Of a stretch of 64,000 nt of DNA, positions 1-64,000 are shown one piece after another. The notes beneath the pieces were generated by a model. That model searched no databases, was not told the DNA's origin, and saw only the letters and a list, made by a program, of their open reading frames with translations. The stretch is from a virus: the IMG/VR virus record IMGVR_UViG_3300036781_000418, positions 219,296 through 283,295 of that record. One strand, written 5' to 3'. Position 1 is the first letter of the stretch, and each line of letters opens with the position of its first letter. The translations under genes were made by a program, and so were the position numbers.

Positions 1-4
1 AGCC

Positions 5-334
5 ATGAAGGTTGCACAGTTGTTCGAAGAGCTGAAAGCCTACACAGGTGGTCGGCTTTCAAAGACTCTCGAGAATGCAATGTTGGAGTTCTGCGATGCG
101 TTTGACATCGACAGCTTCTCGGTCTCAACTGAGAAGTTTCATCAGCCGCATCCAACTAAAGGTTGGAGCGATACGGTAAACGTGAAGAACTTCTTCATCA
201 ACATGGGGACTGAAAAGAACGCGACGCTGTTGAAACGGTACTTGAAGGACAAGGGCTTTGGAGTCGAAGATCGATACCGCCCTGAACATGTCGTCAATAC
301 TTGGAACGTTCCAAAGAAGTTCAAGTCAAAGTAA
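5..334 (+). CDS. hypothetical protein (109 aa)
   Basis: ORF track; same strand as neighbours; no recognisable motif. Confidence 0.45.
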   Translation: MKVAQLFEELKAYTGGRLSKTLENAMLEFCDAFDIDSFSVSTEKFHQPHPTKGWSDTVNVKNFFINMGTEKNATLLKRYLKDKGFGVEDRYRPEHVVNTWNVPKKFKSK

Positions 335-443
335 CACGCGTCGTGACCCTACATCGGTCTTCTAAGCCGATGACGAAAAAGAGTAGGATGGACGTCCACG
401 GGTTCGATTCCTGCACGCCGCTCCATAACACAGAGGACCGATC

Positions 444-806
444 ATGATTTTGCTTGAGTACCCCGACAACAAGAGCGCCCGCCAACACCTTACCTTGGGT
501 AAGGACTACGCGGTCGTTCGAGAGCTTGGCAACGGTCTCGTGATCGAGGCCGACAACTCAACTCCTGAGTCGCCCAACTTTCACACGCTGTTGGCTTCAC
601 GCTTCAAGGAAGTCGGTGTTGTGGTAAACCGTGACTGCACGAAAGCGAAGCCGATGCCGTTGGAGCTTGGACCGAGAGCGGTCGAGCTCAACATCATCTG
701 GGACCATGATGACATTGAAGACCTAGCTCCCGACCTTGACTCACGTTACGCCCACTTCAAGTGTGGTTCATGTGGGCACGATTGGTGGGCGGATTTAGGC
801 GATTAA
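444..806 (+). CDS. hypothetical protein (120 aa)
   Basis: ORF track; ends 4 nt before tRNA array. Confidence 0.45.
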   Translation: MILLEYPDNKSARQHLTLGKDYAVVRELGNGLVIEADNSTPESPNFHTLLASRFKEVGVVVNRDCTKAKPMPLELGPRAVELNIIWDHDDIEDLAPDLDSRYAHFKCGSCGHDWWADLGD

Positions 807-809
807 CTT

Positions 810-897
810 GGAGATGTGGCAGAGTGGCCTATCGCACAACCTTGGAAAGGTTGAGGACTTTATCGTCCCATGGGTTCGAATCCCATCATCTCCTCCA
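810..897 (+). tRNA. tRNA-Ser (GGA), class II
   Basis: 7-bp acceptor ggagatg/catctcc, anticodon loop TTGGAAA, long variable arm, T-arm GGTTCGAATCC, encoded CCA. Confidence 0.8.
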
Positions 898-904
898 GAC
901 AGAA

Positions 905-981
905 GCAGGGTAGCTCAGCCAGGTAGAGCGCTGGTCTCATAAGCCAGAGGTCGTGGGTTCAAATCCCTCCCGTTGCAACCA
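905..981 (+). tRNA. tRNA-Met (CAT); acceptor stem imperfect
   Basis: D-arm tagctcagccaggtagagc, anticodon loop CTCATAA, T-loop TTCAAAT, 3' CCA; acceptor pairing has mismatches. Confidence 0.6.
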
Positions 982-1062
982 ACACGTGGACCCTTGTTCA
1001 CGGTACAGCGACCGTAGCGTCGCAGTAGAATTGACTCATCAACAACGCATTGGACCGATGCT

Positions 1063-1374
1063 ATGCAACACAAGATGAACCAACTGATGCGTGTCAGCAA
1101 GACACTTGGTTTCACTGAGTTCGCGTTTCCACTCGAACTCACGTACGGTCCAGCCTACGACGGCTACTGGATTGATCGAGTTGGACGTCTCTTTTCCACC
1201 AAGCGTGGTGAAGTTACGCCGCTGATCGCCAAGTGCACGGCCTTCGTCAAGGGCAACAGCTACGGCCTCATCATCCGTGGTAAGAACAAGTCGGTCTCTG
1301 GAACCGAACTGCTCCATGAACTGCGCAGCTCGCCCGAATGGCCGGTGCTGCTCGAACAATGGGGCAACATGTAA
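1063..1374 (+). CDS. hypothetical protein (103 aa) between tRNA genes
   Basis: ORF track; only sizeable ORF in the 982-1380 spacer. Confidence 0.4.
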   Translation: MQHKMNQLMRVSKTLGFTEFAFPLELTYGPAYDGYWIDRVGRLFSTKRGEVTPLIAKCTAFVKGNSYGLIIRGKNKSVSGTELLHELRSSPEWPVLLEQWGNM

Positions 1375-1380
1375 GATCAT

Positions 1381-1466
1381 GCGCATGTGGTGTAATTGGT
1401 AGCCACACTTCTCTCAAAAGGAAGCGTCCGTAGGGCGTGTCGGTTCGAGTCCGACCATGCGCACCA
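1381..1466 (+). tRNA. tRNA-Leu (CAA), class II
   Basis: perfect acceptor gcgcatg/catgcgc, loop CTCAAAA, long variable arm, CCA. Confidence 0.8.
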
Positions 1467-1712
1467 GGTGAGACCCCCGAAGTGACTAGGACGCGAGGCG
1501 GTCATCGAGTAGAGGCGGCCACGGAATCGTGGCGGTAAGTAGTGAACACAACCTCCTCTACCGACCAGTGAGGTGACTGGATGAGAAAGCAGGGTTAAAC
1601 GCACTGATGAGCTGGTGAGAGTCCAGCGAAACGGGAAGGTGAACAGCCGATCGAGCGCTAGGTCGCGGCTCTCGACGCAGTATCCTTTCCGTATGCGTAA
1701 ATAGAAACATAT

Positions 1713-1798
1713 GCTGGAGTAGCCAAGTGGTTGACGGCAACTGCCTTGTAAGCAGTCGGAGTTATCCCGCGCAGGTTCGAATCCTGTCTCCAGCTCCA
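1713..1798 (+). tRNA. class II tRNA; anticodon loop CTTGTAA reads TGT (Tyr-like scaffold, identity ambiguous)
   Basis: acceptor gctggag/ctccagc, anticodon stem actgc/gcagt, 16-nt variable arm, T-arm, CCA. Confidence 0.65.
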
Positions 1799-2041
1799 AG
1801 AAGTTCCAGGTGACTACGTGTAGGGGGTCTGGCCCAGTGCACACAGAAAATGCGTAGGATATTGGCCGTGAGAACCATGGTTTATGAGGCATGAGAAAAA
1901 GATTTGTCGGGACTGTGCCTCCGGAAACGACATGACCTGCACGAGAATAAGAGCAATGGTAAGCTTTGCAGGGTGCCACAAATATTTGTCAACGCGGAAG
2001 CAGTTGACCGGGGCTCTGTGTTTCATCCCCAACCTATCAAT

Positions 2042-2120
2042 GTCGAAGTGGGAGAGTGGATTACTTCCGACAGGCTGCAACCCTGTAGACGCATCGGTTC
2101 GATTCCGGCCTTCGACTCCA
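2042..2120 (+). tRNA. tRNA-Cys (GCA)
   Basis: acceptor gtcgaag/cttcgac, loop CTGCAAC, T-loop TTCGATT, CCA. Confidence 0.7.
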
Positions 2121-2233
2121 AACGGGACCCTACGTAAGGGTAAAACGTCTGACCTGACGGGGAAACGCTTGAAGGGGCGCCTGACGGTGGGAGAAACAGA
2201 CGACGAAACTGTAGGTCCTTCGGTTTCAACAAT

Positions 2234-2319
2234 GCGACTGTGGCGTAATTGGTAGCCGCGCAACGCTCAGAACGTTGTGGTCCTAGACCGTGGAGGTTCG
2301 AGTCCTCTCAGTCGCACCA
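2234..2319 (+). tRNA. tRNA-Leu (CAG), class II
   Basis: acceptor gcgactg/cagtcgc, loop CTCAGAA, long variable arm, CCA. Confidence 0.8.
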
Positions 2320-2328
2320 TTGATCAAT

Positions 2329-2416
2329 AGCGGGGTAGAGCGTAGTTTGGTAGCGTGTTGGGCTCATAACCCAGCGTCGTAAGACCCCGGAGGTTCGAGT
2401 CCTCCTCCCGCAACCA
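2329..2416 (+). tRNA. tRNA with CAT anticodon and a structured (GTAA-capped) variable arm; Met/Ile(lysidine)-like
   Basis: loop CTCATAA in stem ttggg/cccag, variable arm gtc-gtaa-gac, T-arm ggagg-TTCGAGT-cctcc, CCA; D-stem non-canonical. Confidence 0.55.
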
Positions 2417-2467
2417 CAACAATGGTCCAATAGTGTAGTAGCACGATCAACAAAAGCACATCATCAT

Positions 2468-2630
2468 GGCGGTAGCCAAGCCTAGGAGAGCGCATCTCCC
2501 ACTGATGAAGGAGCAGGTGGAGAATCGGGACTCCTGCGTTGGATCACCAGAATTAAGCAACCGATAGATAACGGTTATCAGAAAGTAGCGTCGAAAGACT
2601 TGTGGGTTCGAGTCCCACCTGAGAGTCACC
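2468..2630 (+). ncRNA. about 160-nt structured RNA ending in a canonical tRNA T-arm (interrupted tRNA or tRNA-like element)
   Basis: several internal hairpins (gcagg..cctgc, aaccg..cggtt) and 3' gtggg-TTCGAGT-cccac; no ORF support. Confidence 0.35.
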
Positions 2631-2743
2631 TAAGACGTGATGGTTTGTACTCAGTGGCGGAATTGGTAAACGCACAACTCCGGCCGCAAGGCCATCTCCG
2701 TGTCGCTCCTTTGTTGCTTTTCATAAACTAGAGGAACTTTCCC

Positions 2744-3190
2744 ATGTCAACCAAGTATGAACTCCACGTCACCACGTGGGAGTGTGATGCTGATCATCAC
2801 TTGACCAAGATTCTCGAGAATCTTAGCCGTGACGACGTTACCGCGTTCGTTGAACTGGCCAAGAAGTTCGCCTCAACACACGCCACACCACCGGGCGTCG
2901 GCAACCACAGTGTGGCCGACGACGTGCTCGTTGAGGCGGTCCAGTCGGTGCTGACAAAGTACCCAGACGCTTACTATCTTCAGCTGCTCTTTGAACAAGA
3001 CGCACCTAAAGATTACCAAGGTGACATCAGCCTTGCTGACTTTTACTGGCAGGCCCTATGCGAGTCGCTGTTGGACTATCCAGTGATCGAGCCGTACCAA
3101 GACGAGTACCACTTTTGCCGCGTCTACTGCGTCCACAAGGTCTATGAAGTCCCAGTCGCGAAGGTCGACGTCACGGAGTGTTTCCAATGA
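2744..3190 (+). CDS. hypothetical protein (148 aa)
   Basis: ORF track; RBS-like gaggaa 9 nt upstream of ATG. Confidence 0.55.
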   Translation: MSTKYELHVTTWECDADHHLTKILENLSRDDVTAFVELAKKFASTHATPPGVGNHSVADDVLVEAVQSVLTKYPDAYYLQLLFEQDAPKDYQGDISLADFYWQALCESLLDYPVIEPYQDEYHFCRVYCVHKVYEVPVAKVDVTECFQ

Positions 3191-3459
3191 GACCGCTGAA
3201 CGCACGCCAGATCGGCGAGCTTGAAGCCCGTGAGTTTCTCGGCGACGAAACGTGGAAGCGTTGGAAGATCGCGTATGACGAAGCCATGGGCTACCGCAAG
3301 ACGCTGAAAGGCAAACCGACGGAGGAGCAGCTGCTGACCCTCCAGAACAACGCAATGGACATCGAGTTCTACGGCTCCGTGCTGTTCCACTCGGCGACCC
3401 TTGCAAACCGAAACATGTGCGGCTGCACTCGATGCGGCCAAGCACGACAGAACAAGTAA
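3187..3459 (+). CDS. hypothetical protein (~90 aa), C-terminal Cys cluster
   Basis: ATGA overlap with upstream stop; CGCTRCG motif. Confidence 0.45.
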   Translation: MRPLNARQIGELEAREFLGDETWKRWKIAYDEAMGYRKTLKGKPTEEQLLTLQNNAMDIEFYGSVLFHSATLANRNMCGCTRCGQARQNK

Positions 3460-3494
3460 ACCGCTCGTTGTTGATTATCCCTTCCACCCTTAGG

Positions 3495-3561
3495 GACCTT
3501 AGTGTAACTGGTAGCATTCCGGATTGATACTCCGGGGGATGGGTTCGAATCCCTGGTCAAA
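3495..3561 (+). tRNA. degenerate tRNA-Ile(GAT)-like pseudogene
   Basis: anticodon arm ccgga-TTGATAC-tccgg and TTCGAAT T-loop present; acceptor and T stems do not pair. Confidence 0.3.
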
Positions 3562-3715
3562 CTCGACGACACTTCTTTGTTTACTTCTCAAAAACGCCGG
3601 CCTTCACGGGTCGGACCTTCGCCGAACGTGGTAGGCGTATCGCTGGCTAAATCGATTATGCGGGCGTAGCTAAGTAAAGACAACTCTTTCTAGTTATCGG
3701 ACTAAACTGGACCAT

Positions 3716-3805
3716 GGAGATATGGCTGAGAGGCTTAAGGCGACGGTTTGCTAAATCGTAGGCCCTTCACCGGGCCCGTGGGTTCGAATCCCACTATCTC
3801 CTCCA
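3716..3805 (+). tRNA. tRNA-Ser (GCT), class II
   Basis: acceptor ggagata/tatctcc, loop TTGCTAA, long variable arm, CCA. Confidence 0.8.
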
Positions 3806-3985
3806 AACACGATGTCACGTCAGATTTTGAGAACTCCGAGGGCCGCACCTCGATAACTTGCGGTCGGTGGTCACGCCATCGTGAATAACGCGTGACGGGT
3901 TCGGCTCTACCCCAGTTAGCAAATGAGCAGGCACGGCAGGAGTCTTTAACGCATCGTTGGACGGAGGTCCATCATGTCCGCTTAT

Positions 3986-4072
3986 GGGGAGTTGGTAGCG
4001 TGGCGCTTAACCGGTTTCGAAAGCCGGCCGCCCTCTTACGGGGGCAGGGTTCGATTCCCTAACTCCCCTCCA
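3986..4072 (+). tRNA. tRNA-Ser (CGA), class II
   Basis: perfect acceptor ggggagt/actcccc, loop TTCGAAA, long variable arm, CCA. Confidence 0.75.
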
Positions 4073-4085
4073 ACTTTACACCATC

Positions 4086-4385
4086 ATGAAACTTCGCTAC
4101 GTTCTTCAGGCACTCAGGGACCAGCTCCCTATTCGCCGCTTCCTACGCAACTTTCTCGTGACGAGAAACGCGTGGGGCCTGTTCCACATCAACTCACACG
4201 TCGCACAGCGCTCAGGTAAGCCTAAGGTCGGCTACCCAACGAAGGCGTCGGCGATTCGAGCTGGTGAGAATATGGGGAAGAAGACGGGCTACCACTACAG
4301 CCCGTACAAGTGCTGCCACTGCGCCGACTTTCACATCGGTCGGAACCGCGACTCCATCGCAGCCCGACCTGAACAACGACCTTAG
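4086..4385 (+). CDS. hypothetical basic protein (99 aa), Cys/His motif CCHCADFH
   Basis: ORF track. Confidence 0.45.
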   Translation: MKLRYVLQALRDQLPIRRFLRNFLVTRNAWGLFHINSHVAQRSGKPKVGYPTKASAIRAGENMGKKTGYHYSPYKCCHCADFHIGRNRDSIAARPEQRP

Positions 4386-5503
4386 ACGGCCGTTGGTGTG
4401 CTTGGCGCGGCCAAGGTGGTCATAGCCGCCGAGATCTGCGTCGAACCGACGAAGCCGGTGTTGATGTACTGGAACGTCGCGCCAGCCACACCCTTAACGG
4501 CGAAGCCAGTGCTGCCGTTCGAGTAGATCGTCGAAGCCAGCGACGCGAAGGTGCCGCCGTTGGCGACCACCGCAACGTCCGCGTTCAGCGAATCGTTCGT
4601 CACGTACATGCCTTCCACGACCAACGTGCCACCCAGCACCGAGACGGCACCAGTTGCGTTGTTGGCTTCAAGGCCGCCGTTCGACAGGTAGATCTTGCCA
4701 GACCGCATGATGATGGCGGGTGAAGCACCGCACTCGGACACGAAGTTGCGAGCGTAGCCCGACACGTTCAGCAGGTCGACGGCCGCGGTGGAACCGCTGG
4801 CGACCTTGATGTCGACATTGACCCAGTGCATTGGCGAGGCCGTGACCGAGGTGCCGTTCACGAGGATGGCGCGCTGGCCGGCGTTCTGCATGGCGATCTT
4901 GACGTTGCGCAGTTCGAGCAGTCCAGCATTGACGCCGGTCATGGTGATAGCATCACCAGCACTTGGGTTGACCATCACGTCGCACAAGCCAAGGATCGTG
5001 TTGAACTCGTTGCCGTTCAGCGTGGTCGACGGGTTGTAGGTGACGGAGCCGTTGATCGTGGTGCCAGCACCGGTGGAACCACCGAAGCCGACGATCACGG
5101 TGCGAGGGCGTGACACGCTCACGGCACCTGAGTAGACGCCTGGAAATACGAGGATGGTTGCCAAGGCACCGTCGGCCACGACCGTCAGCGCGTTGTCATG
5201 TGCCTTCTGGATAGTCAGGAACGGCTTGGAGATCGAACCGTCACCAGTCGTGTCGTTGCCGGTCTTGGAGACGAAGATGGCGGGCGTGAACGGTGCGATC
5301 GTCGTTGGCGCGCTGCCGCCACCTTCTTCGAACTCGATCCAGGCGGTGCCGTCCCAGGTGTAGTAGGTACCAGGCGCAACGCCTTCATCCGTAATGAGGA
5401 TGATGTTGCCAGGCTTGATGTCGTTTGGGTAGGTCGCGGCGAAGGAGTCGGCGCGAGCACGGGTCATCGTCTGTGGACCCTTACCAATAGCACGATAGGT
5501 CAT
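4382..5503 (-). CDS. tailspike/depolymerase-like protein with pectate-lyase-type beta-helix
   Basis: minus ORF; start moved to the MTYRAIGKG ATG with AAGGA RBS; Gly/Asn/Thr/Val-rich repeats and the SKPFLTIQKA pattern typical of the pectin-lyase fold. Confidence 0.55.
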   Translation of the reverse strand: MTYRAIGKGPQTMTRARADSFAATYPNDIKPGNIILITDEGVAPGTYYTWDGTAWIEFEEGGGSAPTTIAPFTPAIFVSKTGNDTTGDGSISKPFLTIQKAHDNALTVVADGALATILVFPGVYSGAVSVSRPRTVIVGFGGSTGAGTTINGSVTYNPSTTLNGNEFNTILGLCDVMVNPSAGDAITMTGVNAGLLELRNVKIAMQNAGQRAILVNGTSVTASPMHWVNVDIKVASGSTAAVDLLNVSGYARNFVSECGASPAIIMRSGKIYLSNGGLEANNATGAVSVLGGTLVVEGMYVTNDSLNADVAVVANGGTFASLASTIYSNGSTGFAVKGVAGATFQYINTGFVGSTQISAAMTTLAAPSTPTAV

Positions 5504-5611
5504 AGTGTTCCTTGTCAGGTAGTCATCCTGGTATTTAGCAAACCAACACACCAGGTTGTTCAACGTGAACCCACCCACGTACAATAGAGCAACCACCACC
5601 CAAGGAACGCT

Positions 5612-6289
5612 ATGCTGCTCGCGGCCCTAGCCCTCTCAACCACGATCTCGACCTGTTCCTGGAACAACCCAGGTGCCGATCCGTACATGGGTCGTTTTGA
5701 GGACGCGATCGACCGCTACGAGTTCATCGACGAAGACGTGCGGGCCAGGCTGAAGGCCAAGGTTGCGGCACATGAGTACGACGACATGGTGGAGATCAAG
5801 CGTGACGAGATCCACGGACGGCAGGAGTACTCCAACGAGCTCTCCAACATGAACTTCGGCAAGGGTCGGGTCTGCGTGACGGTGGACCGGTCTGGTTGGA
5901 AGCCGGAGCACGTTGAACGTGGCCTGGTGTTCTGTGTCGACGGCACCTGCATCTTGATTCCCACGGTTTGCCGTAACGTGACCGTAATAACTCGGCTTCA
6001 ACGGCTGACGGGTGGCGCCTCAGCTGGGCCGCTTGAAGGCCAGACGTTCGGTCTCGGTCCAGCTCCAGTGTCGCCACCCACCTCGCTACCGGTCGATGAC
6101 GTCACGTACGGCCTCTCGGCGACACCGGTGGGGCCGAGTACGTTTAGTTCGCCACCGATGTTGTACCAACCAATCGTCGTTCCACCGTTGCCGCCACTCA
6201 CCGCGATCCCCGTCGTGCCCGAGCCGTCCAGCCTGTGGCTGATGCTCGTCGGGCTGGCCATGATCGCGGTTCGAAAGCTCCGTCGGTAA
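5612..6289 (+). CDS. PEP-CTERM sorting-signal protein (putative exosortase substrate)
   Basis: N-terminal signal-like segment; C-terminus VPEPSSLWLMLVGLAMIAVRKLRR matches PEP + TM + Arg-rich. Confidence 0.65.
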   Translation: MLLAALALSTTISTCSWNNPGADPYMGRFEDAIDRYEFIDEDVRARLKAKVAAHEYDDMVEIKRDEIHGRQEYSNELSNMNFGKGRVCVTVDRSGWKPEHVERGLVFCVDGTCILIPTVCRNVTVITRLQRLTGGASAGPLEGQTFGLGPAPVSPPTSLPVDDVTYGLSATPVGPSTFSSPPMLYQPIVVPPLPPLTAIPVVPEPSSLWLMLVGLAMIAVRKLRR

Positions 6290-6591
6290 TGGCCACCTAC
6301 GACTCCAAGGCTGAGTGCCCGCTCTGTCGTCGTCCGCTCGGTGACGACAAGATTGAGTGGCACCACCTGACACCAAAGTCCAAGGGTGGTGAGACCACCT
6401 ACCCACTCCACGCGATCTGTCACCGCAAGATCCACGCCACCTTCAACAACGACGAGCTTGCCGCGACGTACAACACGTTCGGTGCGCTGCGGTCCCATTC
6501 AGCAATAGACTCGTTCGTGAAGTGGGTTCGCAAGAAGGACGGCACGTTCTATGATCGGTCAGCTCCAGCCAAACGAAAGAAACGAAAATGA
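6289..6591 (+). CDS. HNH endonuclease
   Basis: C-x2-C ... EWHHLTPKSKGG ... HAICHRKIH; ATG overlaps upstream TAA. Confidence 0.7.
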   Translation: MATYDSKAECPLCRRPLGDDKIEWHHLTPKSKGGETTYPLHAICHRKIHATFNNDELAATYNTFGALRSHSAIDSFVKWVRKKDGTFYDRSAPAKRKKRK

Positions 6592-6890
6592 GCGACAAAA
6601 ACCAGCTTGAGCCAGACGACCTTGCGATCGTGATCAAGAGCCTTACTGGCAAGTCCATCGGCAAGATAGTCACCTGCCTCCACAAGAACCCCATGGGGCC
6701 TGACCCCGTGTTCGGTGACGTGTGGCTGGTCCAGTCCTCACACGCCGACCTCATGGTCTTCGTGGACGGCACGACCTCGAACCAAGCCCACATGCCGCAG
6801 GACTGGCTGAAGAAGATTCCCAAAGACCCCATCCCGGACGATGAAGACGTCCTTGAACTTAACCCTACTAAGGAACTGGAGAACGTATGA
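6588..6890 (+). CDS. hypothetical protein (100 aa)
   Basis: ORF track; ATGA overlap. Confidence 0.5.
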   Translation: MSDKNQLEPDDLAIVIKSLTGKSIGKIVTCLHKNPMGPDPVFGDVWLVQSSHADLMVFVDGTTSNQAHMPQDWLKKIPKDPIPDDEDVLELNPTKELENV

Positions 6891-7192
6891 TCGACCAAAC
6901 AGTGATCACGTACTACGCTATCGTCATGACGCTCAACGTCCTCAACATTGTGTTTTGGATTTGGTACGATCGTACCACGGGTGGACTGACCGACGGCGAG
7001 TTCACAATCGGCACGTTGCTGTTGTGTATCGCGTTCTTTGCACTTGGTTGGGTGCCTATCTTGGGCTTGATCATCGTGATCATGACAACCTTTGCGGCCA
7101 TCGGAACGGCGTATGACGAAAACCTCTTGCGCTTCAAGGACTTTATCCACATGCCCATCGTGCGTAAGCGAGAACCGAAGAACCCAGATTGA
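6887..7192 (+). CDS. small membrane protein (2-3 TM)
   Basis: ORF track; hydrophobic segments; ATGA overlap. Confidence 0.5.
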   Translation: MIDQTVITYYAIVMTLNVLNIVFWIWYDRTTGGLTDGEFTIGTLLLCIAFFALGWVPILGLIIVIMTTFAAIGTAYDENLLRFKDFIHMPIVRKREPKNPD

Positions 7193-7303
7193 GGTTCATG
7201 AGTAGAACCCAAGGGCTTACTATGGTCAGGCGTCGACGCTAAATAGGCAGTCGATCAAGAAGATCGACGCTTTGATCTAACTTTACCTTTTTGGAGATAT
7301 TTT

Positions 7304-8383
7304 ATGAAGATGCATCTGATTTTCTTGAACGACCACTCTGGCTCAATGCAGGGTATCACGCGCTACGCGATGGCTGACTACAACTCAGTCACCAAGGCCG
7401 CTGCCGACGCCGCAGCCGCCCACAACATCCCCTCGACCTTCACGACAATTTCCTTCGGCAAGTACAACGGTGGCCGCTTTGCAGGGCGTGGCTACGCACC
7501 GATGCTGGAATCCCAGTTCGTGCCGTCTGACATCGCCAAGGCCATGACGAGCTGGCCAGCCGACGGCGGCACCCCGCTGTGGGAGGCCTTGATCCTTGCG
7601 ATCAACACCGCCATGTCGGCGCCGGACTACGCCGACCCTGAAACCACCTTCAACGTCGTGCTGACGACCGACGGCCAAGCGACCGACGATTACGAGTACG
7701 GCGGCGCAGCCCAGAAGCTGATGAAGGAGTGCATCGCCACCGACCGCTGGACCTTCGTGTTCCGCGTTCCGCGTGGTGGTGCTCGTTCGATCATCCAGAA
7801 GGGTGTGGACGAAGGCAACGTGATCGAGTGGGAACAGTCCGCAAAGGGTGTCGCCGATTCGACGGCCGCCACGTCGCGTGGTATGCAGGACATGTACCTT
7901 GGTCGCACGCAAGGTGTCCGTTCGACGAAGACCTTCTACTCGAGCCTGAAGGACGTCACCTCCGCCGACGTCAAGGCCGTGCTGACGGACATCTCAAAGG
8001 AAGTCCAACTCTGGCCGGTGTCAGCACCGGAAGCTGGCACGCAGATCCGCACGTTCGTCGAGTCCCGTCTTAACGATGGCAAAGGTGGCAAGCTGCTCAA
8101 GGGTGGTGCGTTCTACCAGCTGGTGAAGACCGAGACGAAGATCCAGGACTACAAGCTCATCGCCATCCGCGACAAGACGTCCGCCTCGATCTACTGCGGT
8201 GCCGCAGCCCGTGACATGCTCGGCCTGCCGAAGTACGGTGACGTTCGCGTTGCGCCGCAGGACCACGGCAACTTCGACGTGTTCATCCAGTCAACCAGCG
8301 TGAACCGCAAGGTCGATGCTGGCACCCAGATCATGTACTGGCCTGGTGTCGGTGTTGCGTACAAGGAGGGCGCCTCAGCCTAA
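7304..8383 (+). CDS. von Willebrand factor A (vWA) domain protein
   Basis: MIDAS-like LIFLNDHSGSM, TPLWEAL, LTTDGQATDD. Confidence 0.65.
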   Translation: MKMHLIFLNDHSGSMQGITRYAMADYNSVTKAAADAAAAHNIPSTFTTISFGKYNGGRFAGRGYAPMLESQFVPSDIAKAMTSWPADGGTPLWEALILAINTAMSAPDYADPETTFNVVLTTDGQATDDYEYGGAAQKLMKECIATDRWTFVFRVPRGGARSIIQKGVDEGNVIEWEQSAKGVADSTAATSRGMQDMYLGRTQGVRSTKTFYSSLKDVTSADVKAVLTDISKEVQLWPVSAPEAGTQIRTFVESRLNDGKGGKLLKGGAFYQLVKTETKIQDYKLIAIRDKTSASIYCGAAARDMLGLPKYGDVRVAPQDHGNFDVFIQSTSVNRKVDAGTQIMYWPGVGVAYKEGASA

Positions 8384-8445
8384 ACTGCTGGGTTACCCCA
8401 ACCAAACAAAGGGGCCTTGTGCCCCTTCTTTCATTTGAGGACAAG

Positions 8446-8946
8446 ATGGCTGGATATCACGTTACCAACATTCCGCGCGGCGAGTACGGCGAGCTCTCAA
8501 AGATCCAAGAGGAGCTGCTTGAGGCGATCGACTCCGAACACCAGGGCGTCAAGCTCATGGTGGCTCAAGAGTTGTCGGACATCATCGGCGCGATTCAAGG
8601 CTACCTGGCCAAGCACATGCCCGACACCACGCTCACCGACCTGGTGCAGATGAGTGAGGTCACCCAGCGCGCCTTCAAGGCCGGGGGTCGCACACCGAAG
8701 CCTGAGACCGATGGCACGGGCAAGTATTCAGTGTCAGACTTGATGAGTCTTACACCAGGTGCTCGAACCAAGACGCCGTTCATCGACGGCCAAGTGATCA
8801 AGTCATCTTGGGTGCGGGCAAATCGTGAAGGCCACATTGAACTAGTCGTGTTGGAGTTGATGTCGGGCCTGCAGCTGGAACTGCTGGCGGCTGAACGCAA
8901 CGACCTGCAAACCATCGGCGTGATCTTTGGAAAGGACACCGTATGA
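8446..8946 (+). CDS. hypothetical protein
   Basis: ORF track; start set at the MAGYH ATG. Confidence 0.45.
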   Translation: MAGYHVTNIPRGEYGELSKIQEELLEAIDSEHQGVKLMVAQELSDIIGAIQGYLAKHMPDTTLTDLVQMSEVTQRAFKAGGRTPKPETDGTGKYSVSDLMSLTPGARTKTPFIDGQVIKSSWVRANREGHIELVVLELMSGLQLELLAAERNDLQTIGVIFGKDTV

Positions 8947-9167
8947 GTCACATCAGTCGGGATATTAAGGACTTCAACGACGCGCTCGATGACGAACTGA
9001 TAAACGCCCTTGACCGCGCCATTTTTGATGAACTCATGAATGAGCAGGATTTTCCTGACCGTGAGCTTGTCATGCGAGTGTGGGACGCAACCCTGGCCAA
9101 CGGCGTGCGCAACGTCTTTGACGGTCCACTGCTGTACAAAATTATCAAGTGCAAGGACGAAAAATGA
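8943..9167 (+). CDS. hypothetical protein (74 aa)
   Basis: ORF track; ATGA overlap. Confidence 0.45.
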   Translation: MSHISRDIKDFNDALDDELINALDRAIFDELMNEQDFPDRELVMRVWDATLANGVRNVFDGPLLYKIIKCKDEK

Positions 9168-9898
9168 ACACCATCGACTACTCCCTCCTGGCTGACGCCA
9201 CCAAGCACTACCGTGACATGGGCTACGCGGCGATTGAGGTGCCGTGGCGCGTCTCTGTCGAGGTCTTGAACATCACCAAGCCAGCGTACGTCACCAACAC
9301 GGACTACAAGATCGAGGGTACCAACAAGGCCCTGATCGCGTCGGGTGAACAGGGCTTCATGTACCTGATGAACAAGGGCCACCTTCCACCAGGCGGCTAC
9401 CAGACCATCACGCCCTGCTTCCGCAACGAGCAGTACGACGCGACACACTCCAAGCAGTTCATGAAGTTGGAGTTGATCGAAGTGGTGGCGGAGTGCCAGG
9501 CGATCGGCCAGCACCACGTGCGAGCGCTGTTGGACGTCGTACTGAACGCCATGAAGAAGCTGGCGCCGTCGGACTACCACCGTGAACGACTGATGGTCGT
9601 GCAGCAGTCGGAGTGGGACCCGTTGGCGGTGCCCGGCACGGTGCAGCTGGACATCGAGGCTGAGTTCAACGACAAGCGCGTCGAACTTGGTTCCTTCGGT
9701 GCACGTCGCGCCCACTTCGGTGCGTGGGTCTACGGCACCGGCCTCGCTGAACCTCGGTTCTCCAAGACCATGCAGGCCCTGAGCCAACAGCAGTACCTTG
9801 AGGCCACCGTAAATAGGAGCGATGAAACGAACGACACCCATGTACAAGCTGCTCCTCACCCTATTCTTGAGCGTCTCACTCGACGCGCAGGCACTTGA
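9164..9898 (+). CDS. class II aminoacyl-tRNA synthetase-like catalytic core (AsnA/EpmA-like)
   Basis: class IIb motif-2-like TITPCFRNE...H..QFMKLELIE and motif-3-like GTGLAEPRF; no anticodon-binding domain. Confidence 0.45.
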   Translation: MNTIDYSLLADATKHYRDMGYAAIEVPWRVSVEVLNITKPAYVTNTDYKIEGTNKALIASGEQGFMYLMNKGHLPPGGYQTITPCFRNEQYDATHSKQFMKLELIEVVAECQAIGQHHVRALLDVVLNAMKKLAPSDYHRERLMVVQQSEWDPLAVPGTVQLDIEAEFNDKRVELGSFGARRAHFGAWVYGTGLAEPRFSKTMQALSQQQYLEATVNRSDETNDTHVQAAPHPILERLTRRAGT

Positions 9899-10637
9899 CG
9901 CTCCACTGCCGCTGACGGCCTGCGTGGCGCTGACACCGTACGGTCTGCCCGTCACACAGAAGCAACGCACCACGAAGATCTGTCGCACGGGCTACGTGCT
10001 TGAGCACGACGACGTCCACCACGTTCCAGTGTGGGTGGCGTACTCGCTCACGCCCGACCAGGCAACGGGCTGCTACCCACGTGTGAGCCACTTCGTGCCT
10101 GAGCCTGGCCTGCCACCTGGTGCGTCCGCTCAGTTAAAGGATTACGCCAAGCACGGCTACGACATCGGCCACCAGGCCAACGACTCCGACATGCGCTGGT
10201 CAAAGCTGACCGAGGAAGAGTCCAACATCTTCGCCAACGCCGCGCCACAGTTGCCCGAGTTCAACCGCGGCATCTGGAAGAAGCTTGAGGACACTACCCG
10301 TGGTTGGGCCATCAGCCGTGGCCACAAGCTTAAGGTCTACATCGCGCCCGTCGTGAACGCCCAAGACAAGGCGATCGGCGTCGACCAAGTTATTGTGCCA
10401 CACGCCTTCGTGAAGGTGTTGGTTGACACCCAGACGAACGAGGTGCTGGCGTTCCTGTTCAAGCACGAGGGCTCGAAGGCCGACCTAAGCACGTTCGTGA
10501 CGAGCTTGGCTGAAGCGCAGCGTCAGAGCGGCGTCATCTTCCCAGTGCCGCCGAACGCGGTCCTATCCACCACCATTTGGCCGGTGACGTTGAAGTCGAA
10601 CCGCGCGGCCAAGTCCAACGTGTGCCTGTTGAAATGA
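9822..10637 (+). CDS. secreted non-specific DNA/RNA endonuclease (EndoG/NUC1/Serratia-nuclease family)
   Basis: signal peptide; GYDIGHQAND (DRGH-like) and NIFANAAPQ...FNRGIWKKLE. Confidence 0.65.
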   Translation: MKRTTPMYKLLLTLFLSVSLDAQALDAPLPLTACVALTPYGLPVTQKQRTTKICRTGYVLEHDDVHHVPVWVAYSLTPDQATGCYPRVSHFVPEPGLPPGASAQLKDYAKHGYDIGHQANDSDMRWSKLTEEESNIFANAAPQLPEFNRGIWKKLEDTTRGWAISRGHKLKVYIAPVVNAQDKAIGVDQVIVPHAFVKVLVDTQTNEVLAFLFKHEGSKADLSTFVTSLAEAQRQSGVIFPVPPNAVLSTTIWPVTLKSNRAAKSNVCLLK

Positions 10638-10828
10638 GCGGCTCTGTCTACGTCGTCATGGACCCTGGCAAGGATGGCATGCACTACCCTGACAAGATCG
10701 TCTCCATCCATGCCGACTTCACCAAGGCCTACGAGGAACGCAAGCTCCTTCAAGACCGTCGTGAGTATGAGGACACCTTCATGGAGTACGAGCCCTACTA
10801 CGTTCGTCACTGGCACCTATCATCATGA
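10634..10828 (+). CDS. hypothetical protein (64 aa)
   Basis: ATG overlaps upstream TGA. Confidence 0.4.
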   Translation: MSGSVYVVMDPGKDGMHYPDKIVSIHADFTKAYEERKLLQDRREYEDTFMEYEPYYVRHWHLSS

Positions 10829-11091
10829 TCAACATTCCGCCAATCTACCTTCCACTCATCAAGAACCTCGACCCTAAGACGTTAGCGGCTGAGCTCTGCT
10901 CGGTGCAGCCCATGACGCAGGAGACTGGTGACGCCCTCAAGTGCATCATCAAGACAGCGGCGGAAGTTGAAGCCGAGGAACCAGCACAAGGCGCCGAGCG
11001 CCACGTCTTCTGCAAAGGTTGGGAGATCTACTACGGCACTGAGTGGATCGACTACGATGTGTGGGCGAAGATCAAGCGGGCTGGGCTGTGA
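10825..11091 (+). CDS. hypothetical protein (88 aa)
   Basis: ORF track; ATGA overlap. Confidence 0.45.
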   Translation: MINIPPIYLPLIKNLDPKTLAAELCSVQPMTQETGDALKCIIKTAAEVEAEEPAQGAERHVFCKGWEIYYGTEWIDYDVWAKIKRAGL

Positions 11092-11324
11092 AGGAGGTCT
11101 TCGTCGATCCACCTAATCGCACGGTGGCAGGCGCCGACTACACTGAGACCAGCCTGGTCTACCGCCTGAGGAAGCGGGCCGAAATTCGTCGGCAAATTCC
11201 TACACGTAAGTCGGTGCAAGAAGGCACGCCCGACCGACTTGCGGATCTACTTGAAGAGGCCGCCACCGAACTAGAGAGGCTCTATGCTGACCTTCTATCC
11301 AAAAGACCTGCCGATCTGGGGTGA
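11043..11324 (+). CDS. hypothetical protein; start uncertain
   Basis: ORF track only. Confidence 0.3.
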   Translation: MDRLRCVGEDQAGWAVKEVFVDPPNRTVAGADYTETSLVYRLRKRAEIRRQIPTRKSVQEGTPDRLADLLEEAATELERLYADLLSKRPADLG

Positions 11325-11562
11325 TCGATTCTGCTTCACCAACGACATCACGCTCGTGACGAAGGAGAAGTATGACCACACCAGCTTTGATACTTACCGT
11401 GCATTCTTGACTTTCCTTGAAGAATGCGGTGTGACGTTCACTGACCCAAACAACAAGGTCGAACTCCGTTCGACACCTTACCCATATGAACGGTGGGGCG
11501 TTGATCCACATACGGTGGTTCAAGGCGACGTCATCTACGGTACAATTACTACTCGATCGTAA
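11284..11562 (+). CDS. hypothetical protein (92 aa)
   Basis: ORF track. Confidence 0.45.
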   Translation: MLTFYPKDLPIWGDRFCFTNDITLVTKEKYDHTSFDTYRAFLTFLEECGVTFTDPNNKVELRSTPYPYERWGVDPHTVVQGDVIYGTITTRS

Positions 11563-11646
11563 GGAGGAAGCTATGTCACAGCTAAACGCGGTTCCAACGG
11601 AATCCCACGACACTCTGTAAACGGAGTCTCACCCAAGTTCCGACGC

Positions 11647-11961
11647 ATGTCGGAACTCTACCGCTTCTTCGCAAGCGGCAAGTCGAGTAAGCTCGACTTC
11701 AGCGACGAGGCGCTCTTGTCGCTCTACAACCACGAGTCCTACGGCACCCCACTCAGCGAGCAGAACGGCTTCGCGGTGGGTAAGCAGTACCTGAACCTTC
11801 AGGTCACGATGTGGCGGGAGGACCTTCGCCGCGGTTGGCTCTTCAAGTCCGAGCTGTACGAAGACCCGAACCTGCCGCACTGGTGGTTGGACTCAGTTCT
11901 TCAACACACGTACACTGGTGCTACCTGGGCGCAGCTTCAGGCCGAGTGTCGCCGTATTTGA
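11647..11961 (+). CDS. hypothetical protein (104 aa)
   Basis: ORF track. Confidence 0.5.
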   Translation: MSELYRFFASGKSSKLDFSDEALLSLYNHESYGTPLSEQNGFAVGKQYLNLQVTMWREDLRRGWLFKSELYEDPNLPHWWLDSVLQHTYTGATWAQLQAECRRI

Positions 11962-12000
11962 GCGCGTAGCGTACAATGCGCTCATACACGAAGGACACAT

Positions 12001-12228
12001 ATGAGCGCACGCAACGACCTGGGACTTATCGCTGGACTCTTGACGGTTGAACTGGACGTCAAGACACGGCAGTTCACTGAAATCACGGCGATGGAAACGA
12101 TCAACGTCGAGGAGGCGAAGATCAAGGAGTCCATCCTTATGTTCATCCAAGCTGATCTCGTCCGACTGCACAAGATCCACACGGAGGCGGTCATGGCCGT
12201 CGCTCGCTGTGAGAAGGAACCGGCGTGA
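12001..12228 (+). CDS. hypothetical protein (75 aa)
   Basis: ORF track. Confidence 0.45.
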   Translation: MSARNDLGLIAGLLTVELDVKTRQFTEITAMETINVEEAKIKESILMFIQADLVRLHKIHTEAVMAVARCEKEPA

Positions 12229-12752
12229 CCCACCTACCACTGCATCCTGACGATCTGACACCGCTCTGGGAGATGGTGCGGCCATGGGCCCAACGTCGCT
12301 TCGCTAAAAGTCAGATTACGCCGGACGAAGGCGTGATTCGCATGGACGTCAACGACTTCGACATCACCGTCAAGAACCGACGCACCTGGTCGTTCTACAT
12401 GCAACTCACCGGTTTTGGTACGGCCAACGGTGAGGTGACCTACGGCTCGGCCAACATCGACGTGATTTTCTCCCCGCCCGACCACTACGACGTCATCGAG
12501 TTCCGGGCCTCAATTCACCAAGGACAGTTCACGGGCGTGCGGCTCGGTCCAAACTTCTTGGGCCTCGGCAACAAGCACCCGGTCACCAGCATCCGCAACG
12601 AAACCATCTTGCAGGAAGTCGCCGCCATGTTGAAGGGACACTCTACCATCACCCGCACCCGCTTGGCTGACTTCAAGCCGATCGCGCCGCCTCCAATCGC
12701 CCCGCCGCCAGCTACACCGCTCTTGCGCCGTCTGTTTTGGTGGTGGCGCTGA
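12225..12752 (+). CDS. hypothetical protein (175 aa)
   Basis: ORF track; ATGA overlap. Confidence 0.5.
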   Translation: MTHLPLHPDDLTPLWEMVRPWAQRRFAKSQITPDEGVIRMDVNDFDITVKNRRTWSFYMQLTGFGTANGEVTYGSANIDVIFSPPDHYDVIEFRASIHQGQFTGVRLGPNFLGLGNKHPVTSIRNETILQEVAAMLKGHSTITRTRLADFKPIAPPPIAPPPATPLLRRLFWWWR

Positions 12753-13171
12753 TGGGCATGATCCGAATTTACCAGGGCAAGAGCAAGCCGAAGCCGAAGA
12801 AACCCGGCTGGGAGCAGGAGAAGCAGCAACACGACGAGTGGCTGGCCAAGGTAAACTCCATGACCCTTGGCGTGACGAAGCCGAAGAAATGGACCAAGGA
12901 GAAGATCGACCCGGTCGTGAAGAAGCCCGTCGTGAACAAGACAAGGTTAACGAAGGCCGGAAAAAGTGTGATGACGCCTGGCGACACGAGCACGAAACCC
13001 GTGCTGCGGCCGGAAATTCTCTACAGAGACGATCCGGAAATGTTGGCTCGAGAACTCAAAGCCCGGGAACGCCAGTTCAACGTCGCGCCCGCGTACAACA
13101 AGGGCGGTGATCAGTACGTGTCTGAGGAGGAGCTGGTGAAGCTCTTATCCGGCAACAAACGCCGGTCATAA
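12737..13171 (+). CDS. Lys-rich hypothetical protein (144 aa)
   Basis: ORF track. Confidence 0.5.
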   Translation: MVVALMGMIRIYQGKSKPKPKKPGWEQEKQQHDEWLAKVNSMTLGVTKPKKWTKEKIDPVVKKPVVNKTRLTKAGKSVMTPGDTSTKPVLRPEILYRDDPEMLARELKARERQFNVAPAYNKGGDQYVSEEELVKLLSGNKRRS

Positions 13172-13220
13172 CGTGTAACGGCCGGCAGACCTGACATTAA
13201 AGTGTAACGCGGGGGAACTT

Positions 13221-13250
13221 TTGGCCAGAGTGTTAAAAAGTGTTTAGAAT
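13221..13250 (+). promoter_or_regulatory. sigma70-like promoter (TTGGCC-N18-TAGAAT) for the PEP-CTERM gene
   Basis: hexamers with 18-nt spacer, 60 nt before ATG 13311; upstream GTGTAAC repeats at 13173 and 13202. Confidence 0.4.
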
Positions 13251-13310
13251 GACCATGTTCGCACCAAGCGAACGATCGATCGCTCAACTTGTGTCATAAG
13301 GACTTTCAAC

Positions 13311-14144
13311 ATGAAAAAACTCCTGCTTTCTGTACTGGTGGTCGCGGCGTCGTTCGCCGTCCACGCAGATCCGGTCCCGGATCCTGGCATGCTCACCTTG
13401 ACCGGCTATCAGAACGGCTCCGCGCCGATCGGTACCGTGACGGTGAATCCGCCCGGCTTGTTCAACAACCAAAGCGAACTGGTCGCGGTCAGCGGCCTCA
13501 AGGGTTCGTTCGACGATGGCTTTGGTGCTGTCAGTCTCAACGCGCTGTTCTGCGTCGAGCTGTTCGCTCCCACGGGCAACATCGGTCAATCCCTGGCCTA
13601 CACGCAGAACACGCCGGGTCTCGGCGCCTACAGCATGGGTTTCACGGCGCTGCAGTCCTCGCGCCTGAACAACCTGTTCGCCAAGGAATTCGCGACCTAC
13701 GGCGTCGTTGGTGGAACTACGGCCACGCAGTCGGCCGCCACGCAGCTCTCCATCTGGGAGATCCTGTACGGCGGTGATGCTGGCTTCGGTGATCTGACGG
13801 GCAACCTGCTGGAAACCCTGGGTGTGGCCGACACGAACGGCTTCTGGTCGACCGACCTGGCCGGTGCACGCACCACGGCTGAAGGCCTGCTGGCTGGCAT
13901 CGACTCGTACGACTCCTCGGGCTTCAACGTCTCGCTGACGTCGTACAACAACGGCCTGTCGAAGCCCGGCTACCAGGACTTCATCTCGGTGGACGTCAGT
14001 CTCGGTTCGCAATGCGGTCTGAACCCGCTGGGTTGCGATCCGACCACGGTGCCGGAACCTGACTCGCTCGCTCTCACCGGTGTCGGTCTGATGGGTCTCG
14101 GCTTCGTCGCTCGCCGTCGCAAGGCCAAGCAGCTGCAAAGCTGA
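13311..14144 (+). CDS. secreted PEP-CTERM protein (signal peptide + C-terminal PEP-CTERM anchor)
   Basis: MKKLLLSVLVVAASFAVHA signal; C-terminus VPEPDSLALTGVGLMGLGFVARRRKAKQ. Confidence 0.7.
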   Translation: MKKLLLSVLVVAASFAVHADPVPDPGMLTLTGYQNGSAPIGTVTVNPPGLFNNQSELVAVSGLKGSFDDGFGAVSLNALFCVELFAPTGNIGQSLAYTQNTPGLGAYSMGFTALQSSRLNNLFAKEFATYGVVGGTTATQSAATQLSIWEILYGGDAGFGDLTGNLLETLGVADTNGFWSTDLAGARTTAEGLLAGIDSYDSSGFNVSLTSYNNGLSKPGYQDFISVDVSLGSQCGLNPLGCDPTTVPEPDSLALTGVGLMGLGFVARRRKAKQLQS

Positions 14145-14168
14145 TCAGCCACAAGCTGATTCCTGAGC

Positions 14169-14197
14169 AAAGCCCCTGGTAACCCCAGGGGCTTTTT
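14169..14197 (+). terminator. rho-independent terminator
   Basis: gcccctgg-taac-ccaggggc followed by TTTTT. Confidence 0.7.
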
Positions 14198-14292
14198 GAC
14201 GTTCGTAACTCTGTAAAGTTCCAGCAGTCCGGTCAGGGCTGCCACGCGGACCCTCTAAATAATGCATCGCAACCGCATTACTAGGAGAAACC

Positions 14293-15180
14293 ATGTCCGC
14301 AATTCTCACCAAGCTCGTCGCATGGCTGAAGTCCATCTTCGCGTCCGCCGAAGTTCAAGTCAAGCAGGAAGTCACGACCATCGAGGCCGTGGCCAAGCAG
14401 AAGATTCAGGCCGCTGAACAGACCGTCGTGACCACCTTCGAGCAGAAGCTCCAAGGCTGGATTCCAGACGCGATCGACACGCGCGACCAGGTGTTCACGC
14501 TGTCCGCCCCACTGCCACCGTCCGTCGACCTGCGCTCCCAACTCAAGCCAGTCGACAACCAAGGTGCGCTCAACTCGTGCGTCTCCCACGCCGTCACGTC
14601 CGCACTTGAAACCGTGCTGAAGGTCTCCGACCTCTCGCGTCTCTTCACGTACTACAACGCACGTTCGCTTGAAGGCCGCACGGGCATGGACGCTGGCTGC
14701 GCGATTCGAAACGCCGTCAAGGGCGCCGTCACCTACGGCATCGCACCTGAAACCGACTGGCCGTACGTCACCACGCAGGTTCTGGTCGCCCCACCAACGA
14801 AGTCTTACACCGACGGTACCCCGTTGAAGGCACGCATCGGCTACGCCCAAGTCACGACCTTGACCGCGCTGAAGACCGCCCTCGCCACGGGTCTGCCAGT
14901 CGTCTTCGGCTTCACGGTCCCTGACGTCTTCGCCAGCGCCGTTCAGTCCGTCGGCACCGCCTACACGGGCGTCCTGCCGTACCCAACTGCCGCAAACAAG
15001 TTCATCGGTGCGCACGCGGTCCTGGCCGTCGGCTACGATGACCCGTCGGGCATGGTGATCGTGCGTAACTCGTTCGGTCCTGCATGGGGCAAGTCCGGTT
15101 ACTTCATGATGCCGTATGCATGGTTCGCCAACATGACCGGCCTGGTGTCAGACGCATGGGTGCTGAGCCCTAAGGCCTAA
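14293..15180 (+). CDS. papain-like cysteine peptidase (C1 family)
   Basis: QGALNSCVSHA (Cys site), HAVLAVGYDD (His site), NSFGPAWGKSGYF. Confidence 0.65.
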   Translation: MSAILTKLVAWLKSIFASAEVQVKQEVTTIEAVAKQKIQAAEQTVVTTFEQKLQGWIPDAIDTRDQVFTLSAPLPPSVDLRSQLKPVDNQGALNSCVSHAVTSALETVLKVSDLSRLFTYYNARSLEGRTGMDAGCAIRNAVKGAVTYGIAPETDWPYVTTQVLVAPPTKSYTDGTPLKARIGYAQVTTLTALKTALATGLPVVFGFTVPDVFASAVQSVGTAYTGVLPYPTAANKFIGAHAVLAVGYDDPSGMVIVRNSFGPAWGKSGYFMMPYAWFANMTGLVSDAWVLSPKA

Positions 15181-15525
15181 CACACGTCCGTACGACTCTA
15201 CGAGGCGACGCCGGTTCACTCCGGTCGTCGCCTTTGTTGTACCTACTGTCGAACTACGGCGTGTGCACCGGCGTCGCCTCGTGTCGCCGCCAACTGAACC
15301 CGCACTATCTGTCAGCTAATGCCTCTACGAGCGAGTGCTGAAGGTAAATACGCCGAACTCTGGAGCACCTCATGAACATCGTCCTTCGTCTGAACGACCT
15401 TTACCTCTCACTCGTCATGACGAACACGTTGGAGCAGTTCACGAACTGCCTGATGCTCGTCGTGTTCTGCACCCTGACCTGATACGAAGGTTGTTCACGG
15501 CCGGTGAGGCCGTTAGAATGGTGGC

Positions 15526-16053
15526 ATGAGCTCGAAACGTCCACCACCAAAGAACCCGTTCCCGATCCAAACCAACACGTTTGGAAAGGCGCCCGCGGCC
15601 ATCTACCTCTGTCACCTGCTGAACGAGGCGAAGGACGTGAACATGCTGCGTCGAATCTCCGCCTTGTTCCAAGCGCAGCGCACCCTCCTCAAAGAGGTCG
15701 TGGCCGCCCACAAGGACTACGACGTGCTGTCAACCAAGTCCTTAGGCGCCCTGCTCACGATGATGGCCAACAACATCCGAGATCAGGTGGGCCAAGGCAT
15801 CCGTAAGGACGCACCCTTCTTCGCCGACCTCGTCGTCAACATCCTCGACGGTGACATCAAGACGTGGCGCAACCGCCAAGCTGAAGCCAAGAAGCGCTTC
15901 GTCAAGCTCCAGCGGACCGCCGCCCCAGGCACGGTCTTCGAGCAAAACTGGTGTCCAGCCGACGAGGTGGAGGGCGAGAAGACCGTCGAGCTGCTCAGGG
16001 AGCGGTCGAAGAAGTACCTCGAGCGCAAGGGCAAGAAGGACACGTTGTACTGA
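15526..16053 (+). CDS. hypothetical protein (175 aa)
   Basis: ORF track. Confidence 0.5.
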   Translation: MSSKRPPPKNPFPIQTNTFGKAPAAIYLCHLLNEAKDVNMLRRISALFQAQRTLLKEVVAAHKDYDVLSTKSLGALLTMMANNIRDQVGQGIRKDAPFFADLVVNILDGDIKTWRNRQAEAKKRFVKLQRTAAPGTVFEQNWCPADEVEGEKTVELLRERSKKYLERKGKKDTLY

Positions 16054-16259
16054 CATGACGATCTTCAAACTTATCGGTACATGGGTCTTGGCTGCCAAGG
16101 ACGCTCGTGTTGAGCGTGTTAGGTTTAAGTTGTTCCTGGCACAAGCCAGACTCCGTAGCATGCAGCAAAATTCCCGCAGCTTCACGTCCTCAGAGTTCGT
16201 CGAGCAAGACGTTCGCGTGGCCAGACTGCAGTACAGCCTACAACGATTGGAGCGGCGCC

Positions 16260-16751
16260 ATGAAGCCAGTTAAGTTCTTCGCCGTGCTGGCCATGTGCTG
16301 TTGGCTCAACGCCTGGTTTCTCGAGCCTGGCGTCTACAACTTCTACGCGATGGTCACGTTGCCTGGCACGTTCCTCCATGAGTCCGCCCACTACCTGATG
16401 GCAGCCATGTTGGACGGTCACCCTGGCAACTTCAACCTCATTCCATCTGGTGACATTCTTGGCTCGGTAACCTTCTACCCAAACTGGTACAACCCAGCGC
16501 CGGTCAGCTGGGCGCCGCTCCTGCTGATGCCGTTCACCGCCTTCTTCGCGGCCATGGCGGCCCGCGCCCAGCTGCTGATGCTGCCAGTCTGGGGCTACGT
16601 CTCAGCGTGCTCATGGGCGGCCAGCACGCCGTCACCACAAGACTACCACAACGCGCTGGTGATGCCGACCAGCTTTCCGTTTGGCGTCATCATCTTGGCG
16701 GCCGTCACGTGGGCCGTCTACAAGATCACTCGCCGTATGGTGTTCACATGA
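16260..16751 (+). CDS. polytopic membrane protein with HExxH motif (putative membrane metalloprotease)
   Basis: start at the MKPVKFF ATG; LHESAHYLMA; about 5 hydrophobic segments. Confidence 0.45.
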   Translation: MKPVKFFAVLAMCCWLNAWFLEPGVYNFYAMVTLPGTFLHESAHYLMAAMLDGHPGNFNLIPSGDILGSVTFYPNWYNPAPVSWAPLLLMPFTAFFAAMAARAQLLMLPVWGYVSACSWAASTPSPQDYHNALVMPTSFPFGVIILAAVTWAVYKITRRMVFT

Positions 16752-17080
16752 GCGTAAATACGGACGAGCCGAAGCTCTGGGAGATCCTAGTTCCGACGGT
16801 GCGACGTGCTGACGGCAAACCCATCCGCACTCGCTTCCACCGGGTCTGGGACAATAAGGTTCGTGAAATCAGCGGTGGTCTCACGATTCTTACCCCAGCG
16901 AAAGGCCAGTGGGTAGCTCCTGATGGGGAGCTGTTTGTTGAACGCATGATCCCAGTAAGGATACTTGCAACACGGTCCCAGATTGAGGAGATCGTTGATC
17001 ACACGCTAGGTTACTATGACCAACTCGCGGTACTCTGTTACTGCGTCAGCAGTGAGGTGATCTTAAAGCACAGGAGTTGA
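16748..17080 (+). CDS. hypothetical protein (110 aa)
   Basis: ATGA overlap; start at MSVNTDE. Confidence 0.45.
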   Translation: MSVNTDEPKLWEILVPTVRRADGKPIRTRFHRVWDNKVREISGGLTILTPAKGQWVAPDGELFVERMIPVRILATRSQIEEIVDHTLGYYDQLAVLCYCVSSEVILKHRS

Positions 17081-17084
17081 AACT

Positions 17085-17471
17085 ATGACGACCATTCTTC
17101 GATGGCCGCCGACCTCGGTAACGCACCATGAAGTCTACAAGGACCAGTTCACCTGGGTCAGCGAAGACGAACGCGACAAGCTGATCGCCGAAGTTCAACG
17201 GATCGCGGCCGACTACATCGTCTTGGCTCCTCGTTCGGCTAACTTGATCCACAGCTTCGCCACCATGGCGGAGACTGCTGGCTACCACTTGTCCATGGGC
17301 ATGGACATTCGCAACCACTACTTGCTCTACCACACGAGCCCGCTGACGAAGCGGTGGCGCGATAACCCCTACTCGCACGACATCCGCTTCGGTATCGACT
17401 TTTCACCTGACCACCCAGACGCGATCTCAACTCTGATCTTGAAGGAAGTATGGATTCAACTTCATCCGTAA
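17085..17471 (+). CDS. hypothetical protein (128 aa)
   Basis: ORF track. Confidence 0.5.
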   Translation: MTTILRWPPTSVTHHEVYKDQFTWVSEDERDKLIAEVQRIAADYIVLAPRSANLIHSFATMAETAGYHLSMGMDIRNHYLLYHTSPLTKRWRDNPYSHDIRFGIDFSPDHPDAISTLILKEVWIQLHP

Positions 17472-18070
17472 AGGTGCTGTTCCTCGACGTGGACGGCGTG
17501 CTGAACACATCGACCAGCTGCCTGCTGAAGTGCGGCATGTACCTGTCGACGTGCGCCCAGCGTGACGCGTGGTGGGAGCTGTTTCACCTGGTCGGTCATG
17601 ATGACCAGGTGCCGTACGGTCCGACCTACAGTGTCAACTCGATCGACCCAATGGCCGTCGGGCTGGTGAACCGCTTGTTGGACAAGGAACCGACCCTGCG
17701 GATCGTATTCTCCAGCTCGCACCGTTCGTTCTTTGCGGCCTCAACCTACGAGTACCCGTGCGAGTTCGCCTCGCCGATTCACTTGGAGCGGCTGACGACG
17801 TACCTCACGTCGCTTGGTATCAAGATTCAGGGTCGGTTGATCGGCATCACACCGCGCCTGCACACTCGCCGTGGTCTGGAGATCAACACCTGGCTGCAGG
17901 CCTACGACGGTCCGGAGATCACGCACCACGCGGCGGTCGACGACGAGGCGGCTATCTACCCGTACGAGACGACGCTGATCCGAACCGACGCGAAGTTCGG
18001 CCTGACGGCGGACAAGTACTTCGAGCTCTGCAACGCGCTGGGCATCCACGAATCACCGATCATCTACTGA
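17450..18070 (+). CDS. HAD-superfamily phosphatase (Pnk-phosphatase/nucleotidase-like)
   Basis: motif I VLFLDVDGVLNT. Confidence 0.55.
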   Translation: MDSTSSVKVLFLDVDGVLNTSTSCLLKCGMYLSTCAQRDAWWELFHLVGHDDQVPYGPTYSVNSIDPMAVGLVNRLLDKEPTLRIVFSSSHRSFFAASTYEYPCEFASPIHLERLTTYLTSLGIKIQGRLIGITPRLHTRRGLEINTWLQAYDGPEITHHAAVDDEAAIYPYETTLIRTDAKFGLTADKYFELCNALGIHESPIIY

Positions 18071-18222
18071 CCATGGCTGGAACAAACGACGTCACGGGCG
18101 ACAAGCTCATCAACAAGCGAAACTCAGACGCGTACCGCGACAACTGGGACGCGATCTTCGGCAAGAAGGAAGTTCCACCGCCGAAAGAAGAAGAGCCGAC
18201 TGATGAGCCGGCTCCTGAATAA

Positions 18223-18298
18223 CTGTCCGTAGCTCAATTGGATAGAGCCACGCCCTCCTAAGGCGTAGATCCCAGTTCGAATCTGGGCGGATGGACCA
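18223..18298 (+). tRNA. tRNA-Arg (CCT)
   Basis: acceptor ctgtccg/cggatgg, D-arm tagctcaattggatagagc, loop CTCCTAA, T-arm, CCA. Confidence 0.8.
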
Positions 18299-19372
18299 TC
18301 AGTCCTCGAACTGATCCATGTAATCCAACCAACGACGACGTGAACGATCCAAGTAGCGGAGCAGCGTTTGACGCGTGTTCTGCACGAAGAACGTTGGGTT
18401 GGCACGCACCATCGACAGAACCTTCGTGATGTCATGGACGTCAGTAGGGTCAGCGTAGATTGGGTACGACCAGTCGATCTCAGCCGAGGTGACGAGTGGC
18501 CGACCGACGAAGGTCGCGTCCGCGGCCACGATGTTGAACGTCTCGCTGAACGAGACCTGCATCAGAATGTCGATGCCCGCCATCGTCGTCAGGAAGTCCT
18601 CGTGGCTCTGCCACTCGTGAGTCACCAACGTGAACTGGTCCGACGGCAGGACCGCGAACAGGTCATGGATGTTCTTGAACGGCGGTGCGCCACCCTGGTC
18701 GATCCGCGTGTTGACGTGGAAGCGCAGCTTTTGTCCAGTCTGCTTCACCAGCCTGATCGCGGCCATGGCCTGCTGCAGGTGGTTCTTCATTGGGCGCATG
18801 GCGCCGAAGCAGGCGATGTCAAGCGTGTCCTGCTGTGTGTAGTTGTGCGGGTGGCTTGGCAGCGGTTCAAAGTTCGTTGGGTAGTAGTTCATGAGCAGCG
18901 GAAGCAGCTCGTCGAGCTCATCGTCCGTGTAGCCCATCAACGACGCGCACAGCTTGATGTCCTCACGGATGCGTTCGGAGTTGCACGCAACCGTAACACC
19001 AGCCGCGAGGTACCCGAAGATGCGCTCCATCGCTGGACCTTCGGTCGCGATGAACGGCACGTCACTGTGAACCCGCACAACCCACTTACGACCAGCGTGG
19101 CGTGGAAGCGCCATCAGCTCGGTGAACTTCGATGGGAGCACCCAGATGCCTTCAATGAAGACAACCTTCGGGTTGTACGCTACGACCGTCGCGTCAATGG
19201 TGTTACCGTCGATCGTGATGACCACGTCGCTGGTGACCTCTTCCGCGTTTAGCATGTCACTCACGAACTTAGCGGAGTTGTACATCCCGGTTGCGATTTG
19301 ATTTGAACCCGAGTATGAGGGATCAGAAAGATAATCTGCTCGGCGCTTAAGGAGGAAGAGTGCGGTGGTCAT
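18299..19372 (-). CDS. hypothetical protein (357 aa), lone minus-strand gene
   Basis: long minus ORF with protein-like composition; stop abuts tRNA-Arg 3' end; no diagnostic motif. Confidence 0.5.
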   Translation of the reverse strand: MTTALFLLKRRADYLSDPSYSGSNQIATGMYNSAKFVSDMLNAEEVTSDVVITIDGNTIDATVVAYNPKVVFIEGIWVLPSKFTELMALPRHAGRKWVVRVHSDVPFIATEGPAMERIFGYLAAGVTVACNSERIREDIKLCASLMGYTDDELDELLPLLMNYYPTNFEPLPSHPHNYTQQDTLDIACFGAMRPMKNHLQQAMAAIRLVKQTGQKLRFHVNTRIDQGGAPPFKNIHDLFAVLPSDQFTLVTHEWQSHEDFLTTMAGIDILMQVSFSETFNIVAADATFVGRPLVTSAEIDWSYPIYADPTDVHDITKVLSMVRANPTFFVQNTRQTLLRYLDRSRRRWLDYMDQFED

Positions 19373-19465
19373 GAACTTTGCTGCTGTTGGTCCTTCTATT
19401 TATCGAAGTGCGCCGTAAAACGGTGCTACAATGACCTTCCCTTCTCAACTTTACGGAGCACCATC

Positions 19466-20389
19466 GTGGAGCTTTTCGGAATCATGTTTAACGGCTTGGC
19501 CATGCTGTGCTTGGTGGTCATCAGCCTCTTCATCTTCGCGGGGATCTGGCTTGATCGTCGCGGAACATGGTGGGCATGGAAATGGGCGGGTACGGCCGCA
19601 CTGTTCGCCTACGTCTACTACATCAGCAACCTCCCGTACAACTTCGACGCCGTCCTTGGTGTGTTGACCTCCGCCGCCTTCTGGAAACCAGTCGGTACGT
19701 TCATCGGCGTCGGGCTGCTGTACACCGTCGTTGAGTTCCTCGCTGGCAACTACCGCATGGCCCGCAAGATCGCCGCGCTGTGGCAGTCCTTCCTCTCGAG
19801 CCGTCTGTCGTTGCGGTTGCCTGGTCAGCAACACTCGTCCACTGACCTGTCGTTCCTGCAGTTCGCCGACCCGTCGTACGCCGCCAAGGCCGCCGCGGTC
19901 GACGCTGACCTTGCCACGACCAAGTCGCTGATCGCGAAGTTGGGCAAGCAAGTCTACGTACCGCTCGCCGAACTGGGTGGTGAGAACGCGCAAGCCAGCG
20001 AAGAGTTGGCCGGCCTCATCACCAAGTACGGTTGGAACTACAGCTACGTGGGCCGCCTTGATGAGGGTCACTACGTTGGTGACTACAACGACCAGCTCAA
20101 GGAACGCCTGGGCGACTTCGTCGGCAGCGTGCGCTTCTACGCGGACTACATCGACTTGAACATCGTGACGTCCTCCGCGCCACCGACCCTCGAACCGTCC
20201 GTGAACAAGCTGCGCCTCGGCAAGTCCATCTGCGCCTGGGCCCTGCTGTGGCCGTTCTACGCGATCCACCTGCTGCTGGGTGACCTGCTGCAACACGTCG
20301 CCGACGCCCTCGCCTCCCTGTTCGCCAAGTTCGGCAGCCGCTTCGTGAAGCTCGCCTTCGCCGGCGTCTTCGACATGAAGACCAGCTGA
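19466..20389 (+). CDS. membrane protein (307 aa)
   Basis: ORF track; N-terminal TM helices. Confidence 0.5.
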   Translation: MELFGIMFNGLAMLCLVVISLFIFAGIWLDRRGTWWAWKWAGTAALFAYVYYISNLPYNFDAVLGVLTSAAFWKPVGTFIGVGLLYTVVEFLAGNYRMARKIAALWQSFLSSRLSLRLPGQQHSSTDLSFLQFADPSYAAKAAAVDADLATTKSLIAKLGKQVYVPLAELGGENAQASEELAGLITKYGWNYSYVGRLDEGHYVGDYNDQLKERLGDFVGSVRFYADYIDLNIVTSSAPPTLEPSVNKLRLGKSICAWALLWPFYAIHLLLGDLLQHVADALASLFAKFGSRFVKLAFAGVFDMKTS

Positions 20390-20407
20390 TCACCAACGCT
20401 GTAACCT

Positions 20408-20434
20408 AAATAGGGAGGCGTTGCCTCCCTATTT
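20408..20434 (+). promoter_or_regulatory. conserved hairpin AAATAGGGAGGC-loop-GCCTCCCTATTT containing the TAAATAG box, 5 nt before ATG
   Basis: 12-bp perfect stem; second copy at 33591-33617. Confidence 0.5.
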
Positions 20435-20439
20435 CCATT

Positions 20440-21507
20440 ATGACCGCTCTCAAAACCTTCGAGCCAAACACCCTTGGTCGTGACATTGTCCTTGGTGACA
20501 TGCACGGCAAGCTTGGGCTCGTGCAGAAGGTGCTGACCCACCTGAACTACGATCCACAAGTTGACCGTCTCTTCTCGGTTGGTGACCTTGTTGACCGTGG
20601 CGAGGACAACCTCGGCTGCCTACGACTCCTGCGTCAGGGCCTGAACGCCGTACAGTCCAACCATGGCGAGTTCATGTCCCACGCCTACTTCGGTCCGAAC
20701 GACTCGACGTTGGCGATGAACTGGCCCAGCAACGGCGGCATGTGGGCGATCGACCAATGGGTTGAGTGGCACGACTTTCTGCACACCAACAAGCACATGA
20801 GTCAAGAGGCGGCCGAGTTGGCCGAACTTGCTGAGCTCCAACGTGAGCTGCCCGTGCTGATCACCATCAACCACCGCAACGGCAAGAAGTACCACATCGT
20901 CCACGCGGAGTTGCCGTACCTTCGGATGTACGAGCCGATCACGGACCGTCAGCTGTCTGACCCTGCCAAGGTACAGTTCATGTCGGATCGAAAGTATGAC
21001 CGGTACAACCTTGAGCGCTGCTTCCTTTGGCTGCGTGACATGTTCGGCTCGTTCCATGAGGCGGACATGTCGAACGAAGCCGTCTTTAAGCGGCGAGTTG
21101 CGGGAATGGCCCACCACTCGCACATCAACATGCGTGAAATCTTCACGGACCAGCTGAGCCACGTAATCTCAGGCCACACGCCAGTACACCGCCCGTTCAC
21201 CATGGTGGGCCAGACGAACATCGACACGGGCTCCTATAAGGAGTTTAAGTACAAGTGGGCCGGTGTCACCGCGTTGGTCCTAGACGACTGGACCTTCTGG
21301 AAGGCTCGATCCGAAGGTGTCGAGCAGGTTCAGCCGATGACTATGACCTTTGAGGACTTTGAAAGCTATGGACAGAACAATGACGTTCAAGTGCTCCCCG
21401 GAACAGGAGGAGTACATCATGGATCACCTACAACGGGGGACGAAGGACGTCCTGATCCATCACTCGGAACGGACGTGGATTGCGAACCACGTACACAAGA
21501 AGGTTGA
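20440..21507 (+). CDS. Ser/Thr protein phosphatase (PPP/lambda-phosphatase-like)
   Basis: GDMHG, GDLVDRGEDN, SNHGEF motifs. Confidence 0.7.
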   Translation: MTALKTFEPNTLGRDIVLGDMHGKLGLVQKVLTHLNYDPQVDRLFSVGDLVDRGEDNLGCLRLLRQGLNAVQSNHGEFMSHAYFGPNDSTLAMNWPSNGGMWAIDQWVEWHDFLHTNKHMSQEAAELAELAELQRELPVLITINHRNGKKYHIVHAELPYLRMYEPITDRQLSDPAKVQFMSDRKYDRYNLERCFLWLRDMFGSFHEADMSNEAVFKRRVAGMAHHSHINMREIFTDQLSHVISGHTPVHRPFTMVGQTNIDTGSYKEFKYKWAGVTALVLDDWTFWKARSEGVEQVQPMTMTFEDFESYGQNNDVQVLPGTGGVHHGSPTTGDEGRPDPSLGTDVDCEPRTQEG

Positions 21508-21604
21508 AGGTGCCTGTTCCATCAAGGGCGCTGACCTTGACATCACCACGGGAGCATGGACCGTAACCGTTCATACACCCGATAATACTCGCGCCGAACT
21601 GTAG
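21350..21604 (+). CDS. hypothetical protein; start uncertain (overlaps phosphatase 3' end)
   Basis: ORF track only. Confidence 0.3.
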   Translation: MRTLKAMDRTMTFKCSPEQEEYIMDHLQRGTKDVLIHHSERTWIANHVHKKVEGACSIKGADLDITTGAWTVTVHTPDNTRAEL

Positions 21605-21626
21605 GCCGTCGACTTAAAATGGTGAC

Positions 21627-21773
21627 ATGAAACTTGTAGTCAAACAACCGAAGCAGCGCAATAAGCGGCTTCACGAGGTGTTGGGACGATGCAAGAGCGG
21701 TAAGATGAAGGATCGTCGACGGCTCGCTAAGAACCAGGACGATCGCAACTGGAAGAAGTATGACTGCGAATGA
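21627..21773 (+). CDS. small basic protein (48 aa)
   Basis: ATG 5 nt after the TTAAAATGG box; not in >=60 aa track. Confidence 0.3.
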   Translation: MKLVVKQPKQRNKRLHEVLGRCKSGKMKDRRRLAKNQDDRNWKKYDCE

Positions 21774-22242
21774 CCTAGACGATTTGGACGTGCTGATCAC
21801 ACGGGCATTGCTCAACGAGCGCATCAACGTCTTCGGTGAAGATGCCGGTGGTCGCAACTACTACCAACCCTTCTTCTCGACGGTGGCCTTGGTTGACACC
21901 ATCTTTGGCGCAAAACGGTTTGAGCGCTCTTTTCAAGTGTCCACCATCGTCACCTACGCCATTGAGTTCCTGCTGGTGACGTCAACGATCGGTGAACTCT
22001 ACGATTCATTGGGCATGCGTCGTGAAGAGCAAGGCATGGACGAGCCAGTCGTCGACACCGTGAACAAGCTGAACAACGCCAAGTTGATCGGCGACCGCAA
22101 CCTCGAGCTTGGCCTGCGCGCCGCCTTCCAAGGTGTCGGTATTCCGGACGTTGCCTGGACGCTGCCGAACAAAACCATCAAGGGTGCTGACGGCAACGAA
22201 CGCACCCAGATCATCTTCTTCCTCGACAAAATTCCGATGTAG
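21760..22242 (+). CDS. hypothetical protein (160 aa)
   Basis: ORF track. Confidence 0.5.
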   Translation: MTANDLDDLDVLITRALLNERINVFGEDAGGRNYYQPFFSTVALVDTIFGAKRFERSFQVSTIVTYAIEFLLVTSTIGELYDSLGMRREEQGMDEPVVDTVNKLNNAKLIGDRNLELGLRAAFQGVGIPDVAWTLPNKTIKGADGNERTQIIFFLDKIPM

Positions 22243-22250
22243 GTGACCCT

Positions 22251-22427
22251 ATGCGCTGGCGCTGGTTTATTCGACTCCTTGAATATCTGCACCTTCGGTG
22301 CCGTCATGAAGACGTGTTCATCGAGACGATCCATGAACAGAGCCTGCGCGGTGGCTACGCCCATTGGTCCAACGTCTTCAAGTGCCAGAAGTGCGGCCGA
22401 TTCAGCACTCACGAACTCGACCTTTAG
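22251..22427 (+). CDS. small zinc-ribbon-like protein (58 aa)
   Basis: CQKCGRF motif; fills the gap before cca. Confidence 0.35.
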   Translation: MRWRWFIRLLEYLHLRCRHEDVFIETIHEQSLRGGYAHWSNVFKCQKCGRFSTHELDL

Positions 22428-22436
22428 GAGAACCAC

Positions 22437-23540
22437 ATGGAACGATACCTGGTCGGCGGTGCAGTCCGCGACGCGCTGATGAACGTGACACCAAAAGACC
22501 GTGACTGGGTCCTTGTCGGCGCTACGCAGCAGGACATTGACGACATGGTCAAGGAAGGGTACCAGTGGGTTGGTGCCGACTTCCCCGTGCTGATCCACCC
22601 AAAAACGAAAGAGGAGCACGCCCTCGCCCGAGTCGAACGTAAAGTCGGCCATGGCTACAACGGCTTTGAGGTGGACACGGAGGGCGTCACCCTCGAGCAG
22701 GACCTGGCACGTCGCGACCTGACCATCAACGCGATGGCTTGGGACACGAGCCCATCGATGGTGTACGAAGACGACATCATCGACCCGTACGGCGGTCGCA
22801 ATGACATCAAGCACAAGATCATCCGTCACACGACGATGGCCTTCGTTGAAGATCCGCTCCGAGCCCTGCGTGTCGCGCGCTTCGCCGCCCGCCTCAGCTT
22901 CAGCGTCCACCCCACCACACACGACCTCATCAAGCACATGGGAACGTCCGGTGAACTGGAACACCTGACCGACGAACGTGTCTGGGCCGAGGTGAAGAAG
23001 GGCCTAAGCGGTCCGCACCCCACCGTCTTCATGTACCAGCTCTACAACCTCGGCATCATCAAGCACTGCGCAGTACTGCGTGAGGTCTTTCCATGGACCT
23101 ACGAGTTCGTCGCCTACGGCGTGACGAAGTACCTGCGCATGGTCAAGGAGGAAGATCGCTTCGAACTGGGCCTGGCCTGCATGATGGCGTGTGGTGACGT
23201 TGAAAAGATCAAGGCCATTCCGTCCAGGACGAAGAAGGTCTACAACAACATCGGCTACCTGAACGAGATCCATGACTGGTCAAACGTGGCGGCCGACAAG
23301 TTGGTGACGGTCATCACGAAGATCGGCGGCCTACGTGAAGGCACGATGTTTGACGACATCGTCACCTGCCTCCAGCTGACGAAGCCAACGCAGATCGAGA
23401 TCATCGACATCTTGACGGCCAGCCGCATGGTGATGCAGCAAGTTCGAGCCGACCAGTTCCCAGACCTTGAAGGCCAAGCGCTCGGGGCCGCGATGATCCA
23501 AGAACGTGCGAAGCGCGTTGCTGAGCTGTTGTTACAATAA
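22437..23540 (+). CDS. cca: tRNA nucleotidyltransferase (CCA-adding enzyme, class II)
   Basis: [11 protein letters not shown] (GGxVRD), [26 protein letters not shown]. Confidence 0.8.
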
Positions 23541-23567
23541 CAACATCGACCACCTACAAGGAAAGCA

Positions 23568-23816
23568 ATGTCCCGCAACAGCAAAGGTTACCGCACCGTC
23601 GCTCGCCGCAAGGCCAACACACTGGCCCGTAAGAACGGCAACCCAGGACCGGCAAAGACGATGCCGCAGCACGGCAAGCGCTGGACCTACCGCCACAACC
23701 CCGAAGTCGCGAAGCGCGTCGCGGAAATGATCAAGGCGACGGCGGTCGCCGATCGCCAAGCCAAGACCTCCGGCAAGGCGCTCCTCGCCAAGGCCGGTGG
23801 CGCATCGAAGGAGTAA
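23568..23816 (+). CDS. basic hypothetical protein (82 aa)
   Basis: ORF track. Confidence 0.5.
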   Translation: MSRNSKGYRTVARRKANTLARKNGNPGPAKTMPQHGKRWTYRHNPEVAKRVAEMIKATAVADRQAKTSGKALLAKAGGASKE

Positions 23817-23819
23817 TCC

Positions 23820-24320
23820 ATGGAAGCCAAGGTCATCGACTCGAAGACGCTTCGACGTCTTGTGTACTACTACGGGCCATGGCACGAGTACCGTGACACG
23901 GTGTGGAGCGACGAAGAGCACACGTGGGTCGCAACGGGCACCAAGTACACTCGTGACACCGACATCTGCGACCTCTTCGGCGCGATCTGCAAGGCCTTGC
24001 TGAACATCAGCATGTTGATGCTCATGCTTTCCGTCGCGGCCTTCGTACTCGGTGACCTTGGTGCTTGGGTTCTGGCTGCCGTTCAAGCACACCACTGGAT
24101 CGAAGTAGGTCCAGGCTTCGTGGTGGTCTCTGTCATGTTGGCGATGATCGCGTTTCTTGCCGTCATCATGGGCATCTACTACGGCGGCAACTGGCTGATT
24201 AAGAAGATTGACGAACGTCGTGGCCGTAAGGCCGTGGCGTCAGGTGTCAACTACATGACGATCGGCGACGCCTGGAAAGCATGGCGCGAGAAGTACTGCT
24301 TCAAGTTGGAGATCCGCTGA
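23820..24320 (+). CDS. membrane protein (166 aa)
   Basis: ORF track; TM helices. Confidence 0.5.
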   Translation: MEAKVIDSKTLRRLVYYYGPWHEYRDTVWSDEEHTWVATGTKYTRDTDICDLFGAICKALLNISMLMLMLSVAAFVLGDLGAWVLAAVQAHHWIEVGPGFVVVSVMLAMIAFLAVIMGIYYGGNWLIKKIDERRGRKAVASGVNYMTIGDAWKAWREKYCFKLEIR

Positions 24321-24709
24321 TGTTCGCCGTCCTCACCCTGTTGACGCTGCTGCAGCTCAAGCACTTCATCATCGACTTTCCAATGCAGGGTCCGTTCCAG
24401 TACTTGAACAAGGGAACGTACGGTCACCCAGGCGGCCTGCTCCACGCGCTCAACCACGGCATCGGCACCCTGTTGGCGCTGTGCGGTCTCAGTCTCTTCG
24501 GAGTTCACGTCGCGCTGGTGACGGTGGTGTGGTTGTTCCTGTTCGACATGGTGATTCACTACCACATCGACTGGGCCAAGATGAGCCTCAACAAGAAGCT
24601 TGGCTGGGGACCGACGACGCATGAAGAGTTCTGGTGGCTCCTTGGTCTTGACCAGCTCCTCCACCAACTGACCTACCTCCTGATCGTTTACCTGGCACTT
24701 GCACCATGA
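24320..24709 (+). CDS. membrane protein (129 aa)
   Basis: ATGA overlap; TM helices. Confidence 0.5.
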   Translation: MFAVLTLLTLLQLKHFIIDFPMQGPFQYLNKGTYGHPGGLLHALNHGIGTLLALCGLSLFGVHVALVTVVWLFLFDMVIHYHIDWAKMSLNKKLGWGPTTHEEFWWLLGLDQLLHQLTYLLIVYLALAP

Positions 24710-25209
24710 GCATTCCAAAGAAGTGTGACTTGAACTTCTTCATCGACTCGGACGGCGTCGTCGCTGACTTCGTCACGACGAAGCTGAAGTTGGGCATGAC
24801 GTCTGAACAGTTCAAGCACGAGCCCGGCGCCTACACGTACCTTGGCTTCATGCCCGGCGCTGAAGACGCACTGACACGGTTGAAGATGTACGACGACGCG
24901 AACATCGCCCGTGTTTGGATCGCCACCAAGACACCGGCTGGCGCACCGTACGCATACTCCGAGAAGGCGCTCTGGTACCGTTGGAACGCGCCATGGCTTG
25001 AGGACCGCGTGATTCTCATCCATGACAAGTCGCTGCTTGGTACGGAGAACGACGTGCTCGTCGACGACCGCGCCCACAAGGGCGGTTGTGAGCACTTCCG
25101 CGGCACGTTCATCAACTTCGGTTCGGATCAGTACCCCAACTGGTCAGTGGTTCTCCAGAAGCTGGAGGACATCATCATTCAACGTCAACAGGCAAAGGAT
25201 CAACCATGA
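24706..25209 (+). CDS. 5'(3')-deoxyribonucleotidase-like HAD hydrolase
   Basis: motif FFIDSDGVVADF (DxDGVxADF). Confidence 0.55.
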   Translation: MSIPKKCDLNFFIDSDGVVADFVTTKLKLGMTSEQFKHEPGAYTYLGFMPGAEDALTRLKMYDDANIARVWIATKTPAGAPYAYSEKALWYRWNAPWLEDRVILIHDKSLLGTENDVLVDDRAHKGGCEHFRGTFINFGSDQYPNWSVVLQKLEDIIIQRQQAKDQP

Positions 25210-25478
25210 GTGCTGAACATGAACGTGTCGTCGCGATCAACGAAGCGGTCGACAACCTCGTCAACTACCTGCAATCGTTGCCCAAGGAACAGTACGCCAA
25301 GGCGATGGTGCTCCAGAACCGCATCTGGGCGGCCATGAACGAAGCCGGTGACGATCCGCAACAGCGCCTCGTCCACTTCATGAAGGTCTTCGCTCAGGTG
25401 ACCGCCGAGCAGGCCAACCTGATGGTCGCGGCCGTCTGCAAGTACGTGGGCGACGAAGTTCCGAAAGCGCCGACTTGA
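25206..25478 (+). CDS. hypothetical protein (90 aa)
   Basis: ORF track; ATGA overlap. Confidence 0.5.
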   Translation: MSAEHERVVAINEAVDNLVNYLQSLPKEQYAKAMVLQNRIWAAMNEAGDDPQQRLVHFMKVFAQVTAEQANLMVAAVCKYVGDEVPKAPT

Positions 25479-25684
25479 CGTCCATTCTCCGCAAGATCGC
25501 GGTCGACCTCCTACACGGTCGACTTCCGCCTTCAGCTTCGGTGGAGTTGAAGGAGGAGCGTCTCAAGCTCTGTGAGGGCTGCGACAACTTCAAACCACTG
25601 GCTCGTCAGTGTGGTCTTTGCGGATGTTTCATGGACATCAAGGCCAAGCTCCTCGAAGCCACCTGTCCAATTGACCTATGGTGA
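25475..25684 (+). CDS. Cys-rich small protein (69 aa)
   Basis: CEGCDNF...CGLCGC. Confidence 0.45.
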   Translation: MTSILRKIAVDLLHGRLPPSASVELKEERLKLCEGCDNFKPLARQCGLCGCFMDIKAKLLEATCPIDLW

Positions 25685-25688
25685 CCCT

Positions 25689-26489
25689 ATGCACGTAAAC
25701 ATGAACACCCCTACCGCCGTGGAAACTCGTTCCGGCCTCTTCATCGACTTGGCTGATCCAGACCCAGCCACCATCCTGACGACCGATATCTTCTGGGCCC
25801 TGTCGCGCCAGCCACGCTTCGGTGGCGCCTCTACCTGCGAGGAGATCTACACGGTCGCCCAGCACTCCGTGCTTGCGGCCCACCTGGTCTACAACCTGCT
25901 CTTCAGCGGCTCCATCTTGGAGGACGCTCCGGTTTACCCCAGTGGTGGTAATACCGTGACCGGCGAGCTGTGGATGCGCTTCCGTCAGTTCGTAATGTAC
26001 AAGGTTGGCGAAGGTCGGGCCGATCACGTTGAGACCATCAAGACGATGGAGCTGTTCACGGCCCTGACTCAGGGCGCCCATGAACCCAAGCTGCGCGTCG
26101 TCTTGGAAGGCCTCCGCCACGACTGGGCCGAAGGTTACCTGATCGACTTGCCCACGCCGGTCAAGCGCTACCAAGGAGTTCGTGCCGCCTACGAGGAGCT
26201 CGAGCAGAAGGTCATGGGCGCGATCAACGCGCGCTACGACCTTGATGTCATCACCCCACACCTGCCGATCATGGACATCATGGTCAAGTGGGCCGACGAC
26301 CAGGCCTTGGCGATCGAGGCCGCGCAGTTCATTCCATCAGGTGGCATCGGCTGGATGGTGTGGTCGAAGCCCCTGCCGCCTGACTTGACCGTGGAGATGG
26401 AGGTCTGGGACGGAGTATGGGACCAGGTTGAAGCTCGCCGCCAGCTGACCGAGCTCAACGGACACCTGATGCGTCAGTACCACGCGTAA
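25689..26489 (+). CDS. hypothetical protein, possible HD-domain hydrolase (YfbR-like)
   Basis: start at MHVNMNT; weak YTVAQHS...H pattern. Confidence 0.45.
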   Translation: MHVNMNTPTAVETRSGLFIDLADPDPATILTTDIFWALSRQPRFGGASTCEEIYTVAQHSVLAAHLVYNLLFSGSILEDAPVYPSGGNTVTGELWMRFRQFVMYKVGEGRADHVETIKTMELFTALTQGAHEPKLRVVLEGLRHDWAEGYLIDLPTPVKRYQGVRAAYEELEQKVMGAINARYDLDVITPHLPIMDIMVKWADDQALAIEAAQFIPSGGIGWMVWSKPLPPDLTVEMEVWDGVWDQVEARRQLTELNGHLMRQYHA

Positions 26490-26647
26490 CCTGACCGACC
26501 TCAACTGACGGCCTCCTCGTGAGGCCGTCATCGTCTGCACCGTACGGCGACACGAGGCGACGACAGGGCCTTCCGAAGCACGGCGACGTAGAGACATACA
26601 CGGCACGTGCCTGTAAATAGCTGATCACCACCGGTACCTTTGAGCAC

Positions 26648-27403
26648 ATGTACAAGAACCTATCCGATCTTCTCAAGGAAGACTTCGACGACACCGTCCA
26701 CAAGGCCTTCGGGACCGTCAACTCCGCCTTCTCTGACGTCTACGGCCGGTTCAAGCGTAAGCAGGACGAAGCTGAGGCCATGGACGCCAAGTCAAAGGCC
26801 GCCGCGGACGCTGAGCAGAAGAAGAACGACAAGGTCAACGCGACCATCTCCGCGGCCGAAGGCGACCAGCACCTGAAGGCCATCATGTACGGTGACCTGT
26901 TCGGTGCACAGACAATGTACGACGAGCATGGTGACTTTGAAGACCCGGCCTGGCACAGCCTGTCGGCCGAGAAGGTGCAGGACCTGCAGAAACTGGCGAA
27001 GAACTTCAAGGCTGACATGACGACCCTCAAGAAACAACTGACCCAGCGCATGGCTAAATCAGACCAGATTAAGGCGTACGAGCGCAGTGAAGTCGCTGGT
27101 TGGATGAACGACCGCACGGTCAACCGAGGCATCCTTAGCCTCCTACAAAACCCAGTCATCAGCGGCATCTTCGCCAACCTCCTTACAAGTCGAAACGTTG
27201 AGACGGCCGTTGATAAAATCTACAACAACTTCGTCGCTGGCATCGTCAAACAAAACAAGCGTGTTAGCTCAAAGATGTCCTCACCGCTATCTGACGAACG
27301 ACTGGTGCGTTTTCAAGGCGCGTTGGTGAATCAAGTTGAGAGCCGTGCCAACCTGTTTGTGGATGCGCTTGAGAAACTTGAGCACGAAACCATCCGTGAG
27401 TAA
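26648..27403 (+). CDS. hypothetical protein (251 aa)
   Basis: ORF track; TAAATAG box 18 nt upstream. Confidence 0.55.
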   Translation: MYKNLSDLLKEDFDDTVHKAFGTVNSAFSDVYGRFKRKQDEAEAMDAKSKAAADAEQKKNDKVNATISAAEGDQHLKAIMYGDLFGAQTMYDEHGDFEDPAWHSLSAEKVQDLQKLAKNFKADMTTLKKQLTQRMAKSDQIKAYERSEVAGWMNDRTVNRGILSLLQNPVISGIFANLLTSRNVETAVDKIYNNFVAGIVKQNKRVSSKMSSPLSDERLVRFQGALVNQVESRANLFVDALEKLEHETIRE

Positions 27404-27432
27404 ATAAGAGTACACCACTTGGAGTCCATCCG

Positions 27433-27753
27433 ATGAAATATGAGAACCTACAGACCCTAGCCGCACTGTTCAAGCCACGCTTGGAAGAGTCCGGGGCTGG
27501 CAAGTCGAACGTTGAGCGATCACTAGGTTCCGTAAATGACGCCCTGGCCATGCTGCATCGACTGCTGAAGCCAGGCGGTCAACTCCAAGACGACCTGAAG
27601 CGTGGTCAGTTCATGCACCTTGACAAGGCCGAAGACGAGCACGGTGAGAACGTCACGCAGCGCCTGGCCTCGATTACCAGCACCTACATCAAGGAAGTTG
27701 AACGCCTGACGACGGAGCTGGAGCTCATGGTTCACTCCAAACCTGACACCTGA
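27433..27753 (+). CDS. hypothetical protein (106 aa)
   Basis: ORF track. Confidence 0.5.
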   Translation: MKYENLQTLAALFKPRLEESGAGKSNVERSLGSVNDALAMLHRLLKPGGQLQDDLKRGQFMHLDKAEDEHGENVTQRLASITSTYIKEVERLTTELELMVHSKPDT

Positions 27754-27807
27754 TCCTCAGTTTCATTGTCTTCGATCTGCCTCATCAGGTACGTCTCAAC
27801 GTAGAAT

Positions 27808-28428
27808 GTGCCTAATGAGGCAGCATCGTTTGGAGAACCTGTGACTAAGATTCTGTACGTGTACGAACATGAGTTGGAGCTTGACGTTGGATTTGAGCTC
27901 CTGAAGCTGGAGCGGTTGGAACGCTACGCGTTCGTCGGTCAGCGCTGTGGATCCCCATCTGGCCGCGCCCTGTTCGCCAGCCTGCGAGACGAGCCGGCGA
28001 TCCGCTGTTTCAACTGCGGCCTGAAGGCCAGCGTTTGGATCGTGGACCGCTCCGCGAACGAGCAGTACCCTAACCGACAGCAGGGCGTCATAAATCGTCG
28101 GATGAACCTCTTCGGCCGGAACGCTGAAGGCGAGCTGGTGATGATGACCCAGGACCACATCATCCCAGTATCCAAGGGTGGTTTCACGGTCCTCGAGAAC
28201 TTGCGTCCCGCGTGTGAGCGCTGTAACTCACGACGTGGGAACACGATGAACGCGAACGATCTAAAATTCATGAAGCAGCACCCACACCTGCACCTTCATG
28301 GTAAGGTCAAGAAAGGCAAGAAGCGGCATGCGCCAAGACATGAACAAGCTCCTGACGGAACGGGAGCGCCAACACTCGCACGCGAAGTACCGTGCAATCC
28401 GTCACACGAAGTACAACTCGCTGCTTAA
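27808..28428 (+). CDS. HNH endonuclease
   Basis: QDHIIPVSKGG...N...CERCNSRRGN; GTG start per track. Confidence 0.6.
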   Translation: MPNEAASFGEPVTKILYVYEHELELDVGFELLKLERLERYAFVGQRCGSPSGRALFASLRDEPAIRCFNCGLKASVWIVDRSANEQYPNRQQGVINRRMNLFGRNAEGELVMMTQDHIIPVSKGGFTVLENLRPACERCNSRRGNTMNANDLKFMKQHPHLHLHGKVKKGKKRHAPRHEQAPDGTGAPTLAREVPCNPSHEVQLAA

Positions 28429-29323
28429 CGACGGCGAAGTTGGCGGGAAGCAGGGCGTCACCAAGCCCCACAAGCAGCGCTACGACCAGAAGTCCTTCAA
28501 CGAGAACCTCAACCCACTGTTGGGGTACCTCCACCGCAGCGTGGGTCGGCCTTGGGACAAGGTCTACTCCGAGATCTGCGAGGCCTTTGACACACGCAAG
28601 GTCATCAACCGCCACATCCTCGTGCACCTCGCCGACTTCGTCATCCTTGACGCGGTGATGAGGGACGGGGTCGTGTCCAAGCTTGACACGGGCTACACTG
28701 GCAAGCGTGAGAAGGACTACGAAGCGCGGTGGCGGCCGCTGTCTGAATGGACCGAGTCGCAGTCCTACCCGCTCTACTACAAGCACCCCATCGACGGCCT
28801 GTTGAAGATCCAAAAGGGTCCGTCGTACCGTCAAGTTCGGAAGCAGCGCGATCAAGCCCGTGAAGCTGAACATGCCAAGGTCTACCGTCGCATCGCGCCG
28901 TTGGTTGAGGCGATCAACCACAACGGCATTTGGTACCGCTGCGAGTGGGAGCCCTACCCAGAACCAACCGTCATCTACGTCTGCCCGCCGCTGAGAACTC
29001 CTGAGATGTACGGCGTCGCCTCTTGGAGCGACCTCTCTGACGAAACCAAGCGCAAGCACGGCCAAGCGGTGAACCGCTACGACTACAAGCCTGGCCACAT
29101 CCCTGGTTACGAGCTGTGCAAGGTGATCGAGAACATCAGCCGAGTCGAACGTTTCTCAAAGGAAGTGCTTGGTTCAACCGTGCGGCGCGGCGCCGACGGT
29201 AACAAGCCCAAGCTGGCAAAGTTCTACCTGCGTGACGTCACCCAGTGTTCACACAACCAGCTGCGTGACTACGGCCTGGTGAACACCCACGTCGCCAAAC
29301 AGCGCTCGCGCCGCGGTCGCTAA
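28328..29323 (+). CDS. hypothetical protein; start uncertain, overlaps HNH 3' end by ~100 nt
   Basis: ORF track. Confidence 0.45.
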   Translation: MRQDMNKLLTERERQHSHAKYRAIRHTKYNSLLNDGEVGGKQGVTKPHKQRYDQKSFNENLNPLLGYLHRSVGRPWDKVYSEICEAFDTRKVINRHILVHLADFVILDAVMRDGVVSKLDTGYTGKREKDYEARWRPLSEWTESQSYPLYYKHPIDGLLKIQKGPSYRQVRKQRDQAREAEHAKVYRRIAPLVEAINHNGIWYRCEWEPYPEPTVIYVCPPLRTPEMYGVASWSDLSDETKRKHGQAVNRYDYKPGHIPGYELCKVIENISRVERFSKEVLGSTVRRGADGNKPKLAKFYLRDVTQCSHNQLRDYGLVNTHVAKQRSRRGR

Positions 29324-29404
29324 ATACACCGTGCCACCCTGGCACGTCTAAACGGAGTCTTAATTTGGGCTCTTACTCCGTGAGCCGTTTCAATAGGAGA
29401 TACC

Positions 29405-30232
29405 ATGATGTATCAACAAAAGCTTGTCGTTTCCGTGAAGGCGAATGGCAAGGTCCTGCGGGAGCAGGGCGACAACGTCTTCGTGCCGTTCGGTTCGGAG
29501 TACAGCCTCTTCATCAAGAACTTGAACACCGTGCGCGCGTCGGTTAGCATCAGCATCGACGGCGAAGACGCCACCAGCGGCTACTCACTGATCGTCGGTC
29601 CCAACGAGTCGTTGGAGGTTGAGCGCTTCATCAAGGACGGCAACCTTCAGGCTGGCCAGCGCTTCAAGTTCATCGAGCGCACGAACAAGGTTGAGCAGCA
29701 CCGCGGTGTCGGCTCCGAGGATGGTCTGATCCGTGTGGAGTACCAGTTCGAAAAGCCGTACGTTCCGCCAGCCTACACGATCACCAGCACCTACTTCAAC
29801 AACCCACCACCAACGTACTACACGTGCGCTCGTGGGCGAATCGGCAGTGTGCAACCTAGTGCACAGGACTATGTAAAGGACTATTCAAAGGGTCTCGACA
29901 ACGTCTTCCTGAACAGCACGTTCTGCAGCACTACCGGCGCCGCGACGTTCGACAGCGGTGAGGTCGCTCAAGCGCAGAATGTGGCCTTGAACGACGTGGG
30001 TATCACGGTCGGCGGCTCGGTCTCGCAGCAGCTGTTTCACCAGGTGCTCGACTTCCAGAAGGAGGCGGCGAAGCACGTGATCGTCATGCACATGCGTGGT
30101 CAGGTTGGTGAGACGGTGATCAAGACTCCAGTCACCGTGAAGCACAAGGTTGAATGCCCAACCTGCGGAACTAAGAACAAGTCGTTCACGAAGTTCTGCG
30201 GCGAGTGCGGCACAGGTTTGTCAATGGTGTGA
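29405..30232 (+). CDS. hypothetical protein with C-terminal zinc ribbon
   Basis: CPTCGTKNKSFTKFCGECG. Confidence 0.55.
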   Translation: MMYQQKLVVSVKANGKVLREQGDNVFVPFGSEYSLFIKNLNTVRASVSISIDGEDATSGYSLIVGPNESLEVERFIKDGNLQAGQRFKFIERTNKVEQHRGVGSEDGLIRVEYQFEKPYVPPAYTITSTYFNNPPPTYYTCARGRIGSVQPSAQDYVKDYSKGLDNVFLNSTFCSTTGAATFDSGEVAQAQNVALNDVGITVGGSVSQQLFHQVLDFQKEAAKHVIVMHMRGQVGETVIKTPVTVKHKVECPTCGTKNKSFTKFCGECGTGLSMV

Positions 30233-30280
30233 CCCAACTCTAGTTGATCCCCTCGCTCGTGGTGTCGTTAAAATGGCACC

Positions 30281-30694
30281 ATGAAGATCTACCTCAACCG
30301 CAAGTTCACTGAGAACCTCAACACGTTCGGCAACGGTATCCTCATGGGGATCGTCGAGTCGCCGACGATCCTGTGGGCCATCGTTCGATGGCCCTTTCGG
30401 CTTGTCAAGAACATCTGCCTTACCATCTTCGAGTACGGTGGCGCTGAGGTTGGGTTGACGGTGCTCTTGATTGGAACAATTGTTGGGATTATAACCATCC
30501 TCATTGGTGTCCTCACCATGGCAACAAACGGGGCTGACGCCACGCCATCAGAGATCCGCGAGGCTCGAGCGGTCAGCGCCTGCACCGACCAGGCTATCAA
30601 GGACGCTGGCGTCAAGAACGGTGACGTTCCACTGATCCACCTGCAGGTTAAGAACATCGTCAAGGTCTGCGCGACGAAGGAGGCCCTCAAGTGA
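30281..30694 (+). CDS. membrane protein, paralog A of a tandem triplet
   Basis: TM segments plus conserved C-terminal Cys pair and ...ALK end. Confidence 0.5.
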   Translation: MKIYLNRKFTENLNTFGNGILMGIVESPTILWAIVRWPFRLVKNICLTIFEYGGAEVGLTVLLIGTIVGIITILIGVLTMATNGADATPSEIREARAVSACTDQAIKDAGVKNGDVPLIHLQVKNIVKVCATKEALK

Positions 30695-31116
30695 GCTTTA
30701 ACCCAACCTACCACCTGTGGCGGCGACGAGTAACCTCCGTCAAGTCCATCGTCTACGACCTCCTCCTGTTGGTCTGCTGGCCGATCCTGCTGCCGTACCG
30801 CGCAATGCGCTGGTTCTTTCGCCAAGATGGTGCTGACATCTTCGGTATACTCTTCTTAGGGTTCATTGGTAGCGTGATCACACTGTTCATCGGCGCGCTG
30901 GTCATGGAGGGAATCAGCGGGCGACCAGCTACACGCGAAGAGATTCAGGAGACGCGTGGAATCAGCTACTGCACGGCCAAGTACGTCAAGGACATGGCCA
31001 CCTCGAACAAGGACGTTCCAGTCACACTCAAGCAGCTGCACACGGCCAAGCGTGAATGCGCCGAGATGTACGAGCGGCTGGCCGCTCAAAAGGAACAAGC
31101 GGAGGCCCTCAAATGA
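30691..31116 (+). CDS. membrane protein, paralog B (GTG start)
   Basis: same architecture; overlapping stop/start. Confidence 0.5.
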   Translation: MSFNPTYHLWRRRVTSVKSIVYDLLLLVCWPILLPYRAMRWFFRQDGADIFGILFLGFIGSVITLFIGALVMEGISGRPATREEIQETRGISYCTAKYVKDMATSNKDVPVTLKQLHTAKRECAEMYERLAAQKEQAEALK

Positions 31117-31520
31117 GCGCACTAGCAAGCTTTCGGATGTGGAAGCGTCGGGCCGATGACGTCGCCGGCCTCCTGCTCTTCTTGGGTTTCACGGTCATAA
31201 AGTGGCCGCTCAAGGCGCTTGGCTTCTGCTGGGACTTGGTGTGCTACATGTTCGACAGTGCGTTCATTGTCGTGCTGCTACCGATGTCGGTGATTGGGCT
31301 GCTGTTCCTTGGCAACATGGTAGACAGCCACAACAACCAGCCAGTCTCGCCTGAGGTGCTCGCTGCCGAACGGGCTGGTTCCACCTGCATGGCCACCAAC
31401 CTGCGCGAGCAGCTGGCAGCCAACAAGAACAAACCCATTACCAAGCGACAACTCAACACGGTCCGAGAGACCTGCCAGCCCATCATCGACAGCGAGCGCC
31501 AGGCCGCCGCCCTCAAGTAA
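31113..31520 (+). CDS. membrane protein, paralog C
   Basis: ATGA overlap; ends ...AAALK. Confidence 0.5.
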   Translation: MSALASFRMWKRRADDVAGLLLFLGFTVIKWPLKALGFCWDLVCYMFDSAFIVVLLPMSVIGLLFLGNMVDSHNNQPVSPEVLAAERAGSTCMATNLREQLAANKNKPITKRQLNTVRETCQPIIDSERQAAALK

Positions 31521-31541
31521 TTCAACCACCACAGGACCCAC

Positions 31542-31766
31542 ATGTACCTGCACACGATCGACGAACCCCGCTCCAAGGCCTTCTTCCGCGGTCGCCTGAC
31601 CAAGGTGGAGGAGATCCAGATTCGTGCCGCCTCGGAGGCCGGGTTGGAGAGCATGATCGACACCCACTTCTCGGCGGACCGCATCACCATCGAGACCCTC
31701 AAGGAGGTCAAGGCCGACCTCCACGCCGAACTCGCCGCCTTCACCCAGACCAACTGGTGGAAGTGA
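31542..31766 (+). CDS. hypothetical protein (74 aa)
   Basis: ORF track. Confidence 0.45.
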   Translation: MYLHTIDEPRSKAFFRGRLTKVEEIQIRAASEAGLESMIDTHFSADRITIETLKEVKADLHAELAAFTQTNWWK

Positions 31767-32650
31767 TGTCCGAGGACTCAATCCCATTGGAGTTTAGCAA
31801 AATGTCAACTGAACAAAAATCATCCGCCGTCATCGTGATCATCGGCGTCGTGGCGGTCCTTGGGGCCGTCGCCACCTTCCTCGTCTGGCTCTTGCTCATG
31901 ACCACCCTTACGGTGGAACCGGGCCATGAGCAGGTCATCGTGGACAAACCCTACTTCTTCGGCCATGAGGGCGTCCGCACTGAACCGCTGAAGGACGGCC
32001 GCATCACGGTGTGGCGCACCACCACGTCCTACGACGTGAACATGACGCCACAGTCCACCCACGTCGTCTTCGATGACTTCAGCTCGCACGACAACATCCT
32101 GTTGGACTTCGAGACGACGATCCAGTTCCGCTACACGAACTCAGTGACGCTCATCTCCAAGTTCGGCGAGGAGTGGTTCGCGAACAACGTGGGTCGTCAG
32201 TACGGCGCCATCGTCCGAGAAGCCGTGAAACGCCGCACGATGTCGGACATGATGTCGGACGTCGACACCGCCACGCAGTTGGACGCTGAGGTCACGCTCG
32301 CCTTGGAGAAGCACGTCAAGGACAACGGCCTGCCCGTTCAAATCCTCGGCGTCTCCCTTGGCCGTGCCAAGCCGAACCCCAACGTCCTGGCGCAGATGAA
32401 CGAGACGGCGGCCCAGCAGCAACGCCAGAAGACCTTGGTCGCCGCGACGGCCGCTGAAGGTCAACGTGAGCTGGAGCAGGTGGCCAAGGCGAAGGCGGAC
32501 AACGCGTACCGCAACGCCATGAACTTGACCCCTGAGATGTTCATCCAGCTCGAGAAGATCAAGCGCTACTCGGACGCTTGCCAGAAACCCGGCAACGTGT
32601 GCGTGGTGGACGCGACGGGCAACACCAACGTGAACGTCGGCGTGAAGTAA
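31757..32650 (+). CDS. SPFH/band-7 (HflK/C-prohibitin-like) membrane protein
   Basis: N-terminal TM then TVEPGHEQVIVDKPYFFG and coiled-coil QQQRQKTLVAATAAEGQRELEQ. Confidence 0.6.
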   Translation: MEVMSEDSIPLEFSKMSTEQKSSAVIVIIGVVAVLGAVATFLVWLLLMTTLTVEPGHEQVIVDKPYFFGHEGVRTEPLKDGRITVWRTTTSYDVNMTPQSTHVVFDDFSSHDNILLDFETTIQFRYTNSVTLISKFGEEWFANNVGRQYGAIVREAVKRRTMSDMMSDVDTATQLDAEVTLALEKHVKDNGLPVQILGVSLGRAKPNPNVLAQMNETAAQQQRQKTLVAATAAEGQRELEQVAKAKADNAYRNAMNLTPEMFIQLEKIKRYSDACQKPGNVCVVDATGNTNVNVGVK

Positions 32651-32737
32651 ATAGAGCAGCCTAGGTCCCACACGTCAAAAGCACGTCACGACCTAGGTGT
32701 TACTATTTTGCATTCAACTTTCACTTTTGGAGAACCC

Positions 32738-33568
32738 ATGATCAAATCTATCCACACCCTCAAGAACCTCCTCGTGTCCCGCACGATTGAAGTCCGAACC
32801 AAGGCTCGCGTCGCCAAGATCGCCGCCATTCAAGTCGAGCTCCCTCACCTGCTCATCGACATCTCCTCCGCCAAAGCCTCTCCGTACGACACGTCTAAGG
32901 TTGCCGCCGACATGCTCGAGCTGGCCCTTGACCTGCTGCTGACGAACACGGCCTACGACCTCGATGTGATGGTGTCCAACCTTACGACCAAGCTGTCCGC
33001 CACGCTACCGAACATCGTGCCCAACGCGGCCGCGGCCGCCGTCGACATCAAGGATATCCTGAAATCTAGCGGTGCCGGTGCCACGGCCAAGGCCAAGCTT
33101 ATCGCGGACCTTGCGCAGAAGAAGATCGACGCCGCAATGACCGCCTGGCCGTTCGCCAAGCCCACCGTACCAGCTGACACGGTGGACACAACTCGGGCCG
33201 CGAAGAACGCCATGAAGGACGCCATCTTCAACGGCCTTCGGACCAACAGCTCCACCCCGGTTGCACCAACGCTGTCGACGGTGAAGGGCGTACCACCGCG
33301 CAAGGTGAACGGCAAGCCGGCCGTTTGGGCCAACGTCCGCAAAGGCGCTGGTATCACGACTGGCAAGCGTCGCATTACAGGAATGGCAACTGACTACAGT
33401 GGCTTCACGCAGGTGGGCATCGGCAAGGACGCCGCGTGCGGCTGGAAGGTGAAGACCGGCGTGACGGAAGCTCCGTTCCTGACCTTCATCATCGGTAGCG
33501 AGAACGGCGTCAAGGTCTCCTTCGACGAAGCACTCACCTACTGGAACCTCTCGCTCAACGCGAAGTAA
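32738..33568 (+). CDS. hypothetical protein (276 aa)
   Basis: start at MIKSIH; TAAATAG box upstream. Confidence 0.5.
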   Translation: MIKSIHTLKNLLVSRTIEVRTKARVAKIAAIQVELPHLLIDISSAKASPYDTSKVAADMLELALDLLLTNTAYDLDVMVSNLTTKLSATLPNIVPNAAAAAVDIKDILKSSGAGATAKAKLIADLAQKKIDAAMTAWPFAKPTVPADTVDTTRAAKNAMKDAIFNGLRTNSSTPVAPTLSTVKGVPPRKVNGKPAVWANVRKGAGITTGKRRITGMATDYSGFTQVGIGKDAACGWKVKTGVTEAPFLTFIIGSENGVKVSFDEALTYWNLSLNAK

Positions 33569-33590
33569 GCGTCTTTCGGCCGGGTTACGT

Positions 33591-33617
33591 AAATAGGGAC
33601 TGACTAAGTCCCTATTT
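33591..33617 (+). promoter_or_regulatory. conserved hairpin AAATAGGGAC-loop-GTCCCTATTT containing the TAAATAG box, 4 nt before ATG
   Basis: 10-bp stem; paralog of the 20408-20434 element. Confidence 0.5.
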
Positions 33618-33621
33618 TGGT

Positions 33622-33834
33622 ATGCGCAAGACCACTGAACTCGACGAAGACATTACCTCCGGCATCTCACCTTCGAAGCCAGCTTACCCAACGGGGCGCT
33701 TTGACCCTGAAGCCTGGCGGAACGGCAAGGGCCCTAAGAAGGACGACGCTGAGGAAGACAAGGGCAAGACCAAGAAGGTCTTGCCGAAGCGCCGCTCCTT
33801 TAGGGCCTACGTTGACGAGCAAAAGCGCTCGTAA
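33622..33834 (+). CDS. basic hypothetical protein (70 aa)
   Basis: ORF track. Confidence 0.45.
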   Translation: MRKTTELDEDITSGISPSKPAYPTGRFDPEAWRNGKGPKKDDAEEDKGKTKKVLPKRRSFRAYVDEQKRS

Positions 33835-34346
33835 ATCTAGATCAACGCTAAATAGACTACGTGCTTCCCAGTCCTGAATAAGGTTAGCACACCTTCGATA
33901 GTTGAGCTACAATACACCTATCGACGCTGCAACAACATTGGCAATCAAATGAACTTCACTCGCTCCATCAACAAACACAATCGATTCTGGCAACGCCAGG
34001 ATACGACCATGTTTGTGCGCGAGCAGAAGCATGAGATTGATAATAGCACCTCCCCAGGACGGAGGATCAGTACCGAGTAAGATACTCGAACTGTTCGAAT
34101 CTAAACCTGGGGAGCTATGAAAGTAGCTCCCCAGGTCCGTTTTAAGACCGCCTTTGCTTCATTTGGCGGGATATAAATCAAAGACTGCTAAGAAACGACC
34201 GAGTACTCTTCAGGTCGCCGAGCACGGAAAGGGAATGTTGGTAATGAGATCTTGCGTGTGCAAGATCTCATTCTTAGTCACACACGGTGTCGTGCCTAGT
34301 AGCAGGTCCTGCGTAGTAGGTTGTGAGTGTGACTAAGAATGAGAAT

Positions 34347-34421
34347 GGGAGTATGGCGTAGTCGGAAACGTACTTGGCTCTTACCCATGTGTCCACGGTT
34401 CGAATCCGTGTGCTCCCACCA
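34347..34421 (+). tRNA. tRNA-Lys (CTT)
   Basis: acceptor gggagta/tgctccc, loop CTCTTAC, T-loop TTCGAAT, CCA. Confidence 0.7.
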
Positions 34422-34429
34422 TCCAACAT

Positions 34430-34504
34430 GCCTCCGTCGTCTAGTGGCTAGGACATTGCACTTTCACTGCAAGAAAGACGGATCGAAACCGTTCGGAGGC
34501 ACCA
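34430..34504 (+). tRNA. tRNA-Glu (TTC)
   Basis: acceptor gcctccg/cggaggc, loop CTTTCAC, CCA. Confidence 0.75.
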
Positions 34505-34548
34505 ACACTAAGGACGATGAAAGTCGCCCTTCTAAGTAGAATGAGCGT

Positions 34549-34776
34549 ATGAAGCTTCCATCTACACACCAAATCGGCGACAACGTCAACTACACCCTCA
34601 AGCAAGAGGGACCTTGCCGCCTTATCGTACCAGCCATCGTACGACGTGTCATCTTTACTGAAAGCAAGGTGATTTACGACCTTACTACAAAAGATAACGT
34701 CGTTCAAGAAGTTGATTCAGTTTGGATCAGCTCAGCGGAGATGGAGCAAGACAGTTCCCCAGTAGCACAGTGGTAG
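34549..34776 (+). CDS. hypothetical protein (75 aa)
   Basis: ORF track; 3' end overlaps tRNA-Asn by ~20 nt. Confidence 0.4.
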   Translation: MKLPSTHQIGDNVNYTLKQEGPCRLIVPAIVRRVIFTESKVIYDLTTKDNVVQEVDSVWISSAEMEQDSSPVAQW

Positions 34777-34831
34777 TTGCGCCTGACTGTTAATCAGGAT
34801 GTCGGTGGTTCGAGCCCATCCTGGGGAGCCA
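34756..34831 (+). tRNA. tRNA-Asn (GTT)
   Basis: acceptor tccccag/ctgggga, loop CTGTTAA, CCA. Confidence 0.75.
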
Positions 34832-34842
34832 ACAAGATTTAT

Positions 34843-34918
34843 GGGTCCGTAGCTCAGTGGTAGAGCGTCTGCCTGAAGAGCAGAGCGTCGTCGGTTCGAA
34901 TCCGACCGTGACCCACCA
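34843..34918 (+). tRNA. tRNA-Phe (GAA)
   Basis: D-arm tagctcagtggtagagc, loop CTGAAGA, T-loop TTCGAAT, CCA; one bulge in acceptor. Confidence 0.65.
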
Positions 34919-34919
34919 T

Positions 34920-34995
34920 GTGTCTCAAGCCAATCAGGTGATGGCGTCGGTCTGAAGAACCGAACAGTCCGGTTCAATTCCGGAGGGACACACCA
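34920..34995 (+). tRNA. tRNA-Phe (GAA), second divergent copy
   Basis: acceptor gtgtctc/gggacac, loop CTGAAGA, T-loop TTCAATT, CCA. Confidence 0.65.
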
Positions 34996-35004
34996 ATCCA
35001 ACAT

Positions 35005-35078
35005 GGAGCGTTGATATATGGGTATTATGCTTGACTGTCTATCAGGCCAAACGGGTTCGAGTCCCGTACGCTCCGCCA
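35005..35078 (+). tRNA. tRNA-Asp (GTC)
   Basis: acceptor ggagcgt/acgctcc, loop CTGTCTA, CCA. Confidence 0.75.
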
Positions 35079-35087
35079 ACTTACAAT

Positions 35088-35179
35088 TCCCTTGTACTCT
35101 AATGGTAAGAGACCTGGCTGTTAACCAGACGTAGTCCGTCTAGAACGGTATGGAGGTTCGAGTCCTTCCGAGGGAGCCA
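35088..35179 (+). tRNA. class II (long-arm) tRNA with anticodon loop CTGTTAA (reads GTT; Tyr-like scaffold)
   Basis: 92 nt; acceptor tcccttg/cgaggga; variable-arm hairpin ccgt-ctaga-acgg; T-arm; CCA. Confidence 0.6.
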
Positions 35180-35183
35180 ACAT

Positions 35184-35258
35184 GGTGCTGAAGCTGAATG
35201 GTTACGCAGCGGTCTCATAAGCCGTGTGTCGTGGGTTCGATTCCCACCTGCACCACCA
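35184..35258 (+). tRNA. tRNA-Met/Ile (CAT)
   Basis: loop CTCATAA, T-arm gtggg-TTCGATT-cccac, CCA. Confidence 0.65.
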
Positions 35259-35369
35259 GCATTTTAGACGCGCAACATCCTTGAGAATAATGGGTTGCTC
35301 CACCAAGGTAGAGGCAGGGGTTGCATACAAAAGCGTTGAAGGAACGACCGATAGGCCTTCACCAACAGT

Positions 35370-35443
35370 TGGGGTGTAGTGTAATGGAAGCACAACAGGC
35401 TTTGACCCTGTTAGCGTGGGATCGATACCCGCCGCCCCTGCCA
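35370..35443 (+). tRNA. tRNA-Gln (TTG)
   Basis: stem acagg/cctgt, loop CTTTGAC, CCA. Confidence 0.7.
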
Positions 35444-35472
35444 GATAAATATGAGGATCAACGAAAGCATCA

Positions 35473-35931
35473 ATGAACCTCACAAAACTTACCCAACTCA
35501 ATGAGTCGACTGACGCTGACCTACTTTCCAAGCTGGACAATGTGTGTAAGCTCTCCATTCAGATGGAGTTGAAGCCGATTAAGTTCGCCAAGAACACCTC
35601 CAATGAGGACAAAGCCGAGGCCACAAAGCTCGCCATTGATCACTACAAGTCACGACTGGACAACTTTTGGTTTGATTCCAGGGCGCTTACGTCAGGCGTA
35701 AACGGCATCAAGGCCTACATGGAAGAATGCTCAAAGCATGGATTTAAGTACGACGCTGCGGCTTGTGAAAAGTTGATCGGAGAGATGACGCATGCGAAGT
35801 TAGTTGGCGACCTTGCTTCAACCATCACCACGCACATTGCCCTTGCCGCCCAAGGCCGTACGAACCGCACTTGGGATTCAGATCAGCAAACTGCGGCGAT
35901 CCTTCTGATGAAGGTCGTCGGTATCAAATAA
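35473..35931 (+). CDS. hypothetical acidic protein, member of the MK[LI]xx[LI]xE[ST] N-terminus family
   Basis: paralog of 38620-39063 (N- and C-termini align). Confidence 0.5.
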   Translation: MNLTKLTQLNESTDADLLSKLDNVCKLSIQMELKPIKFAKNTSNEDKAEATKLAIDHYKSRLDNFWFDSRALTSGVNGIKAYMEECSKHGFKYDAAACEKLIGEMTHAKLVGDLASTITTHIALAAQGRTNRTWDSDQQTAAILLMKVVGIK

Positions 35932-35936
35932 ACAAA

Positions 35937-36007
35937 CTCACCGCCAAAGGAATGGTCCGAACGCTACGAACGTTTGGCAGGAGGTTCGAGTCCTCTCGGT
36001 GGGTCCA
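35937..36007 (+). tRNA. tRNA-Arg (ACG)-like with reduced D-arm
   Basis: acceptor ctcaccg/cggtggg, anticodon stem gaacg/cgttt with loop CTACGAA, T-arm, CCA; only 71 nt. Confidence 0.45.
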
Positions 36008-36015
36008 CCAACAAT

Positions 36016-36090
36016 GGCGTTCGTAGTGTAATGGTAGCACCAGAGACTGTGAATCTTTTAGTGCGGGTTCGAACCCCGTCGATCGCCCCA
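36016..36090 (+). tRNA. tRNA-His (GTG) with encoded G-1
   Basis: extra 5' G pairing with discriminator C, loop CTGTGAA, CCA. Confidence 0.8.
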
Positions 36091-36096
36091 ATTAAC

Positions 36097-36170
36097 GCGT
36101 TCGTGGTGTAATGACTGCATAACCGGCCGAAAGCTGGCAGGGCCTGGGTAGAGACCAGGCGAACGCACCA
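36097..36170 (+). tRNA. tRNA-like element / degenerate tRNA-His duplicate
   Basis: identical acceptor gcgttcg/cgaacgc and CCA, similar D-arm; anticodon and T regions replaced by non-canonical hairpins. Confidence 0.35.
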
Positions 36171-36242
36171 AAATTGACAACCGCTTTGGTTGACGGTTAT
36201 CTCATTTCCAGAATCCCCCGTCACCTGTTCTTTGTTGTCTAT

Positions 36243-36317
36243 GGCTGCCTAGCTCAGTGGTAGAGCAATGTCTTGATAAGGCATAGGTCGTTGGTCCGAT
36301 TCCAACGGTAGCCACCA
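36243..36317 (+). tRNA. tRNA-Ile (GAT)
   Basis: D-arm tagctcagtggtagagc, loop TTGATAA, T-loop TCCGATT, CCA. Confidence 0.75.
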
Positions 36318-36321
36318 AATT

Positions 36322-36395
36322 GCCTCTGTAATTCAATGGCAGAATACCGTGCTGATAACGCGGCTACGCAGGTTCGATTCCTGACGGAGGCACCA
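36322..36395 (+). tRNA. tRNA with GAT anticodon (second Ile-like, divergent)
   Basis: acceptor gcctctg/cggaggc, stem ccgtg/cgcgg, loop CTGATAA, CCA. Confidence 0.65.
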
Positions 36396-36406
36396 GCTAA
36401 ATAGTC

Positions 36407-36676
36407 ATGTACTCAATGGAGATCTACATGGCTGATACGACCACAACCCCTGCAACTGACCTTTCCACCGCGGTTGACTCCGCCGCCGTTCAGGCGATCG
36501 TGGACAAGAAGTTCTGGCAGTCGAAGACTTTTTGGGCCAACGTCATTCTCGCTGGAGCGATCCTCTTGCAGATGAAGACAGGCTTCTTGATCAGCCCAGA
36601 CCTACAAGGTCTCGCGATCACTGGTATCAACCTCGTGCTGCGTAAGTTCACGAGCGGAGCCGTCACGCTCTGGTAA
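36407..36676 (+). CDS. small membrane protein (89 aa)
   Basis: ORF track; TAAATAG box 13 nt upstream. Confidence 0.45.
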   Translation: MYSMEIYMADTTTTPATDLSTAVDSAAVQAIVDKKFWQSKTFWANVILAGAILLQMKTGFLISPDLQGLAITGINLVLRKFTSGAVTLW

Positions 36677-36684
36677 CAAACTGA

Positions 36685-36758
36685 TGGGACGTGGTGTAGT
36701 GGTAACATGTGGGGATCTGACCCCCTCGCCCTAGGTTCGATTCCTAGCGTCCTTGCCA
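36685..36758 (+). tRNA. tRNA-Gln (CTG)
   Basis: stem gggg/cccc, loop ATCTGAC, T-arm ctagg-TTCGATT-cctag, CCA. Confidence 0.65.
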
Positions 36759-36834
36759 AACAATGGGACCAATTCGGTCACTTGATTTTCGTTCCTTAAG
36801 AACCGTAAGTCATCGTTATCGTCCCGCCAACAAT

Positions 36835-36907
36835 GGAGCCTAAGCCTGATTGGTGAGGGTGCAGTATGATTGCTGTTAAGATGGAGTTCGAATCTCTATG
36901 GGCTCCC
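36835..36907 (+). tRNA. tRNA-like gene with irregular (6- or 8-nt) anticodon loop, no encoded CCA
   Basis: acceptor ggagcct/gggctcc, T-loop TTCGAAT; anticodon region gcagtatgattgctgt cannot form a 5-bp stem with a 7-nt loop. Confidence 0.4.
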
Positions 36908-37374
36908 CTAATCTGAAAGTGACTCTTGAGCCGGCTGGTAAGCGTGGCTTGAAGTTTCTGATCTACGCGGTAGTTAACGGACGTAAGCGTGAAGTTGGAT
37001 ACCTCAACTCCGCCGTCACTCGGAACATCACGAAGCATGAAGTACTCGCGGCTCACGATGACTACAAGCTCGTCAAGCGCATCTTCAAGCAGGTTCCGGA
37101 CGAGTACACGTTCAACTACTACTGGCTGCAGAAGCTCTTCGTCTACGAGGAGTACAGTGGTCTTGGTATTGGTTCAGCGGCCCTGCAAGTTTGGTTTACC
37201 AAGCTGCGATCGATCGCGATGGTGGCCTTGGAAGCCTATCCAATTGGGTACCGAACGAAGGTGGAGCTTGAACGGTTCTACCTCAAGAACAACTTCGTCG
37301 TGTTTCATCGACTGCGTCCAGCAGGAGAGCGACAACGGCGAGCAACGATGGCCATGACGTTCGTCAAGGCCTAA
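36898..37374 (+). CDS. GNAT-family N-acetyltransferase
   Basis: motif VYEEYSGLGIGSAAL; start may be the downstream GTG at 36919. Confidence 0.5.
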   Translation: MGSPNLKVTLEPAGKRGLKFLIYAVVNGRKREVGYLNSAVTRNITKHEVLAAHDDYKLVKRIFKQVPDEYTFNYYWLQKLFVYEEYSGLGIGSAALQVWFTKLRSIAMVALEAYPIGYRTKVELERFYLKNNFVVFHRLRPAGERQRRATMAMTFVKA

Positions 37375-37381
37375 CGAATAT

Positions 37382-37457
37382 GGGTGATTGGTGTAGTTGG
37401 CAGCATAGCGGTCTCCAAAACCGTTGGTCATGGGTTCGAGTCCCTGGTCGCCCGCCA
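37382..37457 (+). tRNA. tRNA-Trp (CCA)
   Basis: acceptor gggtgat/gtcgccc, loop CTCCAAA, CCA. Confidence 0.8.
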
Positions 37458-37514
37458 TATAGCTTTGAGTAAGCTTGCTAAATAGGAAGCAACAATTCCA
37501 TTTAGGAGTCTCTC

Positions 37515-37751
37515 ATGGCACTTCGCAACGTAACGGGCCCAGCCCTGCACAGCTTCACGACTGACGAGCTTACCGCGATCGTCGGCAACTACGGCCCATC
37601 GGGCACCATTGACGACGGCGCAATCGCTCCTGGTGCAATGGTTTGGAACACGGATGAGTCCGCAGTTTGGGTCTTTGACGGCACGACGTTCAGCGCCGTA
37701 GCCGCCGCTCCAGCTCCAGCTCCTTCGCCTGCACCGGCTCCATCGCCGTAA
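37515..37751 (+). CDS. small protein (78 aa) with C-terminal (A/S)P repeat
   Basis: ORF track; TAAATAG box upstream; APAPAPSPAPAPSP tail. Confidence 0.45.
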   Translation: MALRNVTGPALHSFTTDELTAIVGNYGPSGTIDDGAIAPGAMVWNTDESAVWVFDGTTFSAVAAAPAPAPSPAPAPSP

Positions 37752-37774
37752 TTCAGTCGTAGGCTGAAAACAAA

Positions 37775-37807
37775 GAAGGGGAACCGAGTGATCGGTTCCC
37801 CTTACTT
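37775..37807 (+). terminator. rho-independent terminator
   Basis: ggggaaccga-gtga-tcggttcccc followed by T-rich run. Confidence 0.65.
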
Positions 37808-38086
37808 ACTTCGCGGTGACCCTTGGTGGTACCCTACTTTCTGGAGCAGCCAGGAAAGCGGAAAGGTCGGCTGAGGTTCCACACAACTGAAAGGAATCGT
37901 TTACCGGTGACCAAAGTTCCGGCAAAACACGACACCTCAGCTGGCCGTGTTCCTATTTGCTTCTCTAAGCAAGTACATTTTACGCAGCGACGTCTTCGGA
38001 TAACACTGCACATTTCAGGTTTAAGAAAGGATGCATCATGATGATCAGCTCGACGCTTGATGCGTCTGGTAAACACACCTCCTAAT

Positions 38087-38160
38087 GGGGGTGTAGCTCA
38101 AGGGTAGAGCAGGTGGCTTTTAACCACCCGGCGAGGGTTCGATCCCCTCCACCCCTACCA
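38087..38160 (+). tRNA. tRNA-Lys (TTT)
   Basis: stem ggtgg/ccacc, loop CTTTTAA, T-loop TTCGATC, CCA. Confidence 0.8.
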
Positions 38161-38194
38161 AATCACGTAAATAGCTGACCATATTGGAGTCCCC

Positions 38195-38623
38195 ATGAAG
38201 CTCAGCACCATTTCCGAACTCATCGCCATCAACGAAGCGGCGCTTAAGATCAGCGATACCGGTTGGTACGTAATCGATCCGACCGTGCACGACGGCGATA
38301 ACCCGCACTACAAGAAGGCCGCTGGCCCGTACAGGACGCGTGAAGAGGCGAAGGAGTACGCCACTGGCAAGGACCAAGTTAAGTTCGGTCACATGGTCAA
38401 CAACGGCTTCATTGAGGTCGATGAACATGGCACCTCGAACGAAGGCTACGTCGCCGTTTCACAGGCGCTGGTCTACGTGAAGAAGGCGATTGGCGCCCTT
38501 GCTGAAAGCGAGAACGAAGTGAAGGAGCACCTTGAGATGCTTGGCTTTGACATCTCCTTCGACAACCTGCTTCAACAGCTGAACGACCTTGAGGAACACC
38601 TTAAGGACGCGTCGACAAAATGA
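38195..38623 (+). CDS. hypothetical acidic protein, MKLxxIxE N-terminus family member
   Basis: N-terminus MKLSTISELIAINEA; TAAATAG box upstream. Confidence 0.5.
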   Translation: MKLSTISELIAINEAALKISDTGWYVIDPTVHDGDNPHYKKAAGPYRTREEAKEYATGKDQVKFGHMVNNGFIEVDEHGTSNEGYVAVSQALVYVKKAIGALAESENEVKEHLEMLGFDISFDNLLQQLNDLEEHLKDASTK

Positions 38624-39063
38624 AACTGATTCAGCTGAATGAAAACCTTGACGAGGCGAAAATTGACGCCTTCATCAAGGCCTACAACGGCATTGAAGCG
38701 CCACTCGCTAAGAAGCTCAAGCCGAAAGGATCGCCTGAGATGATCAAGGCGGCCTTTGACCTTGCATTTGATCATCATCAACGAGATGAAGTTCTGGACT
38801 TTGATGACGCGGCGATGACACGTGGCATCAAGGGCATCGAAGCCGCCCTCAACGCGGCCAAGGAGTACAAGACGTCAATTGACGTCGCCGCTTGCACCAA
38901 GGCCTCCATGGAGCTGAGTCAGCTCCGAAACTTTGGCAAGCTGGCCACTGACGTCGGCAACGCCATGTTCGTCGCTTTGCAGGGACTGAACAACGAACAT
39001 TGGTCTAAGGATGATCAAGCCCAAGCCCTACTCGCCTGTAAGTCGGTAGGCATCAGTAAATAA
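38620..39063 (+). CDS. hypothetical protein, MKLxxLxE family, paralog of 35473-35931
   Basis: N-terminus MKLIQLNENLD; ATGA overlap. Confidence 0.55.
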   Translation: MKLIQLNENLDEAKIDAFIKAYNGIEAPLAKKLKPKGSPEMIKAAFDLAFDHHQRDEVLDFDDAAMTRGIKGIEAALNAAKEYKTSIDVAACTKASMELSQLRNFGKLATDVGNAMFVALQGLNNEHWSKDDQAQALLACKSVGISK

Positions 39064-39064
39064 T

Positions 39065-39140
39065 GCATCGTTGACCTGAGAGGTTAAGGACCCTCCTTAC
39101 AAGTGGGAATATGCTGGTTCGAGTCCAGCACGATGCACCA
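39065..39140 (+). tRNA. tRNA-Val (TAC)
   Basis: acceptor gcatcgt/acgatgc, loop CTTACAA, T-loop TTCGAGT, CCA; one U-U mismatch in anticodon stem. Confidence 0.65.
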
Positions 39141-39147
39141 TATAATA

Positions 39148-39223
39148 GCTCTGGAAGTGTTACAAGGTGGCATGACAGTTTCGTAATCTGTAGGACGCGG
39201 TTCGAGGCCGCGCCGGAGCACCA
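39148..39223 (+). tRNA. tRNA-Thr (CGT)
   Basis: acceptor gctctgg/ccggagc, loop TTCGTAA with a U-U at the stem closing pair, T-arm cgcgg-TTCGAGG-ccgcg, CCA. Confidence 0.6.
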
Positions 39224-39284
39224 AAATTCCCGGGAGGACGCGCAAGCGTCCTCCTATTTTCGCATCAACAACTGGAGAAAATCC

Positions 39285-39671
39285 ATGAACGCCGACTTCC
39301 ATTCTCGCTTTATCACCAACACGGACGACACAGGCCGTTTCATCGTGAGCTCACAGCGGACGGGTATTCGGTACTACGTGGAACCGGTCGTGACGGAGCA
39401 CACCCCTGAGTGGGGCTCCATCGATCCAGCCACCGGCAACCTTACCCACAAGAAGGGTGACGGCAAGTACCGTGGCGGTGTCTCACCGTCTGAGTCCATC
39501 GTGAACGAGGATGCGGTCAAGGTTGGTGTCTTCGCGAAGGTGCACGACCTTGGACGAGGCGTGTCACCACACCAGGCGATTGACTACCTCGACGCACAGT
39601 ACCCAACCGTCAACCCAGCGTATGAGCTCACCGCTGAGTTTATCGGCTCCATCGTCAACCCAGCCTACTAA
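39285..39671 (+). CDS. hypothetical protein (128 aa)
   Basis: start at MNADFHS; the track's upstream extension overlaps tRNAs and is rejected. Confidence 0.5.
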   Translation: MNADFHSRFITNTDDTGRFIVSSQRTGIRYYVEPVVTEHTPEWGSIDPATGNLTHKKGDGKYRGGVSPSESIVNEDAVKVGVFAKVHDLGRGVSPHQAIDYLDAQYPTVNPAYELTAEFIGSIVNPAY

Positions 39672-39679
39672 GGATTATC

Positions 39680-39901
39680 ATGGCTACCCTCAAGGACCTC
39701 GTTGGTCCGGACAAGACCGTCCACTTTCAATTCTATCGTAAGGGTGCGCTCTACTATCGCACGTCAGACAACTTTGAATTCTTGGTGCCGATTGAGGACT
39801 GTGGTGACGCGGAATTTTTGGCAATGGACAAGGCTATGATGTTCATGCGGTACATTCGCAAACAGCTAGCCGTCAACGCTGAAGGCAGGGAGGCTGTATG
39901 A
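39680..39901 (+). CDS. hypothetical protein (73 aa)
   Basis: ORF track. Confidence 0.45.
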   Translation: MATLKDLVGPDKTVHFQFYRKGALYYRTSDNFEFLVPIEDCGDAEFLAMDKAMMFMRYIRKQLAVNAEGREAV

Positions 39902-40077
39902 ACGCCAAGAAGCTGGAAAAGAAGAAGCTCAAGCTCGCCGAGCGGATCAAGCAGCTGGAGGATGGGCTCGTCCTCTCCCTCCAGAAGAAGTCCTCCTCAG
40001 CAACCGAGATCGACATGCCTGGCACGATGCGCCAGATCCGAGAGCTGAAGGAAGAGCTGGACGAGCTAAATAGCTAA
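39898..40077 (+). CDS. small coiled-coil protein (59 aa)
   Basis: ATGA overlap; Lys/Glu/Leu heptads; below track cutoff. Confidence 0.35.
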   Translation: MNAKKLEKKKLKLAERIKQLEDGLVLSLQKKSSSATEIDMPGTMRQIRELKEELDELNS

Positions 40078-40080
40078 CCA

Positions 40081-40155
40081 ACAATTTACGCTGTCATAGT
40101 GCTAGTGGAAACACACGTCTTTGGTAAGGACGGATCGAAGGTTCGATTCCTTCTG
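40081..40155 (+). tRNA. tRNA-Thr (GGT)
   Basis: acceptor gctgtca/tggcagc, loop TTGGTAA, CCA. Confidence 0.8.
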
Positions 40156-40159
40156 GCAG

Positions 40160-40504
40160 CACCACTCTATGTTCGTCACCATCCATGAACTGCTGAACGC
40201 AATCCAAGTGAACGAGTCTCGCTACTCGGACATGGTGGAGCAATGGTGCTCAACGAACCTTGAGTCCTTTAAGACCGCCACGGACGCCTACCTTGCGCTT
40301 CGCAAGTACGTGGACGAGACGAGCGTCTTGAAGAACTACCTCACGGCCACCTTTAAGGGCAGTGAGGTCCGAATTCAGAGGTACCTCATCGACATCCTTT
40401 CACAGATGGCCAAGGAGAAGAACCTCAGCGGCTACGGTGAGGTTGACCTAACACAGGCCAACTACAACCACAGCGCGTCAGGAAGCGCGTCAGCTTCCAT
40501 GTAA
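40160..40504 (+). CDS. hypothetical protein (114 aa)
   Basis: start at MFVTIHE just after the tRNA. Confidence 0.5.
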   Translation, partial: HHSMFVTIHELLNAIQVNESRYSDMVEQWCSTNLESFKTATDAYLALRKYVDETSVLKNYLTATFKGSEVRIQRYLIDILSQMAKEKNLSGYGEVDLTQANYNHSASGSASASM

Positions 40505-40511
40505 GGTCAAT

Positions 40512-40592
40512 TGACAGGTGGTGTAATCCGGATGGCAACACACTTGGGCCCAACTTAAGGAGATGCTGGTTCGACCCCAGCCCTGTCAGCCA
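40512..40592 (+). tRNA. tRNA-like gene with atypical anticodon loop GCCCAAC (CCA with C33?) and oversized D-loop
   Basis: perfect acceptor tgacagg/cctgtca, T-arm gctgg-TTCGACC-ccagc, CCA. Confidence 0.4.
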
Positions 40593-40688
40593 AATGCAAC
40601 TACTCATCCTCATTATCCTGGCGCCGCTCTGGTTGCCGATCGCGATCATTGGAGCCCCACTGTGGCTCCTCCTCATGGTAATCCTTTC

Positions 40689-41084
40689 ATGGAAGCGCTG
40701 AACCACAAGCAGGTTATCGTCCTGCGTAAGGACCTCAACATGCGTAAGGGCAAGCTGGTTGCACAGGGCGCGCACGCCTCAATGGCGGCGATCCTTAGCC
40801 AGGGCCAGGCCACCGACGTTGGTGACACCTTCACCATTCAGCTGGACGATCGCATGAAGGACTGGCTCCTAGGCTCCTTCAAGAAGATCACAGTCTCAGT
40901 AAACTCGGAGGAGGAGCTGCTGTCCCTGTACGAGCGAGCTAAAGGTTCAGGTCTGATCTGCTCACTGATCCTTGACTCTGGCCTGACCGAATTTGGTGGT
41001 CGCCCCACCTACACCGCGGTCGCCGTCGGTCCGGACGTAGCTGCGAAGGTCGACGTGCTCACCGGTGACCTTCCGCTGCTGTAG
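40689..41084 (+). CDS. peptidyl-tRNA hydrolase, PTH2 family
   Basis: VLRKDLNMRKGKLVAQGAHAS matches the PTH2 active-site region. Confidence 0.65.
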   Translation: MEALNHKQVIVLRKDLNMRKGKLVAQGAHASMAAILSQGQATDVGDTFTIQLDDRMKDWLLGSFKKITVSVNSEEELLSLYERAKGSGLICSLILDSGLTEFGGRPTYTAVAVGPDVAAKVDVLTGDLPLL

Positions 41085-41167
41085 GCGTAGCACCTTACAC
41101 CGTCGCCGAACGGTGTGCACTCGGTCAACCTCTACTCACGGTCCAACACCAACGTCCCGCTAACTTA

Positions 41168-41207
41168 AAATGGCAGCAACGCTTCGGCTTGCTGCCATTT
41201 TTGTTTT
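41168..41207 (+). terminator. rho-independent terminator
   Basis: atggcagcaa-cgcttcggc-ttgctgccat followed by TTTTGTTTT. Confidence 0.7.
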
Positions 41208-41220
41208 CTTGAGACCATAA

Positions 41221-41394
41221 TGGACCGCTCAAAATCTTACTACCGACTTAAACTGCGTCGAGATGAACTGTGGTGGCGTAACTCCGAGCCTCTGAACCTG
41301 CAGTGCGCCAATGATCGACTCTGGAGAAAGTTGAAGCTCAAGCCATTTTTCTTCGACTACAACGAGAAGACTGGGCCAGCATGAGCATCGCATA
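41221..41394 (+). CDS. small basic protein (57 aa)
   Basis: below track cutoff; low support. Confidence 0.25.
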
Positions 41395-41485
41395 ACATTG
41401 AAGCTTTAAGTCCGTCTCAGGTTCAGCAGGATCCGTGCAGATGCGCGTGTTATGATGTTCTGATCGGACATAACCCGGACCAGAT

Positions 41486-42004
41486 ATGATCACCAACGAA
41501 CAACAGGCAATCCGGCAGTGGTTGTCAAAACCCGCTCCGTACAGCGGCGGTTGCGGCTGTGTTGGTCCACAACGGATGAAGTATCCCGGACCTGTGTACG
41601 GAGTTGGAGGCCCCGTCCATGACGAGTACACTCTCAAGGTACTCGTGCCCAAGAGCCTCACCCGTGCCCAAGCCATCCGCGCCACCCTGCGCTGCAAACA
41701 AGCTATGGCCCTCAGCATGGAGGAAGCTAAGCAGCTGATGTCGCACGAACCGATATCTCGAAAATCCGAGTATCCGTTGTTCAGCCACACCGACCTTAAC
41801 GCCATGAAGGAGCTAGGTGTCGAGGTCGCCGAAGGACGGGCCGTTGATCCAAACTATGGCTACAAGCCCGTGTGTCCGTGTGCCATGGCGTACGTTGAGG
41901 AGGTCAACGGCTTCTTCTACATGATCATTGAACATCGTAGCCCAGATGGCATCACGCACACGGCCAAGAACCTTGGTCCAGTTGGCGGGCCCTACTACAA
42001 ATGA
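41486..42004 (+). CDS. hypothetical protein (172 aa)
   Basis: plus-strand ORF preferred over antisense 41338-41805. Confidence 0.45.
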   Translation: MITNEQQAIRQWLSKPAPYSGGCGCVGPQRMKYPGPVYGVGGPVHDEYTLKVLVPKSLTRAQAIRATLRCKQAMALSMEEAKQLMSHEPISRKSEYPLFSHTDLNAMKELGVEVAEGRAVDPNYGYKPVCPCAMAYVEEVNGFFYMIIEHRSPDGITHTAKNLGPVGGPYYK

Positions 42005-42336
42005 AGTTCGCCGAATTCATCATTCAGCCTCGACCACTGGGGTCAGCTGAGCTGGAGTTGAAGGCGGCGATCGAGGCGGATCCACGACTGGTGGTCACGA
42101 AGCTGCAGGTTCGGCGGCAGTACAAGACGGATCCGTTGTTTGTGCGTCGCCGCCTTCGTTACTACATGACTCGTACCCTACTGCTGGTGTACGAGTTCAT
42201 CTGTCCGTGTGGTGAAATTCAACGGGAGGTGAAGTCCCTGCCGTTCAACTGGCGTCACCCTGACACCTTGTCCGTGCTCTGCGCTAAGCTCAGTGCGAAC
42301 ACCTACCAACATCTTAAAGATGAAGGACTCGTATGA
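42001..42336 (+). CDS. hypothetical protein (111 aa)
   Basis: ATGA overlap. Confidence 0.5.
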   Translation: MKFAEFIIQPRPLGSAELELKAAIEADPRLVVTKLQVRRQYKTDPLFVRRRLRYYMTRTLLLVYEFICPCGEIQREVKSLPFNWRHPDTLSVLCAKLSANTYQHLKDEGLV

Positions 42337-42575
42337 AGCATGATGATGCACCCCATAAACGATGGGAACCGAAGCCGGCCTACTTGTCCGGTCGGTTCCA
42401 TCGTCCCCCACGTGGCCTGATCACCAAGGCGCGTCATGGTGAAGACGGCGTGCCGTTCGACGCCCAGTTCTACTATGACAACCAGTGGTACCACGTCGAG
42501 GGCAAAACGAGAATCAAGCTCGTCGACGACCCTCGCGATCTTCAATGGCTCCAAACCCCTAACCAAGGAACCTGA
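42333..42575 (+). CDS. hypothetical protein (80 aa)
   Basis: ATGA overlap. Confidence 0.45.
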   Translation: MKHDDAPHKRWEPKPAYLSGRFHRPPRGLITKARHGEDGVPFDAQFYYDNQWYHVEGKTRIKLVDDPRDLQWLQTPNQGT

Positions 42576-42576
42576 C

Positions 42577-42819
42577 ATGAACGTCAACGCCCACTGTGAA
42601 CTGACCAAGGTGCTCTCCGAGATCATCCTTGAAGCCCACACCGCCTGCACCGACGCAGCCTCCACGTACGCCCACTTTGAAAAGGTGCAAGCCAACCCCG
42701 CCACCCGTATCGAAGGTCTCGAGATGTCCGAGGTCAAGACCTTTGCCGCCATCCTTGACTATGACGCGATCCGCGCCGACACCAAGGCGCTGTCCGACCT
42801 GATCATCACGGCGGGCTGA
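42577..42819 (+). CDS. hypothetical protein (80 aa)
   Basis: start at MNVNAHC. Confidence 0.45.
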   Translation: MNVNAHCELTKVLSEIILEAHTACTDAASTYAHFEKVQANPATRIEGLEMSEVKTFAAILDYDAIRADTKALSDLIITAG

Positions 42820-43116
42820 TTGATGCCGCACTTCACCACCTTGATCTTTGGCACGGGCAACGTTGAAGCGAACCGAGAACTTGATCGGCTTCGGGCACTG
42901 GATTGCTGGGTGTCGGGTGAAGTGCAGCCGACCAGCAATCGCCCACATGTGCATGTAGGCGTGTCGGCACAGGTGGAGCTGCCAGCCCATGGCTACTTCG
43001 TTGATGCCACCTTAACCTACCACGAGTTGGAGCTACGCGCCCAGGTCTTTCCAAATGGACAGATCATGAGCGTGCTGGTTCCAGTTGGTGCGACTGTATG
43101 CGGATATGGATCCTAA
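42820..43116 (+). CDS. hypothetical protein (98 aa)
   Basis: ORF track. Confidence 0.45.
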   Translation: MMPHFTTLIFGTGNVEANRELDRLRALDCWVSGEVQPTSNRPHVHVGVSAQVELPAHGYFVDATLTYHELELRAQVFPNGQIMSVLVPVGATVCGYGS

Positions 43117-44164
43117 GCTGCTAACGCGTGACGACTTCCGAGAGGGGGTCTTTAAACGCGACAACTACAAGTGCATCTTCTGCGGTAAATCCGCAGCTGA
43201 AACGCCTGAGGGCAAGCTCGACGCCCACCACATCCTTGAGCGTCGGCTTTGGCCGGACGGCGGTTATTATCTGGAGAACGGCGCGACCGTCTGTGAGGAG
43301 CACCACCTTGAATGCGAACGAACTATCAAGAGCGTGGAGGAAGTTAGAGCTCAATGCGGTGTATCCAAGATCTGGGTGCCACCGCACCTATACCCCGATC
43401 ATCTCTATGACAAGTGGGGAAATCCAGTCCTTGATGACGGCCGTCGCGGCCGTGGGGAACTCTATCACGATGAGTCTGTTCAAAAGGCTCTCGGAGCTGG
43501 AGGCGTCCTCGACCTCTTCACGTGGTATGTCAAGTACGAGCGGACGTTCCATCTCCCATGGAGTCCAGGACTCCATGACGACGACAAGGCCTTAAAGGAC
43601 TGCTCACAGTTCGAGGGTCAGCGCGTTATCGTGTCCTACAAAGCGGACGGCGAGAACACGACGGGTTACCATGACGGTCATATTCACGCACGGTCGATCG
43701 ACTCCCGTGGTGGTGAGGACCGAGCATGGGTGAAGAAGTTCCTGATTGAACAGGTGTGCTTCAACCTACCTGAAGGCTGGCGGATCTGCGGTGAAAACCT
43801 GTGGGCCGAGCACTCCATCCACTACGACGACCTGAAGTCGTACTTTTACGGGTTTAGTATCTGGAACGAGCGCAACACGTGCTTGTCCTGGGACGAAACG
43901 GTGGAGTGGTTCGAGCTGCTTAGCGTGACTCCGGTCGACGTCCTGTATGACGGTGTATGGGACGAAGCGCTGATCCGGAAAATGGCCTCGCAGGTTGACA
44001 CGGTAAAACACGAAGGTCTTGTGATAAGATTGGCTCGGAGCTTCACGTACGGTGACTTCCGGAAAAGTGTCGCGAAGTACGTCCGTGAAGGGCATGTGCA
44101 GACCACCAAGCACTGGCGTACGGGACGCGCGTTTGTTCCCAACGAACTGGAGCGAAAGCCATGA
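43085..44164 (+). CDS. HNH endonuclease fused to RNA ligase (Rnl2/RnlB-like nucleotidyltransferase)
   Basis: N-terminus CIFCGK...DAHHILERRLW...C..HH; C-terminus motif I SYKADGEN, motif IV HEGLVIRL, motif V-like RKSVAKYVRE. Confidence 0.6.
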   Translation: MVRLYADMDPKLLTRDDFREGVFKRDNYKCIFCGKSAAETPEGKLDAHHILERRLWPDGGYYLENGATVCEEHHLECERTIKSVEEVRAQCGVSKIWVPPHLYPDHLYDKWGNPVLDDGRRGRGELYHDESVQKALGAGGVLDLFTWYVKYERTFHLPWSPGLHDDDKALKDCSQFEGQRVIVSYKADGENTTGYHDGHIHARSIDSRGGEDRAWVKKFLIEQVCFNLPEGWRICGENLWAEHSIHYDDLKSYFYGFSIWNERNTCLSWDETVEWFELLSVTPVDVLYDGVWDEALIRKMASQVDTVKHEGLVIRLARSFTYGDFRKSVAKYVREGHVQTTKHWRTGRAFVPNELERKP

Positions 44165-44508
44165 AGCAGAAGTTTGGACCGTTGTTAGACTGCCTACGAC
44201 GAGCACGGGCGCGTGGCGTGCAGGTGTTCATCCACGAAGACAACAACTTGACCTGCGTCAAGGGCGATAAGTCACGGCACGTTGAGCACCAACGCTTCAA
44301 CCACGCCTGGCTGAACACGGAGTTTCCGATTCGACCCGCGCTGTCGACTGAAGAGCTTGCCCATCGTCGCGCCCTCCTGATCGAGTGGGACCACTCCTTC
44401 GCCTACCGCACGTCGGAGCAGCGCTACGTCCCGACTGAACGGAAACCATTCTTCACACAGGCGTTTCCGTGGGTCGCCGTGATGCCCGAACTGTTCGAGG
44501 TCTACTGA
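44161..44508 (+). CDS. hypothetical protein (115 aa)
   Basis: ATGA overlap. Confidence 0.5.
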   Translation: MKQKFGPLLDCLRRARARGVQVFIHEDNNLTCVKGDKSRHVEHQRFNHAWLNTEFPIRPALSTEELAHRRALLIEWDHSFAYRTSEQRYVPTERKPFFTQAFPWVAVMPELFEVY

Positions 44509-44509
44509 C

Positions 44510-44695
44510 ATGAAGATGCTCATCAACGCAGTCCTGTCAGGACTGGCTGGCTTCGTGATCGGCGCGGTGGGCGGGTGCTACTTTCAAGGTGACGCCTCGC
44601 CGTCTTGCTGGGCGCTCTTGATCGTAGGCTTTGCGCTGCCGTACGCGTCCGACTGGCTGGACCTTGATCACCTCACCGACGGTTTCAACTACTGA
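44510..44695 (+). CDS. small membrane protein (61 aa)
   Basis: ORF track. Confidence 0.4.
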   Translation: MKMLINAVLSGLAGFVIGAVGGCYFQGDASPSCWALLIVGFALPYASDWLDLDHLTDGFNY

Positions 44696-44697
44696 CC

Positions 44698-44946
44698 ATG
44701 CGCAAGGACGACTCCCTCGCGAAGATTGCGATGACGAATAAGGTCCTGCGGCGCCTGCTTGACATGATGTTCGAGTGTGAGCCGCCTCATGACAAGAAGA
44801 AACCCAAGACCACTGAGCGAATCTGGTGGGAGGCCGAGTACGAGGAGGTCCGGTGGCTGTTCATCGACCTCCACAACCGATCGATTGAGTTCAACGTCCA
44901 ACAACTGAAGAGGAAGCGTGATGCGCAATCAAAAACGAGCGCGTGA
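44698..44946 (+). CDS. hypothetical protein (82 aa)
   Basis: ORF track. Confidence 0.45.
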   Translation: MRKDDSLAKIAMTNKVLRRLLDMMFECEPPHDKKKPKTTERIWWEAEYEEVRWLFIDLHNRSIEFNVQQLKRKRDAQSKTSA

Positions 44947-45469
44947 CTTCGCTAAGATCCACCATGAAGATCCATCTGGCTTCTGGAAGTTGGTGGCCAC
45001 TGGCAAGGAACTGCCTGAGGTTGGACAGCAGATCCTTTACGTGGTGGACATCCGTGGTCATAAGGATGAGCTCATGCACAACTTGCTGGCGAAGATAGCG
45101 GACGGTGATCCCTACCACGTCATCAACAAGGCCGTCAAGGATGGTCGCATGCGGCATGACAAGTTCGCCACCATGATGGCCAGCGTCTTTGAGCTTCCAG
45201 TTGATCCAGCCAAAGCCAACTCTCATGTCGGCATTGTAGACCATGTAGAGTATGACGCCACCCTGCAGGAGTGGTACATCGGCGTCCGACACCGCATCAC
45301 CGAATGCATCATCTACTGGTCGCCAATTCCTCGCCCACCAAACACGTACACCCCGCGCGATGAAGACGTTGAGGACCTGCACATGTTTGAGAGCGCGCGC
45401 AGTCGCGAGGTATACATCCGTGACCGTCTTGAATCACGTCGTCTGAGGAGACTGCCGTGTACCGATTAA
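44918..45469 (+). CDS. hypothetical protein (183 aa)
   Basis: ORF track. Confidence 0.5.
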   Translation: MMRNQKRARDFAKIHHEDPSGFWKLVATGKELPEVGQQILYVVDIRGHKDELMHNLLAKIADGDPYHVINKAVKDGRMRHDKFATMMASVFELPVDPAKANSHVGIVDHVEYDATLQEWYIGVRHRITECIIYWSPIPRPPNTYTPRDEDVEDLHMFESARSREVYIRDRLESRRLRRLPCTD

Positions 45470-45762
45470 GGGGCCGCGTTCGCTGGCGGATGAAGGTTGA
45501 CACTCACCTGCCGCCGTTCATCTACAAAGGTGTCAAGGTTCAACTTACCCGAATCAGGGGCAGCCGCTGGTCAGAGTGGGTACTGACCCCCATCAAGCCG
45601 TCTCACAAACGAATGTTGGAGAAGTGGTCACGCGGTAGCCGATCAACCGATGTCCGATGTCCAACTTCCTTCAGCAGCCTCAAATGGACCTATAAGATGG
45701 CTCTTGAGGAGGTTGGAATTTTTACCGCACCTTACCTTAACTGGCGATGGAACATCGCGTAA
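45457..45762 (+). CDS. hypothetical protein (101 aa)
   Basis: ORF track. Confidence 0.45.
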   Translation: MYRLRGRVRWRMKVDTHLPPFIYKGVKVQLTRIRGSRWSEWVLTPIKPSHKRMLEKWSRGSRSTDVRCPTSFSSLKWTYKMALEEVGIFTAPYLNWRWNIA

Positions 45763-45775
45763 CTGGAGACCCACG

Positions 45776-46792
45776 ATGAAAGTTGTCCTTAACCCAAACC
45801 TCGTTGAAGTGCCGGCACTTCAACGCAATCCACGCTACAAGTCCTATCGCGATGACATGAACGCCTTCATGCCGTACATGACGGAGCGGCTTCTTGGCTG
45901 GAAAGGTTTTAAGACTACGCTCAAGGACTACGTCAGCATGACGCCGCGCGAGGGTCGTGATCGTTTGACCATGGGTTTCATGGGCACGTTGGCTGACTGC
46001 TACTCGCGCCACCGCAAGTTCCGCCTGTCACCGACTGACATGTGGTTTGTAGCCATGTCCGAAACGGCCAAGCTCGTCAACGCCCAACCTGAAGTGTACC
46101 GCCACTTGTTCACGGACTCCGACCAAAAGAAGGAGATCACGGTGATGACGGGCGACCCGGCGCAAATTGGCATCAGCGCCCTCATCCAGCAGTTGGTTGG
46201 CCTGCTGCCTAAGCAGGATGGCTACGACACCCTTGAGTTGATGGTGCCTGAGCTGTCCACCTCCAACAGTCGTTCCAGCATCGCCGTGGCGGCCTGCTTC
46301 TGCGACATGGTTCAGTCGTACTACAGCTACTCCACGATGATGTGCGGTCTGCCGGAGCTTGACGTGGCCGGCGTGGTGGAAGACTGGACCATGCTGACTC
46401 GGAACACTGAGGCCCTTGGCGAGATGTTCGGTAGCACGCCAGCTGGGGTGTACATGGTTCAGCTCAACTGGTTGTTCTCAGCCATCGCCGCGCAGTTCAT
46501 GCTGCCTGAACCTAACGTTGACTTCTGGAAGGACATCTTCCGCACGAAGAACGTCGGCTCAGGCGGTGAGCTTGAGATCAACGGTTGGATCGCACAGCTT
46601 TATCCACTTGACAAGCGTGGCAAGAAGCTTGAAAACTTTGAGATCGCGGTGGGCGGCGTTCCGTACAAGAACCTCGAGACCCAGCGTGAATTCACCGCCT
46701 ACTACGGCGCCTTCTCCGAGCTGATCGACGCCGACGGTTTCGTCTACCTCGACTACGACTACTTCGTCATTGAACGCAACCCCAAGGAGTGA
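45776..46792 (+). CDS. hypothetical protein (338 aa)
   Basis: start at MKVVLNPN. Confidence 0.5.
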   Translation: MKVVLNPNLVEVPALQRNPRYKSYRDDMNAFMPYMTERLLGWKGFKTTLKDYVSMTPREGRDRLTMGFMGTLADCYSRHRKFRLSPTDMWFVAMSETAKLVNAQPEVYRHLFTDSDQKKEITVMTGDPAQIGISALIQQLVGLLPKQDGYDTLELMVPELSTSNSRSSIAVAACFCDMVQSYYSYSTMMCGLPELDVAGVVEDWTMLTRNTEALGEMFGSTPAGVYMVQLNWLFSAIAAQFMLPEPNVDFWKDIFRTKNVGSGGELEINGWIAQLYPLDKRGKKLENFEIAVGGVPYKNLETQREFTAYYGAFSELIDADGFVYLDYDYFVIERNPKE

Positions 46793-46795
46793 ACC

Positions 46796-47215
46796 ATGTT
46801 GATCAAGGATAGGATGCCTAAGTTGGTCGAGCTCGATAAAGTGTGTCTTGAGTCTCGCGCCGCGATGGTCAAGCCGCTGATTAAGGTCAACAACAAGCTT
46901 TGGACCATTCAGCCAGTGGATCTCAGAAACGAGGTCTTTACCTGGGATCCAAAGCGACTGCAGCAGGTAGATGACGTAGAGCTGGTCACGTCCATCTCTA
47001 CCTATCACCACTGCGGCCACCCCGCGCTGTTTAAACCGTCCATCAGTGAGGTGCTGTGTCAGCTTCCAGAGGACTTCGCCAAGCAAGGCATCTGTTGGTT
47101 TGTAACCGAGACTGAAGACGTCCAAATTTGTGCGGACGGCGAAGGTCACAAAACAACCACCCACCTGTACCGATACAAGGCGGACGACGTCGGCAGCGTC
47201 GCCAACTGGGGCTGA
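46796..47215 (+). CDS. hypothetical protein (139 aa)
   Basis: ORF track. Confidence 0.5.
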   Translation: MLIKDRMPKLVELDKVCLESRAAMVKPLIKVNNKLWTIQPVDLRNEVFTWDPKRLQQVDDVELVTSISTYHHCGHPALFKPSISEVLCQLPEDFAKQGICWFVTETEDVQICADGEGHKTTTHLYRYKADDVGSVANWG

Positions 47216-47216
47216 G

Positions 47217-47759
47217 ATGAAACCGTACCATCACCTTCAAGGCTTCATGCACCGCTGGTTGGTGTACAAGCTTGGGCGCTTGATGGTGCGCGTCCATCAC
47301 TTTCTCGACGTGGATCGGACACCCTTCCACCACACCCACCCGTTCCACTACATCTCGATCGTCTACTGGGGTGGGTACACCGAGGAGGTAGTAGACGAAC
47401 GTGGCATCGTGTGGACGAAGTCATGGCGGGCGCCGGCCATCATCGTTCGTCGGCAGGAAGTTCCACACCGCATCATCAGCCTGCGTGGAGGTTGCTGCCG
47501 TACGCTGATCTTCACATGGTACACTGGTCGCACATGGCACCTACGCCGCATTCCCAACTTTACGCCTGAAGGTTACTTCAACTGCAAGGATGGAATGTAC
47601 ATGTTCAGTGACGGATTTCGTAAACGGTTCAACGGTCGCTGGTACAAGCTTTATCCAACGATCAACGAGGCGCGGGACACCCTGGTCTTGTCGATCCACC
47701 AGAACATAAACGCTGGTGAACCAACAAATCACTTCAGCGCGCGCCGCGCCTCACTATAA
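47217..47759 (+). CDS. hypothetical His-rich protein (180 aa)
   Basis: start at MKPYHH. Confidence 0.5.
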   Translation: MKPYHHLQGFMHRWLVYKLGRLMVRVHHFLDVDRTPFHHTHPFHYISIVYWGGYTEEVVDERGIVWTKSWRAPAIIVRRQEVPHRIISLRGGCCRTLIFTWYTGRTWHLRRIPNFTPEGYFNCKDGMYMFSDGFRKRFNGRWYKLYPTINEARDTLVLSIHQNINAGEPTNHFSARRASL

Positions 47760-47766
47760 TTGGCGT

Positions 47767-48165
47767 ATGAGACAACCAATCATTCATCCAGGCGACGCTG
47801 ACGCGTCGTTTGAGGACCATGAATTCGTGATTCGCTTCGCAGACGGCCGCTGGCACGCTGGCGACGGGCGAGCCGTCGACAAGCTACGCGAGGCCATCGT
47901 CTACGAGACCTCTACTGAGCTCAACGTGGACCTTGCACGCCTAAGACGCGCCAAGCCTTACCAGGGTCCGTGCGACTGTGGCTGCATGGACATGGTGGCT
48001 ACCACCTCCTTCGGCATGCTGAACTTCCTGAAGCGCCGTATGGAGGGTGCCGGTGTGTCGGACACCGTGGGTCAAGGCTACGCCCGTGATATCGGATTCA
48101 TCCTGGAGCGTGAACGTCGGATGCTCCTCAACCTGCCAACCAACCGCCTCAAGGACAAATCATGA
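47767..48165 (+). CDS. hypothetical protein (132 aa)
   Basis: start at MRQPIIH. Confidence 0.45.
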   Translation: MRQPIIHPGDADASFEDHEFVIRFADGRWHAGDGRAVDKLREAIVYETSTELNVDLARLRRAKPYQGPCDCGCMDMVATTSFGMLNFLKRRMEGAGVSDTVGQGYARDIGFILERERRMLLNLPTNRLKDKS

Positions 48166-48332
48166 CACCGCCCTTCATCATCGTCGCGTTGATCGTCGCC
48201 GCCCTAGCGCTGCTGGTCATTGGCCCAATCGTTGCGATCGGCCTGCTGCTCAAGCTGGTCTTCTCAAAAGCCGGGCTCTTCCTCTTGTTCGTGGGTGTGC
48301 TGTCCTACTACTCCTTCAGAGATCGCAAATGA
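48162..48332 (+). CDS. small hydrophobic membrane protein (56 aa)
   Basis: ATGA overlap; 2 TM; below track cutoff. Confidence 0.35.
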   Translation: MTPPFIIVALIVAALALLVIGPIVAIGLLLKLVFSKAGLFLLFVGVLSYYSFRDRK

Positions 48333-48562
48333 ACACCCGTTCGGAAGGTAAGCGCTACATCCTGCATGTCGCTGGCCGTGGGTTCTATCGAGGCGTCACT
48401 GGTTCGAGTCCAGTGTACTCTTACACCAAGAACGTCGGTGAGGCGAAGCGCTACGTCACCCTTACCGAGTTGGGCGCGATCTCAGTGGCCCTCGAAGCCT
48501 ACGTTGGTCTAGGCACTGTGACGCCTCGCCAAATCAAGATCACCGTGGAGCTCCTCCCATGA
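48329..48562 (+). CDS. hypothetical protein (77 aa)
   Basis: ATGA overlap. Confidence 0.45.
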   Translation: MNTRSEGKRYILHVAGRGFYRGVTGSSPVYSYTKNVGEAKRYVTLTELGAISVALEAYVGLGTVTPRQIKITVELLP

Positions 48563-48933
48563 TTGAGTACCTGTGGTATGTCCTGAGGCTGAACTTCAGA
48601 TTTGGAGGTCCAGCTTCCGTCGGTGCAGTCATGCAGATGGAAGGCTACACTGACTGCGATATCCATGAAATTGAGCGGCACGTCGCCCATGAAGAGGCGC
48701 TTAAGCTCTGGAACCTGCTTGGTGAAGCGCCTCGGTCGCATATTGCGTCAGGTTTTGTACGTGACGTCTTTGGTTGGGCGGCCGGCGGAAAGCTGCCGGC
48801 GAGAACGGCCCTCCTCTACGCACAGCACTCCGTGAACACCAACGAGACCAGCTGCTGGGTGCGGTGGGCTATGGAGGAGATCATGAGCCTGGTTGAAGGC
48901 TATGACCTGGAGAACTATTCCGGCCGGAATTGA
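48559..48933 (+). CDS. hypothetical protein (124 aa)
   Basis: ORF track. Confidence 0.5.
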   Translation: MIEYLWYVLRLNFRFGGPASVGAVMQMEGYTDCDIHEIERHVAHEEALKLWNLLGEAPRSHIASGFVRDVFGWAAGGKLPARTALLYAQHSVNTNETSCWVRWAMEEIMSLVEGYDLENYSGRN

Positions 48934-48949
48934 TCCTGCACCAGGAAAT

Positions 48950-49015
48950 ATGTTACACAGTCCTGGGGCCGTTACACCTTCGGATATGTACATTTCGTCA
49001 GACAGGTCTATAATT
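48950..49015 (+). promoter_or_regulatory. promoter module copy A: GTTACA-N13-GTTACA, TGTACA, N16, TATAAT
   Basis: same architecture and spacing as copies at 51262 and 55931; 68 nt before ATG 49083. Confidence 0.5.
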
Positions 49016-49082
49016 CGCTCAACGCCACAGAACGTGTGCGCCGGAACCGAGCCACCTCTCGGATACTTGCTGAGGAAAACGA

Positions 49083-49679
49083 ATGAACACAGCTCAAAGC
49101 GCCGGCAGCACCGGCGGAACTCCTTCGACGGCCACGAATCCGGCTGACACCTCCACCACGACCTCCACGGAACCCGGCACCACCACGGTGAATCCGGCTA
49201 CGACGCCAGCTGGTACGCCGGACAACACCACCCCGCCGGCCCCGAAGGCCACGGTCAAGGTGAAGGCCGCCGCCAAGTCGACCAAGGTCAAGGCTGACGG
49301 CAAGAAGGAAGCTCCGAAGAAGGAGGCCAAGCCGAAGGCTGAGCCCAAGGCCAAACCCGTCAAAGAAGCCAAGCCGCCGAAGGAGCCCAAGGCTCCGCGC
49401 GTTCCGACCGAGCGCAAGCCGGCCAAGGACGCCATGGCCCTCCGCACGCGCTTCTCCTTCGGTGACGCGTTCCTCCGCGTCGCTGAAGAAGGCAAGCACC
49501 ACGACATGGGCAAGCTGGCCGCGTTCGGCGCTGCCTGCGGCCTGGGTACCTTCGAGGAACTCTCGAAGCGTGAGCACCAAAACCTGAGCGACGCGATCAT
49601 GGGCCACATCAAGCTCGGCGACCGCAAAGACTTCCCGAAGAACTTCAAGCTCGACGAAGGCAAGATCGCCGGTATCTGA
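49083..49679 (+). CDS. histone-H1-like AKP/KPK-repeat protein with C-terminal 'SFG...HHD..KL(S/A)AF' domain
   Basis: T/P-rich N-terminus, Lys/Ala/Pro repeats, C-terminal domain paralogous to 51378 and 56071 gene products. Confidence 0.6.
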   Translation: MNTAQSAGSTGGTPSTATNPADTSTTTSTEPGTTTVNPATTPAGTPDNTTPPAPKATVKVKAAAKSTKVKADGKKEAPKKEAKPKAEPKAKPVKEAKPPKEPKAPRVPTERKPAKDAMALRTRFSFGDAFLRVAEEGKHHDMGKLAAFGAACGLGTFEELSKREHQNLSDAIMGHIKLGDRKDFPKNFKLDEGKIAGI

Positions 49680-49696
49680 TCGGCCACGCCATCCAC

Positions 49697-49726
49697 AAGG
49701 GGACCGTAAGGTCCCCTTTCCGTTTT
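49697..49726 (+). terminator. rho-independent terminator
   Basis: ggggacc-gtaa-ggtcccc followed by TTTCCGTTTT. Confidence 0.65.
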
Positions 49727-49737
49727 CAGGAGAACTC

Positions 49738-50118
49738 ATGAAGCCTCTGTTCCCATTTGACCTGTCCACATACGACTGCGACATGCTGCTCAGCGACAAC
49801 CCTGAGCACGCCGAGGCCTTCCGAAAGCTCACGGTATATCGCACCGTTAACCGTCATGAAGTCACCGCCACGGTCACCGAGGACGCAAAGGTCAAGATCA
49901 ACGCGTGGGCGTCCAGCGACAGCGGCTTCATGCAGCAGGCCGGTACGTACTGGACGAAGATCATTCAGCTGTCTCAACTCCAGGTCCGGCAATACGTCAT
50001 GAAGGAGGTGCAGCGCCGGGCGATTGAGGAGATTATGGAGGAGGATCGCCAGGAACAGCTTCAACGGGTGGCCGCCAGAGCCAAGTCGATCGCTGCTAAG
50101 CTTGGTGTGTCGAAGTAG
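49738..50118 (+). CDS. hypothetical protein (126 aa)
   Basis: ORF track. Confidence 0.5.
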   Translation: MKPLFPFDLSTYDCDMLLSDNPEHAEAFRKLTVYRTVNRHEVTATVTEDAKVKINAWASSDSGFMQQAGTYWTKIIQLSQLQVRQYVMKEVQRRAIEEIMEEDRQEQLQRVAARAKSIAAKLGVSK

Positions 50119-50137
50119 TACCGACCCGGCGACACGA

Positions 50138-50166
50138 GGGAGGCTGAGGGCCTCCCTTCTTCGTTT
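50138..50166 (+). terminator. rho-independent terminator followed by a TAAATAG box
   Basis: gggaggc-tgagg-gcctccc then TTCTTCGTTT then gTAAATAG. Confidence 0.6.
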
Positions 50167-50197
50167 GTAAATAGTGCATTCACTTGAGCTCCTACGA

Positions 50198-51259
50198 ATG
50201 CGCCTGACCACCCTACTAGAGTCCCGAAAGGTCCGTGACTACCGTCATCCTCACGCTAACATGGCACGAGAAAAGTACTTCGGAGATGACAAGGGTCCGG
50301 AGTACATCGACCCGAAGGACGGCTTTCACTTTGAGACGAACTCCTACGGCGAGCTTGTCCTGTCAAGCACGAACAACCACAACTACTCCGCCATCGTGTC
50401 CATGGATCCGGAGGAGGTGGCCAAGCTGCGCAAGCCAGGTCAAGGTCAAGGTCTACCTCGCGCCCTTGCGGATCGAATCAAGCAGGGCGGCAACGAGACG
50501 TGGAACGAGTTCGGCGGCAAGGTCACCTACGCCGACAAGACGATTCGCTGCACCATCCAGCACATCCACAACAACAGGAAGCGGACCCGCATCGCCGAGG
50601 ACATTCACGTAATCAAGACCGCGTTGTCGCAGCTGAAAAAGTACGGCGTCACCGACGACTTCAAGCTGACTGCGATTCAAAGCCCGTTCAAGAATATGAC
50701 GGTGGGTGAAGTGCTCGGTATGCCGGACAGCAACTTCGTCTACAACATGGCCAACGCCACCACGGCCGCCATGCGCAAGCACATCAAGAACGTCAACAAG
50801 AACGGCAAATCTCGAGTTGTTAAGGACATGGACTCCTTCACCGAGCTGGCGAACAAGACGGACCTTGATTGGCCTGATCGCTACTGGCACGCGCAGGACA
50901 TCACCACCAACTCCTACTGGTTTGGCGGCAAGATGGAGTCGCTCCACGGAGACGAGGACGGTGAAATTCTGTCGCTGAAGGACCACGCCAAGCTCTTCTC
51001 CAAGCTCCTGCTCCGCCACATCGCGAAGCTGCAGGACGAAGGCATCGACGTGGTGTTCCCACCGGACGGCACGCGTCGCATGCAGCAGGCCATGCACCCA
51101 GACTGGGTATCACTTACGGGTGAGGATCTGAAGGAGCGCAAGACGGAGAAGCTTGAGCAGATGAAGGAGGACATGACGAAGTTCTTCAACGGAATCGAGG
51201 ACGATGCCAAGAAGATCGAGCTGAACCTGCTCTTGACCTACTTGGGGATCACGATCTAG
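50198..51259 (+). CDS. hypothetical protein (~353 aa); start uncertain
   Basis: ORF track (GTG at 50174) or the ATG at 50198. Confidence 0.5.
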   Translation: MRLTTLLESRKVRDYRHPHANMAREKYFGDDKGPEYIDPKDGFHFETNSYGELVLSSTNNHNYSAIVSMDPEEVAKLRKPGQGQGLPRALADRIKQGGNETWNEFGGKVTYADKTIRCTIQHIHNNRKRTRIAEDIHVIKTALSQLKKYGVTDDFKLTAIQSPFKNMTVGEVLGMPDSNFVYNMANATTAAMRKHIKNVNKNGKSRVVKDMDSFTELANKTDLDWPDRYWHAQDITTNSYWFGGKMESLHGDEDGEILSLKDHAKLFSKLLLRHIAKLQDEGIDVVFPPDGTRRMQQAMHPDWVSLTGEDLKERKTEKLEQMKEDMTKFFNGIEDDAKKIELNLLLTYLGITI

Positions 51260-51261
51260 AA

Positions 51262-51324
51262 CGTTACAACTTCGGGATAACGTTACACTTTAGCAGTGTA
51301 CAAATCCCCAGGTCATGCTAGAAT
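51262..51324 (+). promoter_or_regulatory. promoter module copy B: GTTACA-N13-GTTACA, TGTACA, N16, TAGAAT, then conserved leader
   Basis: leader tcaactcatgcaaacaagcaat shared with copy C. Confidence 0.5.
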
Positions 51325-51377
51325 TCAACTCATGCAAACAAGCAATCCCGCTAGTTGCAGAACCTGGAGAATACATC

Positions 51378-51692
51378 ATGACCTCGACTTCCAAGACCGC
51401 ACGAACCGCCGCTACCCGTGACCTGGCCGCCCATCGCATCGCGATGAACAGCCGCGGTCGCATGTCCTTCGGCCGCACGTTCCTCGACACCCTCAAGGCT
51501 GGCAACTCCCACCACGACGCCGCCAAGCTGTCCGCCTTCTTGGTCGCCAACGGCGCCGAGACCGCGAAGTCCATCAAGGCGAAAGCCAAGTCCGGCGAGC
51601 TGACGCTGGAATCCTTGAGCAAGGCCGCTACGACCCTGATCAAGAAGACACCGGAAGACCAACTGGTGATGAAGTTCAACCTGAACGACTAA
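51378..51692 (+). CDS. small 'SFG...HHD' family protein (104 aa)
   Basis: AAHRIAMNSRGRMSFGRTFL...HHDAAKLSAF; paralog of 56071-56358. Confidence 0.55.
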   Translation: MTSTSKTARTAATRDLAAHRIAMNSRGRMSFGRTFLDTLKAGNSHHDAAKLSAFLVANGAETAKSIKAKAKSGELTLESLSKAATTLIKKTPEDQLVMKFNLND

Positions 51693-51745
51693 ACCTCAGC
51701 CACCTACGCCCACATCGCTGGGCGTAGGACCTTTCTGGAGACATC

Positions 51746-51952
51746 ATGACTGTGACGAATGTCCTCCGCGAGTTGCTTGCCGTTCGCGAGTTACGCGCCG
51801 AGTATATGCGCCAAAAGCAGCGACGCGCTGTGAAGTTCCGCCGCGACCTTGCCCAAGTTGCTGAGGCTGATCGTCTGAAAGCCGAGCTGGACGTTCGAGA
51901 GCCGGCCGCCTGGAAGATGGCCGAGGACGTCCTTCGAATCCAAGGAGATTAA
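51746..51952 (+). CDS. hypothetical protein (68 aa)
   Basis: ORF track. Confidence 0.45.
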   Translation: MTVTNVLRELLAVRELRAEYMRQKQRRAVKFRRDLAQVAEADRLKAELDVREPAAWKMAEDVLRIQGD

Positions 51953-51953
51953 C

Positions 51954-52133
51954 ATGATCAACCATGACTACGACGCAGTCAGCCTTCAAGCTGACGTTTG
52001 GAAGGCCGTGGCTCGCAGTCAGCTGCAACGTCCGGACTTTAACAGCCGTGGCGCAGCCATTGCGTTCGCCAAGGCGGTGTTCGAGGGTAAGCGTAAGGCC
52101 GAACCGGCCGTTGAGGAGATCAAGCATGACTGA
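51954..52133 (+). CDS. small protein (59 aa)
   Basis: below track cutoff; overlaps next start. Confidence 0.3.
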   Translation: MINHDYDAVSLQADVWKAVARSQLQRPDFNSRGAAIAFAKAVFEGKRKAEPAVEEIKHD

Positions 52134-52812
52134 AGACCGCATCATCGACAAGATCAAGAAGTGCCTGGAGCTGGCCAAGGACGATCGTGCTAACCCATCC
52201 GAGGCCGCCAACGCCCTGCGTCAGGCCCAAGCCCTGATGAAGAAGCACAACGTCACCTTGGGTCACATCGACCGGTCGGCCATCGGCACGGTGAACGTCA
52301 CGGCCTGCAGTGTCTCGCGCCCGAAGCGCTGGGAGCTGGACCTGATGCACCTGATGGGTCGTGCCTTTGGCTGTAAGGTCACCTGGATCTCGGGTCGGTC
52401 TGGTACGCGCTTCGGTCGGTTTAACCTGATCGGCGTGAAGTCTCAGCTGGAGATCGCCCACTACACGGCCGAGGTCATGCAGCGGAAGCTCTACAAGGCC
52501 CGCGCCAACTACGTGTCCACGTTGCCGCTCTGGATGACACGCGGTGAGAAGACCCAGGCGGCCGACGGTTTCTGCATCGGTTGGGTCGAGGCAGTCCAGA
52601 AGACGGTCCACGACTTTGAGCAGGACGGCAAGGTTAAACTGTTGCTCGAGACGATCGTCAAGGAAGCAACTGGTGATCGTCAGGCGAACATCCATGATCG
52701 TGAAGTGGCGGACGAGGACATGATGGCGGGCTACCGTGTCGGCAAGACCGAGTCGATCCACCGCCCCATGAAGGACCGTGACCCCCAACTTCAGATTGGA
52801 CACGACTCATGA
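52126..52812 (+). CDS. hypothetical protein with DUF2786-like N-terminus
   Basis: IIDKIKKCLELAKDDRANPSEAANALRQAQALMKKH pattern; remainder unknown. Confidence 0.45.
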   Translation: MTEDRIIDKIKKCLELAKDDRANPSEAANALRQAQALMKKHNVTLGHIDRSAIGTVNVTACSVSRPKRWELDLMHLMGRAFGCKVTWISGRSGTRFGRFNLIGVKSQLEIAHYTAEVMQRKLYKARANYVSTLPLWMTRGEKTQAADGFCIGWVEAVQKTVHDFEQDGKVKLLLETIVKEATGDRQANIHDREVADEDMMAGYRVGKTESIHRPMKDRDPQLQIGHDS

Positions 52813-52991
52813 AGAACATTCCCAACATCACGTACCTGATGCGCTGCATCCGGTGTGATCACGAGCAGAAGGTAACCTCAGCCGCGGCCCATGAGGACGA
52901 CAAGGGCGAGCAGAGCTTCTACTTTGGTTCTCGATACGACTTCTGTGACCTGTGCGACGGTCACATGGTCGTCATCAAGCAGCTCGATTAA
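52809..52991 (+). CDS. small zinc-ribbon protein (60 aa)
   Basis: CIRCDHE...CDLCDGH. Confidence 0.45.
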   Translation: MKNIPNITYLMRCIRCDHEQKVTSAAAHEDDKGEQSFYFGSRYDFCDLCDGHMVVIKQLD

Positions 52992-53010
52992 CCACCTCGA
53001 AACCACCGAC

Positions 53011-53037
53011 AGGGCCTTAGGGCCCTTTGTTCGTTTC
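53011..53037 (+). terminator. rho-independent terminator followed by a TAAATAG box
   Basis: agggcc-ttag-ggccct then TTGTTCGTTTC then ttaaatag. Confidence 0.6.
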
Positions 53038-53068
53038 TTAAATAGAGGATCACAATGTGGATCCTCGA

Positions 53069-53548
53069 ATGAAGCTTGCCACCCTCCATGAAAGCGGCAC
53101 CCTAGATACCAAGGACGTCTCGACGCTCGTCCAGTTCCTGACTGATGTATGCGAAAATCATAAGTTCAGTCACTGGCAGCCGTTTCTCGGTTTGGTAAAG
53201 GACTATGGGCACTACGACGCCGCGTCAGTTGAGGCCATGTACATGGGAATGTACATGGACGGCACTATTGGAATAGGAAGCCTAGATCAGGTTGTCAAGA
53301 ATCTAAATCAGCTGAACAATGAGTTTACTCGGAACCTTGACCACGTGATGGGCAAGGAAGCCAAGGAGCTTATCAGCCGAGGCATGATCAACCGCTTCGA
53401 TCAACTAGGTGAGACAATAAAGCTTGCCAACGCCTTTCACACCCTGATTCAGTGGGCTGACGACGACAAAGATGAATTTGATTCAGACGAACGGGCAATC
53501 TACGACAAGCTAATCACGCACCTTGAAAACAAGGCCCAGACGGTCTAA
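53069..53548 (+). CDS. acidic helical protein, MKLATLxES family member 1
   Basis: start at MKLATLHESG (track start 53057 is upstream in frame). Confidence 0.5.
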   Translation: MKLATLHESGTLDTKDVSTLVQFLTDVCENHKFSHWQPFLGLVKDYGHYDAASVEAMYMGMYMDGTIGIGSLDQVVKNLNQLNNEFTRNLDHVMGKEAKELISRGMINRFDQLGETIKLANAFHTLIQWADDDKDEFDSDERAIYDKLITHLENKAQTV

Positions 53549-53572
53549 ATACCAGATCACACGGATTCCCAA

Positions 53573-54052
53573 ATGAAGCTAGCAACCCTACGAGAAAGCC
53601 TAACTGGCAAGGCCCTCATCGATCACATCGAGCTCGCCGCGACCGAGGTCTTCGGCGAGGAGAACTCCCAGTGGGCGCCAGGCATCAACACCAAAGTAGA
53701 GGTCCTTGAACAAGGTCTCAAGTGGGCCGTTCACGAATGGAACGATTCAGGTGGTCACCATGATTTTGGATTTAGCCTTAACAGTCGAGCTGTCAAGCTT
53801 GGCCAGGCCGCCTCTTCTCTGCAGCTAAGCCCTGCACCGAATCCGGCTAAGCTTGAGGTGCTTGAGGAATTTGACCGAAAGGTCAATGAACTTGTCGATG
53901 TTTACTCTCAGCTGGATGCAGTTTCCACCGCCGCCGAGATGTTCTTCGACATCGTTCATGACATGAACCAGGTCATCGAAGATGACGAGGATAAGTACAA
54001 AACAAAGGTCGCGATGAACACCATGAAGCTCATGGGCGCGGAGGTCTTCTAA
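53573..54052 (+). CDS. acidic helical protein, MKLATLxES family member 2
   Basis: N-terminus MKLATLRESLTGK. Confidence 0.55.
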   Translation: MKLATLRESLTGKALIDHIELAATEVFGEENSQWAPGINTKVEVLEQGLKWAVHEWNDSGGHHDFGFSLNSRAVKLGQAASSLQLSPAPNPAKLEVLEEFDRKVNELVDVYSQLDAVSTAAEMFFDIVHDMNQVIEDDEDKYKTKVAMNTMKLMGAEVF

Positions 54053-54831
54053 TGAACCTAGAACAACTACTCGAAGGCGACGACGCAACCGAGAGCACAC
54101 CAGTCGCGCTCTTCAAAGAACTACGTGCGCTCGTTGCGAAGTTTGAGGCGCCACTTACCGTCGCTGCGCGAAAAACTAGAACCGGAACGGTCATCGTGTT
54201 TAAGCCGTCGAATAAGTCAGACGCCAACAATATCCTGTCGAACGAAGACCTGATCATGCTGTTCAGCAAACAGCTCAAGAAGGTCTTGGCTGAGAAGATC
54301 CACGCTGGTCAGAAGTTCGTGCTCTTTCAGCTCCAACTCTCCGACGCGCAGGCAGCCCATTGGTTCAAGCAGTTCAACAAGGAAGACACACTTGACGAGC
54401 TGGACGCCTTCACAAAGGACGGCCGACTACCAAAGATCTACGTTCAGCGTGGGGCGGACGACCTTGGTGAAATGACGATCGACTTGACGATTGGGTATAA
54501 GACGCCTAGCGCGAAACGAGCCAAGAGCTTTCAAACCAGTTTTAGCTTTTCAGCGCCCACCGACACGATCAACGCCATCGTCAAGATCGCCAACCGCGAT
54601 GGACGCTATCTCCAACTACATTATCCATCCGTGGTGTTCAACGAGCTGGTCAAGTTGCTGGTGTCACTTGGCGCGCCAATCGACAAGGTCATCACCGACC
54701 TTGATCAACAGTTTCCTAGCGCGAGCATGCACGTGATCGCGTACCAGTCGCTTAAGCGAGCTCGCAACGTCCCTGGACCAAGGATTGGAGAGCTGATGTT
54801 GAAGCTCGCCAACGAATCGACTAAGGCCTAA
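54052..54831 (+). CDS. hypothetical protein (259 aa), N-terminus MNLEQLLEG
   Basis: ORF track; ATGA overlap. Confidence 0.5.
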   Translation: MNLEQLLEGDDATESTPVALFKELRALVAKFEAPLTVAARKTRTGTVIVFKPSNKSDANNILSNEDLIMLFSKQLKKVLAEKIHAGQKFVLFQLQLSDAQAAHWFKQFNKEDTLDELDAFTKDGRLPKIYVQRGADDLGEMTIDLTIGYKTPSAKRAKSFQTSFSFSAPTDTINAIVKIANRDGRYLQLHYPSVVFNELVKLLVSLGAPIDKVITDLDQQFPSASMHVIAYQSLKRARNVPGPRIGELMLKLANESTKA

Positions 54832-54832
54832 C

Positions 54833-55357
54833 GTGAAACTTTCAAACCTTACCGAGTCAAGTGGTGGCAAGCCAATGGTTGATTCGCTAGTAAAGCTTGC
54901 CAATGAGGTGCACAGCACGACCAACGCGCAACGAGTGAGAAGCGCAATGGACGGCTTGTCAGACGAAAGCGTACAGCACGCCCTTGAACAAGCCGTCAAG
55001 CTGTCGCAGAAGTACGGCTCAGACGGTGCCTACAACTTGTTCTCAAATCCACTTGACAACTACGACAAAATTAGGTTGGACATCGACAAGCTTCATGTGG
55101 GAAGTGAGGATTCTCACGGTGACAGGGTGCAGGTGCTTGATCCAAAGCTGCTGGTTAAGTTGAAGGCCGTCTCAGAGAGCTTCATCTCCGTAATTGAGGA
55201 GCTGCACGATGGGGCGAACCTCATCAAACAGCTCCTTAAGCTGTTTGACTTCTTTGAGCACTATCATCGAAACATCGAAACGCGTGATCATGAAGATGCG
55301 GACGTTCACAAGGCGTTGATCAAGGCCATTTTTAAAAAGCTAGGATTGGATCTATGA
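54833..55357 (+). CDS. acidic helical protein, family member 3 (GTG start)
   Basis: N-terminus (M)KLSNLTESSGGK. Confidence 0.5.
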   Translation: MKLSNLTESSGGKPMVDSLVKLANEVHSTTNAQRVRSAMDGLSDESVQHALEQAVKLSQKYGSDGAYNLFSNPLDNYDKIRLDIDKLHVGSEDSHGDRVQVLDPKLLVKLKAVSESFISVIEELHDGANLIKQLLKLFDFFEHYHRNIETRDHEDADVHKALIKAIFKKLGLDL

Positions 55358-55421
55358 AGAAGGGTTTCCTATTTGAAGCTGGTCCGGTGTCGGCGAAGAA
55401 GTTTGGATTGGAGTTTACGGA

Positions 55422-55928
55422 ATGAAGATCGCGCAGATCAACGAAACGGTTACCCCTGAACGTGCACTTGAAGTGCTGATCAAGGTTCTCAACGAGATCA
55501 TCAATGATAAATCCACGCCACAACCTATGTCCAGTAACCGCTTGGACAAGATGAGCAAGCTATCGCATTCAGCGCAGGAGTGGGGGGCGGCCGCGGCGGT
55601 GGAAAGTTGGAACAAAAACGGCGGCGTCATGCCGTCCATCAACCTTGTCGACGTTAAGCAATTTCACCGGCCGCTAGGCCAGTTGGAAGACGCAAAGTTT
55701 CACGGTTGGCTTGGGCCCAAGCACGGTGAAGAGGCGATAAAGCAGATGCAGGCAATTATAGCAGAATACAGTGAACTGTCTGAAAGACTACAGGCGTTTG
55801 AACTCGCCACAAGCATACTGGCGATCCTTCAAGGTGAAGCTGATGATTCCCGCTCCAACAAGTACACAATCAGTCTAGCCAAAGGCGCCTTCCGTGCGCT
55901 AAATCTAAAGGTGAACGGCACAAGCTAA
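55422..55928 (+). CDS. acidic helical protein, family member 4
   Basis: N-terminus MKIAQINETVTPE. Confidence 0.5.
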   Translation: MKIAQINETVTPERALEVLIKVLNEIINDKSTPQPMSSNRLDKMSKLSHSAQEWGAAAAVESWNKNGGVMPSINLVDVKQFHRPLGQLEDAKFHGWLGPKHGEEAIKQMQAIIAEYSELSERLQAFELATSILAILQGEADDSRSNKYTISLAKGAFRALNLKVNGTS

Positions 55929-55930
55929 TC

Positions 55931-55993
55931 CGTTACAGTTCCCTGGACTTGTTACACTCTAATGATGTACAAGTCCTGGATTGGGTATAGAAT
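55931..55993 (+). promoter_or_regulatory. promoter module copy C: GTTACA-N12-GTTACA, TGTACA, N16, TAGAAT, then conserved leader
   Basis: leader tcaactcatgcaatcaagcaat. Confidence 0.5.
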
Positions 55994-56070
55994 TCAACTC
56001 ATGCAATCAAGCAATAAATCAAAAGCTTGAAAGCAAGTTGAACCCTTACCAAACTTTCTAGGAGCCTACC

Positions 56071-56358
56071 ATGTCGAAGCAAGCCAACCAAATCGCCGCC
56101 CACCGTGTTGCCATGAACGGCCGTGGTCGTATGTCCTTCGGTCGTACCTTCCTCGCCACGCTGCGTGAAGGTAAGAACCACCACGACGCCGGCAAGCTGT
56201 CCGCCTTCATCGTCGCCGCTGGTGTCGCCACGGCCAAGCAGCTGAAGTCGCTCGCTGCCAAGGGCCAGGTTACCCTGGAAACGCTGAACGACGTCGCTCA
56301 TGGCATCGTTACCCTGCTGCCCGCCGATCAACTGCCGGTCCGCACGAACCTGCAATGA
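56071..56358 (+). CDS. small 'SFG...HHD' family protein (95 aa)
   Basis: AAHRVAMNGRGRMSFGRTFL...HHDAGKLSAF. Confidence 0.55.
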   Translation: MSKQANQIAAHRVAMNGRGRMSFGRTFLATLREGKNHHDAGKLSAFIVAAGVATAKQLKSLAAKGQVTLETLNDVAHGIVTLLPADQLPVRTNLQ

Positions 56359-56523
56359 GACAACTCGTCAAAAAGCTTCTGATCGCGTTCATCACCTTTA
56401 CCATGGAAATGGTCCATGGTGATGAACGCTACAGATGCAAACAGGCCCTTGGTCAGAAGCTCTACCTCAAGAAGAGGATGATCCGACGGAGACGCGGCAA
56501 ACACTACGTCTAGGAGAGCAGTT

Positions 56524-57435
56524 TTGAGCTTTTTCAAAAATAAACCCAAAAAGGTAACCGCTGGCCAGCACCAGTCAGTCATGCGCCGCGTGATGCCAAA
56601 GGTTCCACGGCTGACATCTACTGACTACGATCGGCCACAAGAACAAAGTTTGGTGTATACCACTGAACTTGTCAGCGCCGCTTTCGCAAGGCGCTATTGG
56701 TCTAACGACTCATATTCCAAGATCGCCGATGATCTTGGAATATCAATTGAGGAAGCCAAAAAAGCGGTGTCAAAGAAACACAAAGACGCCAAGGTGTATA
56801 AAAGCTGGTGTGATGTTATTCCACCACTTGAGTATAAGACAACAGTGGTTCGTGTTCGACCTGTGAAGGTTGAAGATAAGGCCACAGTGCAGCTGCGGCG
56901 AGAGGCTGACGAAGATGCAGAGGCCGCCTTAGTAGATGGTGAAATTTTGAGGATAATCAAGCGCGATTTAGTTCGCCTTGAAAAGAATCCGCACATGGCT
57001 GAAAAATTTCCACTTGAGTTGATTGCCACAACCTATGAGGTAAGCTTGGCTGTGGTGCAATCAATCGATCGATCTCGTGCCATTTTTCCAATCTTTGGGG
57101 ATGCGCCATCAAAGCTGTCAGCTGAAATTTTAGTGGCGCTTAAGATGCACCATCCAGTCAGTGCGCAGAGAGCCATCGACGAAGCACGGGCAAAGCTGCT
57201 GCCCCATCAGCGAGCAATAATCTCTGAACTGGATAGATGGTATCACGGGGTCAGATACCTTGTCATGACCAACCTTACCTACAACGATACATGGCATGAT
57301 TACGAGCACACAAAGATCACTCATGGTGGTCATACGGTGCTGTTGTTTAAGACTGGCGCCGCTCGACTGCATGCCGCCGCTTTTCTACAAGCGCAAGATC
57401 TGACAGTTAATACCTTAACTGGTTTTGTAGAGTAG
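56524..57435 (+). CDS. hypothetical protein (303 aa)
   Basis: ORF track. Confidence 0.5.
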   Translation: MSFFKNKPKKVTAGQHQSVMRRVMPKVPRLTSTDYDRPQEQSLVYTTELVSAAFARRYWSNDSYSKIADDLGISIEEAKKAVSKKHKDAKVYKSWCDVIPPLEYKTTVVRVRPVKVEDKATVQLRREADEDAEAALVDGEILRIIKRDLVRLEKNPHMAEKFPLELIATTYEVSLAVVQSIDRSRAIFPIFGDAPSKLSAEILVALKMHHPVSAQRAIDEARAKLLPHQRAIISELDRWYHGVRYLVMTNLTYNDTWHDYEHTKITHGGHTVLLFKTGAARLHAAAFLQAQDLTVNTLTGFVE

Positions 57436-57441
57436 ATAGAG

Positions 57442-57702
57442 TCATTTCGAGGAGCAGCCTTGGATGTACATCGTGGCTCCAGGCTGCCCCAGTTTGGCCG
57501 TCATGCCGCCGTTTGAGTTGATCAGGTACACGGTGCCGTCGTAGCAGAACTCCTTGATCCTCAGCTCGGTACCAGCTGAGTTAGCGGCTTGTGGAATCGA
57601 CACGGTGACGGTCGGCGCGCTTGCAGTAGAGGACTCTCCACAGCCGCACACCAGGAGGAGCGCGGCCAGCACGGCGTATTTTCTAGCTGTCATGATGTTC
57701 AT
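57442..57702 (-). CDS. small secreted/lipoprotein-like protein
   Basis: minus ORF; AVLAALLLVCGCGESS signal with Cys; start uncertain. Confidence 0.4.
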   Translation of the reverse strand: MNIMTARKYAVLAALLLVCGCGESSTASAPTVTVSIPQAANSAGTELRIKEFCYDGTVYLINSNGGMTAKLGQPGATMYIQGCSSK

Positions 57703-57839
57703 CCTGTTCTCGTTTCCATTTGAGGTACGGCTCGTACGGCTCCGACCCCCACTCAACCCCATCGCTCCACATGGCGTAGATCACGTTGACCAGCAGGCCA
57801 ACGAGGACTGCCAGACCTAGAGCGATGCAGTACCACATG

Positions 57840-58448
57840 TCAGCGCTTCAGGATTGACCTGAGGACCGTTGAGATGTTCAGGGCGTCGTCCGCGCCGTTG
57901 TGGTGGCGGCCTTGGAACGGCGTGTTCAGGTACTTCAGCGCACCGTCCAACCCCATCTCGCGCCGTAGGTTGTTCTTCAGGGCGAAGAGTGTTTTGACGT
58001 TGAAGTGCGTGCGAGCTCGAGTGAAGGGGCTCTCCTCATACTCGTAGTAGTACGTGAGGTTGTGGTCACGTTCTCCGGTACCAAGAACCCAACGGTCGTA
58101 CTCGCCGTACGAGGCCCAGACGGTCTGGTTGTCCATCTTGAACTCCTTCTGCACAAAGTGCAGGGCCTCTTCGATGTCTTGTCCAGAGTCCACGTCGGCC
58201 TGCGTCCAACCCGTTAGCTGGGTGCAGAACGCCGACACTTTACCGAAGCGCGGCTTCACAAGGACTGAGAGGTTCTGCACCACGCCACCCGACTTTACGT
58301 CGTACAGGGCGCAACCAAGTTCAATGATCTCCTTCTGGAGACCTGGTGGGCCAGTTGGATCAAGCTCACCCGGCTTGACTGGGTCGTTCTTGTCCCAGCA
58401 AAGGGCTTCAACGTCAACTATGAGTATTGTTTTGGCGGCGTCAGGCAT
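57840..58448 (-). CDS. 3'-5' exonuclease, DEDDh (DnaQ-like) family
   Basis: AAGGAG RBS; ILIVDVEALCW (exo I), HNGADDALN (exo III). Confidence 0.65.
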   Translation of the reverse strand: MPDAAKTILIVDVEALCWDKNDPVKPGELDPTGPPGLQKEIIELGCALYDVKSGGVVQNLSVLVKPRFGKVSAFCTQLTGWTQADVDSGQDIEEALHFVQKEFKMDNQTVWASYGEYDRWVLGTGERDHNLTYYYEYEESPFTRARTHFNVKTLFALKNNLRREMGLDGALKYLNTPFQGRHHNGADDALNISTVLRSILKR

Positions 58449-58566
58449 AGTGCTCCTTGAATAGGTTTGACCCAATTATACAGGGCGGAGCACGCTTAGT
58501 GAACCCAAGAATCTTGGTTGAACTTGGGTCTCCGTGATACGATAATCGTGTACTTTTGGAGACCAC

Positions 58567-58785
58567 ATGCGCTCTTTCGCCGCCTTCCTTCCCTGCTGGT
58601 TCCTCTTCCTCCTTGGCACGATTCCCGGCCTACTTGCGGATCACTGTAGATCCGACTACTGGAGTGACTTTTGGTTCAACATCTTCAACGACTGCATGCT
58701 CGGGTCTGTGAGCTGGCAGGCCTGGACGGAGATCACCGACAGCCAGTTCTGGCCATGGGAGCTCTTTGAAGATAAGGACGGCTAG
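58567..58785 (+). CDS. hypothetical protein (72 aa)
   Basis: ORF track. Confidence 0.4.
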   Translation: MRSFAAFLPCWFLFLLGTIPGLLADHCRSDYWSDFWFNIFNDCMLGSVSWQAWTEITDSQFWPWELFEDKDG

Positions 58786-58934
58786 GCGACACGAGGCGAC
58801 GCCGGCTGCATTCAACCGATTCAGGCACAGAGCACAACACCCGAGGGACCAGCTGGTCCCTCGGGTCGTTTCGTGTCGCCGTCAACTGAACCCGCACTAT
58901 CTGCCAGCTAATGCCTCTACGAGCGAGCGCTGTG

Positions 58935-61781
58935 TCACTTCGCCTCAAGGACCGCGACGCGAGCGCGCAGCTCCTGAACTTCCTTGACGAGCAACGGAAC
59001 GAGCTTTGAGAAGTCAACACCCCATGCGTCCGTCTGTGCATCGTCGCCACCGACCTTGACGGCGTCTGGAACAACCTCGAACAGCTCTTGTGCGATGAAG
59101 CCAAGTTGAACATGTGTCGGGTCCGTCTTGAAGTTGAACGACCGAACTTGGATGGCGTCGATGGCGGTGGACTGGCTTACGGCAGGAACGATGTTCTCCT
59201 TCAACCGCTGGTCCGAGGATACGTTGTACAGCACGCCCGTGGTGCCGTTCTGGGTGACACCGCCGATCAAGCCGCCGTTGTAGTAGTACGACGTGTAGCT
59301 TGAACCAGTGGAGGTGCCAGACGTGTGGCCAGTGTAGATGTTCGCAGCACCGGCTCCGGTGATCACGTTCCCGCCGACGTTAGTTGCGATCTGCGATGTG
59401 TCAGTGTACCCAACCAACAGATTACCTGAACCGTCAAGAGTCATCGACTGCGTGAAGGTAATCGCGGTTCCTGCAGTTGGAGTACCGACCGATGAGTACC
59501 ATTGATGGTTCCCTGTGCTTGGTGAGAACTCGTTCAGCCCAGCTTTTGCGGTGAAGCGTGCAATCCAGTTCGCGCCGTTGAAATAGCTGTTGTAGGCGGT
59601 GCCAACGTTCGTAGTACCTGAGTCATAGTGTGCCAAGTACGAGCCGAACTGCATGGCTTTCATGGTGCCCCATGCATCTGGAATGACGTTCAAGCCAAGA
59701 ATACCGTTCGCATCCAACGCCATGGAGGATGTCAAGGTCGCCGCATTCCCGGCGGTGCCTGCTGGGGCCGACTGCCATTGGAACGAACCATTTGACACCG
59801 TGAAGGCAGCGCCACCGGTGGAACCAGCATACGTGTACTGTGATCCAGTGTAGAATAGGTTCTCAATCAAGCGAATTGAATCTCCACGGGCCCAGAGTGA
59901 ACCAGTAGTTCCACTCGTACCGCCAGCACCCGCCGAAGAAAGTTGGATGACCTTTGCCCCTGACTCCCAAGCGCTCGGCGTAACGCCCTGTCCTACGTTG
60001 CCGTTGTTATCAAGGCGAACGCGCTCGGTACCAGTTGGTCCACCAGTGTATAGAGAAAGGAATGCACCTGCACCGATAGACACGCGAGATTCGGTGGTTG
60101 AGCGCAGGTACAAACCAGTCAGGTTTGCTGGGGTGCTGGTGTCACCGATCACCACCGGCGCGGACGCAGCTCCGGCATGAGACACCAACAGGCCGCTAGC
60201 ACCGGTGATGAAGCCAGTTGCCGAAGCACCGATACCAAGTGCCCCACTTAGCAGGCTCTGGTTTGTACCTGACTGGTTGATGAAGTAGTTGCCAGTGAAC
60301 GCAAGGTTGTCGGCGATGGTGGCGTTGTTCGTGCCAACCGTCTGATCAAGCGCATACAGCCCGATCGCACGGGTGATCGTCGAGCCCGCGCCCTTGATGA
60401 TCGCCTGTGATGCGTATCCAGCAACGTACGGCACCGTGAACGCGGAGGCCGCGGTAGCTGGAACTGAGTTTACGCCGATGGCGGCGACCGTCGCCGTGGC
60501 GGTGATCGCCAACGCTGAGTTCACGCCAGTCTGTGACGTACTAGCCAACGGACCAGAGGTGCCAACCGTCAGGGCCGCGGACGAAACGTACGAGCTGGCG
60601 CCGAGCCCGGTTGGCTTGCTGGTGTTCAAGCCGTTTCCATCGTACGTGAACGAGCCAGACGATGTCAGCGCCTTTGAACCACCAGTGTACATCACGCAGT
60701 TCGCCGATAGGTTCGACATCGTAAGGTTGCCGGCCAAGGTGATGCTGCCGCCGATGAACGACGCCACGTTACTCTGTTGGTTGATGAACCATGAGCCAGT
60801 AAAGTTGGTCGTGTCCGCGAGCGTGGCGTTGTTCGTGCCCGCCGTTTGGGTTGGTGCAAGGATACCAACGGTGTTCGTAATCGTCGAGCCTGCACCCTTG
60901 ATGATCGGCGCGCTGTTGAAGTTCGAGACATACGGTGCCGTAAACGTCGCGGCTGAAGTTGACGTTGCTGAGGAGACACCAACCACGGCGACCGTCGCGG
61001 CGGACGTAGCCGTCAACGAAGTCAGCTGGCCAATTTGGGTCGTCGTCGACAGTGGGTTGGTGTTGGCGATGGAGACGGCTGAGTTGGCGGCCGTTGAACC
61101 GGCCAGACCCAACAAGCTGCCACTGGTGATCAGCTGACTGGTGCCCACCTGCAGTCCGTTGACTGGAAGGTTGAGCGTACCCGTCATGGTGTCACCGGTC
61201 TTCTGTACGAAGCCAGTACCCAGCGCACCCGTGATGTCGGAGCTTGTCACCGCGGTGGTACCGGTGACAAGGCCCTTGCCGTTGACCGTCACCTTCAAGA
61301 AGGAACCGGTGCCGCTGTCCGTTTGGTTAGCAAGCGACGAGATGATGTTGACGTTCTGGGAACCGTCGAAGGTGGTCGAGCCGGTGACAGCGCCTGAGAT
61401 GACGATGTTCCGACCAGTCTCAAGCAAGGTCGCCTTGGAGGCGGTGCCGATGAAGTTGGAAGCCGTCACCGTGCCGGTTGAGCTGACGTTGCCGCCTGCG
61501 ACGACGAGCTGACCAACGCCGACGTTCAGACCGTTGGATGGCAGGTTCAAGGTGCCAGTCATGGTATCACCGGACTTCAACACGAACAAGCCGTCGGCGT
61601 CGGTGCTCAGTCGAGCCCAGTCACCGTTCAGGTAGCAGTACATGCCCTTGATTGACAGGTCCGAATCTGAACGGTAGAACAGCTCGCCTTCATCTGGATC
61701 CGATGGAAAGCTAGCACCGGACGCAATGGACGCGTTGGCGATCACCGATCCTTCTTGGATCTGTACACCGTGAAACTTCAT
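58935..61781 (-). CDS. tail fibre protein with C-terminal intramolecular-chaperone (peptidase S74) domain
   Basis: 948 aa, Gly/Thr/Ser/Ala-rich repeats; C-terminus SDQRLKENIVPA...GFIAQELFEVVPDAV. Confidence 0.75.
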   Translation of the reverse strand: MKFHGVQIQEGSVIANASIASGASFPSDPDEGELFYRSDSDLSIKGMYCYLNGDWARLSTDADGLFVLKSGDTMTGTLNLPSNGLNVGVGQLVVAGGNVSSTGTVTASNFIGTASKATLLETGRNIVISGAVTGSTTFDGSQNVNIISSLANQTDSGTGSFLKVTVNGKGLVTGTTAVTSSDITGALGTGFVQKTGDTMTGTLNLPVNGLQVGTSQLITSGSLLGLAGSTAANSAVSIANTNPLSTTTQIGQLTSLTATSAATVAVVGVSSATSTSAATFTAPYVSNFNSAPIIKGAGSTITNTVGILAPTQTAGTNNATLADTTNFTGSWFINQQSNVASFIGGSITLAGNLTMSNLSANCVMYTGGSKALTSSGSFTYDGNGLNTSKPTGLGASSYVSSAALTVGTSGPLASTSQTGVNSALAITATATVAAIGVNSVPATAASAFTVPYVAGYASQAIIKGAGSTITRAIGLYALDQTVGTNNATIADNLAFTGNYFINQSGTNQSLLSGALGIGASATGFITGASGLLVSHAGAASAPVVIGDTSTPANLTGLYLRSTTESRVSIGAGAFLSLYTGGPTGTERVRLDNNGNVGQGVTPSAWESGAKVIQLSSAGAGGTSGTTGSLWARGDSIRLIENLFYTGSQYTYAGSTGGAAFTVSNGSFQWQSAPAGTAGNAATLTSSMALDANGILGLNVIPDAWGTMKAMQFGSYLAHYDSGTTNVGTAYNSYFNGANWIARFTAKAGLNEFSPSTGNHQWYSSVGTPTAGTAITFTQSMTLDGSGNLLVGYTDTSQIATNVGGNVITGAGAANIYTGHTSGTSTGSSYTSYYYNGGLIGGVTQNGTTGVLYNVSSDQRLKENIVPAVSQSTAIDAIQVRSFNFKTDPTHVQLGFIAQELFEVVPDAVKVGGDDAQTDAWGVDFSKLVPLLVKEVQELRARVAVLEAK

Positions 61782-61828
61782 CCCATATCTCCTTGTAGAT
61801 ATGGGTATTTAGGTCCTGGTGTCCCGGT

Positions 61829-62641
61829 TTACCGAACCATGAGCATGACCTGGTTCGTGCCGCCCATGTTCGAGTCAAGGCTGGAACCACCCTGCACGTA
61901 GACGTTTCCAGAGAGCGAGGCACCGTTGCAGAACGCACCTGGGTACCATGCTGGACTAGACACGTTACAGTACGTTGTGGTCATGCCAGTCGCGTTGATT
62001 CCGTAACCACCGACGCTTGGGGTGCAGCAGTCGCGCATGAAGTAGTTGTCGTCAGCCGTCGCGGTAATTGGGAAGCCAAGGTTCGTCTGCATACCAGGAA
62101 AGATTGAACCACCACCGTAGACGCTGGTGTCCTGCTTAAGCACCGCCACGCCCGTGTACGTCTGGGTCGTGTCGCTGTTGAACAGCTGCCCGGCTCCACC
62201 AACGAAGCTGACCATGTAGATGTACGGACCCCAAGAGAAGTCGTCGTTCCGAGCTTGGTTGCCGTACATGTACTGGTAGAAGTTCAAGCCGTTCTGCCAG
62301 AGGCCGTAGATTCCAAGTTGGTAGCAGTTGTTCATGACCGCCAGGGAGCCGATCGCCGGCCCACGCCAGCCCCATGTTCCAGCGGTGGCTAGGGTCGCGC
62401 CTGGGTTGGTGCGAGCGACCAACATCCAACCACCGCCGTCCGTCGTCATGTCGCAGTAGACCTGCACCGCCGAGCCAGCGGGCGGCTTGATCCAGTAGGC
62501 ACCACTTCCAGATGTTGGAAACTGTCGCTTAATCTGCAGGGCTGACGCCCCGGCGTTTACGGCCGTTGAGCCGTCACGCGTTCCAGCTCCACCAACGGTG
62601 ATGTACCCCGCACCAAGGTGCATCGTCTGCTGCATCGTCAT
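61829..62641 (-). CDS. fibrinogen-related-domain (FReD) protein in the tail-fibre module
   Basis: YWIKPPAGSAVQVYCDMTTDGGGWMLVAR matches the fibrinogen C-terminal domain signature. Confidence 0.65.
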   Translation of the reverse strand: MTMQQTMHLGAGYITVGGAGTRDGSTAVNAGASALQIKRQFPTSGSGAYWIKPPAGSAVQVYCDMTTDGGGWMLVARTNPGATLATAGTWGWRGPAIGSLAVMNNCYQLGIYGLWQNGLNFYQYMYGNQARNDDFSWGPYIYMVSFVGGAGQLFNSDTTQTYTGVAVLKQDTSVYGGGSIFPGMQTNLGFPITATADDNYFMRDCCTPSVGGYGINATGMTTTYCNVSSPAWYPGAFCNGASLSGNVYVQGGSSLDSNMGGTNQVMLMVR

Positions 62642-64000
62642 GTCACGTTCCCGTTGATGACACAGGTAGCCGTGTCAATAAACCAAATGGTGGCAAACCC
62701 AAACGGTAGCAGCGTGCGGTTGCCCGTGGCGGTCGTCCCACCAAGGCGTAGTGTCACTCCAGCGTCTTGAATAAGGGTGACCGCCGAGTTGGAGTTGTTG
62801 AAGACGGAGAACGTGGCCCCCGCGGTGCTTGTGCCTACTGTCTGACTGGTTGTAATCACCCAGCACGCACCACGTACAAACCCAGAGGCAACTGGTGGAA
62901 TGTTACGCCAACCAAGCTCTTGGGTGTTGGTCTGGTCGAAGATGCCGTTTTGATTGATCAACATCCGCTCAGTGTAGACCGCCGTCTGGGAGTTGTAGCT
63001 ACCAAACGAGATCGACGTAGGTGACGCACCAGCCGACCCAGCGAAGAGGTTCAACTGAAAGGAGGAGCCTGTACCCATGTCAACTCCGAAGCCGTGCTGC
63101 GCGTTGCCTGGGTTGTCGTACATAAGGGCGCGGACGCCAGTCGTAGTGCCAAGTGAAAGGGCCGCGCTTGGTGACTGCGTGCTGATGCCCAGCTTCGAGT
63201 TGACCGCCACGACTCCAGTGTTCAAAATCGTGATGGCACCGTTTGCCGGCTCCGTATTACCGTTGCCGCCAAGTTCAAGCGTGTTTCCAGGCTTGCCAGT
63301 GAACCAGTACGCCACACCTGAACCGGCGTTCGCCTGCAGAACCATGTTGGCGCTGACTGACGCGGCCCCACGCAGCTGCAGTGGAACGTTGTCAGTCGCC
63401 TGAATCAACAGGTCGCCCGTCATCGTGTCACCAGTCTTCAACACGTTCAGTGAGGCTGCACCGACCACCGAGCCGACGAAGCCTGGGGCCGTGACGTTAC
63501 CGGAGAAGGTGGCTGCCCCAGATGCTCGGTTGACGGCCAGCGCCGTGCTAAGCACGACACCGGTATCGGAGTAGCGAATCAGGCTGAAGTCTGAGCCAAC
63601 GTTCAACCCAGACTCAGCGGTGTTCGTCTTCTGAATCGTCCAACGGTTTGAGTTGGACGTCTGCAAGTTGACGCCGCCCGTCTGTGTCGCAGCCGAGGAG
63701 TTGATGTTGATGACGGGGTTCGCCTTCGTCATCGTCATGTCGCCGCCCAGACCGATCAAGCCGGTGGCGCGTCCAATGGCGAACGGCGTATCAATCAAGA
63801 CGCCGTTGTCGGCGTAGCGTGAGATCAAGAAGGTTGAACCAGCGTTGCCACCCGTCTCGGTGTCGTTGTTCTTACCCACCTGCCAACGCAGCAGACCAGT
63901 TGAAAAGTACTGGGTCAGCGACTGCTTGCCCGAAGCGGCGCTTAGCCGTAGGAACGCGTCCGTAGATGAGCCAATCAACATGTAGCTGCCTGACGACGTG
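62638..64000 (-). CDS. tail fibre protein, 5'-truncated by the window edge
   Basis: minus ORF running off the window end; Gly/Thr/Asn/Ser-rich fibre-like repeats; ATGA overlap with the FReD gene. Confidence 0.6.
   Translation of the reverse strand, partial: TSSGSYMLIGSSTDAFLRLSAASGKQSLTQYFSTGLLRWQVGKNNDTETGGNAGSTFLISRYADNGVLIDTPFAIGRATGLIGLGGDMTMTKANPVININSSAATQTGGVNLQTSNSNRWTIQKTNTAESGLNVGSDFSLIRYSDTGVVLSTALAVNRASGAATFSGNVTAPGFVGSVVGAASLNVLKTGDTMTGDLLIQATDNVPLQLRGAASVSANMVLQANAGSGVAYWFTGKPGNTLELGGNGNTEPANGAITILNTGVVAVNSKLGISTQSPSAALSLGTTTGVRALMYDNPGNAQHGFGVDMGTGSSFQLNLFAGSAGASPTSISFGSYNSQTAVYTERMLINQNGIFDQTNTQELGWRNIPPVASGFVRGACWVITTSQTVGTSTAGATFSVFNNSNSAVTLIQDAGVTLRLGGTTATGNRTLLPFGFATIWFIDTATCVINGNVT

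Follow-up and report, generated by a model that had tools for sequence, protein, structure and literature searches.

[quoted passage not shown] Small basic proteins associated with early-type promoters are also known, among them T4 MotB (PMC6070864), SPO1 TF1 and phi29 p6, the last reported to be a phage histone-like regulator of early promoters (PMC3100819, PMC10899789). For uncultured jumbo phages, next to nothing is known about promoters. RsoM2USA, the closest cultured relative of the present phage by RNA ligase, has been reported to be without RNA polymerase genes (PMC8504454).

The 64-kb stretch analysed here, hereafter the window, belongs to an uncultured jumbo phage of 342.6 kb. Within it, each of three promoter modules is predicted to switch on one paralog of a family of small, basic, unannotated proteins (Table 1). 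The full module, GTTACA-N13-GTTACA(C)-N8/9-TGTACA-N16-TA(T/G)AAT, occurs exactly three times in the 64 kb where about 0.01 copies are expected, each time just 5' of one paralog, and the triplication that a sequence-only reading had proposed is thus real. The pattern GTTACA-N{11,16}-GTTACA matches only at the first boxes of the three modules (shuffle mean 0.01), always on the plus strand and always with N13; the repeat spacing given earlier as 18-19 nt is corrected, since every copy has 19 nt between the starts of its two boxes. The same three sites are recovered by TGTACA-N{15,18}-TANAAT (expected 0.03), with the spacer of exactly 16 nt that had been described. GTTACA by itself is not enriched (15 in the window vs 19.8 expected), and the signal therefore lies in the arrangement of the boxes. 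No further full copy was found in the window, either by scans allowing one mismatch per box or with an nhmmer profile. The modules are also promoter-like, as had been thought: in a generic promoter scan, their cores match the sigma-70 hexamers at 9-10 of 12 positions, with TGTACA agreeing with TTGACA at 4/6 positions and standing at canonical spacing to the -10. An extended -10 TGn is present, within the window, in module B alone.

Table 1. Promoter modules, genes and associated elements in the 64-kb window.
Feature	Position	Strand	Composition	Evidence
Promoter module A	48944..49031	+		exact patterns; nhmmer class profile E=3.5e-14
Module A parts		+	box 1 GTTACA 48952-48957; box 2 GTTACAC 48971-48977; -35-like TGTACA 48987-48992	
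Module A core		+	16-nt spacer; -10 TATAAT 49009-49014; start region tcgctcAACGCC	
Gene A	49083..49679	+	198 aa	ORF list; BLASTP to C 2e-11, to B 6e-8
Intrinsic terminator after gene A	49697..49718	+	9-bp stem then TCCGTTTTCA	terminator scan
Promoter module B	51257..51342	+		exact patterns; nhmmer E=2e-18, best match in the window
Module B parts		+	box 1 GTTACA 51263-51268; box 2 GTTACAC(TTTAG) 51282-51288; -35-like TGTACA 51297-51302	
Module B core		+	16-nt spacer ending TGc (extended -10); -10 TAGAAT 51319-51324	
Module B conserved start/leader	51325-51346	+	TCAACTCATGCAAACAAGCAAT	
Gene B	51378..51692	+	104 aa, pI 10.2, family domain only	ORF list; B-C BLASTP 1e-36
Hairpin after gene B	51703..51728	+	CCTACGCCCA-catcgc-TGGGCGTAGG, weak T tract	read directly from sequence
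Promoter module C	55924..56011	+		exact patterns; nhmmer E=2.3e-16
Module C parts		+	box 1 GTTACA 55932-55937; box 2 GTTACAC 55951-55957; -35-like TGTACA 55966-55971	
Module C core		+	16-nt spacer; -10 TAGAAT 55988-55993; start/leader TCAACTCATGCAATCAAGCAAT 55994-56015	
5'-proximal hairpin after module C start/leader		+	UGC..UCAAGC-loop-GCUUGA..GCA	
Gene C	56071..56358	+	95 aa, pI 11.0, family domain only	ORF list; BLASTP to B
Core-only class relative	33886..33925	+	TAGCACA-N16-TACAAT then acacCTATCGAC; without GTTACA boxes	nhmmer E=0.012, profile positions 50-86 only
Two GTTACAC boxes	13173..13208	-	29 nt apart, opposite orientation	nhmmer partial matches E 0.6-1.1

The three cassettes are compact and laid out alike: a short leader separates the module from a small gene with a strong ribosome-binding site, and in A a strong terminator comes after the gene; given this intrinsic terminator, A is a single-gene cassette. 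In B, a GGAG Shine-Dalgarno sequence lies 8 nt 5' of the start codon, and an upstream in-frame ATG at 51315 was rejected as the start since it sits within the promoter. The hairpin that follows gene B was not called by the terminator scan and may be a partial terminator. Judged from their sequences, B and C arose by duplication of a whole cassette, because promoter, leader and gene are common to both: the proteins are 56% identical and the 22-nt leader agrees at 21/22 positions, although part of this leader, first taken as peculiar to the two copies, is a general feature of the promoter class described below. Orthologs of module A lie 5' of A-type genes in two related phage loci (L003 5036-5122 and L006 7550-7634), the module B ortholog in L003 (7320-7406) is near-identical, and the leader and hairpin of module C are kept in L006 and L001; the folding energy of this hairpin is not significant (z -0.9 to -1.9).

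Elsewhere in the window, the box at 13208-13202, which reads GTTACACTTTAAT on the minus strand, resembles box 2. A weak sigma-70-like core (TAGAAT, 13245-13250) and a PEP-CTERM gene (13311-14144) lie downstream of this box and its partner, whose membership in the promoter system is uncertain.

A much broader picture emerges from related phages. A class profile run over 318 kb of their contigs recovers 46 copies, of which 33 precede unrelated, mostly small genes, and 40 distinct strict instances are present, with diverged flanking sequence around a conserved region that spans about 85 bp and includes the start. Box 2, the -35-like box and the -10 keep rigid distances to one another, and the position of box 1 is freer. 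Taking the start to lie about 7 nt 3' of the -10 hexamer, box 2, cGTTACAC(TTTAG), is placed at about -49 to -38, 9-10 nt 5' of the -35 box, and box 1, GT(T/A)ACA, at about -68 to -62, 11-15 nt 5' of box 2; the gap from -35 to -10 is 16-17 nt in 36/40 strict instances, those that could be parsed. The -35 position reads (G/A)TGTACA(A) in all copies, an invariance that, like that of GTTACA, is partly built in because the promoter set was seeded with the exact hexamers. The -10 is TA(t/g)AAT, with TA...T likewise part of the search pattern, and its spectrum across the class comprises TAGAAT (11), TATAAT (9), TATAGT (4), TACAAT (4) and others. TGn sometimes precedes it, at the canonical position in 13/36 members, and many others carry a TG directly adjoining the -10. 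The upstream part shows no A/T-richness, with 55% A+T and a longest A/T run of about 3.8 nt between about -70 and -36. The class consensus is clade-specific and was not found in cultured phages. A second, commoner motif, TAAATAG, occurs 15 times against 1.3 expected, 14 times in gene sense and often 3' of a terminator; without a -35, it looks like a -10-only promoter class of the phage's own.

Set beside the described systems, the class resembles T4 early promoters in its sigma-70-type -10 and -35-like hexamer at canonical spacing, in the extra conserved positions upstream and around the start, and in its many copies, each heading a short unit of small orphan proteins. Unlike T4 early promoters, it carries two discrete GT(T/A)ACA boxes in the region where these have A/T-rich UP elements, and its -35 is TGTACA rather than GTTTAC or TTGACA. 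With T4 middle promoters (MotA/AsiA) and the pho boxes of PhoB it shares a good sigma-70 -10 joined to a conserved non-canonical box at -35, related boxes upstream and rigid spacing to the -10. It differs from the former in being without the MotA box, (a/t)(a/t)TGCTT(t/c)a centred at -30, and from the 11-bp direct repeats of the latter in its box periods of 19 and 15-16 bp. MotA/AsiA homologues gave no match in a non-exhaustive scan of proteins from the window and from relatives' fragments.

The reading that we favour, at about even confidence, takes the three modules as members of a promoter class that is peculiar to a clade of uncultured jumbo phages and would be read by the host's sigma-70-type RNA polymerase. 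The 9-10 of 12 agreement of the cores speaks for the host enzyme, as does the reported lack of an RNA polymerase in the relative RsoM2USA. The two upstream boxes would then serve as extra recruitment sites, bound either by the flexibly tethered alpha C-terminal domains of the polymerase or by a small accessory activator, and the modules would be the strongest host-polymerase promoters of the phage, with most other units in the window read later from the -10-only TAAATAG motif. On this sequence evidence, module-driven expression is predicted to be early, probably from the very start of infection. Against a plain sigma-70 promoter stand the A/T content and short runs of the upstream region (longest about 4 nt), which are unlike the UP elements of alpha-CTD; the canonical TGn, found in 13/36 only; and the -35-like box, whose two mismatches to TTGACA fall at identical positions in nearly all copies and which resembles the upstream boxes, as would also fit a dedicated factor replacing sigma region 4.

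Such a factor is the core of a rather unlikely alternative, in which these are activator-dependent, middle-type promoters: a phage protein would bind box 1, box 2 and TGTACA at -35, replacing or assisting sigma region 4, and the units would switch on only after early proteins had been made. The likeness of the three hexamers (GTTACA, GTTACA, TGTACA), the uniformly non-canonical -35 next to an excellent -10, and the variants without TGTACA, which keep the -10 and both boxes and thus preserve the boxes better than the -35, all suit this model, as does the 9-10-nt distance that rigidly couples box 2 and the -35 and fits a protein-protein contact with the polymerase, and T4 middle promoters share its logic (PMC2988021). 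Yet no candidate activator was identified and the MotA box is absent, the box periods put the sites off one helix face, TGTACA still keeps its 4/6 agreement at canonical spacing, and the downstream genes are mostly small orphans, typical of immediate-early sets. That a phage-encoded sigma factor or RNA polymerase reads these promoters, with about -70 to +10 as its recognition sequence, is considerably harder to sustain: the unusually long conservation and the clade-specific consensus would agree with it, but the -10 varies as a sigma-70 -10 does and lies 16-17 nt from a -35-like hexamer, the TAAATAG motif already fits the class expected of a gp55-like phage sigma, a non-exhaustive look at the loci revealed neither a polymerase nor a sigma gene, and RsoM2USA is, as noted, reported without polymerase genes. 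Least credible of all is that the repeats are functionless passengers of a cassette duplicated three times. The common origin of B and C would allow it; the boxes and their constrained spacing are nevertheless kept across 46 promoters, many contigs and unrelated genes while the bases between and around them diverge, and they persist 5' of family members only 25-30% identical, which effectively refutes it.

The proteins themselves deserve separate consideration. The domain said to be shared by A, B and C aligns well above chance (BLASTP E-values in Table 1), and a profile search recovers 11 clusters of close relatives and enlarges the family, whose members are small, basic and helical, to about 50 clusters, without a match in Pfam, PHROG, PDB or BFVD. 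The HHD element of the shared motif holds among close relatives only, remote members keeping just the D. Protein C, identical to cluster P0001 of the database, which stems from a contig of 342,591 bp, is modelled by AlphaFold2 with five helices and a two-stranded sheet (pLDDT 81). In protein A, the family domain (residues ~115-198) is preceded by a T/P/G-rich, acidic segment (1-54, pI 4.1) and by a K/A/P-rich one (55-118, net charge +14) with AKP/KPK repeats. This composition bears out part of the description of protein A as histone-H1-like, but the winged-helix globular domain of linker histones is absent, and the likeness is compositional, not homologous; Pfam returned nothing at E up to 1 except a low-complexity match. 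Orthologs with the same architecture (L003 5173-5793, P0013, which is identical to L006 7694-8506, and P0061) conserve the tail. Its AKP/KPK/KTAK basic low-complexity repeats, in protein A and these orthologs, adjoin a folded domain as do the lysine/alanine/proline-rich tails of nucleoid proteins in bacteria, such as mycobacterial Ku and HupB with their PAKKA repeats (PMC3553676); unlike those tails, it lies N-terminal to an orphan domain, after the acidic segment. The K/A/P-rich tail suggests nucleic-acid binding by the family and its abundant early production.

How closely this family is tied to the module bears on the earlier proposal of a co-regulated, autoregulatory regulon. The module does track the family elsewhere: all 14 evaluable family genes, very divergent members at 25-30% protein identity included, lie in module-headed units, and in loci fetched through the protein 13/15 modules drive family genes. 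The outcome that was to refute the earlier reading, family copies without the repeats, did not occur. A private regulon is nonetheless too narrow a description because the module is not family-specific, 33/46 copies standing before unrelated genes. It is improbable that the family proteins bind the GT(T/A)ACA boxes and feed back on their own and other class promoters, as an abundant early protein such as SPO1 TF1 or phi29 p6 shuts off early promoters; a new-fold, chromatin-like family would in this case recognise the boxes, coat or bridge them in every promoter of the class, its own among them, and set when the early programme is shut off or boosted. In keeping with such a role, the family members have a basic pI (9.8-11.0), some with a lysine-rich tail, and show weak SAP/Rho-N-like structural matches. 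Against it, neither a helix-turn-helix, a ribbon-helix-helix nor any other sequence-specific DNA-binding fold was recognised in the family, H1-like tails confer non-specific affinity and no specificity, and descent by whole-cassette duplication together with selection for strong early expression can explain the association. Covariation of box and protein is unusable because the boxes hardly vary. Were it true, promoters with the boxes would yield the family first and in large quantity, the tailed A-type would add non-specific DNA condensation, and the whole would amount to a self-contained early-gene timer across a clade of uncultured jumbo phages.

Under the favoured host-polymerase reading, the family proteins may be functionally comparable to T4 MotB (PMC6070864), phi29 p6 (PMC10899789, PMC3100819) or SPO1 TF1, likewise small, basic and tied to early-type promoters, albeit resembling none of them in sequence or fold. 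Both the existence of paralogs and the way in which the cassettes are laid out suggest high dosage, and by analogy a part in organising or silencing DNA during takeover is plausible.

Overall, the 46 instances found across 318 kb of phage loci define a promoter class of 85 bp, whose parts are a pair of upstream boxes, a -35 that is fixed but non-canonical, and a conserved start. If the boxes recruit polymerase, they would represent either an upstream element of an unusual kind, one that is not A/T-rich, or a site bound by an as yet unrecognised factor. The promoters could also serve synthetic biology in proteobacteria as compact strong parts. Moreover, the class marks the cassettes for what are likely the first proteins of infection, including an unannotated family of about 50 clusters, some with H1-like tails. 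Together, the module class and the -10-only TAAATAG class would provide a first sketch, from sequence alone, of how this phage group orders its gene expression in time.

Central to the region is a promoter module that the sequence-only reading had described in three copies, here called cassettes A, B and C together with the gene that each precedes. Paired repeats of the form GTTACA-N13-GTTACA (boxes 1 and 2) recur at three places against 0.01 in shuffled sequence, and TGTACA-N16-TA(T/G)AAT, with its -35-like TGTACA, falls at the same three sites (0.03 in shuffles). The lone hexamer GTTACA is not enriched in the window, and one-mismatch scans and an nhmmer profile found no fourth full copy in the 64 kb. 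The observation is thus confirmed, and conservation across genomes strengthens it; the interpretation first attached to it is supported in part. In each cassette the promoter starts 3-19 nt past the stop codon of the preceding gene, and overlapping small genes lie downstream of C. The leader after the -10 element is identical in B and C at 21 of 22 positions, and since promoter, leader and gene are all common to both, B and C represent one duplicated cassette. The three proteins are significantly similar (A-C 2e-11, A-B 6e-8, B-C 1e-36), as had been proposed, and protein A does carry an acidic T/P-rich N-terminus and a K/A/P-rich segment (net charge +14), both before the shared domain. A known RNA element in the leaders was rejected: Rfam at the gathering threshold returned only the 28 tRNA genes over the window, and the folding energies of the leaders did not surpass those of shuffled sequences (z -0.0 to -1.9), a 5' hairpin being at most a candidate.

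Features of the window and of two related phage loci (L003, L006), with positions and strand
Feature	Position	Strand	Remark
Gene A	49083-49679	+	198 aa; paired boxes at 48952
Strong terminator	49697-49718		after A
Gene B	51378-51692	+	104 aa; paired boxes at 51263
Hairpin with weak T tract	51703-51728		after B
Gene C	56071-56358	+	95 aa; paired boxes at 55932
DUF2786/DUF7168 gene (PHROG 421)	52126-52812	+	downstream of family gene
DUF2786/DUF7168 gene, L003	8268-8978		downstream of family gene
DUF2786/DUF7168 gene, L006	10324-10989		downstream of family gene
MKLATL-like array	53069-53548, 53573-54052, 54833-55357, 55422-55928	+	four adjacent genes, about 160-175 aa
GTTACAC boxes in opposite orientation	13173-13208		29 nt apart; one with extended box-2 sequence GTTACACTTTAAT
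PEP-CTERM gene	13311-14144	+	277 aa, secreted
Core-only relative	33886-33925		TAGCACA-N16-TACAAT, then acacCTATCGAC
TAAATAG	1698, 7240, 9810, 20407, 26614, 32648, 33590, 33849, 36398, 37479, 38168, 40067, 50168, 53039	+
TAAATAG	19402-19396	-
tRNA arrays	810-3802, 18223-18295, 34347-40161
Tail-fibre genes	58.9-64 kb	-

Gene order is shared between the window and L003, where A is followed by a 126-aa gene, a 332-aa gene, B, a short block of small ORFs and the DUF2786/DUF7168 gene. The last lies a few small ORFs from the B-type (domain-only) gene in both, and directly after a tandem pair of family genes in L006. Between cassettes B and C, in a stretch of lower GC (about 0.51), four adjacent genes encode proteins with the N-termini MKLATL, MKLATL, MKLSNL and MKIAQI. 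Their similarity is weak (about 20% overall; in one pair the first 33 residues align at E=5e-5), and they may form a second array of paralogs, one that diverges fast.

A profile of the three domains searched against 5.8 billion sequences returned only 11 clusters of close relatives, all unnamed, and a wider profile about 50. When the contigs of eight relatives were compared, the same module stood directly upstream of the gene in every contig having upstream sequence. Such genes were found in the phage loci L001, L003 (A-type, or tailed, and B-type), L006 (A-type plus the tandem pair), L008 and L201, and the module also precedes the remote members (25-30% identity) in L202, L203 and L204. The expectation that family copies in other genomes keep the repeats is borne out by a systematic count over phage loci, with 13 of 15 genes first after a module, one second of a tandem pair, and the remaining one at a contig edge without upstream sequence. 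Conversely, of the 15 modules in the loci fetched by protein, a sample unbiased as to promoters, 13 drive family genes. Box 1 of several relatives has the form GTAAC(G/A), GTAAC being the reverse complement of GTTAC, and the 19-nt register is unchanged. Immediately upstream of the modules of L202 and L203 are tRNA-like 3' ends. Some automatic gene calls place the start of a family member within the promoter (window 51315; protein clusters P0009 and P0061; L203 10001): the ATG in caTGCTAGAAT yields 'MLEFNSCK...', and the L203 call begins within the -35 box. Database sequences of the family therefore carry spurious N-terminal extensions.

Overall, the proteins are basic (pI 9.8-11.0 for A, B and C), and across 21 members no Pfam or PHROG family comes up repeatedly. 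An AlphaFold2 model of C, built from a 12-sequence alignment, is confident (pLDDT 81, pTM 0.72) and predicts five helices with a small two-stranded sheet. R18, F23, G24, D39 and K42 are invariant in the family; 'HHD' as a catalytic or metal site was rejected, as it is not kept in remote members. In A-type orthologs the architecture is kept, with the domain preceded by a K/A/P-rich segment and this by a T/G/P-rich one; P0061 has long KTAKTAPKTAK repeats. One profile match, P0021 (1157 aa, 7 matched stretches), was discarded as a false positive that looks like a repetitive adhesin-type protein.

The module is not private to the family: nhmmer at E up to 0.01 finds 46 matches over 318 kb of phage loci, and 33 of them precede other genes, most of which are small ORFs that have a short leader and a strong ribosome-binding site. 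Modules are clustered in some contigs (3-6 within a few kb); L049 (7426-11969) and L127 (2514-4920) hold 4-6, a very small ORF behind each, and resemble the dense early-promoter regions of T4-like phages. Several genes of many module contigs have homologues in the loci that carry the family, which places these contigs in the same broad clade. A scan of public collections with the composite pattern gave many matches, the true relatives being the higher-GC intergenic ones (40 distinct strict instances). Those in bacterial MAGs and most metagenome matches were rejected as unrelated coding sequence (L018, L144, L148 and many others). The low-GC matches were mostly coding repeats of 69-bp period in Clostridia, apparently 23-residue leucine-rich-repeat-like units of surface proteins, with more coding matches in Treponema; such repeats are a trap for pattern-only promoter searches.

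The consensus of the class is cGT(T/A)ACA-N11-15-cGTTACAC(TTTAG)-N-(G/A)TGTACA(a)-N16-17-TA(t/g)AAT-nCAnC(T)AT(C/G)GAC, in which the invariance of GTTACA and TGTACA is partly by construction, because the seed set required both exact. Spacing is rigid between box 2 and the -35 box (9-10 nt) and between the latter and the -10 (16-17 nt), and looser between boxes 1 and 2 (11-15 nt, mode 13); of 36 copies, 13 have a canonical TGn. With 55% A+T and no A-tracts, the upstream region is not a classical UP element. Some variants lose TGTACA and keep both boxes and the -10, which makes the boxes the hallmark of the class. The two boxes are no copy of the -35/-10 pair, as a tandem pseudo-promoter or internal duplication would imply (identity 3.6 of 13 against 3.3 shuffled). 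The core-only relative has a typical start region and no upstream boxes. The two boxes in opposite orientation have a weak sigma-70-like core and the PEP-CTERM gene downstream of them, and could be one more target, the fourth, for whatever recognises such boxes.

With about even confidence, we read the modules as a sigma-70-type class of promoters that is specific to the clade, has two accessory boxes upstream and drives early cassettes of small genes; the family would be the most constant client of the class and probably an abundant nucleic-acid-binding early protein. That the promoters depend on an activator and are of middle type is possible but unlikely. The sequence-only reading had raised autoregulation by the family proteins as a possibility, and the perfect association of module and family across deep divergence is notable in this respect. 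Inheritance of the cassette as a unit, combined with selection for strong expression early on, explains it equally well, and the predicted fold has no recognisable sequence-specific DNA-binding motif. Autoregulation appears quite improbable. It is very doubtful that a phage sigma factor or RNA polymerase reads the promoters, and barely credible that the repeats are passengers without function.

The window is phage DNA: its genes include those for tail fibres, a CCA-adding/poly(A)-polymerase-like enzyme, an RNA ligase and an RNase T-like exonuclease. The sequence of protein C recurs unchanged in a database cluster whose only source is a metagenomic contig of 342,591 bp. The RNA ligase best matches those of jumbo phages, namely Ralstonia RsoM2USA (62%), the Caulobacter CcrSC group and Salicola SCTP-2. 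The syntenic 41 kb of RsoM2USA contains neither module nor family. No cultured phage matched the region by megablast or the promoter consensus by blastn, tblastn of C and of clusters P0015 and P0016 against phages gave no match, and a literature search on GTTACA phage promoters returned nothing relevant. The PEP-CTERM protein combines a signal peptide with a sorting motif at its C-terminus (Pfam PF07589, scoring 25.2 bits where the cutoff is 20.7), which implies a host with an exosortase system.

A second motif, TAAATAG, occurs 15 times in the window against 1.3 expected, 14 of them in gene sense. It lies upstream of most units, tRNA arrays included, often directly after an intrinsic terminator and often with G/C before it, and has no -35 element. 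T4-type late promoters have the sequence TATAAATA, which this class resembles. TAAATAG probably marks a second class of promoter, one that a phage factor reads and that drives most units of the window. No phage RNA polymerase has been reported for RsoM2USA (PMC8504454), and together with the features of TAAATAG this suggests a two-class programme, in which a few host-type module promoters would act early and many TAAATAG promoters would be read with a phage factor. The upstream boxes are the novel element of what would be an early-type phage promoter, and the protein family coupled to it has no annotation.
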